Below are positions 1 through 52,278 of a stretch of DNA of 52,278 nucleotides, in pieces (within the stretch, counting starts at the first letter, position 1; every line of letters begins with the position of its first letter). The notes under the pieces were generated by a model. It was not told where the DNA came from. It saw only the letters and a list, made by a program, of their open reading frames with translations, and did no database searches. Made by a program: the position numbers and the translations under genes. Source of the stretch: Craspedostauros australis (Eukaryota); NCBI GenBank assembly GCA_030167865.1, contig JALAGF010001309.1, positions 62,001 through 114,278 of the forward strand. The letters are read 5' to 3'.

Positions 1-1
1 A

Positions 2-1576
2 CGAGTTGGCAAGGAGAACGGGCTCACCTTCATCAACACCATCTCGAACGAACCAACGGTCGTTGTTTTCGAGGAGGGATACGTGTCGGCCACAGTGTGG
101 CCCGACCTGAACTACTGCGCCCTCGATGTCCACATGTGGGGATCGTACGACAAGGTCGAAACCATCCGAGATGCGTTGATTGCAGCCCTTGGGGCAGATC
201 CGCGAACCACGCAAACCTACCGCGTCATTGTCGGTGGGATGTACGGTTATCCCGGATTTGACGAGCAGCAGAGCCGTATTGGGCCGCCACAGAGTTCATC
301 CACGAGGTACTGTCACGACCTTGGGAAGCCAGCGTCGAAGGAGGAAGCAGCAGCAGCAGCCAAATCCAGCCTTAGCGTGTTCCTCGAAACTATGCCTTCG
401 CTGTTGATGGCGCCATCCAACCTCACTGCGGTTTTCTGCGGTCCAAAGGACGGCGCCGAACCTTGCGAAGCATTTGAGACGATCAGCAGCAGCGTCATCG
501 GTGCGGATGCATCTCGAGTTATTCCAATCTGGGGCTGCGATGATCTGATCGACATCGCTTCGTTGCAGGCGTCCCAACCAACGACGGAGGTTCTGAACGG
601 CATCAGTGCCATGACCGAGTGCGAGGGCAGGGTTCGGAAACAGCTGGAAGACTCCGCCAAGGAGCACGGCATGAAGTACTCGCAGATCGTGATGGATCCA
701 TCGGTGGAGTACCCGATGATGAAGATCATTTACAACGCTCTGCGAAGTCCACGAAGCAAGCGCCTGTTGATCGACAGCAACAGCATCATCGTCTCGGCGC
801 AATCGAAACGTGAGGATATGTTCCGCGCGAATATCATTCCGAGGCTGCGCCTGGCCTACAACTGGCACCCCATCTTCAGTGTCCAAACGGTGATCCGCGA
901 CAGCTCGCACTCAACATTCGTCAACGCCGTGTCCATCCTGAGTGTCGGCGACCCTGAATTCTTGGAGAAGCTGGCGAAGGCAGAGCAGAGCATCAACGAG
1001 AGGTTACAGTCCACGGATGGCAACGGTGATGAGCTTCAAGTTATCCGCCTCACGGCCGGCGAGGACTTGTTTGACGAGAATCATAACCCTCCACGGTTCA
1101 ACCATTCTCATTACGATTTCATGCCAGCACGAGAACAATTCGATGGGCAGTCCCCCATTGGACGGCAGACGATATTCCAGATCGACGCCAACGACGAGCC
1201 GAACGTGCCCGTGCTGTTCAAGGCGATGGAGGCGGCGTCCAGCTGGGCCAACTTCACCTCCACCCACTCCGCCATGCAGAACCACGGCATCGGGGACGGC
1301 GCAATCGTCATGAGGGCCTTCGAGCAGGGCAGCGCTATCGCCGTTTGGGGTGGCCTCTACCACGTCGATCTCATCCTGTTCTCCACCGATGAGTCGGAAG
1401 ACCTGGCCACGGGCTTTGGCGAGGCTTTTGTTTCCGCCTTGACAGGTGGCAAGCTGGGTCTTCGTGATGATCAACCACGTGGTGTCGGCCGCGTCATCAA
1501 CTTCCAAGTTGACATCGATGAAGACGTGAGCAATGCCGACAACTCCGACAAGCTGGTGAAAGTGAATCATGATTAA
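2..1576 (+). CDS. 3' part (5'-truncated) of a diatom-type polyamine biosynthesis multidomain protein with two degenerate S-adenosylmethionine decarboxylase-like domains
   Basis: Frame is open from position 2 (RVGKENGLTF...) to TAA at 1574-1576. VVFEEGYVSATVWPDLNYCALDVHMWG resembles bacterial-type AdoMetDC ([27 protein letters not shown]). A second, more degenerate copy lies near the C-terminus (GDGAIVMRAFEQGSAIAVWGGLYHVDLILFS...DQPRGVGRVINF). Confidence 0.75.
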   Translation, partial: RVGKENGLTFINTISNEPTVVVFEEGYVSATVWPDLNYCALDVHMWGSYDKVETIRDALIAALGADPRTTQTYRVIVGGMYGYPGFDEQQSRIGPPQSSSTRYCHDLGKPASKEEAAAAAKSSLSVFLETMPSLLMAPSNLTAVFCGPKDGAEPCEAFETISSSVIGADASRVIPIWGCDDLIDIASLQASQPTTEVLNGISAMTECEGRVRKQLEDSAKEHGMKYSQIVMDPSVEYPMMKIIYNALRSPRSKRLLIDSNSIIVSAQSKREDMFRANIIPRLRLAYNWHPIFSVQTVIRDSSHSTFVNAVSILSVGDPEFLEKLAKAEQSINERLQSTDGNGDELQVIRLTAGEDLFDENHNPPRFNHSHYDFMPAREQFDGQSPIGRQTIFQIDANDEPNVPVLFKAMEAASSWANFTSTHSAMQNHGIGDGAIVMRAFEQGSAIAVWGGLYHVDLILFSTDESEDLATGFGEAFVSALTGGKLGLRDDQPRGVGRVINFQVDIDEDVSNADNSDKLVKVNHD

Positions 1577-1882
1577 GATTGGTCTTGCGCAAGTGCCGGG
1601 AGAGTATGCACGCTCGTTGCAGAGTACTCTACGGTACTCTCCATGAAAAGGTTGTAACGGTAACGAGCAGGCGTTATTCTGGAAATAGAAACGACCAACC
1701 AGCAAGTATACTCTACTATTATTCTCTATCGTAGCCGTCCCTTTGGTCTCTATGGTGTGCAAGCGCTTGCCCAACAGGTATGGTACTTCTGTCTCAGCGT
1801 TGGCGTCGTTGCGGTCGATGGTGGGGAGTATTGCTCTGCACGCCTGTCCTTCTTCATCCATCCCATCGGCCAAGCTGGGTCA

Positions 1883-3253
1883 TCAATCGATGAAACCGCA
1901 ACATCGCCGCCACTGCTCCATTTGTATTCGCACCGCCCGCACCAAGGCTTGCTGTGGCGCGCACAGGGCCGGTTCGCGTGACTTCTGCCTTTGCTCCGGC
2001 GTGAGCGAGGACATGCGCGGGATCTGACCTTGCCCCAGATACACGAAGGAATGGTTGACCTTGGAGATCGCCGCAAGCGTGCCGAAGAATTCCATGGGCC
2101 CGTACTGATCCGGAAATATCTCAATGACCGAGCTGCAGCGTGGCAGGAACGGAATTCCTGTGAGCTGCGCGCCGTGGGGCGTCACGAGGATGTCGATATT
2201 GGCCAAACTTTCGATCTGCTGCGAGAAGGACATTGACTCGAAGAAGAGGACTGGTGGCCGGTACGGCAGATCGAGGGCCTCCTGCAAGTGCTGAGAGATG
2301 CTGTGCGCACGCAAAACACGCCGGTTTCCTTCACGATTGAGGATCGCGATGCGGGGTTGCAGGCTTTGTACGGAGCCCATCCTTTCGCAGAACTGAGCAT
2401 GGTACCCTTCCAATCCATGGACCTGCAGCATGCTGCGTCGGAAATCGGCAACGTCATCGTCGTACACCGCCCGATAATCAAGCTGCTTGGAGAACGCGAT
2501 AACCATCTCGTGGTGTCTCTGCTTGTGTTTGGCGACGTAAGCTTGCGCCGGGCTTGGAATGATTGAGATGTTCTTGGCCTCGAGCAGCTTGCCGATGCCC
2601 GCGGAGAAGCTGGAGGTCTTCGTGATGTGTTGTTGGATGCGCCGCTTCACCAGCAGGACGCGTCGCGCCTTGGGGAAGGTCCGCCACAACGACCAGCATT
2701 GCAGGATGTGCTCCATGAGATGCGGGAAATGCAGAATGAACGTGGAATCGTTCGGGGTGCAAACCACCGTCCGGATTGGATGGTTGTCGGCGGGCGCTTG
2801 GTCCTGATTGGCGTTCTTGGCTCCAAATTCCATGCCGACATCCGCGATCGCGATGGCATTGGCGTCGTCCCATAGTTCCGTGAGGTTGCCAACGAGCGCT
2901 TCGAAGACGACGTCCTTGTCGTACGTGGCGGGATAGCTGGTGATGTTGAAGATGTGCGGCATGGCGGCATCCGTGACATCGCAGCTGTCTTCGTGATCCT
3001 TGGTTGGTGTTGGATCGGCCGGCCACTGCAGCATGAAGGCCGGGAATTCCGTGATGTTTTGGATGCCGACTCTCCCATCTGCTTGCATCGTGAAAAGGAA
3101 GTCGCTGACATGGCTGATATAGTTGGGTCGCAGCATCACATTCGTGGATGCCCGGAGGCCAACGAGGACGAAGATGTAGGCGATGCCCATCGCAACACGC
3201 GGCGTCAGACACCGTTTGTCGACGAGCACAGCTCGTGATGAGGGCTGCAACAT
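1883..3253 (-). CDS. Glycosyltransferase family 61 (DUF563-like), type II membrane protein, 456 aa
   Basis: N-terminal hydrophobic anchor (VAMGIAYIFVLVGL); GT61 motifs RIAILNREGNRRVL, FESMSFSQQI, DILVTPHGAQLTGIPFLP and SVIEIFP. Confidence 0.85.
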   Translation of the reverse strand: MLQPSSRAVLVDKRCLTPRVAMGIAYIFVLVGLRASTNVMLRPNYISHVSDFLFTMQADGRVGIQNITEFPAFMLQWPADPTPTKDHEDSCDVTDAAMPHIFNITSYPATYDKDVVFEALVGNLTELWDDANAIAIADVGMEFGAKNANQDQAPADNHPIRTVVCTPNDSTFILHFPHLMEHILQCWSLWRTFPKARRVLLVKRRIQQHITKTSSFSAGIGKLLEAKNISIIPSPAQAYVAKHKQRHHEMVIAFSKQLDYRAVYDDDVADFRRSMLQVHGLEGYHAQFCERMGSVQSLQPRIAILNREGNRRVLRAHSISQHLQEALDLPYRPPVLFFESMSFSQQIESLANIDILVTPHGAQLTGIPFLPRCSSVIEIFPDQYGPMEFFGTLAAISKVNHSFVYLGQGQIPRMSSLTPEQRQKSREPALCAPQQALVRAVRIQMEQWRRCCGFID

Positions 3254-4585
3254 CCGTTTTCGCTCTGGCTTTCGCTATGCTGGCGCTGGTTGCGATGCTG
3301 ACGCTGCCTTTGCTGTTGTTGGGGGCTCTGTGTCGTTCGACTATCGCTCTCCTCTCGCTCCATTGCTCTGCCTGCTGCTCATTGGTAGTAGTATTGTACG
3401 TACACAATTATTGTTGGTTGTGAAATATCACAGAACGGAACAGAGACGGGTGATCCCTTCTGGATTGTTGGACGCGACAAGCAGCCGCTTTGTGGACGTT
3501 GAACCGCAACAGCTGTTGTGATGATCGCGAGACGGTGCGGATGGTGACTGTGCAGGGGTTCATGTGCTGCTCCGTTTGGCCTTGCACCGTATGCCAACAG
3601 CTGTGTTCGTTCTTGGGTTCCTGTTTTGACCGTTTGGTGGTGTCTGTTGTGTTTCCATGTTGTCAGTTTGTGGATGGATGTTTGCGACAATTTCATTTGG
3701 CTGTTTCGTTGTTGTCGTGTTGTACATACATACGGGACCATCCAACCTCACACAGACAAACAGAATCGACGGTTCCACTGTGCGTCATAACGAAGGCCAC
3801 GTCTGCATTCTTCAATGAGGTGGCCGGCCTAGTTCGCATGACCTTCTGCTGTGTCGTGTCGTCATCTGCAAGACCACGTGTTGTTTCCACGATTTCTGCG
3901 ACTCTGAATTAGGAGCACATACGCGTGTTGGTCTTGGGTTGCTTAGTTCGAAACACTGCGACACGATGACGTAACTCATCAACGCAACACGTGGAGAACT
4001 GCTGCCGCATCTGTCGAATCTCACTTATCGTCGACATGGAATTGTGACGAAGCACCATTCTTGTGTTCGTACGACTGCAATGAGAAACAGCATCATCGAT
4101 CCTCCGAACAGATGCGAACGGCGCAGTTGTTCACAATTCACGTGGTCTTGGCAACCAGGCCAACGCGACTGAGTTCGTTGGAGTGTAACGCCCAATCGCA
4201 GTAGACCAACGCAACAAGAGCAAATGCGCAAACGGCGCTGACGAAGAGACAGAATCACCGATCTATCCATCCCATCTGCGTCCACGTCGGCACACATCTG
4301 CGAAGTTGGACGCAATTCAACTTGCACCACAACAACGACGAATCGTACTTGTACGTTTGTGCTGTCTCCACACGATTACTGACAAAGGCTGATCGCAACA
4401 ACCCAACCACTCCAATGCCATAAAATCTCCAGAGTCCCAAACACACCTCACTTCCACACCCTCTCTCTTCTCTGCATCCATCTCATCTGTACACGGTATT
4501 CAAGCTGCTCCCAATCGACTCCTCTCGACCCAGCTGAACTGAACTGAACTTGTCTCGAATCAACGCCACCACCAAAGCAACAATC

Positions 4586-5293
4586 ATGCTGGACTCCATC
4601 ATCGCACTGAACATGCTGCAAACGCGCGCCGTCATCCGACAGCAAAAGCGCGCCAGCGACGTCGTGCGCTCCAAGCACATCAAGGACCTCTTCACCTTCC
4701 TGCAGAAGCACGACGAACACAAGGAGCTGCTGCAAAAGGCCAAGATCGTCGTGAAGCAATGCTCCCTGCGAAGAAAGATTGGGGATCCCAACTTCAAGAA
4801 CATGATCGATACCATGGAGGCGCTGCTGCGGGAGCTCGTCGGAGATGAGCTGTGGCTGACGGCGACCACGCCAGCGACGGCTGTAAGCACCAGCAGCGTC
4901 CCTGCCACCATCCCATCCACATCGCAGCATGATCAGACGACGACATCTTCCGACTCCGTCTCATCCAATCCACCGCTGTCCAATGACTCCGCCCTGCGCT
5001 ACGCCATCCTCTCGGACGTGCTGCAGTTTGTGCATCTCACCAACGACCTCCTGCTGCAAGGCAAGACCGCATCGGTGGTGGCGGCGGCGGCCAAAGAACG
5101 TGGCATCGTCCTCAACCCTCTCGACATGCTCAAGGACCCGCAGATAGCCCTCATGGTGGACGACGTCGAACCCGCAATCATGAACGTCGTGGGACAGACC
5201 CTGTACAAGAGCATCAGCGAACAGACGATACTGCAGCTGACGCGGTCGCTGTCGATGCTCGGGTCCCTTTCGGCGCTGCGAACGACCGACTGA
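4586..5293 (+). CDS. Hypothetical protein, 235 aa, with an N-terminal helical domain
   Basis: First in-frame ATG at 4586; strong C/G-ending codon bias; segment AKIVVKQC..RKIGDPNF....MEALLRELVGDELW recalls a family of uncharacterised diatom proteins (from memory, unverified). Confidence 0.7.
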   Translation: MLDSIIALNMLQTRAVIRQQKRASDVVRSKHIKDLFTFLQKHDEHKELLQKAKIVVKQCSLRRKIGDPNFKNMIDTMEALLRELVGDELWLTATTPATAVSTSSVPATIPSTSQHDQTTTSSDSVSSNPPLSNDSALRYAILSDVLQFVHLTNDLLLQGKTASVVAAAAKERGIVLNPLDMLKDPQIALMVDDVEPAIMNVVGQTLYKSISEQTILQLTRSLSMLGSLSALRTTD

Positions 5294-5319
5294 ACGAACG
5301 AACGAACGAACGAACGAAC
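5292..5319. repeat. (GAAC)7 microsatellite overlapping and following the stop codon
   Basis: Seven perfect GAAC units read directly. Confidence 0.95.
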
Positions 5320-6094
5320 CAACGGGCGAACTGAAGTAAGGGAACTGTACATACCAATCCACCCCATCCAAAGTTCGCCTCCGATTGATTCACACTACTC
5401 CACTTGTACTAGTAGAAACCTCTCCTCTTAGTCCCAGCCTTTTAAACTTCCAAAGCATCATTGTCTCATTCGTTTCTCTTGGCTTTCCTCGTTGCCTCTG
5501 CGTGAATACCCACGTCCACGTAGGCATCACTGAATCTGCCGAGCGTAGGGAAAGAACATCCGACATCTGATGATGGATGAAGCAGCACGACCGACTCTTC
5601 ACCACTTCTGGCTGACCCATACCTGAGGAGCTGTATTCGTATACAGAAACAATCACGTTTGAAGCACTCAAGTACCACTACAACTGCGAATAGTTCCAAC
5701 ACCTCCAAGTCAGCCAGAACGACACAGCGAATTCTCCGATTGCTGATGTGTTTGTGGAGTTTCCAATTCTCGTTTCCTTGCTTTGTGCTCGTAAGTACGG
5801 TACAGAGTTAGCTTTTTTGATAACCTGTTGTGCAAATTCCGGACGACCAAGAAAGAAGCGATTCGTCTTCAACACGCACAACGCCACACACGACACCGAC
5901 AACAACAACGAAACAACGAAACAACAACAACAAAACACTCACGCACCAAATCCCACCATACTTCCAAGTACGACCTACTCCACCCACCAGAGCTTCAAAC
6001 GTGCAGGACGGAGTTCAGCCACAGCATTCATACAACAACACCAAGAGAAACATAATACAAATCGAACAGCAACCATCCCAATCGAACAGCAACC

Positions 6095-6700
6095 ATGGCA
6101 CGAGGCAAATTCAACAAACGCGGCGGCGGCAAACGATTCGAGGCGACGTCGGCTGCGGAAATCGAACAGCGCAACCAGCGCCTGCAGGACTTTGAAGAAC
6201 GGCGTGAGAAGCGTCGCGCGGAGGCCGCGGAAGAGGAGATGGGAATCGTCGCGGAGGACAAGAAGGAGGCGGTCGTGGAAGATGGCAATTTGAATCGCAG
6301 AAAGAAGGATGCATCGGCGGAGGAGGACGAAGGTCCGCCCGTGCAGGTGACGTCCGAGGAGGACCACAAGAAGAACATGGCACGTTTGGAAGCCGTGCGC
6401 AAGCGTCGTGAAGTTGCGGAAGCGCGACGAAAGGAGCAGGAAGAGATGGAGGCCGAACTGGAGGAAGAGCGCAAGGCCAAGGTCGCCTCCATGAAGGCAG
6501 CGGCCGGCGAGGAAGGTGGCGAAGGCAAGAGCAAGAAGAAGAAGAGCAAGGCCAAGGCGATTCCCAAATTGAGCAAAATCGAGATCAAGAAGATGAAGCC
6601 GGCGCAGATGAAGGTGGAACTCAAGGAACGAGGGCTGGAAATTCAGGGAAATGCCAAGACCCTGACGGAACGTCTCCTCAAGTACGAGGCGGATCGTTAG
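6095..6700 (+). CDS. PP28/PDAP1-like (28 kDa heat- and acid-stable phosphoprotein family) protein with C-terminal SAP domain, 201 aa
   Basis: MARGKFNKRGGGKRF start and NMARLEAVRKRREVA resemble PDAP1 (DLARLAIIRKQREEA). KKMKPAQMKVELKERGLEIQGNAKTLTERL fits the SAP consensus. Confidence 0.75.
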   Translation: MARGKFNKRGGGKRFEATSAAEIEQRNQRLQDFEERREKRRAEAAEEEMGIVAEDKKEAVVEDGNLNRRKKDASAEEDEGPPVQVTSEEDHKKNMARLEAVRKRREVAEARRKEQEEMEAELEEERKAKVASMKAAAGEEGGEGKSKKKKSKAKAIPKLSKIEIKKMKPAQMKVELKERGLEIQGNAKTLTERLLKYEADR

Positions 6701-7497
6701 AGAGCGATGCGTTGCAGTCGAAGAGGCAGTTGTCGTCTTTTGCATTTCCTTGCGCATCATGCACTGAGGAATGATGCGATGCGATGCGATTGCAGTGAGC
6801 GCCGTTGTGCGATGATGGGGTGGAACGCAATGGAATACAGTGCAGTGCCGTGTATTGCATTGAAATGGAATGGAAATCAAAGTGGATTTCGAAGCGGTCT
6901 TCATTTTCAACCCAAGTCAATAAAGTTTGAAGCAACACTATTTGTACCATACCATCGTGACGCCACTTGCGCTCTGTAGATCAAGACTCAGTCTCATACT
7001 CTATGCTCCATGAACTGCTTTGGGAAATGTGAGATTGAGCAAGGAGAACAGAAGAATCGGAGCAGAGCAGAGCAGAGCAACAAGAAGGCGTTCCGCCTGC
7101 CGATCCCAGTTGGCCTCACCGCATTTCGCTTGCACAGTCTATCACTCGGGATTAGATGTAGGTACAACTCACGATCCAGACGAATGCGTGAATGACCCAA
7201 GCGTTGCCGAAAAGACTCCGATGGCTGCACAAAGTGGAAAGCAACCAAGTGTGCATGCAGATTCATCTTTGTGCAACTGAGGCCATCACCACCCTCTTCC
7301 TCACACAAATGGATGTTTGGATTGCATCATTGTTTGCATTGTTAGTCGCATGTTGGTCGGATCATCGCAGTCGTCGTCATCGGCATCTCGCAGAGCAGCA
7401 CTCGATTGAGAACACAGCACACGCAATTGCAGCAAACAAGATTGAACAAACACCAACGGCAGAAGCCAAAGCTCCATCCCGAATCTCATCCTCCCAC

Positions 7498-9571
7498 ATG
7501 ACGCAATCCGAGGCAACCTCAGCATCAGAAGCATCGACGACAGAAACACCCGCCAAGCGACGCAAGCTGGACGAACTTACCACAACAGCAGCAGCAGCAG
7601 CAACAGCGGCATCAGCAGCAGAAGTAACAACAACGATGAACTCCGAAGCGCACTACCAGCCACCATGCGTGATGAAGGGCAAGGCGACGTTTGACGCTGC
7701 CGAAGTGCAACGACTCGTGGAGAAGTACCCTCTGAGCGATAAGATCTCGCACTACGGCTACGGAACGGCGGGCTTCCGCTTCAAGGCCAACCTCATGGAA
7801 GGCCTCATGGTGCGCGTCGGCATCATCGCGGCCCTGCGCGCCTTTGGCGTCGACGGCGATGTCGGCGTCATGGTCACGGCCTCGCACAATGACGAATCTT
7901 ACAACGGAGTCAAGATGGCGGATCCGCACGGTGGCATGCTGGCCGCGGATTACGAGGCATTCGCGACGAAGCTGGTCAACGAACGCAATGTCACGCAGCT
8001 CTTGTCCACCCTGACCGACCAGATGGCCAAGCACGTCAACGGCGATGGCATTGTGCATATCGGACGGGACACGCGTTCCCATTCGCCGGCCTTGTCGGAG
8101 CTCGTCGTGCGCACGGCCCTCAGTATGGGTGCCACCGTCATGCATCATGGTATCATCACGACGCCCATCTTGCATCATTGTGTTCTGCATGCCAACGCGG
8201 CCGTGCATCTGCCAATCTACATCCCACCGCGTCCCAACACCAAAGGATATCTCGATCTGCTGGCGCATGCGTATTGGGGATTGATTCAAACGGCCACGCC
8301 GGCTGCAACACAACAACAACCGCTGGTCGTGGATTGCGCCTGCGGCGTGGGATACCCGCTGGTGTCGGCATTGCAGGAACGTATCCAGACCGTGTCGAAT
8401 GGCAAGGCGCGACCAATCCTGCCCACCAACAGTCCCGCCGATGGCCCATTGAATGACGGTTGCGGGTCTGAATTCGTGCAGAAGCAGGTGCAACCACCGA
8501 CGTGGTACAACGGCGACACCTTGCCCACTGATCGCACCTACTGCGCATCGTTGGATGGCGATTCGGATCGCATCGTCTTCTTTGCGCAAGATAACGACGG
8601 TGGTGCCTTCACCTTGCTGGATGGCGATAAGATTGCCGTCCTCATTTGTGCATTCCTGGAAGATCAGTTGAAGGTCCTGTATCAGATGGATTCCACTTTG
8701 CCCGCGTTGAGATTGGGCGTCGTGCAAACGGCCTACGCCAACGGTGCATCCACCAAGTATTTGAAGGTATGTACGGACCTGCATGTGTGTATGGACGCAT
8801 GTGTGACATTCTACCCTTTGTTGTGTATACCATACTGTGCGTGTCGGATTGGGAGAGCAAGAAATGCATAACTGACTCACCATCATCCCTTCTCCTCGAT
8901 GCTATTCCATCACATCCACACGCACATACGTACGTAAATACTGCACTACACTCCACCCATTCGCGCAGGCCAAGTTGGGCGCCGACAAGGTTCTCATTGC
9001 CAAGACCGGCGTCAAGCACGTCCATCACGCCGCAGTCGAGAATTTTGACATCGGCATTTACTTTGAGGCCAACGGTCATGGCACCGTCATTTTCGACGAG
9101 CAGACCTTCGGCAACCTCCTGCAGAAGTGTCCACCATCCGTCCGCGCCACACCAGAATGGCAACGCCTGCGACTGCTGCCTTCGTTGATCAACCCTGCCG
9201 TCGGCGACGCCCTCAGCGATCTGCTACTGGTCGATGCCATCCTCACGATCCGCGGTGGCTGGACCATCCAGAATCCGTGGAGCACGCTGTACCAGGACTT
9301 CCCAAGCCGTCAGCTCAAGGTGCCTGTGCCAAATCCCAAGCGCATCCAGACCAACTCCAACGAGACGCGGGCCTTGGCACCGGAGGGATTGCAGGATGAG
9401 CTGGATCTCCTCATGCAGCAAGGTGGCGGGCGTACCTTCGTGCGTCCTAGCGGGACGGAGGCCGTTGTGCGGGTCTATGCAGAGGCCACGACGCAAGCTG
9501 AAGCTGACAAGCTGGCCGCCGAAGCCGAAAAGCTCGTCGACAAGTACTGTGGCAACTACTCCAAACTGTAG
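7498..9571 (+). CDS. PGM3: Phosphoacetylglucosamine mutase; exons 7498-8766 and 8969-9571
   Basis: Motifs YGTAGFR, VMVTASHN, DCACGVG, SLDGDSDR, DGDKIA, VVQTAYANGAST, TGVKHVHH, IYFEANGHGT and RTFVRPSGTE. The phase-0 intron 8767-8968 (GTATGT...GCAG) joins YLK|AKLG in frame. Start uncertain (7498 or 7636). Confidence 0.95.
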
Positions 9572-9866
9572 CAAGCGCATGGACGCTCACAGGATACGTG
9601 TTTTTTACGATTATTGCGCAACTGCATGAGCCTCAAAGCACGAGTACTCTCTGGGTACAAAGGAGAAGTGCGCGTACCCCAAGCAAAGTTATCATTATTC
9701 ATGCCTCATGTCCGCCCTCCAAAACTAGCGTAACGTAATCTGGGAGCAAACCGGGACTAGAAGGCGCCTTCCATTCATAAGAATGATGTGATTACGCAAA
9801 GAGTACTCGTGTTTGTATACTCTACCGATGTTACGTATACTCCTCTGTGTATATTGTGAATACATT

Positions 9867-12800
9867 CTAAAACCCGGCAAGCCGAAAGAGGGATGGCAGT
9901 ATGCCATCATCTGGGCGCTGTTCCGACGTTGCGCAGAAGACCAACAGATCATCGACTGCATCTGATGCACGGGAGAGATCATCCGAGATGACGGAGAATT
10001 GATTGTGCGCTTCGTCATCGTCGTCGTCATCGAAGTTATCCATCGCATATGGCGATTGGCGAATCGCAAGGGCCGTCGTTGTTCCGCGTCGCAAAGGATC
10101 ATCATCATGGCGCAATTCGCATTCGTAAAACTGTTCGGAATGTGGCTGCTGCTGCTGCTGCGGAAAGATGCTGTACGTGCTGTGCTTTTCGGTTGTGTGC
10201 TTGAGCCGTTCCGCCAATGTCGTGAGAGGCTTGCGACGCTTGCAGTCCACGCCAGCGTGGTCTGGAAGGAACCAATCGTACTTGGGAGTGTAGAACGAGT
10301 TGAACGAGTCGTCCGCACCACTGGTGTAGCTTCTATCCTGATCTCCCTCGTCGTCGCCATCATCCTCAGAGAGGAAGACGATCTCGATCTCAGATCGCGG
10401 CGATGATGATTGATCATGCGGCCCCCTGAGGTTGGAGGATGTCCATGTTCCCGATGCCTCTGATTGGTTGCGTGATGAAGCAAATCGTGCCTCCGTCAAC
10501 GGGTTGACTGTGCTCGCACGCGGATAGACTTGGTTGGATGGTGCTGAATTCGATGCGCCAGTGTCCACGAGGACGCCGGGGGACTCGTCTGGCGTGCCTG
10601 TGTGAATGAAGGGAACATCGTCAAGAAAATTCCCTGCGTACACATCACGGAGAGATCCATGTGCCGAGTTGAATTCGTCGTCGTCGTGGTTGCTGCTGGA
10701 CTCCTCCATGGTTGCGTGCATTCGGAGGTCATTGGATTCACTGGTAGGCGTTGCGCTGTGATCGCTGTGCCTGTGTGACGCGGACCCGAGGATCGTTTTG
10801 ACGTAGTCATCATCCATGCGCAGCAATTCATCGATGGAAGATCCTCCGTTGGATGACGAGGCGCTGCGTCCGCTGCTTCGATTGTTGTGCGGGGTGAGCA
10901 GGGATGACGTGTTGTCAAGATGCCGGTGCGTCTTCTGCAGCTTTCGGAGATGACCCCTGGGTCGGGTGTAGGATATGCCCAACTCGTGACCGTCGGGCGA
11001 GACGGACAATTGCGACTTCTCGAATGTGTCCGCCAACATCTCGGAGGTGGGATCGAAGACGATGATCCTTCCTACGATGTCCTGATCCTGCTCGGCGGCG
11101 TTGCGAAGTCGCTGCTTGCTGCTGCGCTGGCGCCTGCGTTCCCTTCCGTCCTCATCAGAGGACGACAGGGAATCGGCATCGTCATCATTGCCAGCTCTGC
11201 CCGGCGACTTTGGAAGTGCGTCGTTGGTGCGACCGATCGCCAATGTCTTGGAGTTGACGACGCTCTCTTTGGCCCCATCCTTGGTTTGGAGGATCTTGTC
11301 GGGGGAGCGCTCGTCCTCTTCTTCGTCGCTGGAGAGACCACTGGTGACACCAACGTTATCAACATCAACGTTATCAACAACATCAACGTTATCAACATCA
11401 TCAACGTCGTCATCTTGCATGGTCTGGATGGTGTCCAACTCGGGGTGTTGGATACCGATGACGCTGCTGAAGAAGAAGCTTTCATCCTGTGACGAGACAT
11501 CATCCGTGAACATGGCTGGCACATCCATGCGATCATGATTCTGCGTCCTGCGGTGTTTGGATGGATCGTTGAGCTGTGAGTGTTGATCTGCTGTGGTGTT
11601 GGCGGTCATGGCGCATGCGTTCTTGTCCAAGATGGTGCCGGTGATGTTGGCAGGCTGGACGTTTGGATTCTGGTTCTCGCCATCTGGTTGGAACTCGACG
11701 ATCCCGACCTCCGAATCATCATCCTGCATGTAATGTGCCACAATGACATCACGCCTTCGCTGTTCTTCCTCCTCCTTTTGTTGTCGTTGCTGCAGCTGCT
11801 GTGCTGTTGGAGATGGTTCCGAGTTCGATTCCATGTCCGTGGAGTGCTGGGGTTGATCCACAAGTTCGAGGAACTTCATTTGCGTCTTCTTTGTCTTCTG
11901 CTGCGTGACGGCGTCGGTGGCTTCCTTCGTCCTCCGTTTCTGGATGGACTTCTTGAACTTCTTGCGCAGCGAGTGCACCATCTTCTTCACGCCTCTTTTG
12001 CTGTTGTTGGCAGGGTTGATGTTTGCAGCGTCATGCTGTTGCTGGTGCTGCGGGCGAAGACGATGGAGGCGTGGTGTCGAAGGCGTTGATGTAGAAGTCG
12101 TTTGTTTGTGAGCGGTAGATTGCGGAACGGGTTTGACCTTGGATGTCGCGGGCGTTGGTGTCTGATCATTGGCGGGGTTTTCACGCTCGGTGTTGAAATT
12201 GATGCCAGCCGTGGCTACGGTTGCTGGTGTTGGCGGCGTTGCAGGTGGAGACGTCAATGTGGGTATGAGAACGGAACGATTTGGCTGCGACCGCGACTGC
12301 AGGAGTGGTTGCTGCGAGGAAGAGAAGGAGGACGGCGATGACGGTGGTGACGATGGAACCGGAAAGGAACCTTTTGGTCGCTTTCGGAAGATGGAATTGC
12401 CTTTGCCCCACCGCAACGTTGGGAAACGTCTCCCCACTTGCTGCTGCTGTTGCTGCCGTTGCCTCAGTTGATGCTTCTCGCGCTGATGGTGGTGATGATC
12501 ATGATGATGCTCCTGCCGCTTCTTCTGCTTGCGCTCGCGACGAACTTGCTTTCTGTGAGACCGAAAGTCCCTCTGTTGCTGTGATTGTGCGTACATATTG
12601 AAGTTGTAGGCCTGCGTTGTGAACGTTTGCGCGCCCGTCTCGGGAGAGTTGCTGCAATTGCTCGCGTCGCAAGTGGGCGATGGGTCGCTTGTGGTCGACG
12701 AGGCTGACGACGAAGCCGAAGATGATGACGACGACGAGGACGTCGCCGTGAGCGCGTGGAGAATTGCGCCTTCCGCACTGTTGGCGAGGATCGGAGCAAT

Positions 12801-12938
12801 GTCGTTCGTCTGTGTACGGGTATGTGTACGGGTATGTGTACGGGTATGTGTACGCGTCTTTGTACTCGTATGCTTTCCGGACAGCTGAGGCCAAATGTCT
12901 GCTGGTGGTGGAAGGTCTGCCTCTGGCTGGGTCTCCAT
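9867..12938 (-). CDS. Long low-complexity, probably disordered hypothetical protein (~1023 aa)
   Basis: 3.1 kb uninterrupted ORF with first ATG at 12938; poly-S/Q/H/D tracts and basic clusters; no recognisable domain. Confidence 0.75.
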   Translation of the reverse strand: METQPEADLPPPADIWPQLSGKHTSTKTRTHTRTHTRTHTRTQTNDIAPILANSAEGAILHALTATSSSSSSSSASSSASSTTSDPSPTCDASNCSNSPETGAQTFTTQAYNFNMYAQSQQQRDFRSHRKQVRRERKQKKRQEHHHDHHHHQREKHQLRQRQQQQQQVGRRFPTLRWGKGNSIFRKRPKGSFPVPSSPPSSPSSFSSSQQPLLQSRSQPNRSVLIPTLTSPPATPPTPATVATAGINFNTERENPANDQTPTPATSKVKPVPQSTAHKQTTSTSTPSTPRLHRLRPQHQQQHDAANINPANNSKRGVKKMVHSLRKKFKKSIQKRRTKEATDAVTQQKTKKTQMKFLELVDQPQHSTDMESNSEPSPTAQQLQQRQQKEEEEQRRRDVIVAHYMQDDDSEVGIVEFQPDGENQNPNVQPANITGTILDKNACAMTANTTADQHSQLNDPSKHRRTQNHDRMDVPAMFTDDVSSQDESFFFSSVIGIQHPELDTIQTMQDDDVDDVDNVDVVDNVDVDNVGVTSGLSSDEEEDERSPDKILQTKDGAKESVVNSKTLAIGRTNDALPKSPGRAGNDDDADSLSSSDEDGRERRRQRSSKQRLRNAAEQDQDIVGRIIVFDPTSEMLADTFEKSQLSVSPDGHELGISYTRPRGHLRKLQKTHRHLDNTSSLLTPHNNRSSGRSASSSNGGSSIDELLRMDDDYVKTILGSASHRHSDHSATPTSESNDLRMHATMEESSSNHDDDEFNSAHGSLRDVYAGNFLDDVPFIHTGTPDESPGVLVDTGASNSAPSNQVYPRASTVNPLTEARFASSRNQSEASGTWTSSNLRGPHDQSSSPRSEIEIVFLSEDDGDDEGDQDRSYTSGADDSFNSFYTPKYDWFLPDHAGVDCKRRKPLTTLAERLKHTTEKHSTYSIFPQQQQQPHSEQFYECELRHDDDPLRRGTTTALAIRQSPYAMDNFDDDDDDEAHNQFSVISDDLSRASDAVDDLLVFCATSEQRPDDGILPSLFRLAGF
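12811..12854. repeat. 12-bp tandem repeat (TGTGTACGGGTA) x3.7, encoding (THTR)n on the minus strand
   Basis: Read directly. Confidence 0.9.
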
Positions 12939-15900
12939 TATTTGATACTCTGGCCTGGTGTTGTCTCCAGACGTCGTGGTCACTCGCTGTGTTGCTGCTC
13001 TTGACACAGTTGTTGTTGTTGTTGTTGCTTGCGGTACTACGCGCTGTTGCTACCACGATTCCAACTCCAGCTCTGGCGTGTTGCGTGCTACGCTGCCGCT
13101 GTTGTTGTTGCTGGGAGGGTCGGGATGAAGTTCGGCGCCAGTCACAACAGCGGAGTGAAGCGTTTGAATCTGGCGTTTTTCTGGTTTTATGTGTGAAGCA
13201 CGACTTGTGTTGTGTTGGTGTGGCACTGCACCGTTCTGTCGCCAAATCGCCAACGATGAATGAGTAATGTGATGGATCCGTCTCTCTTGGGTTAGCTCGT
13301 GCTTTGCGAGTATGACGACGAGGGTACCAACGACAACGACAACGACACCACAGCACAGACGATGAAGATAGTGGTGGCAGTAGTGGTGGTGGTCGCTGTG
13401 ATGCTTCCCAATGAACTTTCAGTACTGCCGACTTCTCGAGGAGGTGCTAGTTGTGCCTACCTTTGTTGCGGTGGCCCAGGTCCTGAATGACCCTCTGCTG
13501 CGGCTGTTGGGGGACGAGGCTGAGAATCCTCCAACCCAACTGGAAGTCTGGCTCGACCCACGTGGAAGAGCGGACGCAAATGCGAGCCTGGTGCGCACCC
13601 AACCAGATTCAGCTTCGCCGTGAAACCCCAGTGATGCAAAGCAAGCAAGCACGCGCTGCCAACCAACCCACGACAAGCACGCACAGAGCTCTTTTGCACT
13701 GTGGATCGGGTTCTCAAAAGTGCGCCCGAGTGACGCGATTCTCCTTGGCGCGCGATGTTCGGCTTCGTGTTCAGTGGTCGGCAAACGCTGCAAGAGCAAG
13801 CGTCAACGATGGCAACGAGCAAACCGCTTCTCTGGCTTGGATCGCTCTTGGATTGTTTCGTTTCTCTTGGCTTTTCTTTGTCTTGTGTTGGTTTGTTGGA
13901 ACACAGCTGTTCTCTATCTTGTGGACTATTGGAGAGATCGATCGATGGCAGTGGTCGAATTGTGATGGATGAACAAATGAATGGATCAATGAATCAATGA
14001 GAATACGACAGTAATGGCAGCGTCGAGCAGCGTACTGGCGCGCGGTCGCATGAGAGAAACAGGAGAGGGCAGTGGATGGTTGAATGAGCGTTGTGTTGGG
14101 TATGAACACACCACACTCATCCGCGCGCTTCCACTTGAAGTTGCACTTGCGCTAAGATGGAGGATGCTCGTTGTGTTTTCTGTTCTTTGTCCCGCACACA
14201 CAAGGCATGCGTGGCGCGCACAAATACTCACTTGCTGTCCGTGTCTTGGTGGATTGGCTCTCTCGGGCAGTGTGGATGTCCGTGCACCACTCTCCGACTC
14301 CAACTCTTCGGCGCCCAGGATGCGAGCCTGTGACGCAAACACGGTCCAGAGAGAGGGATCCAATCAAGAAAAGGAGCTCCGGCCGAAATTGGAAACGGTG
14401 ACGCTCCCTCTCTTGCGCACGGTAGCGGCGACAGAATCTCCGTTTGCGAGACCGCCGAATCAAACTTTTGGCTTTCCGGGTTGCGCTTGCTCGGTTGTTT
14501 TGGTGTGTGTTTGTGTCTTTGTCCCTTGCCATCTCATGACGTTGTTCTCGTTCTGGGGTTTTGCGCACTTCGCAACCGTTGTGCCAGTACCTTCACTCCC
14601 TTCGTTGGAAGATCTCCTCTTCTGGAATCCCACAACAATTGCGAAACACATGAAGCAACCCGTGCAACAACCATCGCCCATCGCTTTCTCACTCGCAAAA
14701 CCTCTTCCATCCAAACAACACATCATCAACAACATCGACAGCATCGACAACATCGACACATCACAAAATAGTCCACTCCATCCAGACAACTTGCGCCACG
14801 GACGACAATTCACCTCACTGATCACTAATTTTGTCCACACCCTCGACAATCCATCGGCAATCGATTGGCCTAATAATTCCCACAATTTTGTTTCGACAGT
14901 TCCAACCCTCCGAACGTTATCAACAGTTAAAGATAACGGCAATTGGAATTGGGGACTCCCCATCGATTTGATTGGAATACATTTAGTCGATGTGATCGTA
15001 AGTCCGGTTGAATGTCGGACGTGCAATAACCATGACTCGGAGACATGATCCACAGTTAGAGTTTTTAGATCAAGCTAGACGGAACATGACACGATATTGA
15101 TTGCAACGAAGCAAGACGTTGCATGATGCGTTGCCAACGCAACAAGTTCGCATGTTAATGACCTTTGTTCTCCTGTATCTCAACATACGCATCAGCCACG
15201 AATACAAGCAGTCGAATGGACGTCTCAATCATTGATGGTCATTGGCGCGACAGAAGCACCACGATGCGTGCGGAGTGGTGCGATCGGAGAGTAAGTAAGC
15301 GTTGCTGCGCAGCTAATTGTGGAGTGTGGGCATTGAGTACGTACAGTAGTTGGTAACTGTGTTCCTTCTTCATCCACCGCTCCGCGAGTATCCTGCTCTG
15401 CACTTCCGTCTCCTCCGATGGAACTCTCTTGATTGAGGTGAGCACCGCCTCTGTTGCGAGTTTCAGTGATGATACGACAGCAGCTGCCACAAAATAGAAT
15501 TTCGAAGACTACTCTTTGCAAGACGTTGGATCGTGTTGGGGACATCACAAAGGACTGTCGCGATCCAAGAATGCCGTGAACGTTCGGTTGGAGGCAGGAG
15601 AGGCTCTGCCGCTCATTCAGTCAACTCTTCCTTCGAGCAATACTATGAGCATTGCCACCATTGATGTGTCGGATGTGGACCTATTAGGCGAAGAGACGAA
15701 GCTGCATTTCGACGTTTGAGGTTAAAACAGGCGGGATATCCGTTACTCGACCCTCACAATTGATAGAGCAATCGTACATCGCCAGCAGATTTGGCAGTTG
15801 CTCCAGAGATGCGGTCTCACCATCCACAGTATCCATCTCTTGTTTGTCAAGCGCCCTCTTCTGCTTGTCTCGATTCTAATCACAGGCTTCTCTTTGTTCT

Positions 15901-16774
15901 CACCTTCCAGTATGGTAGTATTAGTAGAGTAGATGGCATGGACGTCCCATCCTGTTCCATGCTCATCCTATCTTCCCACAAAAGACAGATACAGGAGTCG
16001 ACAAACCCGTCCAATCGGCGCACCAGCAATGCGTTCTCATGAGCGCAGAGTACCCTCTGTCTGTTGTCACTGAGTTGGCCGTCCCTGCTTGTTTCTCCTC
16101 TTTTCGTTCCCGTCACACGACGATGCATTCTTGGTGCTAATCCGCGAAAGACGCCCGCCCCGCTTGCAGTTCGTTCACAGGAACGACCCAAAATCAAAGC
16201 CCCATAAGTGAAATGGATGTTTCGTGCGGGATGAAAAATTTGACCGTCGCGAAGTTCTGGTTGCACTTGGTAAATCTGGACGCTTTACACATGAATGTGA
16301 CGGATGGAGGACGTCGTGTTGGTGGCACAGTTGGTAACTCGAAAACGTAGCACATGGACATGCATCGGTTGGTATACGCGTTCCAATCTTGTGAAATGAT
16401 AGAATTTTGGCGCCGCCATTTCACAATTTGGTGCGCATTTGTGATGTTCCCAACAAAATCGTGATAGTGCAAGGTGTCTGTGCCCAACACCAAAGACAGA
16501 CGCAACCACAGAGTGGCGACAATCGCAACACAAAGGAGAGAGAATGCATCCGAACCGCATCCACCCGCACAAACGATTGTTCATAAAGACAGCACCAAGA
16601 AGCAGAACATCAGTGGACATCTACCATCGTTGCTACTCGCCACAAAACAAAAGCCAGCATCAGGCACAGCAAGCGTACTCGAAGCCAAGAGGGATCATCA
16701 TCACAGCAGTGGCTCCACCCCAGGTCATTCCCGAATTGGACCACACACATCGTTCTCCTGTAGTTGCATCCGAC

Positions 16775-16832
16775 AACAAGAATAGCAACAAGAATAGCAA
16801 TAGCAAGAATAGCAATAGCAAGGATAGCAAGA
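16775..16832. repeat. Imperfect AAGAATAGC/AATAGC tandem repeat immediately upstream of ATG 16838
   Basis: Read directly. Confidence 0.8.
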
Positions 16833-16837
16833 AGACA

Positions 16838-19800
16838 ATGCCGTCCTTCGCATCATCGTCCGCACTGCTCGGGTGCCTGATGGCATCCCTCACACTGAGC
16901 AGCATGCTGCGAACGACGGCCGCGCAGGACGTCAGCGCCATCCGCGTGCTCTCCAGCAGCACGGGCTCCACCAACAAGATCGAATCGCTGTTCGAGATCG
17001 AATACACCAGCGCCTTCGACACCCCCGTTGGAATCGCCAAGGCCGTCAGGGCGCTCGTGGACTCGTACAACGACCTCGTGGAGGACGAATTCGCCAACCC
17101 CTTCCAGGCGGAGATGGATGAGATGGATCTTCTGCAGGTCTTCGATGGCAACCGGCGGCTGCTGCAGGTCAGCGATGCCCTCAAGGAGCCGGATCATTCG
17201 CACCGCGCCTTGCAGACGTCCTCGGAGCCGCACGTCTACAAAGTGCGGGCCATGGGAGTTGGCACCTGCTCTGGCTGCGATTCGCTCTTCCAATTCACCA
17301 GCGACGACATGGACGACCTCCCAACGGAAGACGAGCTCCTCGAGGCTTACGCCGATGATGTCGAAGACCTGCACCTCGGTATCAGCGTCACCGATCTGGA
17401 GGAACACCCAGACTCCAGCGGCGGCAAGGGCAAAGGAAAGGGATCCAAGGGCGGTTCCAACGGCTCTGGCGGCAACAACGGCAACAACGGCAAGCACGGC
17501 AAGTCCCTTTCCTGCACTCCGGAGCGAAACGCCAACGACGGGTTCTCCTCCTTCTTCTTCAACCTCTTCACCAACGAACTGGCCGTCGCGCTGGGTGTCG
17601 AGGTCGCAGGAAAGGCGCTGGCTCAGGCCTACAATGAGCTCGTTCAGGAGTACGAGAATCCCTTCCAAGCCAGGATGGACGAATCCGCGATCGTCGACGA
17701 GAGCGGTCGCCGCCTGACGGACGAGGACCTCAGACGCAACCTCCAGCAGCTGCCAACCTTCACAGCCTTCTCCATCGGAATTGGATCCTGCTTCAGCTGC
17801 GGTAGCTCGTTCCGCTTCACCAACGACATCACTTTCCAGCGAGAGCTCAAGTCCAACAAGAGTGACAAGAGCGATAAGAGCGACAAGAGCACCAGCTACA
17901 GCTCACCGTCATCTCCCAGCCGAAACAGCAAGAGCGACAAGAACGGCAAGAACGGCAAGAGCTCGAAAACCAGCAAGGAATGCCCTGAGCTCCTCCCAGG
18001 CTTGCCAACTGAGGAAGAGCTCCGAGTCGCCTACGACCGCGTTCTCGTGGAGATTGCGGCGGACCAATTCGATGCCATTCTGGTGCTGGAGGAGCTTGAC
18101 GCAGTAAGTAAACTTTGTGCGCAACATGTGTCGTTGTGGCGTTGATGTGCGGTTAAGATTCCGCAAACACTTGGGCCGATGTTGGAAAGAGTGTCCATTC
18201 TCCTCTATGCTCTGGTTTGATGAGCGAACCATGGGTTGCTGTCATGCCCGAATGCCAAGCCGCAAGCCTTGTCACCAACACTCACTCTTTTCATCTTTCA
18301 CCCCCATTGCGTCACGTACTTGTTTCACCGCGGGCCACACCAACACACCGTATACACGCGCTCTTCATTACGCACACCGTCCATCCCACAGCTTCCAACC
18401 TCCCACCCAACGTTTGCGCCAACCAAGTCGACCAAAGCGCCCAAGGGCGGAGGACCCAACGGCCCGTCCGAGCCATCCATGCCATCTGGGCCATCCATGC
18501 CGTCCGGTCCATCTGGGCCATCCGGTCCATCCATGCCGTCCGGTCCATCTGGGCCATCCGGTCCATCCATGCCGTCTGGTCCATCTTCGCCAGGAAAGGG
18601 AAAGGGCAAGGGCACCAAGTCTGGACCAACAACGCCCTCCGGTCCGTCGGGCCCATCGGGTCCGTCTGGTCCATCCGGCCCATCACACCCCACTGGCCCA
18701 TCGATGACGGCTGCCCCGTCTGGCCCGTCTGGTCCATCGCACCCCACCGGCCCATCGATGACGGCCACTCCATCTGGTCCATCCGGTCCATCCGGCCCAT
18801 CCTCGCCAGGAAAGGGCACCAAATCCGGACCAACAACTCCGTCCGGTCCATCCGGTCCATCCGGCCCATCCTCGCCAGGAAAGGGCACCAAATCCGGACC
18901 AGCAACTCCGTCCGGTCCATCCGGTCCATCCGGCCCGTCTTCGTCAGGAAAGGGCACCAAATCCGGACCAGCAACCCCAACTGGCAAGGGCAACAAGTCT
19001 GACTCTTCCGGCAAGGGTGCTAAATCTGATTCCTCTGGGAAGGGAGACAAGTCTGATTCTTCTGGAAAGGGCACGAAGGTGGCACCACCAAAGGAATATC
19101 CCCTCATCCGCAGCGACAAGTCATCGAAGGATTCCAAGAGCTCCGGGAAGGGTAAGGGAACCAACAAGAAAAAGAGCGACAAGAGTGGCTCACCCGCGCC
19201 ATCCACGAAGAGCGGCGGCAAGAGCGCCAAATCGGAACCTTCAGGTCCATCTGGTACACCGTCTGGTGAGGGCAAAGGCAAGGGCGCAAAGGTTGCATCC
19301 TCCAAGGACTACCCGCTGATCCGCGACGACGAAGGCAAGGGTAAGGGCAAAGGTAACAAGTCAGGCCCCAGCGCACCAGCCGGGCCGTCCGGACCAACCA
19401 AGAGCAACAAATCTGAACCGTCTGGACCTTCAGGCCCATCGATGCCGTCAGGTCCTTCAGCCCCTGGCGGGCCACCAACACCATCTGGTCCTTCAGCTCC
19501 AGCCGGACCAAGCAAGAGCAACAAGTCTGGACCGTCCGGCCCGTCTGGACCCTCAGGCCCATCGATGCCGTCAGGTCCTTCAGCCCCTGGCGGACCACCA
19601 ACACCATCAGGTCCTTCAGCTCCAGCCGGACCATCAGGCCCATCGATGCCAGCTGGACCAAGCAAGAGCAACAAGTCTGGACCCTCTGGACCATCCGGCC
19701 CGTCTGGTCCATCCATGCCGGCAGGACCATCTCATCCATCGGGTCCATCTCAACCATCAGGCCCATCTCAGCCATCAGGTCCATCTCAGCCATCGGGTCC

Positions 19801-20140
19801 ATCCCACCCATCGGGTCCATCTCAACCATCGGGTCCATCTCAACCATCGGGTCCATCCCACCCATCAGGTCCATCTCAACCATCGGGTCCATCGATGCCA
19901 TCAAACCCATCTGGCCCATCAATGCCATCTGGACCAAGCCCCAAGGGTCCATCTCACCCATCGGGTCCATCCCAACCTTCTAGTCCTACAGGGCCATCGC
20001 AACCAGCGGGCCCATCCGGCCCATCAGCCCCGGGCAAGGGCGCCAAGGCATCGTCGGGCAGGGACTACCCGCTGATCCGTGAAAGCGACGAATCAAAGAG
20101 CACCAAGGATAGCTCACGCCGTCGTGTGCGTTTGGCTTAG
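16838..20140 (+). CDS. Secreted silaffin-like/collagen-like extracellular protein, ~1004 aa; exons 16838-18103 and 18392-20140
   Basis: Signal peptide MPSFASSSALLGCLMASLTLSSMLRTTAA; RXL motifs (RVL, RRL, RAL, RNL, REL); KXXK blocks; (GPS)n tracts. The phase-0 intron 18104-18391 (GTAAGT...CACAG) joins ELDA|LPTSHPT in frame and links two ORF-track entries. Confidence 0.85.
18460..20035 (+). repeat. Coding tandem repeats: Gly-Pro-Ser triplets, PSGPS[MHQ] hexapeptides, KSDSSGKG and PGKGTKSGP units
   Basis: Read directly from the DNA and the translation; synonymous variation between units. Confidence 0.95.
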
Positions 20141-21299
20141 AAAAAGGTGTGGTACGAGTGTTCCATGGCACAGCACAGCTAGAGACAATGAACAAAACAA
20201 CCGCGCCGCCAGTGGCATAAGCATGAAGGCGGAAGCAAACGAGCCACCTGCCAGTTTCATCTCTCTCTGAGAGAAAAGGTCTTCATCCTGTAAATGTATA
20301 CTATTCCTATTAATGTTCTCATCGTTACGATTCAAACTTGGTAGGATCTGTTGACAACATGTTATATTTGTATTTGAAGGTCAGCCGCAGCGTACGGGCA
20401 CGGACGCGTGCATTTCTTTCGTCCATTGGTTCATCCCTCCGGTGCAAACGCCAATCAAAACGCATCTCTCTGTTGCTGCCGGTATTGTTGTTTGTTTCGT
20501 GTTCGGTCTAATGTTACAGTTTTAATTACTGGGTCTACAAATTGGATGAATCGCAATGTCCAATCCATGTAGTGGCACGGTCCACGAGGAAGAGCAACGC
20601 GCAGGACGAGGAATGTTCAAGATTGCTCGAATGCTTGTTGTTGCCCTTGCACCTCTATTTGATCGTGCTTTGGGGTTTTGTTTTTCGAATGTGTTGCGTT
20701 GGCGTGGAGTCCCAGCATGTGCGGTCAACAATCAGCGTCATGCTGAAGGCTGGTCTCCAGGCGGGTTCACACACAGATTCTTCTATTTCTCTGCGGTTTT
20801 CTGTATTGGTGGTGGTGGATATGTAGGTCGACAATGGACTGTCAACCTAACGGGATGGATGCACGGTTCGTGCTTGGTGGCGCACAAACTGCAGAGAATG
20901 CATCTTGGGTGGTGGCGGCGCTGGTATTGGCGGGCATGACACGGCGGATCGAGACGTTTCGTATGTGCTGATCGTGCGCATTTGATTCTCGGCCTCATCG
21001 ATGATGGATGTAACACCTGCTCCGTTCGGCGGGGCGACTGGATGATGTCCTCGTCAGGACGCGGAGGGTGGCGCGTTGCACGTACCTCAGCGTTGCTGTC
21101 GTTCAATCGGGCGGATGGAGCCTGCTGAAGGCCGACGCAAGAGCGTGCGACGGACGAAGCTCGGCATCTCAAGCCGTTGGTCGATGGCTTGCATGCGTTG
21201 GGACGGTGTCGGTCGTTTCCTGATCCGTAGATGCTGAACAACCGGCCAGGTGGATGTGACGAAGCATGGTCCGGGTATCTGGATACTGGTTGCAAGCAG

Positions 21300-22654
21300 G
21301 AGACCGGAGGCCTCGCGCTTCTCTGGCACATTCGCTGCACTGGCATGTGATGCGTGTTGGAGTTCGTGCAGGCAGCCATACTGATGGGGCGTCATCCATG
21401 GCTGGACCTCTGTTCAGCAGCAGCTTTGTTGCGCCTGATGGCAAGTCGCGCGAGGGAATGGGACTGCACATGGATGCTGCAGCAGCAGCCGCTGCTGTGG
21501 AGAGGGTATCGCGACACTCCGGGGTCTGACTGCGTGCGTCACGGACTATCGCGTCCTTCCTCACATGAAACCGAGGCGAGCCCCAGCACGAACCGGAGCC
21601 AAGTCGGTTTGTGCACTGCCGTCCTGTCCATTTGCCTGACCATCCTTCTTCTTTGTGCTCTGGTCTACCCACATGTGCCACACCCTGGTCCATGTATCAT
21701 TTGGCCTTCTGACCTTGCCTTCCTCCCAGTGCTGCCATGCCATTGGCTTGATGCTGCAGCAGCAAGAGTGGATCATGGTCCACAGGTGTGGCTCGGCTGA
21801 CGACAGCGTCTCCTCGATCACGTCTGAGGGGAGGAGTTGCCGATGCTTAAATGCAAGGCGAGGCATGCAATGCCATCGTAGAGTGCGATGCGAGGCGTGT
21901 AATTCAGTCGGGGCGATGGATGTTGTGGAGGCGTGGAGACCTAGAGCTATACAGCCGTGCTCTGTGACCGTTGCGGCACGCCCCGCCTCGGCGGTTTGCG
22001 CAGACCTGCCGTGCCTTCGCGACTGGAACCCGCACGTTTGAGAGCCCCGACGCTGTTGGAGAAGGTGAGGCTGCCCTTGCGACCTTCCAGCGTGACGATG
22101 GAGCTCCTGGACTCCTTGAGGCCGCGCTCGTCCGGTGGCAGTCTGGCCTTGGGCCTGGCGTTGTCGCCATCAGCACCGTCGGAAGCATCATTGTCGCCGC
22201 CGTTGGCTGCGGAATCTGATGGCTCTTCTGCGGAGCCCCTTTCGAGGGCCTGCCTCATTTCACTCAGCGTCATATGCGGGAGGGACAGTCACGAGGGCAA
22301 GTGCGCTGGCAGTTGCACGGGGTGGAGCTGTGACGTGGTGCGCTGCGTTGTGCTGCGTTCCGTTGCTCCGTGTTGCTGTCCGATGCTCTGCTCTACGTTT
22401 GGTCCTGGATGGGGCGGACAGAATGAGAGGGACCTGCTGTGTCAGCTGCTTCGGCTTCCAGAGTGTGGAGACGTGACAGGTCTACTCTGGCTGTTCGTAG
22501 TGGACGAAGTGTGCGAGCGTGAAGTCCGAAAACGACGCTGAGGCTTCTGCGACGATGTGTTGCTGGGTGGAGACGTGGACGTGGATGCGCGACTTTGCAG
22601 GAATGTGTGTTCGCAGTTCTCCAACAGATGGTCTTGGGCGGAGTTTGCGCACAC
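21300..22654 (-). pseudogene. Possible decayed coding sequence with in-frame stops and local CpG depletion
   Basis: ORFs 22442-22654 and 21947-22273 share one frame, interrupted by TGA at 22442 and 22289 and TAG at 21947. No CG dinucleotide in 21622-21793. No homolog recognised. Confidence 0.3.
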
Positions 22655-24987
22655 GTTGCCTCAGTCAGACAGTTGAGTTGATTGGCCGTTCCGTTCGTTG
22701 ATCGGTTGAGAGCTGTTGATGGTGCTGCTGATTCCGGAGAGCTACTATCTGATGGAGACGATTCTTGTATCGTGGAGCACTTCGGATGTGCTTTGCCTTA
22801 ATCGCCTTGGATGGTGTGCGTCTAGAAGCCTCTGCTTATTGGTACAAGGACTTGTCTGCGTTGAAGTACCCGCCTGCTGATGGTGTGGGCCGTGCTCCTG
22901 ACGGCACTGTTGCGTTGTGCAGTGTCCGAGAGCGCTCTCCGCTCGTGAAGGACGATGCCGTCTCTGGTAGCGAAGGCCGAAGGGTGAAACGATCCGTGAC
23001 GCGTCGGAGGTTGCGACCGGTGTGAGCAAGTGAGTGTGGGTCCCTTGGCTGCGATCCTGCCTCTCTCTGGCTGTGGCCTCCCTCTGTTTTTGTGCAGGCG
23101 GTCTTCGCTGTCGTCTTTCTTGCACGCGGCGTTTCTCGTTGGTCGTTGATTGGCGGACAGGACACAATGCCACTGGGCAACACGAAGACGCAGGGACCGA
23201 TAACGTGCAGCGTGTGATGGCGCGAGGACAAGCGGTGAAGCCGGTTCTGGAGCGGGCGCAGTGAAACCGTTTTCGGCTGGTTGGTTGGTTGGTTGGCGGG
23301 ATGTCGATCGTCGTTGCTCTGTTGGACTCTCGTTGAGATGGCAGCAAGCCTCCTGCTCTTGTGCTGTTGTTGTTGATGCCTTCGATGCCTTTGATGCCTT
23401 TGTTGGCGTTGGTGATTGTATCCGTAGAGTATCGATGTTCTTGCTTACTCGTGGGGTGTCGCCGCTACTGTGTGTTTCGGCCCTTGCGTGGTTGTGTCGG
23501 TTTACTATCGTTACTCGTCCTCGTTATCCATACTCGTGCCTGTTATCCATACTCGCGCTCTACTCGTACTTACTGGTACTGCTTGTGTTGCGCGTTGTTG
23601 TTGCCTCCCCTGTCTTGGTTGTCGTTTCTTGCTCGTTCCTTGGCGCAAGGGTGCTTCACGCGTGCTCTCGCTCTGCCTCCCACGAGCTACTCGTGCTTTC
23701 TGGCCCACTCCCTCTTTGTCCCGTGGTTGGCGCCCTGGATCGTGGCGAGACAACCACCTCCACCGCCACCACAACACACACAACACAGCACGATGCAAAA
23801 ACGCCAAGGGGAAGACCAAAAAGCGGACTGGTGTGCGGCGTTTGTCACAGTGTCGCTGGAATCTCTGTTGCTCCTCTCTCCCGCCTCTCGCATTCTCGTG
23901 TTGTCACTGACCTCCCTTACTCGCAGACGCGAAACTGCGACATTCCGGGCGCACGCACAGACCATCGCAAGCCAACGCACAGAAGAATCCACCAGAGCCT
24001 GCCTGCCTGATTAGTGCGTGTTGATTGGCTGAAACAGTTCGGTAGAATAGGACCAGCAGAATATCCAAATATGTTTGAGAATGACAGGATACATAGCCAA
24101 TGACCATCCTGCAAACAGGACCAGCCAAACGCTGACGTCATGGTCATCACGAGCACCCTTTTCGGTACCGTTGACATCACGATCCCTTCTTTTTGAGTAC
24201 CACACAATTGGTAGTTGTTCGGTCTCTTCCAATTCTGTCCTTCGACAGTTGTCCCCCACATGACGTGGGATCCACCAACACGAACAGAAGGTGGAACTTT
24301 CCAAACACACACCACACCACACGCCACCAACACAAACACGAACAAGAGAGAGAGAGAGAGAGCAAGATGACGATGATGGAAGAATCGAACGGAACAAACG
24401 CAAACGCAAACGCAAACCACAACATCTTCCTTCGCGATCTCAAAAACAACTCACCACCACTCATTCGCATCGCATGAAATCAGTGGATTCACATTGGATC
24501 GACACAGCACTCTGCGAACCACCACAAAGGCATCAAGCAACATTCCATCACCCACGCAGATACGTACGTACAAGCACGATCTATTGCACAAGGAAAGAGG
24601 CAGTGCTGTTGGACCACGTACTCTTTGGAGCAAGTAAGCTGAAAAGCGGAATGTGATGGTGTGCAAAGGTCGCAAGAGTATCTACTCTATGATTGGATGA
24701 CATCACACATCGGATTGCAGTTGCCCGCTTTCCTATTATGCATTCGTATTAGTACAGCATTACTCGAGAGCACTCTGCTCCATCTTCATGCACCGTTCAT
24801 CCGTTCATGCATGCATCCATGCACTCATTCATTCCGACTGTATCTCATCTCTCTTCGTCTTTCTCTCGTTCAATCTTCCTATTCATCGACCGCATCCTCT
24901 TGTTGAGCAGATTGAAGCAACCAAACACTCACGTACCCACGGTAACACAAGCATAGCTCGTGCTCGCAATCACATCACACAGCCACC

Positions 24988-25854
24988 ATGATGCTTTCAA
25001 AATCAACACGGAGACTCGTCGCCTCCTCGCAGTGGCAGTCGACGGCTGCCCGATCCCTGTCGGCGTGGATACCTTCTGCTGCGGCACCATCGGCTCGTCG
25101 TCTTCGTCAGGATTCTGCGTCAATGCACAACCACAGAATGATGAGCCAATTATCGACACCATTCTCCATGGGCGCATCATTTTCAGCACCCGAGACAACC
25201 GCGTCAGGCATTCCAAGAAGTAGCAATGCCCGTTTCTTTGCTTCGTCGTCCGACGCAGACAAAAAGGAAGGCGACGACGCCAAGACGACGGACGAGGCCG
25301 ATGCCACGGCCACAGATGAAACCAAAACCGAGGACGAAGCCGCAACCGAGGAGGAAGCCGTGGATGAAAAGGAGATCGAATTGAAGCAACTCAAGGAGAA
25401 GGTGTCGGAATTGGAGCAGCGACTCCTGCGTTCTTATGCCGAGCAGGAAAACATCCGCAGCATCGCCAAGCGCGATGTCCAATCGGCCCGCGACTTTTCC
25501 ATTAAGAAATTTGCCAAGACCCTGCTCGATGTCTCCGACAACCTGTCGCGCGCCCTGGATGCCGTGCCGGAAGAATTGCGCAAGGATACCGAGCACCATG
25601 CCGTGCTGGCCGCGCTCTACGAAGGCATCGAAATGACGGAGAACGGTCTCCTCAAGTCGTTCGGACAGAATGGTTTGACCAAGTTTTGCGAGGAACCCGG
25701 CGACGTCTTCGATCCCACCAAGCACGAGGCGTTGTTCGAGTATCCGGATCCGGAAAAGGAGCCAGGCACCGTGGGGCAGGTCATGAAGGTCGGATTCATG
25801 CTCAACAGCCGTGTGTTGCGACCCGCGGAAGTCGGCATCATCAAGAAGGCATAG
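24988..25854 (+). CDS. grpE: GrpE nucleotide exchange factor, mitochondrial type, 288 aa
   Basis: LLRSYAEQENIR, FSIKKFAKTLLDVSDNLSRAL, LYEGIEMT, FDPTKHEALF and GFMLNSRVLRPAEVG; R/S-rich N-terminal presequence. Confidence 0.95.
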   Translation: MMLSKSTRRLVASSQWQSTAARSLSAWIPSAAAPSARRLRQDSASMHNHRMMSQLSTPFSMGASFSAPETTASGIPRSSNARFFASSSDADKKEGDDAKTTDEADATATDETKTEDEAATEEEAVDEKEIELKQLKEKVSELEQRLLRSYAEQENIRSIAKRDVQSARDFSIKKFAKTLLDVSDNLSRALDAVPEELRKDTEHHAVLAALYEGIEMTENGLLKSFGQNGLTKFCEEPGDVFDPTKHEALFEYPDPEKEPGTVGQVMKVGFMLNSRVLRPAEVGIIKKA

Positions 25855-26301
25855 AGATGTGTAGCGTGGAGTGGAGTGAAATGAAAGGAAAGGAGAAATG
25901 GAGTGTGTATCCATGCTTCTGATTCATCACAGACCACCGCATGGTGCTAGTGTATGAATGCCCCAACCGATCCAGTAGTATACATACTTTAGCATTTCGT
26001 GACACCAGCAAACTACAGCATCGTGGGAATCACCGAGAGTCTGATGAAAGTAATAGTGTCAATACTATGAGTGGTGGAGCAAACAATCACCACTGAAATG
26101 AAGCGTCCGCGTTGGAAAAAAAACAAGAGGTTGCCCGCACTCTGCTGATTTCCACGGCAGAAACAGCAACAGCTGGAGACTGCTGTCCTCATGATGTCTC
26201 TTGATGCCGCGCAACATCCATAAACAGCACTACTCTTACGTAGAGTTCTTTACTCTCCTTTAATCCATACCGATTCCTCCACTCATGCAATGAGTACGAC
26301 A

Positions 26302-27471
26302 CTACGACACTACGACCTTCGTTTTGGGACTCTCTGACGATCGCGCCGTGACATCTCCCGGATACTCCGCCGTATCGCTGTCGTACGTGCGCTGCTCGAC
26401 TTCCAGTCCGAATCCCACAAAGCTATGTGACAGTGCTTTGGATTTCAGCTGAAACGAGTTGAACACGGACAACGTGATCCCAGGCTGCTCCCAACATCTC
26501 AGTATCAAGCTCGTATCCACCTTGCCATCACCATTGAAGACGCCCTTCACTGCTACGGCACGATTGAGCTGCCAGGCAGCACCCAGTTGAAGCCGCTGAT
26601 CCTTCTCCAGCTGGACAGACCACGAAACTGTCTGCCGCACCTTTAGTGCGCGTTCGTCGATGATATCGAAGACGACACCATCAAACGTCGCGGTCTGATG
26701 CAGATTCAGTGCCCAATCCGTCTGAGCATCACGTTGTTTGGCGAGGACGGTGACCCACAGCGGCGACGTGCCGTTGTCATTGATATCCAACGAGAGCATG
26801 GCGTCGATGTCGGGCAGCATTGCTTTATCGGAAAAGGCACCAGGCTCCGTCAACGGCACCGTGGCTTCCACCGCCAGCAGCGATTTCTTCAGTTCTGCGG
26901 CACCGTACAGACCGAGCGTCTCGCCTGACAAGCCGTTGCGCTTCGAGAGGTCCAGATCGACCCAGCTCCCAAACTGAAGAGCAAACGAATCTTGGGAGGA
27001 AGCGTTGAACCGACTGCCGATCCACCCGCGTCCATCTGCTCCCATCTGCGAATGCAACCACGCCCTGTGCGGAATCACGTTGCACGATGCCTGGATCGAT
27101 GGCTGCGTGTGCTTGGTGGAAGACTCGTCTTGCAGTGCCGTGGCCTTGAAGGTCACCGCGTTGCCTTGCCAGGCATGATTGAGCTCCACGACGCCAGATG
27201 ATGCTGCCACGACGTTGGTGTGCGGAGACGCTTGCACGCACAGCGCCACGCCCGGCTTGATGTGGTTCTGGAAAAATTGACGGCCTCTGTGCAATTCCCA
27301 GAGATACTGCACGAGGGACGGTGTCGGGCATGCCTCGAGGCTGGCCCTGCCCGCGGTCGTCAGCACGCTCGAACTAGCCGAGATGAAAGATGGCGGAACC
27401 AGCACCCCCCGCTCCCATTCTAATCGGCGTTGGCGTGCTGCCTCGGATTCCTTGCCGCTGATGTTTCCCAT
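26302..27471 (-). CDS. Putative mitochondrial outer-membrane beta-barrel, OM47-like, 389 aa
   Basis: VLVPP near the N-terminus; LQLGAAWQLNRAVAVKG, LILRCWEQPGITLSV and FVGFGLEVE resemble plant OM47 motifs as recalled; amphipathic beta-strand pattern. Confidence 0.65.
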   Translation of the reverse strand: MGNISGKESEAARQRRLEWERGVLVPPSFISASSSVLTTAGRASLEACPTPSLVQYLWELHRGRQFFQNHIKPGVALCVQASPHTNVVAASSGVVELNHAWQGNAVTFKATALQDESSTKHTQPSIQASCNVIPHRAWLHSQMGADGRGWIGSRFNASSQDSFALQFGSWVDLDLSKRNGLSGETLGLYGAAELKKSLLAVEATVPLTEPGAFSDKAMLPDIDAMLSLDINDNGTSPLWVTVLAKQRDAQTDWALNLHQTATFDGVVFDIIDERALKVRQTVSWSVQLEKDQRLQLGAAWQLNRAVAVKGVFNGDGKVDTSLILRCWEQPGITLSVFNSFQLKSKALSHSFVGFGLEVEQRTYDSDTAEYPGDVTARSSESPKTKVVVS

Positions 27472-28207
27472 GGCGCTTTTGAGTTACAGTACGATGTATA
27501 GAGTGGTGGCTGTTGGTGAAATATGGAGAGTATGATACAATAGTCGATTATGTTGCAGTATTACTCTTGATCATGTGGATGAGAAACAGTTGAAACGTTG
27601 GCCTTTTCGTCATTTGGGCATGAGTGTTGTTGGTTAGTTGATGTGTTGATGCGTTGATGTGATGTTTGTGAGGTGTGCGGGTTTGGATCGGTTCTGCCAT
27701 TTTCGGATTTTCTTGAATCATTGTTTGAATTGTCATCTAGTCGATGTGGTCGGAGACATTTGTCAGACATCTTGTACTCCAACGAGTCGACGATGTACTT
27801 TCGCCGACTTTTTATATTGTATTAAACCTTGAATAAAACGTATATAAATCCCCGCGATAAGTAACTCGCGTCTTCCATGTCGCAGAAAGAGTCCTTGAGC
27901 GACGCGGCGCGAGAGCCGGGGATTGCTCGCCATCTCATCGGATGTCACATCAAAAATGAGCCCACACCAGATCGCAACACATCGCGATCGCCGTCGGCAC
28001 CGGCAGACCACCTGCGCACACGCACAACTCAACCCCATTCGCCAACTTGTGCAGGCTTGTCACTTTCGGCATTTCACCATCATCCTCGCCATCGACGCCA
28101 TCATCAAACATCAAGCATCAAGCATCAAACATCAAACATCAACACAAGCTCCGCGGGACATTGCGTTCATTCATCTGCAAATACAACCACCTCCCCAAAA
28201 GCTCACC

Positions 28208-31200
28208 ATGAAGGCATGGAAGTTCAGACGGCAGCAGCTACAGCGCCGTCGTTCTGGAAAAGACACGAAAGAACTGGAGACGAATGTTGCCGGCAACAAG
28301 AAGATCATCTCAAAGCGGAAGCAGCAGCAGCAGCAGCAGCAGCAGCAAACGTACTACAGCAACGGAGATAGCGTCGACAGCGGAGAGGCCCGTTCTGATT
28401 CCGGTCGGACGAGGCGAGAGAATGATGTTGCTGGTGACAACCAGCGACGTGCACCCAACGACGATCCACTGCACTCACCTTATGGAATGAATGGGCGATC
28501 TCAGCACGCCATCAATGCTTCCAATTCACCAGTGCGCCACAGGCTGCAGCACTTCCCAACTCCGAACAATCAATCTCCTTATGCTGGCGCTCCCCACCAC
28601 CCGCACGACAATGGCTGGTACGGTTACGCGCCTGGTCCAGCGTACGGGTATGAACATAGCCAGGATTATGTGGATGGGCGCTCGACACCACGCAACAAGC
28701 GATCTCCCCGAACGCAGCACTACGATCGAGCATATCACTCCGGCCACGGTACCACCAATCCTTCAACAGGGTACGAGCACAATGGCCACCGCTATCATGA
28801 GTACAATCATCCACGCCACCAACAGTATCAGCATCCGCAACAACAACAATCGCAGAGCGGGGGTGGTATTTTCTACGATACGGCCGATGTGGGTCCATAC
28901 GGCGGTCCCTCCACGACGTACGGCAACCATGCACCGTCATATCCACACACTGGACACGTCCAAGATCGGGTGCAGCAACTGCAACGACATGCGTCTCCAA
29001 TACCATCGCGCGATCCAAGGATGGTGATGGAGGCAGGCGGGTATGGGTACGCATCCTTTGAGTACCATCAGCCTCAACATACTGGTGCGTATGGTGACAG
29101 AACGCTTGGCCAACCTTCGTATTACATGCAGCAAGGACTGCGGCACAGCAACCATTACACATTTCAACAACAACAACAACAACGTGGCGGTGGTGGTGGT
29201 GGTGGTGCTCCTCCTCCCAGCATGAACTACCAGGATGACAATGGCGATGAAGATGTCAGCAATAGCAACAGCGCCAGTCACAGTGCCAGCGCCGGTGCGA
29301 GCGTCAGTGTGAGCGGTAACGGCAGTGCCAGTGGCAACACCAGCTCACAACTTTCCGTCATTTATGACGAACGCGAAGATTCCTGGACCCGCGACGATCA
29401 TCCCAGCAGCAGATCATCCTCGAAGGTATCCCACAGGGAGTGGGTTGATGGCAAAGCGGATGGTTCATCCGCCGCCTCGTCAACAGCATCCTCTCTGCAA
29501 CGCAGGCAACGGCGCTACATGAGTCAATTCACACATCCATCAACAACAAACAACGGCGAACGCCTGGAAATGGGCGTGACGCGCATGGGAACCATGTCGT
29601 CCACCCCCACAGCAGTCAAGTCGGCTTCGGTGAAATCGTCATCATCCACGAAGGGCGGTGGCGAGAATAGCACGTCGCAGGAAAGCAGCGTGAATGGAAA
29701 GACGAGCAAAAGCGCCAAGAGCAAGGGCGGCAGCGTGGGGAGCAAGACTGGGAAAACCAGTGTGACCAATTCCTTATCCGAACATCCTCACACTCGCGTG
29801 AGCGATGACGCCTACTGTCTTTCGATTGCATCCGGGAAAACGACGCTATCTTCTCGATCATCACCCTTCAAGAAACATCGCAATCCATCCTCAATAACAG
29901 CCTCCGGCTCCATGGCGTCGTCGTTGTCATCCAACTCTGGCACGAAGAGTTCCGTCAAATCGTCCCCCTCCAACCAACACCATCAGGCCTCTTCCGGCTC
30001 CAGCACCGTAAATGGTGGCAGCAAGAAGAGCACGAAGTCCGCAAAATCTCGAAACTCAGCGAACAGGTTCGTGCGGGATGGCGAAAACGCATCGCAAGCA
30101 TCCAGGGGATCTTCTTCTTCTTCGACGTCGCAGTCCAGAGCTTCCAAGTTCGGCCTGAACTTCCGCCGCATGGCCAGGCTTCCAGAAAACCGAGAGATGA
30201 TGGAGGAGGAGGAGGAGGAGGAGGAGGAAAGCGTTGGTACGGAATCGCTCGGCAAGTACAAGCAAGCAACAACAGCGCCGGAACAGGCCGCGGAAGACCT
30301 GGTGCGTTCGCTGGAGGCCATGGGGTACGGTAGGGACAAGAACGGGGAACTTGACCTGCAAAATAGCGTATCCGATGCGCTGAGCATATCAGAACGATAC
30401 AAAAGGGACGGGGAGGACGCATCTGAGGGACACCGCAGCAGCTCCTCGCGATCGAGCAAGCGCAGGAATGGACTCAATGCAACATCATTCTCGTCGCAGC
30501 AGTCGTCGAAGCCTGGCACCGGCAGCATACGATCAACAGCACGGCGGATACAACGATACGGTGTGCCCACGCTACATGAAGCCATCGTGACGGAGGAGGT
30601 CGACGGAGATGAGGGGGCTGAGCTGCGGCTGATCGAACCTAGCACGATGGATGGTGGTGTCATCCCGAATCAAAACGCGCGTCGCCAAATCAGTATCAAC
30701 AACGGCAATAATATGAGGGCTGCCGTTGCAGGGAATGGTCATGGGAACATCATCACCGGCCTTGAACAGATGGCATTGCATGCCGCTGATGGTGCTTCGT
30801 CAAAGGAAAACACCTACTTCGACGAATCCACAATCTCCACCAAACTCACGGCCGAGATTAACCGCAAGAACCTGGATTGGAAGCGACAGGAGCGGTTGTA
30901 CCAAGAGGAAGGATCGTTGCACGTTGATACCACCAACCTGATCCTGCAGAACATTCAGGAGCAGCTGCATTCACCTGGCGCAGCATCGCCCACCACAATG
31001 TCAACGCAACGGATGGCGAACGGTGCGAGACGGAACCAATTCGACGCCAACGGGAACCTCGCGAACGAAGCGAGTTATATGTTAAATGCACAACAGCACC
31101 AGCGATTGCGACAACCACCGAAAGCGGTGCCTGCATCAACCAGCTTGGTTGGGAATGCGATGAACCGCCTCTTTGGTGTCATCGAATCACCGCCATCCGA

Positions 31201-31726
31201 AACAGGAAAGAGCGCCAACAGCATCCTTGAGCAGCAGCAGCAGCAGCAGCAGCAGGTGATGACAACCGCCCCAGCACAATCATCAGAAGTGGGAATGCCG
31301 ATTGCATCTGAAGCATCCCCAAACGGAGGCGTCGTGATCGCTTCTCCTCCGAACAACAACAACATCACAACTACGACCACGACAACAATCAGCCCCTCGC
31401 CTTCCGCCGGTTTGGGCGGAACACCAGGCAGCAACGCCAACATGACACCCAACGGTGCCAACAGCAACAACGAGAAGAGGGTGGACTTCGGCGGTGAGAT
31501 CCCCCCAAGTGCCATCTACGGCAACGACATGAAGTCCATCATCTCCGACATCTCCTTGTCGATCCCACCCACGACCATGATGTCGACGGAACCCATGCCA
31601 GGAATCATCACAGAAAACGGATGCTCGAGATGGATGGATCAAGTGCTGTTGTCATGTCGTTTGGCATTCCAACCGACACAGGCAGCAGTGGCGGCATCAT
31701 CGTCGTCTCTGCCACAAAAGTTGTAA
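28208..31726 (+). CDS. Long low-complexity hypothetical protein, 1172 aa
   Basis: Uninterrupted ORF from ATG 28208; Y/G/H/Q-rich N-terminal third, S/K-rich middle, poly-E and poly-Q tracts; no recognisable domain. Confidence 0.8.
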   Translation: MKAWKFRRQQLQRRRSGKDTKELETNVAGNKKIISKRKQQQQQQQQQTYYSNGDSVDSGEARSDSGRTRRENDVAGDNQRRAPNDDPLHSPYGMNGRSQHAINASNSPVRHRLQHFPTPNNQSPYAGAPHHPHDNGWYGYAPGPAYGYEHSQDYVDGRSTPRNKRSPRTQHYDRAYHSGHGTTNPSTGYEHNGHRYHEYNHPRHQQYQHPQQQQSQSGGGIFYDTADVGPYGGPSTTYGNHAPSYPHTGHVQDRVQQLQRHASPIPSRDPRMVMEAGGYGYASFEYHQPQHTGAYGDRTLGQPSYYMQQGLRHSNHYTFQQQQQQRGGGGGGGAPPPSMNYQDDNGDEDVSNSNSASHSASAGASVSVSGNGSASGNTSSQLSVIYDEREDSWTRDDHPSSRSSSKVSHREWVDGKADGSSAASSTASSLQRRQRRYMSQFTHPSTTNNGERLEMGVTRMGTMSSTPTAVKSASVKSSSSTKGGGENSTSQESSVNGKTSKSAKSKGGSVGSKTGKTSVTNSLSEHPHTRVSDDAYCLSIASGKTTLSSRSSPFKKHRNPSSITASGSMASSLSSNSGTKSSVKSSPSNQHHQASSGSSTVNGGSKKSTKSAKSRNSANRFVRDGENASQASRGSSSSSTSQSRASKFGLNFRRMARLPENREMMEEEEEEEEESVGTESLGKYKQATTAPEQAAEDLVRSLEAMGYGRDKNGELDLQNSVSDALSISERYKRDGEDASEGHRSSSSRSSKRRNGLNATSFSSQQSSKPGTGSIRSTARRIQRYGVPTLHEAIVTEEVDGDEGAELRLIEPSTMDGGVIPNQNARRQISINNGNNMRAAVAGNGHGNIITGLEQMALHAADGASSKENTYFDESTISTKLTAEINRKNLDWKRQERLYQEEGSLHVDTTNLILQNIQEQLHSPGAASPTTMSTQRMANGARRNQFDANGNLANEASYMLNAQQHQRLRQPPKAVPASTSLVGNAMNRLFGVIESPPSETGKSANSILEQQQQQQQQVMTTAPAQSSEVGMPIASEASPNGGVVIASPPNNNNITTTTTTTISPSPSAGLGGTPGSNANMTPNGANSNNEKRVDFGGEIPPSAIYGNDMKSIISDISLSIPPTTMMSTEPMPGIITENGCSRWMDQVLLSCRLAFQPTQAAVAASSSSLPQKL

Positions 31727-32094
31727 TTGAAGAACATACTATGCAATTTGGTAGTAGTACGTGATGTGAAGTACATTGGTACAGTGCACAGTGTTGTGTT
31801 GTTCGTTGGCATTTGTATGAGTACGTTCTGTTTCTCAGTTAGTATAATGCAATCTGACAGCAAGCGTCAAGTCCAAGACTTCGGTTGTGTGACAATGTCC
31901 TTGGACGATGCCAAGATGAAGAGAAGAGCAGCGTTCCATTCCATGGTATCTCTCCATGGCCAAACTCACTCTCCGAGCCATGCAAGGCAAACAATTCAGA
32001 CTCTGGCAGCAACTTATCCATGAGACAGCAATGTGATGATCTCAGAACGCCGACGATTAATCTCTCAATACTATTGTACGGACAGACCACCTTC

Positions 32095-33906
32095 CTACTT
32101 GTTCTTATCGCCGTCAATCTCGTCGCCGATGACACCGCCGTTGACGCCACCGTTGACGCCACCGTTCATGTCACCGTTGGCACTACCATTGGCACTACCA
32201 TTGGCACTACCATTGGCACTACCGTTGACGTTGCTCCCATTCGAATTGCCATGACCCTTCGCGGACGGCATTTGAAAGTACCAATCGTTATCTCCATTCG
32301 AGGAGAATGATTTGATCAAGTCTTCATTTTCTGCCGCAGCAGCCTGCTTGGCTGCCTCTGCTTCTTTCCGCCTCCTCTCCTTCGTACTTTGCCGTTTGTC
32401 TTCGATGATGAGTGAATTCTTCCGAAATGTTCCAGCGAAGACGTTCGTGCCGTACAGCTTTTCAGGACGCATCGCAACGCCATTGACTTTGGACATGGCG
32501 GCTTCGACTTGATATCCAATCGCCTTCTTCACGCTCTTGAGCTCGTCGACGAACCGAGAGGCGCCCATGCACAAGGCACCAGCGTTGGTGCCCGCCATGC
32601 GGATCATGGTATCATCCGTCGCGACGATGAAGCTGCCCGTCAAGGCACCTGCGGTGACATTCTTCGCAGACGCGCAGCGGGCTTCGATGTACGAATCGGC
32701 TTCGACGGAAACTCCGGTGTAAACGACGCGAATACCATGCTTGGTCACGTCCTTGGAGGCCTGTCGATCGCCTGCCGTGATGGTGGCGGCACCGCGCGGA
32801 CCCGAGCCCAGAGGTCCCACCGTGGATCGTCCTGTCCCATCAAAGACGACCTCGATGCGCCATCCTTTGAGGGAGCGCAGATTTTCGAGATCGTCGATCA
32901 ACAGCTGACGTGCCCGGCGCAGATCTCCCTTGGTCATGTGCTTCTTCAATCGCGGCCATTTGTGAATGATATTGTAGCCATCCACGATGACGAGAGGCGA
33001 CGTGGAGTTGCGACTGAGGATGACATCCCAATTCGGATCCTGACCTTTGCGTCTTCGCTCTTCGGCCTTGAGCTCAATTTCCTCCTCATCCCACGTGCGA
33101 CGGTACTTTGTGCGCACGACCTTCTTCTGGCGAAAGCTCGCGCCGGAGTGCTTGGCAGCCTCCTTGTTCATTTGCGCGTACTGTATTTGACGTCGAATAG
33201 GGACGTTGATTTGGTTGGAAACGCGCAGCGGGGCATGCGCTGGCTGGGCTGGAGGCGCTGGTGCCGGCGCTGCGGCTGATTTCTTTTTGCGTTTCTTCTT
33301 GCCGTCACCTTTGCCCATCATGACGAGCCAGGAGGATCTGGTTGGCGAGGCTGCGTGCACACTTGCGCCGTAATGATCGTCATTGCCATGCCACATCGTA
33401 CAGTCCGCATTCATCACGCAACCTTCGATCGCCCTTGCTGATGGGATGAATGAAGACGAAGCGGACGAGAATGATATTGACGAAGCCACTGTAGCGCTCG
33501 CCGTCGCCAGCGTCGTTGCGAATGAAAAGTCGTGTCTTTGTTGTCCGCCGTGCCAACCCCCATAGTCTGCATTGTTGTGTCGATTGTGGTTGTACCTGTA
33601 ATTGTAGTTGTAACAACACTGCGCACTGTTTTGCTGCATTCCTAGCATGGGTGCTTGCGCTGATTTCCAAGCGCCTTCGAGTATGCCACTTCCAACATTC
33701 CCATACATTCGTACGGCTTCACAGAGTTGAGGTGCGCAAAGAACGCCCATCCAACATATCTGCCACAGCCAGATCAATCGTGATCTTCCAGTTGATCGCA
33801 ACGGAATGGGCCTCATCAGTTCTGTCGTCGCTGTTGCTGCTGTCGCGAACAGTGGTTGTGCCATTGGATGCTGGGCCGTGCTTGGAGCATCCCTTCGGCT
33901 CTCCAT
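32095..33906 (-). CDS. YacP/Rae1-like NYN-domain ribonuclease, probably organelle-targeted
   Basis: LVIVDGYNIIH, ARQLLIDDL, EVVFDG, VVYT....EADSYIE and IVATDD match the NYN_YacP family. Long N-terminal extension; start codon uncertain. Confidence 0.85.
   Translation of the reverse strand: MESRRDAPSTAQHPMAQPLFATAATATTELMRPIPLRSTGRSRLIWLWQICWMGVLCAPQLCEAVRMYGNVGSGILEGAWKSAQAPMLGMQQNSAQCCYNYNYRYNHNRHNNADYGGWHGGQQRHDFSFATTLATASATVASSISFSSASSSFIPSARAIEGCVMNADCTMWHGNDDHYGASVHAASPTRSSWLVMMGKGDGKKKRKKKSAAAPAPAPPAQPAHAPLRVSNQINVPIRRQIQYAQMNKEAAKHSGASFRQKKVVRTKYRRTWDEEEIELKAEERRRKGQDPNWDVILSRNSTSPLVIVDGYNIIHKWPRLKKHMTKGDLRRARQLLIDDLENLRSLKGWRIEVVFDGTGRSTVGPLGSGPRGAATITAGDRQASKDVTKHGIRVVYTGVSVEADSYIEARCASAKNVTAGALTGSFIVATDDTMIRMAGTNAGALCMGASRFVDELKSVKKAIGYQVEAAMSKVNGVAMRPEKLYGTNVFAGTFRKNSLIIEDKRQSTKERRRKEAEAAKQAAAAENEDLIKSFSSNGDNDWYFQMPSAKGHGNSNGSNVNGSANGSANGSANGSANGDMNGGVNGGVNGGVIGDEIDGDKNK
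32133..32230. repeat. 12-bp coding tandem repeat (GSAN/GGVN units) in the C-terminal tail of the NYN protein
   Basis: TTGGCACTACCA and CCGTTGACGCCA units read directly. Confidence 0.9.
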
Positions 33907-34194
33907 GTGCTGCTGCTGTTGCTGCTGCTGTTCTCGTTGCACGCTCAATTGATGTGTTGGTGGCTGTTGCCGTATTCTGCACGGTGGCGATGGAGCCTCG
34001 CGTTGCCGTCGCATCGTCACACATAGCCGTGCCTCCACCATCGTTCTCTTTCCAATGCCATGCAATTCTTTGCAATGGCTTTCCCTGCGAGGTGCTCGGA
34101 TGCTTCTCTTCTTCCCCATGTTCTTTGACGATGAATCTCCCATTTCCTATCACTCTGTTGTATAGCATGCTTGGGCGATCTTGAAACTGCACCT

Positions 34195-34200
<6 letters not shown>

Positions 34201-34228
<28 letters not shown>
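34201..34228. repeat. (TC)14 microsatellite
   Basis: Read directly. Confidence 0.95.
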
Positions 34229-34230
<2 letters not shown>

Positions 34231-36188
34231 GATAATGAGGTGTTCGAATGAGACTATGGTCGTCGCATGAGTGTGAGTATGAGTGTGAACACGAGTAAGA
34301 CCACGGCTGTGCTTCATCAATGAATCAGTCGGCGTCATGTGAACGGTCATCTCTGCTGCCGCCAGCGTCGTCTCTCTGCGGCCACACACGACATGTCATC
34401 ACTGCCAAAGGAATGCCTGCGTCAGGCAATTTCCGTCTGTCATGTTTCTAGTCGTGGATATATATCGAATTGGTCGCATGGGTCGAGTCATATCACGAAT
34501 TTGGTTCTCTGTCGACTCCATTGATCATTTCAATCATGAAATCGAAGCGTGATTGCTTTGTTCGCAAACAATCACGAATGAGTTGGCTCAGAGAACAACA
34601 CGACTGCAACCAAGACGTCCCAACTAACACGACCACAAAGTGTCAACCATGGTTTTGTGATAAAATGATCACGCCATTTTTGTGGGCTGTGCGTTGGGAT
34701 CCATCGGAGCGTGTTCATGTGGAGGCTGTTGCGGAAGTGTCCTTGTGCGTTTGGACCATGTCGGCGCTGACACCATCCTTCGCGTAGCGGTTGGGTCGGC
34801 GTGCAGTATTCCATGTCATCCGGAAGCGACTTGTGCCGCAGAAGTTTCTGAGCACTTCCGTGCACATGTTGCGTGGAGTCGGTGCGGATGGGATGGAATG
34901 CTATGTGGTGCGAAAGAATTTGGTTTTCGCGCTCAATCTGTGTGACTGGGCTGTGTGAACAAAGACGCGATGCCAAGTAGTCAGAAGCGGCATGGGTGGA
35001 GCCGGCGAATTCTCCTCGGACTCACCCACCAGTGAGCAAGCAAGAAATCGGAAGGGGAGAACATGGGATGGGGTGGGATGAACCAGTGTTGGCTTTGTAT
35101 CGTCTCAATCGCTCTGGTGCTTTTCCCCCACGCGAATCGCATGAGATGCAACATCACCAAGATTGGTGTTGTGGGAATCATTCCCGCTTGTTCTTGGGTG
35201 AACCTCTTTGTCCCTGGTCAAAACGATTTGACATCACGACCTCGCGCCCGCCATCAATTGAAGAAACTCGCTACCCCCAGCTCCCTTCCCATACAAACGG
35301 AACCCAGCCCGCTCACCATTTGCGAATGTACTGTGTGGCGCTTCGTGTCTAACTTGTGTCAAAGGAGCTGGTGATTTACACGAGGTATAGCGCTTCACAT
35401 CACTCACGTGTGGAGAGAAGCCATGCAAACGGAACCGTTTCAGAAGACCGCCCTCTCAGACCTGCTGTGATCAACTCTCAGCCATGATGCGTTGTGCCTC
35501 GATTGGTAGTGGAAGCACTCACGAAGTTTTCTGCCTCTTCCCTCTTGAGCCAAGCAGATCCAACGCGTTGGGGATGGGATGTCATCTTCGGATCGCTTCC
35601 TTTCGCTGTCGCCATGTGGGGCAGGTGTCATGTGGTGATTCTGTTTCCATGGTTTGAAAAAACAGAAAGAGAAACCGAAGATTCCGGCTAATGCGCGCTG
35701 TTCGCACCATACATCCAACCCCCCAGTTCCGCCAGTACCAAACGTACCGCTCGTTGTCTGTGGGACACCTCCCCCTCTTACCATCTGTACTCGTATCCTA
35801 CGCAGACCGGTTCTGGGCTGCACCATACATTCCACGAAGCGATTCACTGGTGAGCTTGAATGTGACTGCAGGCTGGCCGGTGGAGATCACCACGCCCCCG
35901 AGTTTGTCACCACCCGCAGTCTTGGTGTCAATCATGATCTCATAATCCAAAAGTCTGACACAGATCGAAAGGGCAACACCACAACTCTGTTGAAGACAAG
36001 ATCGCGAAGCTCCATTCGCAACAACCACAACAACACTCCAGCCAACAACTCACCAAACACACACACCCATCCTTGTCCACTGCCCTGGACCTTTCATCAC
36101 AACACAACACAACACAACACAGCACAATACAATACAATATATAACACAAGATCGAAGCTGCTGATAGCCAATCAAGGCAACGACGTCC

Positions 36189-39100
36189 ATGATGAACGAA
36201 GATCCCACCATGGCTGACCCCATGGCCGACCCCAATCCCGACACAGGTTCCGAAGAACGCTCTGTCGGCCCAGCCGCCTCCCAAGACATCGACAACGAAG
36301 CAGCGAAGATGGAACCCCAAGAATCCACACGCTCTCAATCCGAGTCCAAGTCCTCCAAGCTCTTCCGTCTCATGGCCCATCAGCCATGGCTCTTCCTCGC
36401 CTTCCTCCCCATTCTCTGGATCATCTTCTGCAGCATCGGCTGGACCAAGGGAGACAAGGTCGAAGACGAAGTCAATAAGATCTGGATCCAACAACGCTCG
36501 GAATACGCCAAGGACAAGGAGTACGCCGATTCCTTGGGTACGAACGATCTGGGCAGCACTGCATTCTTTGGATTAGCAGCAAGCCGCGATGGTGACAACA
36601 TGTTCACCGAAGATCGATTGAAGGAGTTGGTCGCACGCATGCAAAAGACGGAGGCCACAACGGTACGTTATCTATCCCTGCATCCATCTCGCGCTTTCTC
36701 TGCACATGAGTGTGTGCGCGCACGCACGCTTTGTCTGCGTTGCGCTGCTGTTCTTTGACTTGACATCGATCCATGCACACGCGCATCCTCTCTTTTGATG
36801 TCATGCATCGTGGAAGGGTGTCAACCGGGTGCGATGCCGTGCCATACTCTTTGAGGGAGTGGGATGCCGGCTGGTTCGCATGTGGTGGAAACATCCAAAA
36901 CTGCATTGCATGTCACGCAACAACACCAAACACGACTCCGAAAAGATTCGTTAGATGTCGGCTCTCCAAAGAACAACCAAGAAAGGCGTGGAAGATTGCT
37001 TCTGTGCCCCTTGATGCGTGGTGTGATGCCTCCCCATCGTTTCTCCACCTACTGCCCATCTCCATTCCATCATAGCCCTGCGTGATGGAGATGTGTGCGC
37101 TCCTCCCAAGCACTGCCGCCACTCAACGTCTTTCCATTTCTTTCTTTCCTTCAACGTCGGCTGTCGTTTTTTATTGTTGCATTTCTCCATCGGCATCCCA
37201 TTTCTCGTCGCTTGATGGCCCATGAACGCGCACCCACGCTATCGCTACACATGCGCACTCATATCTATAGATCGACTTCAAGGGGCACACCATCAGCTGG
37301 CAAGACGTCTGCTCGTCCAACAGCGTCGGACCAGGCACTGCCTACCAATTCCCATGCGCCCGCTTGACGCCAATCGACTTCTTTCAAGAGGCACGCTGGT
37401 TCTTCCGCGAGGTGGATCGTGTCACCTGGTACGAGGATGTGGTCCGCAAGGTGATCCTCAAGCCAAGACTTGAACGCTTCGGCATCTTGCAAGGCGTCTG
37501 CTCCAACGTTGTCAACACAGCGAGCACCCGCACGGATTGCAATCACGTCCTGCTTCTGCGCAGCTCCCCAGCATACGCGGTGCAAAATGGATACCCCGCC
37601 AGCTACGCCAACCCGCTCAATCTGTTTGGTGATATCGGTAATTTGGAGATGAATGACCAGTGCAAGATCTGCATCGAGACCGAGTTCGAAAATACCATCG
37701 ACCAGCTGGAAGCCGGCATTCGCGGGATGTACCAGATCACCGCGGCCGAATCCGGTCGCGCCATTCAAGACGCCACCGCCAACAACCCAAATGAGCCCGT
37801 TGACGCCGATCTGGCCCGCCTCTTCGAAAATGCCAAGGCCATCTCCCAGTCCCTCACCAGACAGGATGTCATCGACTACTTTGTCTACACCACCGTCCGT
37901 CGGCTGTACGCCGCCTTCGGCTCGTCCAGTCTCGTTTCCAGCTACAGCGGCCTCGCAACTGATGACTTCCTTGCCGTTTGCAACGCGGTGCTTGGCTCTG
38001 CAAACTGTGCCGCAAATATCACCGAGCAAGAGGCGCAAGCTCTTCTCCTCAATCACGCCGACCACGCCTTCTCGTCATGGAACAGCGGCGGTCTGCCATT
38101 CCCGTTCTGGAGCGAAGAGACGGCCGATAATCCTGCCGTCCTCTTTGGTGGTACAAGCCCCGTCTCCGGTTCCGGCGTGGACCTCTCCGGCAACCAATTG
38201 ACTACCATGCTGTATTTCGATGCTGCCAATTACAACCCCGCCGCCATCGGCGACACTTGGAACCCTCTCTACGCGGACGGCTCCGTCGTCATGGACATGA
38301 ACGATCCGAGCTTCATTGCTTCAGTGGAGACCGACCCCGCATACAAATGGTTCATCGCAAGCGTGACCTCAGCCGAAGACAAATGTAAGTTTGGTTGCTG
38401 CAAGCAGGCAAGCAAGCAACGAGTGACGGGATACACGAAAACACCTCGCTCCGAGCATGCGATTGCTTCCATCTCGCTGCTGCTGCTGCTGCTGCTCTTG
38501 TTCTTGCATCACACCGCATGCTTCATGCTCCTCCTCGCTCAAGTCCTATTAATGAGTTCCCAACATCATTCTGAATGCTCGTCTCCATCCGCTCTGGACG
38601 TTCCATTTCACTCACCCACATTCTTCACTTCATGTCTCCATCTCACATGGCGTACTCCCACAATCCCATTCCATACTCCGAATCCAATCAACTCGGCCAA
38701 CGTCAAATACTCTGATGCGGACGGCTCCTTCATATCTGTGCAGTCTGCGACAACAAGGATATCGGTGGATCGCAGCTGCCTCAACAGGTGCCAAATGCGG
38801 ACGCTATCAATGCACAGACCGCCGGGCTCATGCAGGCAGTTTCCCCACGCTGGTGCACCAAGTTCAGCCTGCCAAATGCCGACACTGTCGAAACCGATAC
38901 CACCGAGTACACCGTCCAGCACTTCGCGCGCATGTGGTACGATCTCGTGATCGATTCACCATCCTTCCTTGGATTGACACAGGGCACCTCCGATCCTTAC
39001 GTCTGGACCACGGGCCAAGGTTGTGGATATTCCTTGGGCGGCGAGAGAGCGTTCTTCACAGACGTGACCGACGACGATGTTTTGCTGCGCAACGCGTCAG

Positions 39101-42100
39101 GGCAGCTCTACTACATCGACGAAGGCAGCTCGTTGGGCCCAGTCGATCGCAACTTGTTGCTGGGTGGCACAGAACCAAGCACCTCCGAGTATTCTCCCGA
39201 GAACCCGCTCAAGACCGCAAGCGTGCTGAGCTCCATCTACGTCAAGCTTGTGCCAAGAGACATTGTCCAGCGAGTTGCCAACTGCAACCGTCCTGACGGT
39301 CCCATCGAGATCACCGAGGCCGAAGCGGAGGATATCCTCTACGACTACAAGAAGGCATTCGAAGAGAGCTGGACTGAAGACTGGGACGACAGCTCCGCAG
39401 GCGAAGTGAAGTTCGTCGGATTCCACGATGACCAAGGAGTCATCGGAACCACAGGACGATTGCTCAAGGACATCACGCTAGACAACGGCACCCTCGTCGC
39501 CATCTCCATCGTGCTTCTGGCTCTGTTCTCCGCCCTCTTCCTTCTGGATTGCGACCTGGTCGAATCCCGGATCCTGATCACGACCGTCGGCGTCGCCCTG
39601 GTCATCCTGGCATTTTTCGCTTCCGTGGGATTCGGTCTCATGTGCGGCATCAAGGTCAACATCACCATCGGGTGGACGCTGCCGTTCATCATGCTGGGTC
39701 TGGGAGTCGACGACATGTACATCGTCCTCATCGCACTTAAGAAGCAGGGTGGATACACCGAGGCCAACTTCTTGGCAGCCATGAAGGAAGTCCTGGTCCC
39801 CGTCAGCATGACCAGCATGGTCAACGCCGCCATGTTCGCCATCCTCAATATCTCCGACGTGCCCGCAGTGTACCTCACAGCCCGAGTCGCCCTCATCGCC
39901 GTCGTCTTCCTGTACCTCACCATCATCCTTTGCTTCCCAGCGTACTGCTGGTTGGACATGCAGCGCCAGGCCGCCAATCGGTACGATGTCGCGTGCTGCG
40001 TGAGAGCGTCCGCCGACGAAGAGCAAGACGAATATGGTGACGACGACGACAAGAAGGACGAAGACAAGGAAGGTGGTTCCAACGCTCGCGGTGAACATGC
40101 CGCAAACAAACGACCAGGCCATGTCTGGGCATCGTTCATCTACGACGACTTCTACAGACCTGTTCTCCTGGGCGAATCCGCTGCCATGCGGGCTTTCTCT
40201 CACACACTGGTTTGGGTGACAGCAGCCACGCTCATTGGCTTGGCCATCTGGGGAATCACTGAACGCGAAATCGGGTTGGGTCTCGAGGTATGTCATCGTA
40301 TGGTACTGCGCGCTTGCTGATGCTGCTGTGATCGTGATTGCCTGCCACTATCACCGCCACTGCCGATGGGCAGAGTGTTGGCAACAATCGAATTCATACC
40401 ACCACTAGCATCATCTCACCACGCCTTCCTTTGCTCCATCAACACTTAAAATCGTCACCACAACATTGGCCACGACCACGACGACGTCGATGATCAAACC
40501 TACCCGCCAACCATCCGTCGCCTTTTGTTGCCACCGACGACTTCAAAATCCAACCAATGCGATCCAAACACAGGATTTCTTCCCCGACGGCAACCAAGCC
40601 AAGGAATGGGCGACGATCCGCACTGCAGAGCTAGCCTCGTGGAGCGTGGGCATCAATTGGGGCGAACTGGATTACTCAAACATGGATGTCCAAATGCAGA
40701 TGGTGAAGCAGTTCGAAGATGTTGTGGAATCACCGCACGTTGCCCAGTTGGACACGGACATGCTGTGGATGGCCGACTTGCAGATCTGGGCCAGCCGCCA
40801 TTGCACCGACAACTTCGACCGGGAAGACACGCTGCAGAAGGAATGCGGCCGAGACCAAATCTACCCCAAGGACAACTCCAGCTGCTCCGCAACCTGGCTC
40901 CTCAACACCATCGGCAGACGCAACAAGCAATTCCCAGTCGGCGAACAGTGCGTCGTGTACAAGGGCGGCATCTGCAGACCAACCGAGTGGATGCACCCGG
41001 ATGATCTTATCGACATCGGCGAAACATACCAAGGCGACCAAGATACTCGCAGCTGGTGCCCTGTGCTCGACAACTGGGACGACGAGAAGATGCAGTTCTG
41101 CATTGGACGCTGGCGTGATCTGACCGGCGGCGGCGGCAAGCTCCTTCTGCACAACGACACTGGCACCCCGCGCCAATGCTCCGGAGAGTACCGCAACGAC
41201 GAGCTCGTCCAAATCCCGATCAAGTTCTCCCAAGGACCAAGCATGTTCGTCTTCGGCCTCAACTCCCATGACGACACTCTCGACCTGCTCGACGAAACGC
41301 GTGCTTTCTGCGATGACCATCCAGAGCTGCGATGCTGGATGACCGGTATCCCGTACGACTACTGGAGCCAGTACATTGGCATCTTTGGAATGTTGCTCGA
41401 GCTCGGTGCCGCAGCTGTGGGAATTGGCTTCGCGGTTTCCTTCCTCTTCCTTTTCCTCAAGCTCAGCCTGGAGGCAAATCATCCCAGGAACAAGATCATG
41501 TTTGGAAGCTTCGTCGGGGCGCTCCTCATCTCCGTCGTGACGTTGGCCAGCCTGGTCACCGTCAGTGGCTTGAGCTTCCTCTCGGATGTCTCCCTGACTG
41601 GCTTCTCCCAAATGTCCTTCGTCCTCAGCGTCGGCTTCGCGGTCGAGTACGCCGTCCACGTCGTGTCTCGCTGGCTGCGCTCCGATCTGTCCATCGAGGG
41701 TGGAATCGCGCGTGTCGAGTACACGATGAGCTTCCTCATGCTGCCAACATTCATGAGCTTCGTCTCCAGCGTCATCGGAATCTCATGCCTGGCCTTCACC
41801 GACTTCGAGTTCAACGAAGTGTTCTTCTTCCGTCCATTGATGATCGTCGTCATGGTCACCTACTTCTTCGGGTGCTGGTGGCTGCCCTGCATCCTCGCGT
41901 TGCTCGACTGTGACTCCCTTCGTTTGGGCCGTCGCCGCGGGGCTGCCGTCACTGCGGATGGTCCGCCAACCGCTTCCGAAGACGTTGCTGCCGCCAAGAC
42001 GAATCCAGACGCCGTCGACAACAACGACGACGAGATCCCATCAACCAAATACCTCAACAACGACAACTCGTCGTCCGAAGAGGATTTTGTGGATGGTGTT

Positions 42101-42115
42101 GCAAAGCAGTCATAG
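36189..42115 (+). CDS. Patched-like RND/sterol-sensing-domain membrane protein, 1557 aa; exons 36189-36662, 37271-38384, 38744-40287 and 40574-42115
   Basis: Three GT-AG introns (phases 0, 1, 0) give 4674 nt in frame. Motifs PCARLTPIDFFQE (cf. Patched PCLIITPLDCFWE), LPFIMLGLGVDDM, SMTSMVN, GLGLEDFFP, TGIPYDYWSQY and SVGFAVEYAVHV. Confidence 0.92.
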
Positions 42116-42606
42116 TCATCGCGAGGGAACAGCACAGCCCGGCAACAGCCAGTGGCAATAGCGCAGCAGCAACCCAGAAATACCAATCGTCGGGTGTTGA
42201 ACTATCGCAAACTCTCTATTTGCATTCCCCCTTCATGGTGGCCGCGCTTCGTTCTGCGGCCACATGCATGCTACATACACGCACGCGCTCTGACGAGTCG
42301 ATGATACCATAAATGTTGTAACGATCAAGTGAAAAAAGAAAAGTCAATGAAACGTGCTGTTGTGCAGAGTAGATCGGATAGAGTAGTGCGTGTGGTGACA
42401 CTTGATGCGTTTCCGCGTTCGCGCCCTTGCGACAGGAGATCTGGTTGGTGGATGGTGTACGACCTATGCATGAAACGACGCAGAAGACAGACAGCAAGCA
42501 GTCTTGCCCGCCATCCTAATACTCGTTCAGTAGTGAGAACCGATGATGAAACGCAGCGTACTATATGATGAATATGCAACACGAAGTATCATCATGTTAT
42601 CATATG

Positions 42607-44517
42607 CTACAGACAATGCGTAGCGTAGGGCGTTTTGAAGTCATGCATGTGGAACCACGCATTGGCACCGTACTTGATACCTTTCTCGACTGGAAGCGCC
42701 TGATGTGTGGTCCTCGGGTCTTCCAAGCCAGGAGCATCATTCATGACGCTTGGCCACAGGACTGCCCGCCCCCGTTTCGGAGTCACGGTGATGTTGAGCT
42801 TGTCAAAGTTGGTGCCACCGCCAGCCTCGACGTCATTGAGGTAGAGGTACAGGGTGAGAATTCGAGGGCCGCACTGGCGTTTCTGGTGATGCGAGATGTA
42901 GTCATGATGCACACGATAGAACTGAAAATCGAAGAATGTGCAAGAGCATCGGAGATACGTAGAATGTGAGAGAGATAGCGAAGGGTTGAAGATGTGGGAT
43001 GATGAAGTGAGAAGATGGATCTGGATGACGCACGTAACCAGCAGCTCTGCTTCTTCCTGTGCCATTGATTCGATGCACTGCCACCATGATCATGAGCACA
43101 GCAACAACGATGGAGCGCGACACAATCGTACCTGACCCTCTTCGTATCGCAGCAGCTGGAGGTGTTCGCTGTTCTCTTTCGGAATCCCTGTAATATTGGA
43201 TAGCTTCCGTAACACAGCCTGCGCCTTTTCATCTGACGAGCACTCTTCTCCGCACCAGGCGTTGGTGGATGTCCTTCCGGTGCTGACAATGGAATCGTAC
43301 GTTCCATCTGCTTTCTTTCTTCCAACATCTTCGCTCCTCTCGTAGCCTTCTCCGCCTCCCAGCGCGATAAGTCGTTCGGCCTCATCTGCGGACACCACAT
43401 TCTCCATGGTGATGACCCAGGGTCCATCGGTTGTCTCGGGCGAAGACAGGATCTCCATTGAAAATTCAGATTTGTAGGGCTCGGATGTCAGAAGCTGGAA
43501 CATGGCATCCAAATCGCCAGGTCGCCAGGCGTGTGGTGCGTCAGGATCCAGCGGGCATCGTCCTTCGACCGTCAAGGATTCGCATGAATTGCAGGCTGGA
43601 GCGCAATGCAATCTCATATCTGCATACTCATAATATGGAAGGAGAGAGAGAGAGTTGAAACACATGTTTGAGTAATGACGGTGGTGGTGATAAAGGAGAA
43701 GATTCGCAGGCGTTGCGTGCTGTCCATAATGTGTTGAACATCAATGACGGCACAGCGCAGACTCACATTTTGGATTGCTCTGGCATTCGCCCTGCACTGC
43801 CCACCATGAGCAACGGTCGTCGTGATTCTTGCATTTGTCTTCGATACCATCACCGATCACTTTGGGAACCACCTTGCGCATGTAATTTCGTGACTTCGCG
43901 ATGATGTATTCAATATCTTGCGCCGTGGTTCCATCTGGAACATCCAGCCTCTGTGGCACACCAACGTCCGCTCCCCTGCGCAGACTGGAACGACCGAGTT
44001 GCTTGTTACTGCAAATTCGACACGCCTTGCGACAGGATGTGAGCATGTAGTTTGGATTGGCCGTGCATTCCCCTTCCTCTGCCCAATCTGCGCATCGATC
44101 ATCCTCGTCGAGGCAACTTCCGTCGCGCAGCTCCGGTTCACAAACGTCGCAAGTCAAGCGGCACGTGCGATGCATGAACTTTGGGTTGATGAAGCACTCA
44201 CCCGATTCGCCCCATACCTCGCACATGTCATCTTCATCGAAGCAGGTCTCCACGAACGCTTGTTGGCGTTGGGCTTCCTTCTCTTCGTTGTGATCCTGCT
44301 CATCATCGCCGTCCTCGGTCATCTCGCTCTCCGCATGGTTGTCAGCAGCGGAGGGGACATGGGTGGTGGTTGTGGAATTTCCAACATCGTTCTGTTGATC
44401 GCAGTCCGCATTCATGCACAGGGATGTGAGATGAGGGTCATCATTGCTTTGCGCTCTCCACTTGGAGGATACAGCGATCAAAAGGCAGATCGTTAGCAAT
44501 CGTGAAGACTGTATCAT
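42607..44517 (-). CDS. Secreted/ER prolyl 4-hydroxylase with three N-terminal ShKT domains, 517 aa; exons 44517-43767, 43619-43132 and 42921-42607
   Basis: Signal peptide; three C-x-D/N..C..W...GEC..NP..M...C...C..C repeats; RTSTNAW, QLLRYEEGQ|FYRVHHDY, RILTLYLYLNDVEAGGGTNF and HQALPVEKGIKYGANAW. Introns 43620-43766 and 42922-43131 are canonical and keep the frame. Confidence 0.95.
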
Positions 44518-45321
44518 TTCTTCTCTGTGTGGAGTGGTACTATATCCCCTTGCGGAGAGTCGATCAAAGTGGATTTTTGGATCGGTTATTGCAGCTCCTC
44601 TCTTGCAGTCGACGGTAACGATGATGACGAGGATGATGATGGTGTGTTGTGATGGACTGATTGTGTTCGTGTTGTTGTCTGCTGATGTTTGGCGTTGCGC
44701 TTTGGTGCGTTGTCGTGCGTTGTGGTGCGTTGGTGGGAGCTTGATTTGGTTTGGTTTGCGTCAGCGAATGGCGCCTTTTGTCCGTCCGTTGTAACGGAAA
44801 ATAACGGCCATCTGGCCAGCGATTAGGAGATGTGCGTTCCAAATTCGACATGGAGAGATGGCGAAGTGTCATGAAGGCTATCCTAATTGTAGGTAGAATA
44901 GGCACGAATGGTACGAATAGGGTGGTACGAAGGCAGGTAGATGGAAGGATGGAGTGCGAGCGAGAGAGTGCGTTGCCCATGCTTACATTCGAGCAGCCCT
45001 GTTCTCGAGTGGCCAAGCCAAACAGTGAATATAGGCGTTGCGCTCTCGTGGAGAAACAAACCTCTCTCCAGAGAGGGAGGGCTGTTGATAACTGCGAGAA
45101 CGCAGGTAGAGAGCAGAGCAGGGAAGAGCATTCGAGTGTAAGGTTTCACATCGATCGCGAAGACAGCGACTGTGCAAGCGTCCAAAACAGGGTCCAATGG
45201 GGGGTAGGCTCGATTGGTTTGCATGCAGCACTGCCACAATCTCCGCATTCCTGATCCCATTCTCGTCGCATTGTTCCTGCAATCACAGTCCTGTCCACAG
45301 CGCTGCATTGGTCTCTCTCTG

Positions 45322-45810
45322 TTAGAATTTGGGGAAGAATCGCACTGTTTTCTGCGCCAGTGGGTTCTTGTGTGCAGAATCCTTCTTTTCTGCCTCCAGC
45401 TTTTCTGCCTCCAGCTTCTCCTGCAGCTTCTCCTGCTGCTTCTGCTCTCTCACAGCCTTGACGGAGCTCATGTACCCGCTGACTAGGTTGGCCGTCATGC
45501 TGGGCAGTTGCTCACCGAGGGATCGCGACATCTTGAGATTGTACTCCCTGCGACTTTCCATGAGGTTGCACATGCGCTCCCCCAAGTCGGGCTGTTCTAT
45601 GGTGCGGTTCATGCCCTCCACGATGCTGTTGGCCATTGCAGTTTGAACGCGCGGGTGCTCCAGCACATCCGCCGTGAATTCGCCCATCTGCCTGACGAGC
45701 CATTCGCGTGTCTGCAGATATCGACCGCTTTTGTACCATTCGTAAAGGTTGGCCGCAATCGTGAGAATACCAATCAGAATGATGGTCAGCAGCATGTCCA
45801 TGTACGTCAT
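45322..45810 (-). CDS. Small single-pass membrane hypothetical protein, 162 aa
   Basis: N-terminal hydrophobic helix LLTIILIGILTIAANLY, helical body, EKL-repeat tail; coding-like codon use. Confidence 0.7.
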   Translation of the reverse strand: MTYMDMLLTIILIGILTIAANLYEWYKSGRYLQTREWLVRQMGEFTADVLEHPRVQTAMANSIVEGMNRTIEQPDLGERMCNLMESRREYNLKMSRSLGEQLPSMTANLVSGYMSSVKAVREQKQQEKLQEKLEAEKLEAEKKDSAHKNPLAQKTVRFFPKF

Positions 45811-46434
45811 CTGTCTTTCTGTCTGTGTGCACATGTGTGTGTGTGTGCAACGTGCCTTGTCGTTTTGGTGCTACTTCTGCCTCTCGTGTTGCTGCTCCTG
45901 CTGCTGCTGCTGCCTTTGCTGACTTTGCTGACTTTGAAGATTGTTGTGTTCGCTCAGCAATTGTGCGCCGTTGTTGTCCCAAGCTTGGTTGATGTGGGGT
46001 GTTGGTACGAGTATGACGTCGACGTTCGGGCGCTCATGTGAGGGCTCTTCTCATCGATGTCGGGACAAGATGATGCTGTTTGTTGCGTGCCTCCTCTCCT
46101 TCGTGGAGATTCGCATTGTTCCTGTTCTGCGCTTCTGGTGCAAGCATTAGTCGTGTATAATCGATTACATTGACATTTATTTAGCCTGTACGGCGTCAGG
46201 TGATGCACACATCAACAATGCGAGACTGACGCAGCTGCGTGTGTTCGGCGGCCGCCGGACTCATCCTCGTCGATCACCTGCACCGGTTCGAGTATCTTTG
46301 GGTTGCGTTGCTGACATTCCATGGCATTGCTTGCATCTATTGTTCTAAGGCTAGTCGTATGCCACAGCACTTCGCACAAACCTCATTGTTGCATTCATCC
46401 ACTGCGCACAACGAGTAGGTGGCGAAGGATCAGA

Positions 46435-47655
46435 ATGAGATATCGAACAAGCGGGCTGCTGGGTGTGCTTGGGAGCTGCGCAAGCGTACTGATGACCAAC
46501 CCATCCATGAAGGCATCCTCTTTCGCGCTGGAACGATCCACCCGCCGTTCTCAGTGTCGAAGCTTGGTACTTCCCTCGCAATACACGTGCTCAGGCGCCT
46601 CCAGATTTGGTTCGTCTTCCGAAGATCGCAGTTCCGCCGTAGCCAAAGCGCCGACGCCATCCGCACTACTTGCGTCGACATCTTCGGAAACCGCCGTCGA
46701 CCGGTCGACGCTGACACTGCTGGAGCATGTCAATCTCAACGTCCCAAGTCACGAGTACATCCTCCCGTTCTACTTCGACATCCTGCAATGCGGCATGGAT
46801 CCACGCAAGGCGGCCAACCTTGCACCCGATGCACCCAAAAAGACCATCTGGGCCAACATGGGTGCTAGCCAGTTCCATCTCCCGTACGGCGATGTCGCGC
46901 AGACCATTCCAGGCATCATCGGGCTGCGCTTCGACTCCCTCGACGGGCTCAAGAAGCGGCTGCAAGAGGAATCCGCGAAAGACGTTGTGAAGGGCTGGAC
47001 CGAACTCAGCGGCGGGAGGGGCGTCTCCATTCGCATCGAGGACAACTACGGCAACGTGTTCTTGTGCAGCGCCAAGCCAAAATCGGCTGCCAGCCAAACC
47101 AACTACCAGCAACCCTACATCCGCCCCACCGAACTAGAGAAATGGGGCGACGTCGCCACGACGTATGGCAAGTCTCAGCCCGAGTGTCGAGGATTGGATT
47201 TTGTCGAGATCCGATGCCCACCCAACACGGCGGACGATATTGCCTTATTCTACGACTCCGTCTTTGATGCCACCACCACCGTCCTCGATGTGGACGGTAA
47301 AATCGCCATCATTGGATTCGGCGACATCAATGAGAACGGACAGCCCGAACAGTCGCTGCTGTTCCGCGAATCACCAGACACTGCCGACGAGTACGACGGT
47401 CACCACATCGCCATGTACGTGGGCGATTCCGTCTTGGATTTTGAACAGGCCTTCAAGAATGCCAAATTGGCGGACATCGTGTGGGTGAATCCTCGCTTCA
47501 GCGACGATGTCATGGATCTTGGTGGTGCGCGCAAATGGAAGCAATTCCGATTCAAGGATATTGTCAACATCCAAACAGGCGAAACCATCATGGAGCTAGA
47601 ACATGAGCTGCGGTCGATTGAGCATGAATCATGGCCGGGAGCCGCGGATGCTTGA
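46435..47655 (+). CDS. VOC/glyoxalase-bleomycin-resistance-fold protein, possibly plastid-targeted, ~406 aa
   Basis: LEHVNLNVP, FYFDIL, WANMGASQFHL, IEDNYGNVF, IALFYDSVF and GHHIAMYV; presequence with an ASSFA motif. Alternative ATG at 46321. Confidence 0.75.
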   Translation: MRYRTSGLLGVLGSCASVLMTNPSMKASSFALERSTRRSQCRSLVLPSQYTCSGASRFGSSSEDRSSAVAKAPTPSALLASTSSETAVDRSTLTLLEHVNLNVPSHEYILPFYFDILQCGMDPRKAANLAPDAPKKTIWANMGASQFHLPYGDVAQTIPGIIGLRFDSLDGLKKRLQEESAKDVVKGWTELSGGRGVSIRIEDNYGNVFLCSAKPKSAASQTNYQQPYIRPTELEKWGDVATTYGKSQPECRGLDFVEIRCPPNTADDIALFYDSVFDATTTVLDVDGKIAIIGFGDINENGQPEQSLLFRESPDTADEYDGHHIAMYVGDSVLDFEQAFKNAKLADIVWVNPRFSDDVMDLGGARKWKQFRFKDIVNIQTGETIMELEHELRSIEHESWPGAADA

Positions 47656-47789
47656 AACCATCCGTGCGATATGATGCGATGCGATACGGCATGCTACGAC
47701 ATGATGCGATGCGATACTGCGTGTATTAGTCAGGTCAATTTCATTCTACTGCATGATAGCGGCAAAATGTACACACTTTAACGCTTTCG

Positions 47790-49658
47790 TCAGTTTATCG
47801 TGTAGGCAGAGTTCCCGCTTGGGCACATCTCCTCATACGGGACATTGACCAGCGTCAGCGGACACCCGAATACTAACTCCTCCATGCGATGATACGACCG
47901 ATGGTACCCCATCGAAACCTCCCAACCGCGTTTCGCAATGGCCTGCCGTTCCTCATCATGCTCCAAGTAGTATTCAATCTTTTGATGCAAATCCTGTACG
48001 TCCTCAAAGAACACGACACTCGTACCATTCTCTAATCCTTTCGGTAACGATAGCATGACGTCCGACAGCACCATTGCACCTGCCGCCAATCCCTCCATCA
48101 ACCGGTAATGATCTTCCCATGCATCCCGACCCGTCGTGACGATGATCTTGGTCGATAGACAGGCCCGGGCATAGTCCAACGAGGCCGTGGTCCGCCCCGT
48201 GCGTCCCGTCGGACCGGACGTGCTGGTTTTAGCACGGATCGTGATGTGCGGCGCATCGCGCCGCGGCTGTCCGTGCAGCTTCATCACGGTACGTGTGACG
48301 TCGTTGCGGTAAGATCCGTAGCCGGAGTTGATGATGGGCCAGAAATGCGCAACGTCGAACTCTTCGCGAACTCGGCTATACGGTGGCGGCAAGCAAGATT
48401 CGTCCAATGGCCGATCGCGAGCGTAGCGCATCGCATCCCAGTGCTTGGCTGGATCGTCGGCGCCGCGGAATGCATCATGCAAAGCCGTGCCTGCCTTCTT
48501 CTTTGCGTCGGATAGCATATCGCTCAGAACGCGCTTGAGACTGTTGACATGATCCGTGCGCACTGTGTAGGGCGCATGCTTCGTCGGTCCTCCCGCCGTA
48601 TTCGCCTGTTCCGGCATCTCCAATCGACCGATTTCGAGCTTTTTCGACGTGGAATTGTACTGTCGACCTTTGATGATCATGCGCGTTGCGGTGCGGATAT
48701 GGGGTTTGTCCTGGATGTTTTGCTGGACGGATTTGTCGGTGATGTTGTCATGCAGGAGGATCTTATTGTAGAACACGTTGACGAAGAAGCGATCGGAATA
48801 CTCGACGAGCAGGAGCTTCCATTTGGCGTTGATCCCGTCGAACCAGAGCTGCTGCAGGAAGGAATTCTTGCGGAACTCTTTCTGACTGCGCGCGCGGATG
48901 ACATCCAAAACCCACAGCTCGACATGCGTTTCGTTGTGGACAGTGCAATTGCTGCGGTGGTGAAGGTATTCTTGGATCGGATTGACCTGCTCCGGCTTCT
49001 TTTTATCGATGAACTCGGGATCATTCTTGGAAACGAGATTGCAGAATTGCACGAGCTCCATGAAGTTGGACGACGCGATGCCATCGTACATGATGTGGAT
49101 GCTCTCGCCTTGCATTGGCAACGCGGTGCCAAGTCCAACTCGCAAAGGACGATGCCGGGGTGCTTTCCGTAAGGGATGCTCAACATCATGCTGTGCAATC
49201 ATATTCCTCGCACCTCCGGATGAAGCAGCGTCCGAGTATTCCAAGTCAGTAATGTTGAAAAATGGACAACTCTTGTGAATGCCACATTCCATCAGCTCCG
49301 AACTGGTCTTCAACTGCACTCGCCTGGCAGCGTTGGGTGCAAGGCGGTCTTTGAGTTGCTGCGCTTGGGCTGGGCTTGGTTCGCCCAGTGAGGCAGGCCG
49401 CGGTTGTTCGATGACAGAAACGTTGAGGTGCTCCCACGAAATAGGCTCTGGAAAGATGGATGATCGCGTCGATTCGTAAATCAAGTTGACAGAGAGCAGG
49501 CCCCCTGTAAACAAGATCACGTACATCAGCGATGCTGTGCTGAAAGAGGACTTCGTGCACTGCTTCTTGCGCTGCCGCTTCACCTGCTTCGATCTTGTCT
49601 CTGACGCAGCAGCGGCCGTCTTTCCATCATGCCGAAGGTCTCTGGATGGTTCACCCAT
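47790..49658 (-). CDS. Type II membrane glycosyltransferase (Glyco_trans_1_2/CgeB-like C-terminal domain), 622 aa
   Basis: TM LMYVILFTGGLLSVNLIY; YARACLSTKIIV, WEDHYRLMEGLAAGAMVLSD and DLHQKIEYYLEHDEERQAIAKRG. Confidence 0.85.
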   Translation of the reverse strand: MGEPSRDLRHDGKTAAAASETRSKQVKRQRKKQCTKSSFSTASLMYVILFTGGLLSVNLIYESTRSSIFPEPISWEHLNVSVIEQPRPASLGEPSPAQAQQLKDRLAPNAARRVQLKTSSELMECGIHKSCPFFNITDLEYSDAASSGGARNMIAQHDVEHPLRKAPRHRPLRVGLGTALPMQGESIHIMYDGIASSNFMELVQFCNLVSKNDPEFIDKKKPEQVNPIQEYLHHRSNCTVHNETHVELWVLDVIRARSQKEFRKNSFLQQLWFDGINAKWKLLLVEYSDRFFVNVFYNKILLHDNITDKSVQQNIQDKPHIRTATRMIIKGRQYNSTSKKLEIGRLEMPEQANTAGGPTKHAPYTVRTDHVNSLKRVLSDMLSDAKKKAGTALHDAFRGADDPAKHWDAMRYARDRPLDESCLPPPYSRVREEFDVAHFWPIINSGYGSYRNDVTRTVMKLHGQPRRDAPHITIRAKTSTSGPTGRTGRTTASLDYARACLSTKIIVTTGRDAWEDHYRLMEGLAAGAMVLSDVMLSLPKGLENGTSVVFFEDVQDLHQKIEYYLEHDEERQAIAKRGWEVSMGYHRSYHRMEELVFGCPLTLVNVPYEEMCPSGNSAYTIN

Positions 49659-50887
49659 CAGAGATCAAGGTTGTGCTGAATTGTGGATTCGCCCTCTTTA
49701 TCGTCCTGACTCAATGTCCAATGAATGGCTGAGTGCTTGGAGACATTCAAGATCGCAAATCCGAGCAGGAGGAGAGGTGTGGGATGTATAGCAGAGTGTG
49801 TACCTACTCGTGCGGGATGACCATCCGAAACAACAACGACCAGGTTCTTTCCAGAAAACACACAACCATCAGCATGTGCGAACTCCTCCCACTGGAGCGA
49901 CTTAGCGCAACCTAAAATTGTATCTCGACAAAATTGCCTCTCGAATTCGACTTGAGTATTTCGCTAAGAATTAATAGATACCCCGATGCGTCAAAGTTCC
50001 ACCGTGGTGCCGATAGAGAGCAGCAGGGCGTGGCACCCTGCGCTATCTGGATATCGTACTCTCTCTCTCTGCACTTGAAGAGAGAGGTAGTGCTCCTGCG
50101 TACCTCAGCTGCAGGCATCTGGGCTTGGGCCAGGGAAGTCCACTGTTGCGTTGGCAATGGTGTACGTGAGTGAGATGTCTCCCCGACAAACATCTGTTTT
50201 CAGGCAATCCATACACTTCTCGCCTTTGCTGCCATGGCAGGCTCGCTGTTGTGGACAGGAAGCACGACTATTCTAGAACAACCGACGCATGGTGGCATTT
50301 GTAGTTCATACACGATGGCAAGGCCTTGAGCTTGTCTGCTCTGTGCTATTTTGTTTGGCTCATTGTTGTGGTCCATTGCTATCTGTCACTACTTCGTTGC
50401 CATCAGTGACAGCGGCAGCAGCAGTCGAAATGGAAGTGCACAGTAGAGTAGAGTACCCTCCGCTCAAATTGAATCCAGCTCAGCCGGATTGGCTTGTGGC
50501 ATGTGTGTTCGACAAAGCTGTCGATTGTTTGTTGGTCTATGGCCTGTGTTGTCGTTGTGGTGTTCTTTGCTGTGGTGGTTTTTGCTTTCTCGTGTTTGAT
50601 GTTGATGGTTCTGTCAGCTTTGTGCCACGTATCAAGCAAAATGTCATGAGTACTGTCAAAATGGATTGTCGCTGACCGCTCAAAACCACAATTCTCGTTC
50701 TAATTTGCGCAGAAACTGGCGTCAATATTACATTTTGTCTCCCCCAGTCGAGCCCACTTTCTCAGGACAGAGCAATCCAGGTTAGCAACCATCATCTAGT
50801 TGGCATTGGCAGGATCTGCTTGACTTCGCGCACCGGGACCCGCGTCCACAACCCTACTCGAAGCGGGCACAGGTCGCGCCTGCCAAT

Positions 50888-51505
50888 TTAGCAACCGACT
50901 GCCTTGATGGTGAGGATATCAGCCTTAAAGTGTCCCATAACTCCTTCAGCCCAGATCTCCATGAACTGGATGTTGGACAGCACAGCTGAGGTTGGGCAGA
51001 CACTTGGGTCAGCAGAGCATGGGGTGGTGATTCTGCCAGTGACAAAGTCCCATTCGTTGCTGAAGTCGCTGAATGGGATGGTGTATCCGTTCTTGCCTGA
51101 TCCAGAAATAGGGATGGGGGCGCGCCACTCGAATGGAATTGGATCGTTGGGACCCGGAGGCTTATTTCCGAAGGCGATGTAGTATCCATCGTAGCCATTG
51201 ATGGAGTTCATGGTGATCTCGATGGCAGCACAGCCAGCGATGCTTGGGAAACCCTTGGTGCCAACGGCCTTGACGAATCCTGGTGCGCCGAGGAGAAAGC
51301 AGTACTTGACAAACCCATCAAAGTTGACATGATCAACTGCCGGAATTAGATGGCCCATGGAGACTCCACCAGGAATGACGTCGTCAGTCCACACCTCCCA
51401 GCCGCTGTAGCCGCCGGCAAAGTCCTGCAAGAGGACGTCGGCGTTGGCGGCGGAGAACATGCCCATGAGGGCGGCAGCGATGGCGGAGGAAACGGAGAGC
51501 TTCAT
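50888..51505 (-). CDS. Secreted CIA30-like (galactose-binding-fold) domain protein, 205 aa
   Basis: Signal peptide MKLSVSSAIAAALMGMFSAANA; WEVWTDDVIPGGVSMG (cf. CIA30 W..VND.VMGG.S); LGAPGF; IPFSDF; IWAEGVMGHF..DILTIKA. Confidence 0.75.
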   Translation of the reverse strand: MKLSVSSAIAAALMGMFSAANADVLLQDFAGGYSGWEVWTDDVIPGGVSMGHLIPAVDHVNFDGFVKYCFLLGAPGFVKAVGTKGFPSIAGCAAIEITMNSINGYDGYYIAFGNKPPGPNDPIPFEWRAPIPISGSGKNGYTIPFSDFSNEWDFVTGRITTPCSADPSVCPTSAVLSNIQFMEIWAEGVMGHFKADILTIKAVGC

Positions 51506-51735
51506 GGTGTTGATTGTTTGATAGTTTGTTGTTGGCTTTTGGCGTTTGGTGGGTGAATCAGTCCAAGTTATGCTTTTTGTGAGGATGTGGAGACATTGTT
51601 GCATTTCATTGTCGGAGATATAGGCGATGTGAGCGCACAGACGATGCGAACGCAGAGGCGGTACCAAAGGATCGGAAGTTGGAGGTTGGATTGGTGTTGA
51701 ATGCGATTCTACTGCCTCAAAGAGCCGGACCCAAA

Positions 51736-52005
51736 TGTTTGGCGATGTTTGGCGATGTTTGGCGATGATTGGCTACAGATTTTGGACCCGTTTTTCCCAA
51801 ACTCAGACTTAAAGTTATAGACACTCAATCGAATATCTCTTTGCATCTACCTAAACTTAAGACTCAGGGCTATCCAGGCAAGCAATAGCATTATCTTGTT
51901 GTTACTACTATCTAGTCGATCTTTTTGTGTTTGTTGACCCCCTTGGTGTGGTTTTGCCCTCGGACGACGGACGGACCGGGTTTTGTTTGGCGATGTTTGG
52001 CTACA
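51736..52005. repeat. 10-bp TGTTTGGCGA tandem units ending in TG(A/T)TTGGCTACA, in two blocks (51736-51777 and 51984-52005)
   Basis: Read directly; embedded in AT-richer, ORF-poor sequence. Confidence 0.85.
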
Positions 52006-52278
52006 AGTAGAATTCTACAGGAGTCCGGTAGGATCTTGCCTCTTTTTTCGAGAAATTCGACTCTCCATCTTTGAAGTCTCCGGACTTAGCGGTCTTTGGC
52101 TCAATCTGTACAATATATATCATTTAAGAATGCTCTCTCCGAGGCGGTCACAACCATATGGTATATATTGAGTTTGAGTGCGATGGTATGGAGATATGCT
52201 TGCGTTTAGTGCTCCCATGGAGGTCGGAACGATATTTGACCACTCGGATCCCCAATTTCGGCGGCAAGTTTGGAGAAT

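Follow-up and report, generated by a model that had tools for sequence, protein, structure and literature searches.

A two-exon diatom gene proposed to encode a secreted, modular, silaffin-like protein with paired CxxC domains and a mucin-like (x-Pro-Ser)n tail

At 16838-20140 (+) of the 52,278-nt stretch of DNA analysed here (‘the window’), two open reading frames, running from an ATG at 16838 to a TAG stop, can be joined into a single proposed gene of two exons and 1004 codons (Table 1). The features attributed to this interval in a preliminary description are all present: a hydrophobic N-terminus, a pair of CxxC motifs, KXXK motifs, Gly-Pro-Ser tracts, a terminal RRRVRLA and a phase-0 interval running from GTAAGT to CAG. 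The conceptual product, of 1004 amino acids and about 97 kDa, is rich in Ser (20%), Pro (15%), Gly (14%) and Lys (7.5%), has 11 Tyr (1.1%) and no Trp, and contains two CxxC motifs, 32 KxxK motifs and 65 GPS tripeptides; a Pfam scan of both exons returned no family at E<=1.

Table 1. Coordinates of the proposed gene and of features in its predicted product
Feature	Position in window	Strand	Details or basis
Whole proposed gene, ATG to TAG	16838..20140	+	ORFs joined across the interval
Exon 1	16838-18103	+	1266 nt, 422 codons
Signal-peptide-like N-terminus, residues 1-29	16838..16924	+	Hydropathy, alignment to relatives
First R-x-L (RVL, residues 36-38)	16943..16951	+	Propeptide-like place just after the signal peptide
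CxxC copy A, residues 47-190, acidic, no low-complexity insert	16976..17407	+	AF2 model, alignment A1
CxxC motif 1 (C144-C147), end of strand 3	17267..17278	+	Invariant in A1 and A2; model
Gly/Lys/Asn-rich linker, residues 191-230	17408..17527	+	pLDDT below 50 over 192-234; alignment A2
CxxC copy B, residues 231-422, same predicted fold, interrupted by an insert	17528..18103	+	Identity, model
CxxC motif 2 (C318-C321)	17789..17800	+	Sequence, alignment A2
Lys/Ser/Asp-rich insert in copy B, residues 338-382	17849..17983	+	pLDDT below 50 over 339-387
Proposed phase-0 intron	18104..18391	+	288 nt, GTAAGT...CCCACAG, three in-frame stops
Exon 2	18392..20140	+	582 codons plus TAG
Basic tail, 582 aa, pI 10.35	18392..20140	+	(x-Pro-Ser)n tracts alternating with GKG.KS-type Lys blocks
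YPLIR motif 1, residues 658-662	19097..19111	+	Sequence
Lys-rich block, five overlapping pentalysine windows, residues 665-690	19118..19195	+	Sequence count
YPLIR motif 2, residues 729-733	19310..19324	+	Sequence
Longest unbroken (x-P-[STA]) run, 29 triplets, residues 852-938	19679..19939	+	TRF arrays, period 18 and 36
YPLIR motif 3, residues 981-985	20066..20080	+	Sequence
Basic C-terminal RRRVRLA plus TAG stop	20117..20140	+	Sequence

We infer that the two exons are joined by splicing at 18103/18392. Among 49 frame-preserving GT..AG pairs, drawn from nine distinct GT donors, 18104 is the sole GTAAGT donor, and 18391 is the only CAG acceptor to lie downstream of a pyrimidine-rich stretch. Exon 1 ends exactly two residues past the L-x-E-x strand, the point at which the relatives P0015, P0016 and P0026 also terminate, and the 17 residues that open exon 2, all ahead of the first ATG in that exon, can be aligned with the linker that follows the domain in another relative, P0008. 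The exon-2 frame has no signal peptide of its own. GC3 stands at 0.80 in exon 1 and 0.51 in exon 2, with the intron flat at 0.55. Another phase-0 intron, independent of this one but similar in style, lies elsewhere in the window (8767-8968; GTATGT...CAG, 202 nt).

The most hydrophobic segment of the product is its N-terminus (residues 8-20; 11-aa Kyte-Doolittle mean 2.12), small residues precede Q30, and the relatives open with a similar hydrophobic segment ending in ..AAQ or ..SAQ; judged by hydropathy and alignment, this is a probable ER signal peptide, with cleavage likely to fall after ..TTAA. No membrane span is seen, since no 19-aa window rises above 1.41. Where the product has RVL shortly after this segment, relatives carry RHL, RKL, RQL or RSL. 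There are eight non-overlapping R-x-L motifs in all (nine with the overlapping RRL/RLL pair), every one of them in exon 1. Residues 30-190 carry a net charge of -25.

Exon 1 belongs to a family. A phmmer search of 1,835,955,588 representatives gave 24 matches at E<=1e-3, of which P0004 (E 1.4e-57) comes from Nitzschia sp. Nitz4, a member of a raphid pennate genus, and is the sole relative with a name. Over the full length of exon 1, six relatives with two domains can be aligned (alignment A2) at 32-36% identity. The two CxxC copies are themselves paralogous (33% identity, E 2e-14), copy B being the best-matching stretch of the relatives found by sequence search, and both contain the same motifs in the same order: F-x-S-[FY]-F, Y-N, N/D-P-F, R-R-L, R-x-L-Q, G-x-C-x-x-C, L-P-T-E-E-E-L-x-x-x-Y and L-x-E-[VIL]. 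Invariant positions in alignment A1 are R79/L81, C100/C103, Y33/N34, P118 and Y127, and the CxxC-bearing N-half reaches profile domain E-values of 8.5e-27 and 2.1e-33 with a model that was built with the window copies included. No further copy of the domain lies elsewhere within the window. These alignments define the N-terminal module of two domains as a conserved family outside Pfam.

The family appears to be restricted to diatoms, a range drawn from the one named match and an Atlas cluster in which the phylum is given for one member. The Atlas search with P0001 reached best scores of 0.81 and 0.75, below the usable level, the second cluster being a hypothetical protein whose commonest taxon is Bacillariophyta; with P0002 it gave no usable match. 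A word-based homologue search returned one weak match (P0003) among proteins of near length and only P0004 among longer ones, and an A1 profile search of longer proteins found nothing within 724-2065 aa, and most members fall outside those lengths. Searched by features and motifs, the main texts of the literature gave no description of the CxxC family; the supplementary tables of PMC5501833 and 10.1101/2023.03.06.531300 could name members. The terms sought were absent from a silica-proteome preprint (10.1101/2021.09.18.460806) outside its reference list. The CXXC proteins pTF.CatCh1/ISIP2b (PMC7972479) are a separate, Cys-rich family.

An AlphaFold (AF2) model of copy A (pLDDT 88.1, pTM 0.79) predicts a ferredoxin-like fold, beta-alpha-beta-beta-alpha-beta, with the CxxC ending strand 3; the model of copy B has its elements in the same order, with pLDDT below 50 in the linker and insert. 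The model of the whole of exon 1 (mean pLDDT 58) was left out of the fold search. No PDB fold match was obtained at E<=1e-3; the top match was the Gpr126 extracellular region (6v55_A; E 1.9e-3, TMq 0.41, matched domain unspecified), below which only generic ferredoxin-like domains appeared among the matches listed. Sequence searches of the PDB with A1 and P0004 gave nothing below E 0.03.

In the model the conserved RXL motifs sit in exposed loops, and the disordered strand 2-strand 3 loop (60-87) bears RRL and RAL. Of the 39 domain copies examined, 36 have at least one R-x-L in the 45 residues that precede the CxxC, and 35 have an R-x-[LIM] within 30 residues after it, mostly at an offset of 12-14. 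The inserts found after this second site are Lys/Ser-rich in copy B and in many relatives, and Pro/Thr/Ser-rich in a few; that of copy B begins directly after REL (offset 13 from the CxxC), and within it are two pentalysine clusters (windows at 338, 365 and 368). Type-B copies have two additional conserved Cys, flanking the domain core and insert, which suggests disulfides; Cys226, in the linker, is conserved in copies of this type.

Exon 2 is coding too, because its 65 GPS tripeptides use 24 distinct 9-mers and both Ser codon families; all 20 tandem-repeat rows inside the coding sequence have a period divisible by 3. Its product consists of 25% Ser, 23% Pro, 19% Gly and 5% Thr (PTSG 72.5%) and is, by sequence, a PTS/mucin-like tract with x-Pro-Ser as its periodic unit: x is Gly in 68 of the 106 triplets, and Met, Gln, His, Thr, Ala or another residue in the remaining 38. 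Lys blocks interrupt the tracts every 4-29 triplets, and [KR][DE]YPLIR occurs three times in the product. The basic end of exon 2 has a counterpart in 9 of 25 relatives, which have at least three K/R in their last eight residues. In the literature the string GPSGPS led to collagen peptides, MSP1 and unrelated items, with no diatom work among the matches listed.

The composition of the product invites comparison with the silaffins. Among the marks described for silica-associated proteins are the KxxK motif and the pentalysine cluster, meaning five or more K within 12-14 residues (PMC5501833); Sil1p of C. fusiformis is described as having an RXL behind its signal sequence (PMC4557024). In common with silaffins (Sil1p, TpSIL1/2/3, SFLPs), the product has a putative ER signal with an RXL after it, repeated KxxK (32), pentalysine windows (8, in three places: residues 338-351, 365-381 and 665-690), RXL bordering a Lys/Ser-rich stretch in the head, as with the REL directly before the copy B insert, but not in exon 2, and co-occurring Pro-rich repeats; the silaffin-type marks claimed in the preliminary description are present. 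Silaffins, however, are described as low-complexity precursors without a conserved fold, whereas here Lys-rich stretches occupy the linker and a loop of a conserved domain predicted to be folded; the X of KxxK is often Asp or Asn, and not only Ser or Gly as in silaffins; and the long tail, unlike silaffins, has no RXL. We therefore use ‘silaffin-like’ as a class by composition, with silica association, polyamine-modified Lys and phosphorylated Ser as proposals made by analogy. Cingulins, in which KxxK regions alternate with Trp- or Tyr-rich ones (PMC4557024), were rejected as a class for this product, which has no Trp and so little Tyr.

The suggestion that the protein is a proteolytically processed precursor is plausible for the head, given the R-x-[LIM] after the CxxC; exon 2, having no R-x-L, would not be cut into peptides in the manner of a silaffin. 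That its architecture was unrecognised holds for the two-domain module, which lies outside Pfam, but not for the combination of KxxK with Pro-rich repeats, of which TpSIL1 and 14 SFLPs/KXXK proteins are examples reported earlier (PMC5501833, PMC4557024).

Synthesising these observations, we favour, at a probability of roughly 0.55, one two-exon diatom nuclear gene encoding a secreted, modular, silaffin-like and mucin-like wall or mucilage glycoprotein that is processed at RXL sites. This retains the earlier reading of a single spliced, secreted and modular gene, the splice being supported by comparison with relatives. From its N-terminus the protein would comprise a signal peptide, an RXL propeptide site, two CxxC domains of ~145 aa and the 582-aa basic tail, with R-x-L motifs in the flexible strand 2-strand 3 connection and another 12-14 residues past the CxxC. 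We suggest that it enters the ER, where its Lys clusters and Ser may be modified as in silaffins, and that the tail may acquire hydroxyl groups and O-glycans on its Pro and Ser, in the manner of the PTS-rich proteins of diatom walls and mucilage; an RXL endoprotease would cut the exposed loops, and the product would reach either the cell wall, in the organic matrix associated with silica, or an extracellular coat. An acidic folded head (pI 4.55) and a basic, glycosylated tail (pI 10.35) would together confer a zwitterionic, silica- or polysaccharide-binding character, as we propose.

The same gene model could instead serve mucilage, adhesive strands or EPS and not a silica-associated wall component, which we consider the most credible alternative, if a clearly less probable one. 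The glycosylated (x-Pro-Ser)n tail would then be the functional part, an extended tether, with its Lys blocks binding acidic polysaccharide. Crude adhesive material of C. australis is 69% PTSG (Ser 22%, Gly 18%, Thr 12%, with dihydroxyproline at 17%; 10.1101/2023.03.06.531300), to which the tail comes close in PTSG, Ser and Gly; with the adhesive-trail proteins CaTrailin4, Ca5609 and CaFAP1 of that study the product shares a signal peptide, here a predicted one, long disordered Pro/Ser/Gly-rich repeats, high PTSG content and an expectation of O-glycosylation on those repeats. Glycofibrils add to this side of the argument: TLP-4 is built of P[ST]xx repeats, and TLP-4-like repeats are reported in diatom proteins (PMC11725842). 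Such cores and the tail both repeat Pro-Ser with a constant, short spacing through long runs, although the period is 3 in the tail as against 4 in TLP-4, and the tail's runs reach 29 triplets at most and are broken by Lys blocks. The one named relative, moreover, is from a raphid pennate genus. Set against this, the CAA (PF20597), GDPH and vWA domains of trail proteins are absent from both exons by Pfam, so that neither CAA nor GDPH stands beside the PTS-like region, and there are no Cys-rich repeat domains as in those proteins; the tail, for its part, has much less Thr, has Lys-rich blocks and is 582 aa long where trail proteins run to thousands. KxxK, pentalysine clusters and RXL are, in addition, reported marks of silica-associated proteins (PMC5501833, PMC4557024).

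Rather unlikely, in our judgement, is that the locus makes two products or a short isoform, such that read-through to a stop at 18143-18145 yields a 435-aa two-domain protein and the Pro-Ser frame is either a separate gene from the ATG at 18479 or present only in an alternatively spliced long form. Eight relatives do run on past the strand at which exon 1 stops, continuing with Val-Ser/Cys into short, unconserved tails: six captured by their x-Val-Ser/Cys ends (P0005, P0006, P0007, P0010, P0014 and P0017, two-domain and single-domain proteins alike) finish 8-25 residues after it, and P0009 and P0020, assigned by eye, do likewise. Read-through in the window also opens with Val-Ser, adding 13 residues, and were these tails genuine C-termini, the stop at 18143-18145 would be the homologous end; GC3 differs between the exons (0.80 vs 0.51), and a long Pro-Ser tail is found in none of the 25 relatives, most of which finish soon after the second domain. 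However, Val-Ser/Cys is exactly the translation to be expected of a phase-0 GTRAGY donor that is read through, and the sequence beyond it is unconserved among the relatives. The exon-2 frame is open for 85 codons upstream of the ATG at 18479, over a stretch that resembles the relatives' post-domain linkers; a protein begun at that ATG would have no signal peptide; and only the end of exon 2 has the basic C-terminus typical of complete relatives. We rejected the reading of this exon as a separate cytosolic Pro-Ser protein.

Much more doubtful is that the CxxC domains bind metal or an Fe-S cluster, as in Nfu/NifU, or are redox-active, the protein then not being structural. The CxxC is invariant in A1 and A2, and weak PF01106 matches surround G-x-C-x-x-C in four of the eight relatives scanned (in P0004 the repeats sum to 44 bits; P0011, P0016 and P0018 give 17-25 bits); yet no single stretch of P0004 passes alone, the window protein has no NifU match at E<=1, no Nfu structure emerged from the PDB sequence searches (A1, P0004), and none is found among the best 49 of at least 500 fold matches. 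The secretory context (N-terminal signal, RXL sites) and the two further conserved Cys of type-B copies, suggestive of disulfides, argue the same way. Membership of NifU (PF01106) was rejected, there being no match above its curated cut-off.

Least probable of all, and by our estimate very improbable, is that the Gly-Pro-Ser tracts assemble as a triple helix of the collagen type or as a trimeric glycofibril like TLP-3, a tripeptide-repeat trimer O-glycosylated on Ser/Thr at position 3 whose sequence is not known (10.1101/2025.09.30.679562): the period of 3 is strict, with Ser at every third place for up to 29 triplets, and short (Gly-Pro-Ser)n stretches are shared with collagen, but there is no Pfam Collagen match (PF01391) at E<=1, the Gly that collagen requires is replaced in 38 of 106 triplets, and Lys blocks break the tracts. 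The ‘collagen’ half of the preliminary description is rejected because Gly-X-Y runs never exceed six triplets (6, 5, 4 and 4 at the longest; five at most in exon 2).

Returning to a silaffin-like glycoprotein processed at RXL sites, we also offer a more speculative model for its head. The SEA domain of Gpr126, a ferredoxin-like sandwich, is cleaved in its strand 2-3 loop and stays associated afterwards (PMC6954182). SEA domains (mucins, Notch-2, Gpr126) and the modelled CxxC domain are alike in having a strand 2-strand 3 loop that bears a protease site, cleavage of the latter being putative and the 6v55_A match lying above E 1e-3; no SEA profile was matched (Pfam, E<=1), and the GSVVV motif is absent from P0001. 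We know of no SEA counterpart to the CxxC or to the second insert site, between strand 3 and helix 2. By analogy, the CxxC domain might be a diatom-specific ‘cut-and-hold’ module, an idea that we regard as rather unlikely. An RXL endoprotease would cleave both in the loop joining strands 2 and 3 and at the fixed site that follows the CxxC by 12-14 residues, such that the Lys-rich insert is freed or exposed as a silaffin-type peptide, much as C-peptide is excised, whilst the halves of the fold stay together, those of type-B copies being further tied by their two extra conserved Cys. Bolder yet is the idea that x-Pro-Ser tracts of this kind represent the sequence class missing so far behind tripeptide-repeat glycofibrils (TLP-3).

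Were the protein merely another secreted low-complexity protein, this would be ordinary annotation. Having no conserved sequence in common, silaffin-like proteins are recognised by composition and are consequently hard to trace between species; here, Lys-rich, RXL-bounded stretches occur at fixed positions of a conserved domain that is confidently predicted to fold. If this domain is a real processing scaffold, it would provide a sequence handle for comparing precursors across diatoms and a defined substrate for the RXL protease, of which we know no identification to date, as well as a testable link between silica-associated Lys peptides and a Pro/Ser-rich wall or mucilage glycoprotein. Should the ‘cut-and-hold’ model be true, the module would be the first example of a folded scaffold serving as precursor to silaffin-like peptides, and in this gene it would tether a glycosylated (x-Pro-Ser)n fibre to the wall.

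Judged from its sequence, the gene encodes a diatom protein, both silaffin-like and mucin-like in character, that is built around domains of a conserved, folded family. The conceptual product has 1004 amino acids (Ser 20%, Pro 15%, Gly 14% and Lys 7.5%), with two CxxC motifs (residues 144-147 and 318-321), 32 KxxK motifs, 65 GPS tripeptides, three [KR][DE]YPLIR motifs, eight R-x-L ('RXL') protease motifs that all lie within exon 1, and RRRVRLA as its C-terminal end; hydrophobicity peaks at the N-terminus, and a scan of the remainder found no window resembling a membrane span. On re-reading, every sequence feature listed in the preliminary description (the ORFs, the 288-nt GTAAGT interval, and the CxxC, KxxK, GPS and RRRVRLA motifs) was present. 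An AAT/AGC-rich microsatellite (16774-16830; 3-4 copies of 12- and 15-nt units) abuts the start codon at 16838 on its upstream side; it falls within an upstream ORF, in frame and beginning at 16544, and probably belongs to the 5' UTR.

Gene model for the silaffin-like protein, in window positions
Feature	Position	Strand	Description
Exon 1	16838-18103	+	ATG at 16838; 422 codons open
Proposed intron	18104-18391	+	288 nt; begins GTAAGT, ends CCGTCCATCCCACAG; three in-frame stops
Exon 2	18392-20140	+	Frame of exon 1 resumes; 582 codons; TAG at 20138-20140

Both exons are real coding sequence. A search of 1.84 billion cluster representatives returned 24 protein matches to exon 1 at E<=1e-3, the best being P0004 (E 1.4e-57), and its GC3 of 0.80 resembles that of other genes in the window (0.60-0.74), the intron being flat at 0.55. 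Exon 2 is odd in composition (GC2 0.79, GC3 0.51), but two observations show peptide-level constraint in this frame: its 65 GPS tripeptides are spelled by 24 different 9-mers, with both Ser codon families in use, and the period is a multiple of three in 20/20 tandem-repeat rows within the CDS, mostly without indels. Long ORFs in other frames or on the opposite strand are an expected by-product of repeats of the exon-2 type.

Exon 1 holds two copies of a domain ('copy A' and 'copy B', in order) that have 33% sequence identity (E 2e-14); no further copies were found across the window. Pfam recognises no family in either exon at E<=1, and the domain is a conserved folded family that neither Pfam nor the literature searched describes. 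The 25 relatives (P0003-P0027) have in common a unit of ~145-190 residues with ordered motifs: F-x-S-[FY]-F, A-x-x-L-x-x-x-Y-N-x-L, [ND]-P-F-x-x-x-M, G-R-R-L, R-x-L-Q and G-x-C-x-x-C, followed by F-[ST]-x-[QD], R-R-x-L, a variable insert, L-P-T-E-E-E-L-x-x-x-Y and L-x-E-[VIL]. Six of them (P0005-P0009 and P0014) share the two-copy layout and align along the full length of exon 1, with 32-36% of residues identical; here the second, or 'type-B', copy carries an extra pair of conserved Cys, both present in 7/7 aligned proteins when the alignment is read by eye, the first preceding strand 1 (C226 in the window protein) and the second sitting five or six residues ahead of the L-P-T-E-E-E helix (C383). 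The sole relative with a source name comes from Nitzschia sp. Nitz4, and an Atlas neighbour cluster is labelled as eukaryotic, with Bacillariophyta as its commonest taxon, at a score of 0.75 that the tool rates only as a lead. On these grounds, and given its intron-bearing eukaryotic genes, we take the window to be nuclear DNA from a diatom. Identity with NifU (PF01106) was rejected: the weak matches, in 4/8 relatives scanned, are confined to the G-x-C-x-x-C stretch, and neither Pfam on the window protein nor PDB sequence searches support it.

Modelled together with 14 single-domain relatives (mean pLDDT 88.1, pTM 0.79), copy A is predicted to form a ferredoxin-like b-a-b-b-a-b sandwich, comprising strand 2-14, helix 22-40, strand 48-59, strand 88-100, helix 120-133 and strand 138-145. 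The invariant CxxC sits where strand 3 ends. Order is poor (pLDDT 53-55) in the 60-87 connection, where RRL/RLL and the invariant R79-x-L81 are found, and loop 101-119 is the place of the relatives' inserts, 21-255 residues long. A model of the whole of exon 1, built from seven sequences only, has a mean pLDDT of 58; in it copy B repeats the element order of copy A, and the Lys-rich linker (192-234) and insert (339-387), both below pLDDT 50, appear as disordered. A fold search of the PDB gave no matches at E<=1e-3, the best being the extracellular region of zebrafish Gpr126 (6v55_A; E 1.9e-3, TMq 0.41; matched part not specified by the tool), followed by generic ferredoxin-like domains. SEA domains are described as being cleaved in the loop between strands 2 and 3, by autoproteolysis or furin, with the halves remaining associated (PMC6954182); we take the SEA likeness of the window domain as analogy, not homology.

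The RXL motifs hold fixed positions in the domain. Across 39 copies (two from the window and 37 from relatives), an R-x-[LIM] site lies within 30 residues past the CxxC in 35, mostly at an offset of 12-14, and the 45 residues preceding the CxxC contain at least one R-x-L in 36 and at least two in 27. Past the post-CxxC site, relatives are typically Lys/Ser/Gly-rich (S-S-K-S or G-K-G-K-G type); in P0016, P0026 and P0027 the intradomain insert between the CxxC and the L-P-T-E-E-E helix is instead Pro/Thr/Ser-rich and up to 255 residues long, that of P0016 matching the PT repeat PF04886 (E 6.8e-6), so that one loop hosts either kind of low-complexity sequence. Copy A of the window protein has neither an insert nor a post-CxxC R-x-[LIM] site; copy B has REL, and then 45 residues of Lys/Ser/Asp type that include two pentalysine clusters. 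RXL is reported to be the motif generally recognised by a diatom endopeptidase when it frees silaffin, frustulin, cingulin and silacidin peptides, and KxxK clusters to be sites of Lys modification (PMC4557024); silaffins are targeted to silica via pentalysine clusters, and PT repeats are often also present in KxxK proteins, TpSIL1 included (PMC5501833). The pairing of Lys blocks with Pro-rich repeats is therefore not new; for its location within loops of a conserved fold, we found no description in the main texts of the literature searched. A 5'-open ORF (2-1573, +), which precedes the silaffin-like gene by some 15 kb, has a match to S-adenosylmethionine decarboxylase (PF02675; E 5e-4, 20.7 bits, cut-off 25) that is not strong enough for the gene to be named, and is noted because polyamine synthesis bears on silaffin Lys modification.

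The tail encoded by exon 2 contains 13 runs of at least four x-P-[STA] triplets, 318 residues in total, the longest having 29 triplets (852-938). The preliminary description had seen a single modular, secreted, silaffin-like precursor that was also half collagen; we retain the former, but the collagen half falls away, since continuous Gly-X-Y reaches at most six triplets in the whole protein and five in the tail, x is Gly in only 68/106 triplets (the rest being Met 10, Gln 8, Thr 6, His 6, Ala 4, Glu 2, Asn 1 and Ser 1), and the Pfam Collagen repeat was found in neither exon at E<=1. Between the tracts lie G-K-G-x-K-S and K-S-N-K-S blocks, and the tail, with 53 Lys, has a net charge of +40 and a pI of 10.35; residues 30-422 have a pI of 4.55. 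Its P+T+S+G content of 72.5% is close to the 69% given for C. australis crude adhesive material (Ser 22, Gly 18, Thr 12, dihydroxyproline 17%; 10.1101/2023.03.06.531300). Diatom proteins have been linked to glycofibrils formed by linear P[ST]xx repeats whose dihydroxyproline and Ser/Thr are glycosylated (PMC11725842), and a trimeric fibril of tripeptide repeats, glycosylated on Ser/Thr at every third place, has been described with its sequence given as not known (10.1101/2025.09.30.679562). The window tracts have the Pro-Ser dipeptide and a period of three in common with these, but are short and interrupted, so that we keep a relationship with the tripeptide-repeat fibril as a low-probability reading. 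Tyr occurs in the tail solely within the three [KR][DE]YPLIR motifs (19097-19111, 19310-19324 and 20066-20080); the looser [DEST]-Y-P-[LTAVI] occurs eight times in 5/25 relatives (P0003, P0004, P0007, P0011 and P0019, enriched in linkers) versus 1.1 +/- 1.1 in 500 shuffles (highest count 6).

We put the probability that a spliced form exists at roughly 0.75; a short isoform may stand beside it. Among 49 frame-keeping GT..AG pairs, GTAAGT is found only at donor 18104, and a CAG after a pyrimidine-rich stretch only at 18391. The phosphoacetylglucosamine mutase gene (7192-9568, +) offers an independent example of this intron style in the genome, as the AMG1_III Pfam profile runs on across its phase-0 intron (8767-8968, 202 nt, GTATGT...GCGCAG), with positions 1-54 and then 51-138 in the two ORFs. 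Exon 1 ends (...LEELDA) two residues past the last strand of copy B, exactly where three relatives stop, and the start of exon 2, LPTSHPTFAPTKSTKAP, ahead of its first ATG, aligns with the post-domain linker of P0008 and, by eye, is similar to the x-L-P-[TA] linkers of P0011 and P0012 as well. The exon-2 ORF has no start that comes with a signal peptide, and a basic C-terminus, present in 9/25 relatives, occurs in the window only at the end of exon 2. There is a lesser chance that the window gene and eight relatives end in genuine short C-termini, with no exon-2 fusion: those relatives (P0009 and P0020 by eye) have x-Val-Ser/Cys beyond the last strand and come to a stop 8 to ~40 residues on, and read-through past exon 1 in the window likewise starts Val-Ser and stops after 13. 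We read the Val-Ser itself as a translated, conserved GTRAGY donor and prefer the spliced gene; on that reading the Val-Ser-tailed database proteins would be read-through or truncated predictions, given that the sequence past Val-Ser has no conservation between relatives.

Elsewhere in the window, the ORFs at 43744-44760, 1886-3274 and 47793-49664 (all -) comprise one with two ShK-like domains and two that are glycosyltransferase-like (GT61, Glyco_trans_1_2), and no Pfam family matches two long Ser-rich ORFs, one of 1060 codons at 9870-13049 (-) and one of 1275 at 27899-31723 (+).

Onto this architecture, family membership, predicted fold, fixed placement of RXL motifs and basic, repeat-built tail we would place a model whose steps draw on knowledge of silaffins and PTS-rich diatom proteins. 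The product would be imported into the ER and a short propeptide cut off at RVL (36-38); Lys clusters and Ser would be modified, the Pro-Ser tracts hydroxylated and O-glycosylated and the exposed RXL loops cleaved, and the product laid down in the wall or coat. Because Lys clusters and RXL sites are marks of silica-associated proteins, we favour, at slightly better than even odds, a role in the wall or silica-associated organic matrix over one in mucilage or adhesive, which we regard as less likely; the composition of the tail is compatible with both alike. A bolder idea, prompted by where the motifs sit in the loops, by the two additional Cys of type-B copies and by the weakly SEA-like result of the fold search, is that the domain may hold its halves together after cleavage, in the manner of SEA domains, whilst the Lys-rich loop is exposed or released; were this 'cut-and-hold' scaffold to prove true, the gene would be of greater interest.

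Follow-up and report, generated by a model that had tools for sequence, protein, structure and literature searches.

The proteins of diatom walls and mucilage are for the most part disordered, change quickly in evolution, and defy alignment, and what the field has to work with are short "unconventional motifs" and an RXL protease that has yet to be identified. The precursors of silaffins, cingulins, and silacidins are cut at short motifs that end their repeat units, by an endopeptidase that is still unknown (PMC4557024, PMC5501833), and RXL is described as a typical pro-region and cleavage motif of diatom biosilica proteins (PMC5525289, PMC4557024). The destination of a frustule protein is reported to be decided by a short conserved peptide without a lysine signature, the "unknown motif" (UM) of CinY1-3, together with lysine-enriched regions and pentalysine clusters (PMC9650480), and the soluble proteins of the silicome are described as sharing only short motifs of unknown function (10.1101/2021.09.18.460806). 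For mucilage, the Pro-Ser dipeptides of the TLP-4 fibril are described as the glycosylated pair, and Pro-Ser sequence of this kind is expected to be hydroxylated and O-glycosylated in diatoms (10.1101/2023.03.06.531300, PMC11725842).

Here, we present an analysis of the pentapeptide YPLIR, which occurs three times in the low-complexity tail of a predicted protein encoded in a window of 52,278 bases, the whole stretch of Craspedostauros australis DNA that was analyzed. YPLIR is an undescribed motif within a known kind of protein.

Results

The reading frame with YPLIR most likely represents exon 2 of a + strand gene for a secreted protein of ~1004 aa, the most likely layout of which is a signal peptide, an RXL tripeptide, two acidic head modules, and a basic tail of 582 aa. 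The start codon and the predicted signal peptide (residues 1-30, MPSFASSSALLGCLMASLTLSSMLRTTAAQ) lie at 16838..16927; no 19-residue window of the protein other than residues 6-24 is hydrophobic (Kyte-Doolittle 1.41), and this N-terminus aligns with the hydrophobic N-termini of homologs. Just after it lies the R-x-L tripeptide (IRVL, residues 35-38, 16940..16951); leaving out four fragments that lack a start Met, an R.L within residues 16-70 is found in 13 of 21 Met-started family proteins, this one included. The two ORFs are in the same frame with stops between them, and an intron of 288 nt (GTAAGT...CCCACAG, 18104..18391) would join them in phase; among the frame-keeping GT/AG pairs, it is the only one with a consensus donor and a pyrimidine-rich acceptor. 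We infer that exons 1 and 2 are spliced in this way. The resulting junction, LEELDA/LPTSHPTFAPTKSTKAP, parallels LEELQS-LPTKSPANAPTVSPNKAP in the homolog P0005, a weak match with 11 of 18 residues identical (E=0.20). Exon 2 (18392..20140) encodes the low-complexity tail plus the stop, and its frame contains no stops compared with 4-24 in each of the other five frames. The net charge is −29 for the mature head and +40 for the tail.

In AlphaFold2 models, head module 1 (residues 45-190, 16970..17407) has the order beta-alpha-beta-beta-alpha-beta (E45-58, H66-84, E92-103, E132-145, H164-177, E182-190), with mean pLDDT values of 51-98 over 10-residue blocks that are low only in the loop near 107-127. 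Head module 2 (residues 233-420, 17534..18097) is modeled similarly (E233-245, H254-271, E279-286, E307-319, H392-407, E416-420) and carries a Lys/Ser-rich insert of low confidence (17822-17992; pLDDT <50 at 329-356, 361-379, and 381-385). Within this insert are three pentalysine-like windows, defined as at least 5 Lys in 12-14 residues (PMC9650480), at residues 338, 365, and 368 (exon-1 span 338-380). The two modules are 33% identical over 107 residues (E=6e-14), indicating an internal duplication.

The head modules belong to an uncatalogued diatom family with a two-layer alpha/beta fold. Module-similar representatives number 24 at E<=0.001, nine at <=1e-10, and two at <=1e-30; the best is a protein of Nitzschia sp. 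Nitz4 with five modules (E=1.4e-57), and no relative closer than 38-41% head-domain identity was found in the collections searched. Among the 803 six-frame ORFs of the window, a head profile matched only this gene. A Pfam search of the host protein returned no families, including neither a GDPH nor a choice-of-anchor-A domain. A PDB fold search with the head gave no matches at E<=0.001, the weak ones being assorted ferredoxin-like domains; the best, 6v55_A (E=2.2e-3, TM 0.17 over 147 columns, aligned domain of 6v55_A not reported), together with the fold order of the modules, gave a lead to the SEA domain of mucins. A SEA domain was rejected based on the Pfam result and on the absence of the autoproteolysis motif GSVVV from the exon-1 sequence. 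In a PDB sequence search, the head profile matched only histone H2B tails (E ~0.09), which we attribute to lysine composition. In the ESM Atlas, the best match of the head (0.81, "putative Spondin domain-containing") was under the level that counts, and the tail had no usable match.

The tail is dominated by Ser (25.1%), Pro (23.0%), Gly (19.4%), and Lys (9.1%); with Thr at 5%, Ser, Pro, Gly, and Thr together account for 72%. It contains 97 PS dipeptides, 65 GPS tripeptides, K.NKS units, SMPS repeats, and 21 K..K motifs (exon 1 has 11). Its highest Kyte-Doolittle window is −0.41. Since the protein begins with a signal-peptide-like sequence and has no other hydrophobic window, the tail is predicted to be luminal or extracellular. 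The composition is close to that of the C. australis adhesive (Ser 22%, Gly 18%, Thr 12%, dihydroxyproline 17%; 10.1101/2023.03.06.531300, PMC11725842). Compared with PTS-rich mucin-like and HRGP mucilage proteins, however, the repeats are GPS and GPSxPS rather than PTxx tetrapeptides, and the tail is lysine-rich. The GKG[AT]K, K.NKS, and SMPS elements are akin to the short silicome motifs GKS.K, GKA.K, KSGK, and SMSM; YPLIR is absent from the passages that describe the latter (10.1101/2021.09.18.460806). Sil1p likewise combines an acidic head with a basic, repetitive tail behind it (PMC4557024). Silaffin-like precursors associated with diatom biosilica are an operational class, not a homology family, and are marked by a signal peptide, an RXL shortly after it, KXXK motifs with a pentalysine cluster, and physical association with biosilica along with modified lysines and phosphoserines. 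Of these features, the RXL and the KXXK motifs with a pentalysine cluster are present here, and the hydrophobic N-terminus resembles a signal peptide. The host appears to be a diatom-type secreted cell-surface protein with a disordered, basic tail that looks both mucin/HRGP-like and silaffin-like.

Two other classes of low-complexity protein did not fit. A collagen-like triple helix was rejected because the longest run with Gly at every third position is five triplets. Extensins are hydroxyproline-rich rods punctuated by Tyr motifs; an extensin-type HRGP was rejected because the tail has neither SPP+ nor Y.Y and the single VYK lies in the folded head. A literature search for GPSGPSGPS and its two rotations returned only unrelated papers.

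A six-frame scan of the 52,278 bases found YPLIR at three sites, 19097, 19310, and 20066, in one shared + frame, in exact agreement with the sites and peptide contexts of an earlier note. The relaxed pattern [YFW]P[LIVM][LIVM][RK] added one match in the window, an unrelated YPMMK at 710. The pentapeptide forms the core of a 16-residue unit whose copies have diverged, GKG[AT]K.{4}[KR][DE]YPLIR, with three matches: unit 1 (GKGTKVAPPKE-YPLIR, 19064..19111, core 19097-19111), unit 2 (GKGAKVASSKD-YPLIR, 19277..19324, core 19310-19324), and unit 3 (GKGAKASSGRD-YPLIR, 20033..20080, core 20066-20080). The pattern under which the motif had been announced, with a gap of two residues instead of four, matches nowhere. 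GKG[AT]K itself occurs eight times in the tail. All three Tyr, all three Ile, and three of the five Leu of the 582-aa tail lie inside the motifs, two of its three Val lie in the upstream flank (KV), Trp and Cys are absent, and a lone Phe lies outside. The claim that YPLIR supplies nearly all bulky hydrophobic residues overlooked 12 Met within SMPS-type repeats and is true only if Met is set aside.

The motifs lie at the borders between compositionally distinct blocks. Motifs 1 and 2 bracket a 66-aa spacer (19112..19309) that is the lysine-richest part of the tail, with 16 Lys (24%) compared with 9.4% and 5.3% in the adjoining segments, and that contains the sole pentalysine-like cluster of exon 2 (19118-19183; exon-2 residues 243-264, windows starting at 243-253). 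Motif 3 sits 19 aa from the C-terminus.

Chance is excluded as the origin of the three copies because none of 20,000 composition-preserving shuffles of exon 2 gave three Tyr all followed by the same four residues. Common descent by duplication is a fairer null than shuffling, and the codons bear on it. The cores read TAT CCC CTC ATC CGC, TAC CCG CTG ATC CGC, and TAC CCG CTG ATC CGT in copies 1, 2, and 3; each pairwise comparison of these five codons gives no replacements and 1-4 synonymous differences, and between copy 1 and copies 2 and 3, three to four of the five third positions differ. In contrast, the 17 flanking codons have 9-12 replacements per pair (5-8 in the 12 upstream, 4-5 in the five downstream), reaching 12 of 17 between copies 1 and 3. 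Because the core codons differ only synonymously while the flanks are heavily replaced, conservation is at the protein level, which bears out the suggestion of the earlier note that an invariant peptide amid varying codons and flanks is under selection. We consider it likely that purifying selection holds the YPLIR core, acting on the peptide rather than on the DNA, and that the core is a selected motif in a real coding tail. The units are three old, diverged copies: they lie outside every tandem array found (arrays stop at 19071, restart at 19499, and stop at 20025), and the neighboring arrays are 89-95% identical recent expansions.

None of the 24 family representatives contains YPLIR, so that the motif is no processing code shared by the family as a whole. 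When the unit was used as a profile, scores in the family reached at most 4.2 bits compared with 42.6-44.8 bits for its own three copies. An acidic-Tyr-Pro element as a family linker was also rejected: YP occurs 10 times compared with 11.7 expected, [DE]YP four times compared with 1.6 expected (a count reached by 76 of 1000 shuffles), and a variant reached by 1 of 1000 shuffles was dropped because the pattern had been chosen post hoc. Outside the family, a word-indexed protein search with tail residues 205-330 gave nothing at E<=10 against near-length proteins (8000 candidates scored), nor did one with residues 525-582 against shorter proteins (134 candidates), but a motif of 5-17 residues cannot reach the thresholds among 5.8 billion sequences, so that these blanks exclude near-identical tails only. 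No similarity to cingulins was found in the tail-segment protein searches, and a PDB sequence search with a 26-aa motif stretch gave nothing at E<=10. A literature search for YPLIR, judged by title and the start of the abstract, returned only unrelated papers, in line with the previous remark that no description was known.

Discussion

YPLIR is most likely a recognition site for a processing enzyme or a binding partner. We suggest that it would be a short linear site read in extended conformation by a protein of the secretory pathway or cell wall, and that the surrounding Pro-Ser-rich sequence, expected to be glycosylated, would therefore leave the motifs as accessible bare patches. The likeliest reader would be an endoprotease, and we tentatively favor a maturation site cut at or just after the Arg, a possibility rather than an expectation. 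Such cuts would split the tail in four: a Gly-Pro-Ser-rich segment, probably O-glycosylated; a lysine-rich peptide of ~70 aa that includes the sole pentalysine-like cluster of the tail, whose bracketing by motifs 1 and 2 speaks for a protease; another segment rich in Gly-Pro-Ser; and a short, basic peptide at the C-terminus. Such processing would parallel the cleavage of silaffin precursors into peptides at RXL/RRIL. Like YPLIR, the RXL and RRIL-RRNL motifs of silaffin, cingulin, and silacidin precursors are short and invariant, combine aliphatic residues with Arg, and end lysine-rich units; however, YPLIR is not R-x-L, it is present in three copies rather than one per repeat, and its cleavage is only proposed. 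Against a protease, we find no R-x-L anywhere in exon 2, and a lineage that uses RXL, with IRVL after the protein's own signal peptide, should have been likely to use it again in the tail. Cleavage of the kexin/furin type depends on a dibasic or [KR]-x-x-R context, which is absent at YPLIR. Moreover, a binding site without catalysis would account just as well for five invariant residues, and among protease site, Tyr cross-link, and binding, the sequence singles out none.

A binding role without catalysis is doubtful, if less so than what follows. In this version, the three hydrophobic islands would dock onto a folded partner, possibly the protein's own modules or another wall protein. Each chain would bring three ligands and two modules, which would link the hydrophilic chains non-covalently into a network or matrix. 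YPLIR has the look of a binding SLiM, with a hydrophobic core and charged shoulders ([KR][DE]-YPLIR-[SDE][DS]), and similar elements stand right after the last strand of a module in the distant relatives P0009 (LDEINE-LPLFR-TD) and P0024 (LDEIG-IPEIR-SID); P0004 has SPTDYPLPDSP after its module 1. In the AlphaFold2 model of P0009, the last strand (596-605) is followed by a short turn (609-611), block 601-610 has a mean pLDDT of 86, values fall below 50 only from residue 612, and the Leu-Pro-Leu-Phe stretch is predicted to pack on the module. However, hydrophobic-P-x-hydrophobic-R occurs three times in the family compared with 1.9 expected, a count reached by 607 of 2000 shuffles; the extended pattern occurs twice compared with 0.04 expected, having been picked post hoc; and the modules of the other 22 of 24 representatives lack such a ligand. 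Neither BLASTP, which gives no alignment of YPLIR with P0009, nor the low unit-profile scores in the family help this version, and homology of motif 3 plus the C-terminus to the P0009 C-terminus, for which BLASTP also gave no alignment, was rejected and is kept as a lead only. Alternatively, the only Tyr of the chain might be offered for dityrosine or isodityrosine cross-linking or for sulfation, where three sites per chain would be enough for an insoluble network. We consider this unlikely, even with all tail Tyr in the motif and each of them after Asp or Glu, because neither modification explains the invariance of Pro-Leu-Ile-Arg and because the extensin-type Y.Y is absent. Measured against the animal consensus for Tyr sulfation, both the basic residue at −2 and the Arg at +4 are unfavorable, and a search for tyrosine sulfation, judged by title, found no study of a diatom protein. 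DOPA is reported as absent from the adhesive of one diatom (PMC4220933). In favor of Tyr chemistry, the cingulins of insoluble microrings, among them the Y-type cingulins of Thalassiosira pseudonana girdle bands, alternate KXXK stretches with aromatic or Tyr elements (PMC4557024); cingulins, however, have Tyr- and Trp-rich domains, compared with 0.5% Tyr here (3 of 582, one per motif) and no Trp.

The possibility that YPLIR decays slowly as a relic of a duplicated unit, perhaps from a former module-tail junction, with no present function and its identity due to luck, is quite unlikely. In its favor, the three copies all sit in a single protein from a single genome, the 24 relatives have none, and the GKG[TS]K part of the unit occurs as a tail element across the family. 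Against it stands the contrast between core and flanks described above: at the flank rate, five unreplaced codons would be expected at ~(5/17)^5, or about 0.002, a rough figure for a core defined post hoc. Luminal sorting, in which a receptor would read YPLIR as VSR-type receptors read NPIR and divert the protein from default secretion into, for example, the silica deposition vesicle or another acidic compartment beyond the Golgi, we regard as very unlikely. In plants, the luminal tetrapeptide NPIR, in which some variation is allowed, combines Pro, an aliphatic residue, and Arg; diatoms are stated to have receptors of the VSR class (PMC5264500), and the 17-aa non-lysine UM is needed for frustule targeting of Y-type cingulins (PMC9650480). 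YPLIR shares only Pro, an aliphatic residue, and Arg with NPIR; it is internal, triplicated, and unrelated in sequence to the UM (GTNKTLPPTPFPGRPTP), which is present in a single copy immediately behind the signal peptide. A sorting signal would not usually occur in three internal copies, and the lysine clusters already supply a known silica-targeting signal. YPLIR also has a formal fit to YxxPhi, the Atg8-interacting [WFY]xx[LIV], and the ALIX-type YPx[LI]. These patterns must face the cytosol, and they were rejected because the tail is predicted to be luminal or extracellular. Finally, that the tail is not translated as modeled, owing to a wrong frame or gene model or to a pseudo-exon, is highly improbable. 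The splice is inferred, and reading through the donor would give LEELDAVSKLCAQHVSLWR and a stop at 18143-18145, like homolog C-termini such as LEEIDRVSIDTE and a stop; in an exact look-up in a protein collection, neither exon was present compared with two of the six other window ORFs looked up. Yet no stop interrupts the frame over 1917 nt, exon 2 favors AAG over AAA (43 to 10) just as exon 1 does (19 to 3), most variation within repeats is synonymous, both the junction and the polybasic C-terminus fit the habits of the family, and every listed frame-keeping GT/AG alternative keeps the YPLIR frame.

Returning to recognition by a protease or partner, we speculate, with considerable doubt, that YPLIR could represent another code for the maturation or assembly of diatom wall proteins, second to RXL and independent of it, with cut marks or module docking in a precursor that is a mucin-/silaffin-like hybrid. 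If so, a pentalysine-cluster peptide would be released or positioned between two glycosylated rods, and the machinery that processes or assembles the organic matrix of diatoms could be approached through the sequence of the motif. As YPLIR is known from a single protein in a single genome, its present reach is limited. Nonetheless, a probably selected motif within a freely expanding repeat tail, at sub-domain borders and beside a lysine cluster of the silica-targeting type, is a small and cheap experimental handle on precursor maturation or assembly. The C-terminal 19-aa peptide that follows motif 3 (ESDESKSTKDSSRRRVRLA; 20081..20140 on the + strand, stop included) has a polybasic end, and polybasic C-termini recur in the family as RRGRRM, GKRRRI, RKGRL, KGKRTR, and SRRRS.

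Results

A six-frame scan of all 52,278 bases (54.3% G+C) found YPLIR exactly three times, at 19097, 19310 and 20066, in one plus-strand frame and nowhere else, and the peptide contexts match those quoted in the earlier note. The pattern proposed there, GKG[AT]K..[KR][DE]YPLIR, has no match; the true gap is four residues, and each of the three copies ends a 16-residue unit, i.e., GKGTKVAPPKE-YPLIR (YPLIR at 19097, +), GKGAKVASSKD-YPLIR (YPLIR at 19310, +) and GKGAKASSGRD-YPLIR (YPLIR at 20066, +). The idea that the motif supplies nearly all bulky residues of the tail (18392-20137, 582 residues) holds for Tyr (3/3), Ile (3/3) and three of the five Leu, the translation having no Trp, no Cys and one Phe outside the motifs, but it overlooked 12 Met, which sit in SMPS-type repeats. 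In none of 20,000 composition-preserving shuffles did the same four residues follow all three Tyr. The shoulders are patterned: Tyr is preceded by a basic and then an acidic residue, and Arg is followed by Ser, Asp or Glu. The copies are placed non-randomly, at sub-domain borders: motif 1 ends a GKGxKSDSS block; the 66-residue spacer between motifs 1 and 2 has 24% Lys versus 9.4% and 5.3% in the adjoining segments and holds the sole pentalysine-like cluster of the tail; and 19 residues separate motif 3 from the C-terminus. Experiments have defined pentalysine clusters, with 5 Lys in 12-14 residues, as silica-targeting elements (PMC9650480).

The YPLIR frame is open from 18224 to 20140 (638 codons) and has no stop across exon 2 (18392-20140), where the other five frames have 4, 12, 24, 10 and 4. 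Lys codons are AAG rather than AAA in 43 versus 10 cases in exon 2 and 19 versus 3 in exon 1 (16838-18103). This frame has no start codon ahead of the repeats; the ORF just upstream (16445-18145) is in the same phase and contains a Met at 16838, after which comes a segment resembling a signal peptide. The consensus donor GTAAGT at 18104 and an acceptor ending in CCATCCCACAG at 18391 would delimit a 288-nt in-phase intron, and we infer that exon 1 is spliced to exon 2, giving a modelled product of 1004 aa. Two family habits support this junction. In the relative P0005, LEELQS is followed by LPTKSPANAPTVSPNKAP, and in the spliced window protein LEELDA is followed by LPTSHPTFAPTKSTKAP (11/18 identical; E=0.20, weak alone); also, the tail ends in the polybasic SSRRRVRLA, and polybasic ends are common to many relatives.

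Tandem Repeats Finder reported 25 rows of arrays, some of them very recent. The arrays end at 19071, restart at 19499 and end at 20025, and none of the three YPLIR units falls within an array. Very recent expansions are a 69-nt unit present three times at 18767-18975 (95% matches), coding for GKGTKSGP[AT]TPSGPSGPSGPSS[PS], and an 18-nt unit present 9.3 times at 19727-19893 (89% matches), coding for GPS[QH]PS; unlike these, the YPLIR units are old and diverged. When the three 121-nt stretches were aligned as DNA, identity was 69% per column and the best-kept block lay over the unit. With core limits that were set after inspection, so that core-versus-flank statistics are indicative only, copies 1 and 2 differ by three synonymous and no replacement changes in the five core codons, versus 2/5 in the 12 upstream codons and 0/4 in the five downstream codons; the corresponding values are 4/0, 1/8 and 1/4 for copies 1 and 3, and 1/0, 2/5 and 0/5 for copies 2 and 3. 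The copies are thus nearly saturated at silent sites while the peptide never changed. The conservation is therefore at the protein level, and neither a DNA or RNA element nor a recent duplication accounts for the identity.

Exon 2 codes for 25.1% Ser, 23.0% Pro, 19.4% Gly, 9.1% Lys and 5.0% Thr, with 65 GPS tripeptides, 97 Pro-Ser dipeptides and GPSxPS hexapeptides (x = G, M, Q, H). A collagen-like tail was rejected, the longest Gly-X-Y run being five triplets. The tail has a net charge of +40 and the mature head of −29. No window of the tail is hydrophobic (maximum KD −0.41), so it has no membrane anchor. Lysine occurs in 21 K..K motifs, in eight GKG[AT]K elements and in K.NKS. All five N-x-S/T sequons are NKS (exon-2 residues 201, 322, 339, 377 and 427), four of them inside SKSNKS units, and they are possible N-glycosylation sites within KxxK motifs.

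Exon 1 codes for 422 aa, comprising a predicted signal peptide, IRVL (an R-x-L, residues 35-38) and, at 16970-18097, a module of ~150-190 residues in two copies that share 33% identity over 107 residues (E=6e-14). Pfam recognized no family in either exon. An exhaustive HMMER search of 1.84 billion representatives gave 24 relatives at E<=0.001, nine at <=1e-10 and two at <=1e-30, none above 38-41% identity; the best, from Nitzschia sp. Nitz4 (929 aa), has five modules, the family maximum. Organism names were attached to 2 of 11 relatives checked, this one and P0008, a Bacillariaceae MAG protein. The family alignment comprised the window protein and 21 of the 24 relatives; P0001, P0008 and P0009 were excluded so that the two-module proteins stayed in register. 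Its layout is a signal peptide, often R-x-L, a module, a Lys/Gly/Ser linker, LPTEEEL..AY...LDE[IV] and, in many members, a lysine-rich tail, with YN.L, NPF/DPF, GRRL and C..C conserved in the module. R-x-L lies near the N-terminus of 13 of 21 Met-started family proteins, four N-terminal fragments being excluded. From this alignment, AlphaFold2 modelled each module as strand-helix-strand-strand-helix-strand (mean pLDDT 70.7, pTM 0.45; most 10-residue block means 76-98, linkers <50). Foldseek against the PDB gave no match to the head model at E<=0.001, the weak ones being assorted ferredoxin-like alpha/beta domains, and the head profile found no real relative among PDB sequences. The module is therefore an uncatalogued diatom domain, and the window protein joins an uncatalogued diatom family as a new member. 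By its strand and helix order, the module may resemble mucin SEA domains. Between the third strand and the second helix of module 2 lies a 57-residue insert rich in Lys and Ser (17822-17992; KSNKSDKSDKSDK...KNGKNGKSSKTSK). It has low model confidence and contains three pentalysine-like windows, which places a silaffin-like loop within a folded domain.

Judged by Pfam matches, the neighbours in the window are ordinary eukaryotic nuclear genes, encoding a glycosyltransferase 61 (1886-3274, −), a phosphoacetylglucosamine mutase (7192-8868, +), GrpE (24988-25851, +), a YacP-like NYN domain protein (32098-34143, −), a Patched/sterol-sensing protein (38716-40317, +), an ShK-domain secreted protein (43744-44517, −) and a Glyco_trans_1_2 protein (47793-49658, −); the head-module family has no other member in the window. 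Two further open frames are very long, at 9867-13049 (−; 1060 codons) and 27899-31726 (+; 1275 codons); both are rich in runs of Gln, Ser, His and Thr, with no domain obvious by eye. Of eight window-derived sequences looked up exactly in a public protein collection, two were present: the GrpE-like ORF (identical entry in mmetsp and eukprot) and a 406-aa ORF at 46435-47652 (identical entry in JGI/IMG and eukprot). Exons 1 and 2 had no exact entry there and no close match in the family scan, and the gene (16838-20140) is probably unannotated or unassembled in that collection because of its repeats.

[YFW]P[LIVM][LIVM][RK] occurs in none of the 24 relatives. With a 21-residue profile of the unit, the three copies scored 42.6-44.8 bits and no family member exceeded 4.2 bits; matches in the family were to the widespread GKG[TS]K half or to SPTDYPLPD of the relative P0004. 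Protein searches with the tail found nothing, which rules out near-identical sequences only. In the literature, the string YPLIR was found only in two papers, both unrelated, in a search that lay outside the 113-motif table of 10.1101/2021.09.18.460806.

Discussion

On sequence evidence, YPLIR is a real and selected motif, known from a single protein with no ortholog in the searched collections. It is undescribed in the searched literature, while its host is of a known kind, the low-complexity proteins secreted to wall or mucilage that bear short unconventional motifs. The tail is close in composition to the adhesive material of C. australis, reported as 22% Ser, 18% Gly, 12% Thr and 17% dihydroxyproline, and fits the picture there of Pro-Ser/Thr repeats bearing O-glycans on dihydroxyproline and Ser/Thr (10.1101/2023.03.06.531300, PMC11725842). 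Its GKG[AT]K and K.NKS elements are of the same kind as the GKS.K, GKA.K and KSGK enriched in silica-associated proteins (10.1101/2021.09.18.460806); an A. coffeaeformis cell wall protein is also described as having KG repeats (PMC4220933). The tail thus looks like a hybrid, mucin/HRGP-like and silaffin-like, and an acidic head with a basic repetitive tail recalls the Sil1p layout (PMC4557024).

Our analyses show a selected pentapeptide, present three times at sub-domain borders of a disordered luminal or extracellular chain. The cytosolic YxxPhi, Atg8-interacting and YPx[LI] motifs, which YPLIR formally fits, were rejected on topology. The five invariant residues and patterned shoulders would favour recognition by a protein over simple Tyr chemistry; a Tyr cross-link, also proposed in the earlier note, or a sulfation site is unlikely. 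Foremost in our ranking, and tentative, is that YPLIR may be an endoproteolytic maturation site. The precedent is RXL/RRIL sites at repeat ends of diatom precursors, whose endopeptidase is reported as still unknown (PMC4557024, PMC5525289, PMC5501833), and cleavage at YPLIR would release the lysine-cluster peptide between motifs 1 and 2. Against a maturation site, RXL is present near the N-terminus but nowhere in the tail, and YPLIR has no dibasic context.

Ranked next, a non-catalytic docking or sticker motif is possible if somewhat doubtful. YPLIR-like elements stand right after the last strand of a module in two relatives, P0009 (LDEINE-LPLFR-TD) and P0024 (LDEIG-IPEIR-SID); AlphaFold2 models P0009 (mean pLDDT 63.9) with its last strand at 596-605 and a turn at 609-611, and confidence does not drop below 50 until residue 612, a lead that such an element may pack on the module. 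The general motif pattern is not enriched in the family (3 seen versus 1.9 expected), and by BLASTP the motif region and the P0009 region do not align. Less likely than Tyr chemistry is a neutral relic, given a peptide kept through near-saturation of silent sites. An NPIR-like sorting signal is more improbable still; in its favour, VSR-type receptors are said to exist in diatoms (PMC5264500), and cingulin targeting requires a short non-lysine peptide (PMC9650480).

That the gene model itself is wrong is very improbable: no other frame-keeping GT/AG pair combines a consensus donor with a pyrimidine tract, and all of them leave the YPLIR frame unaltered. Read through the donor, exon 1 would continue as LEELDAVSKLCAQHVSLWR* (18104-18145; stop at 18143-18145), which is similar to how several relatives naturally end (LEEIDRVSIDTE*, LKEIERVSLRVA*, LVEIDRVSCFLLQ*). 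A tail-less isoform made by intron retention beside the tailed one is therefore possible, and in the diatom P. tricornutum such retention is reported to be prominent (PMC5859163).
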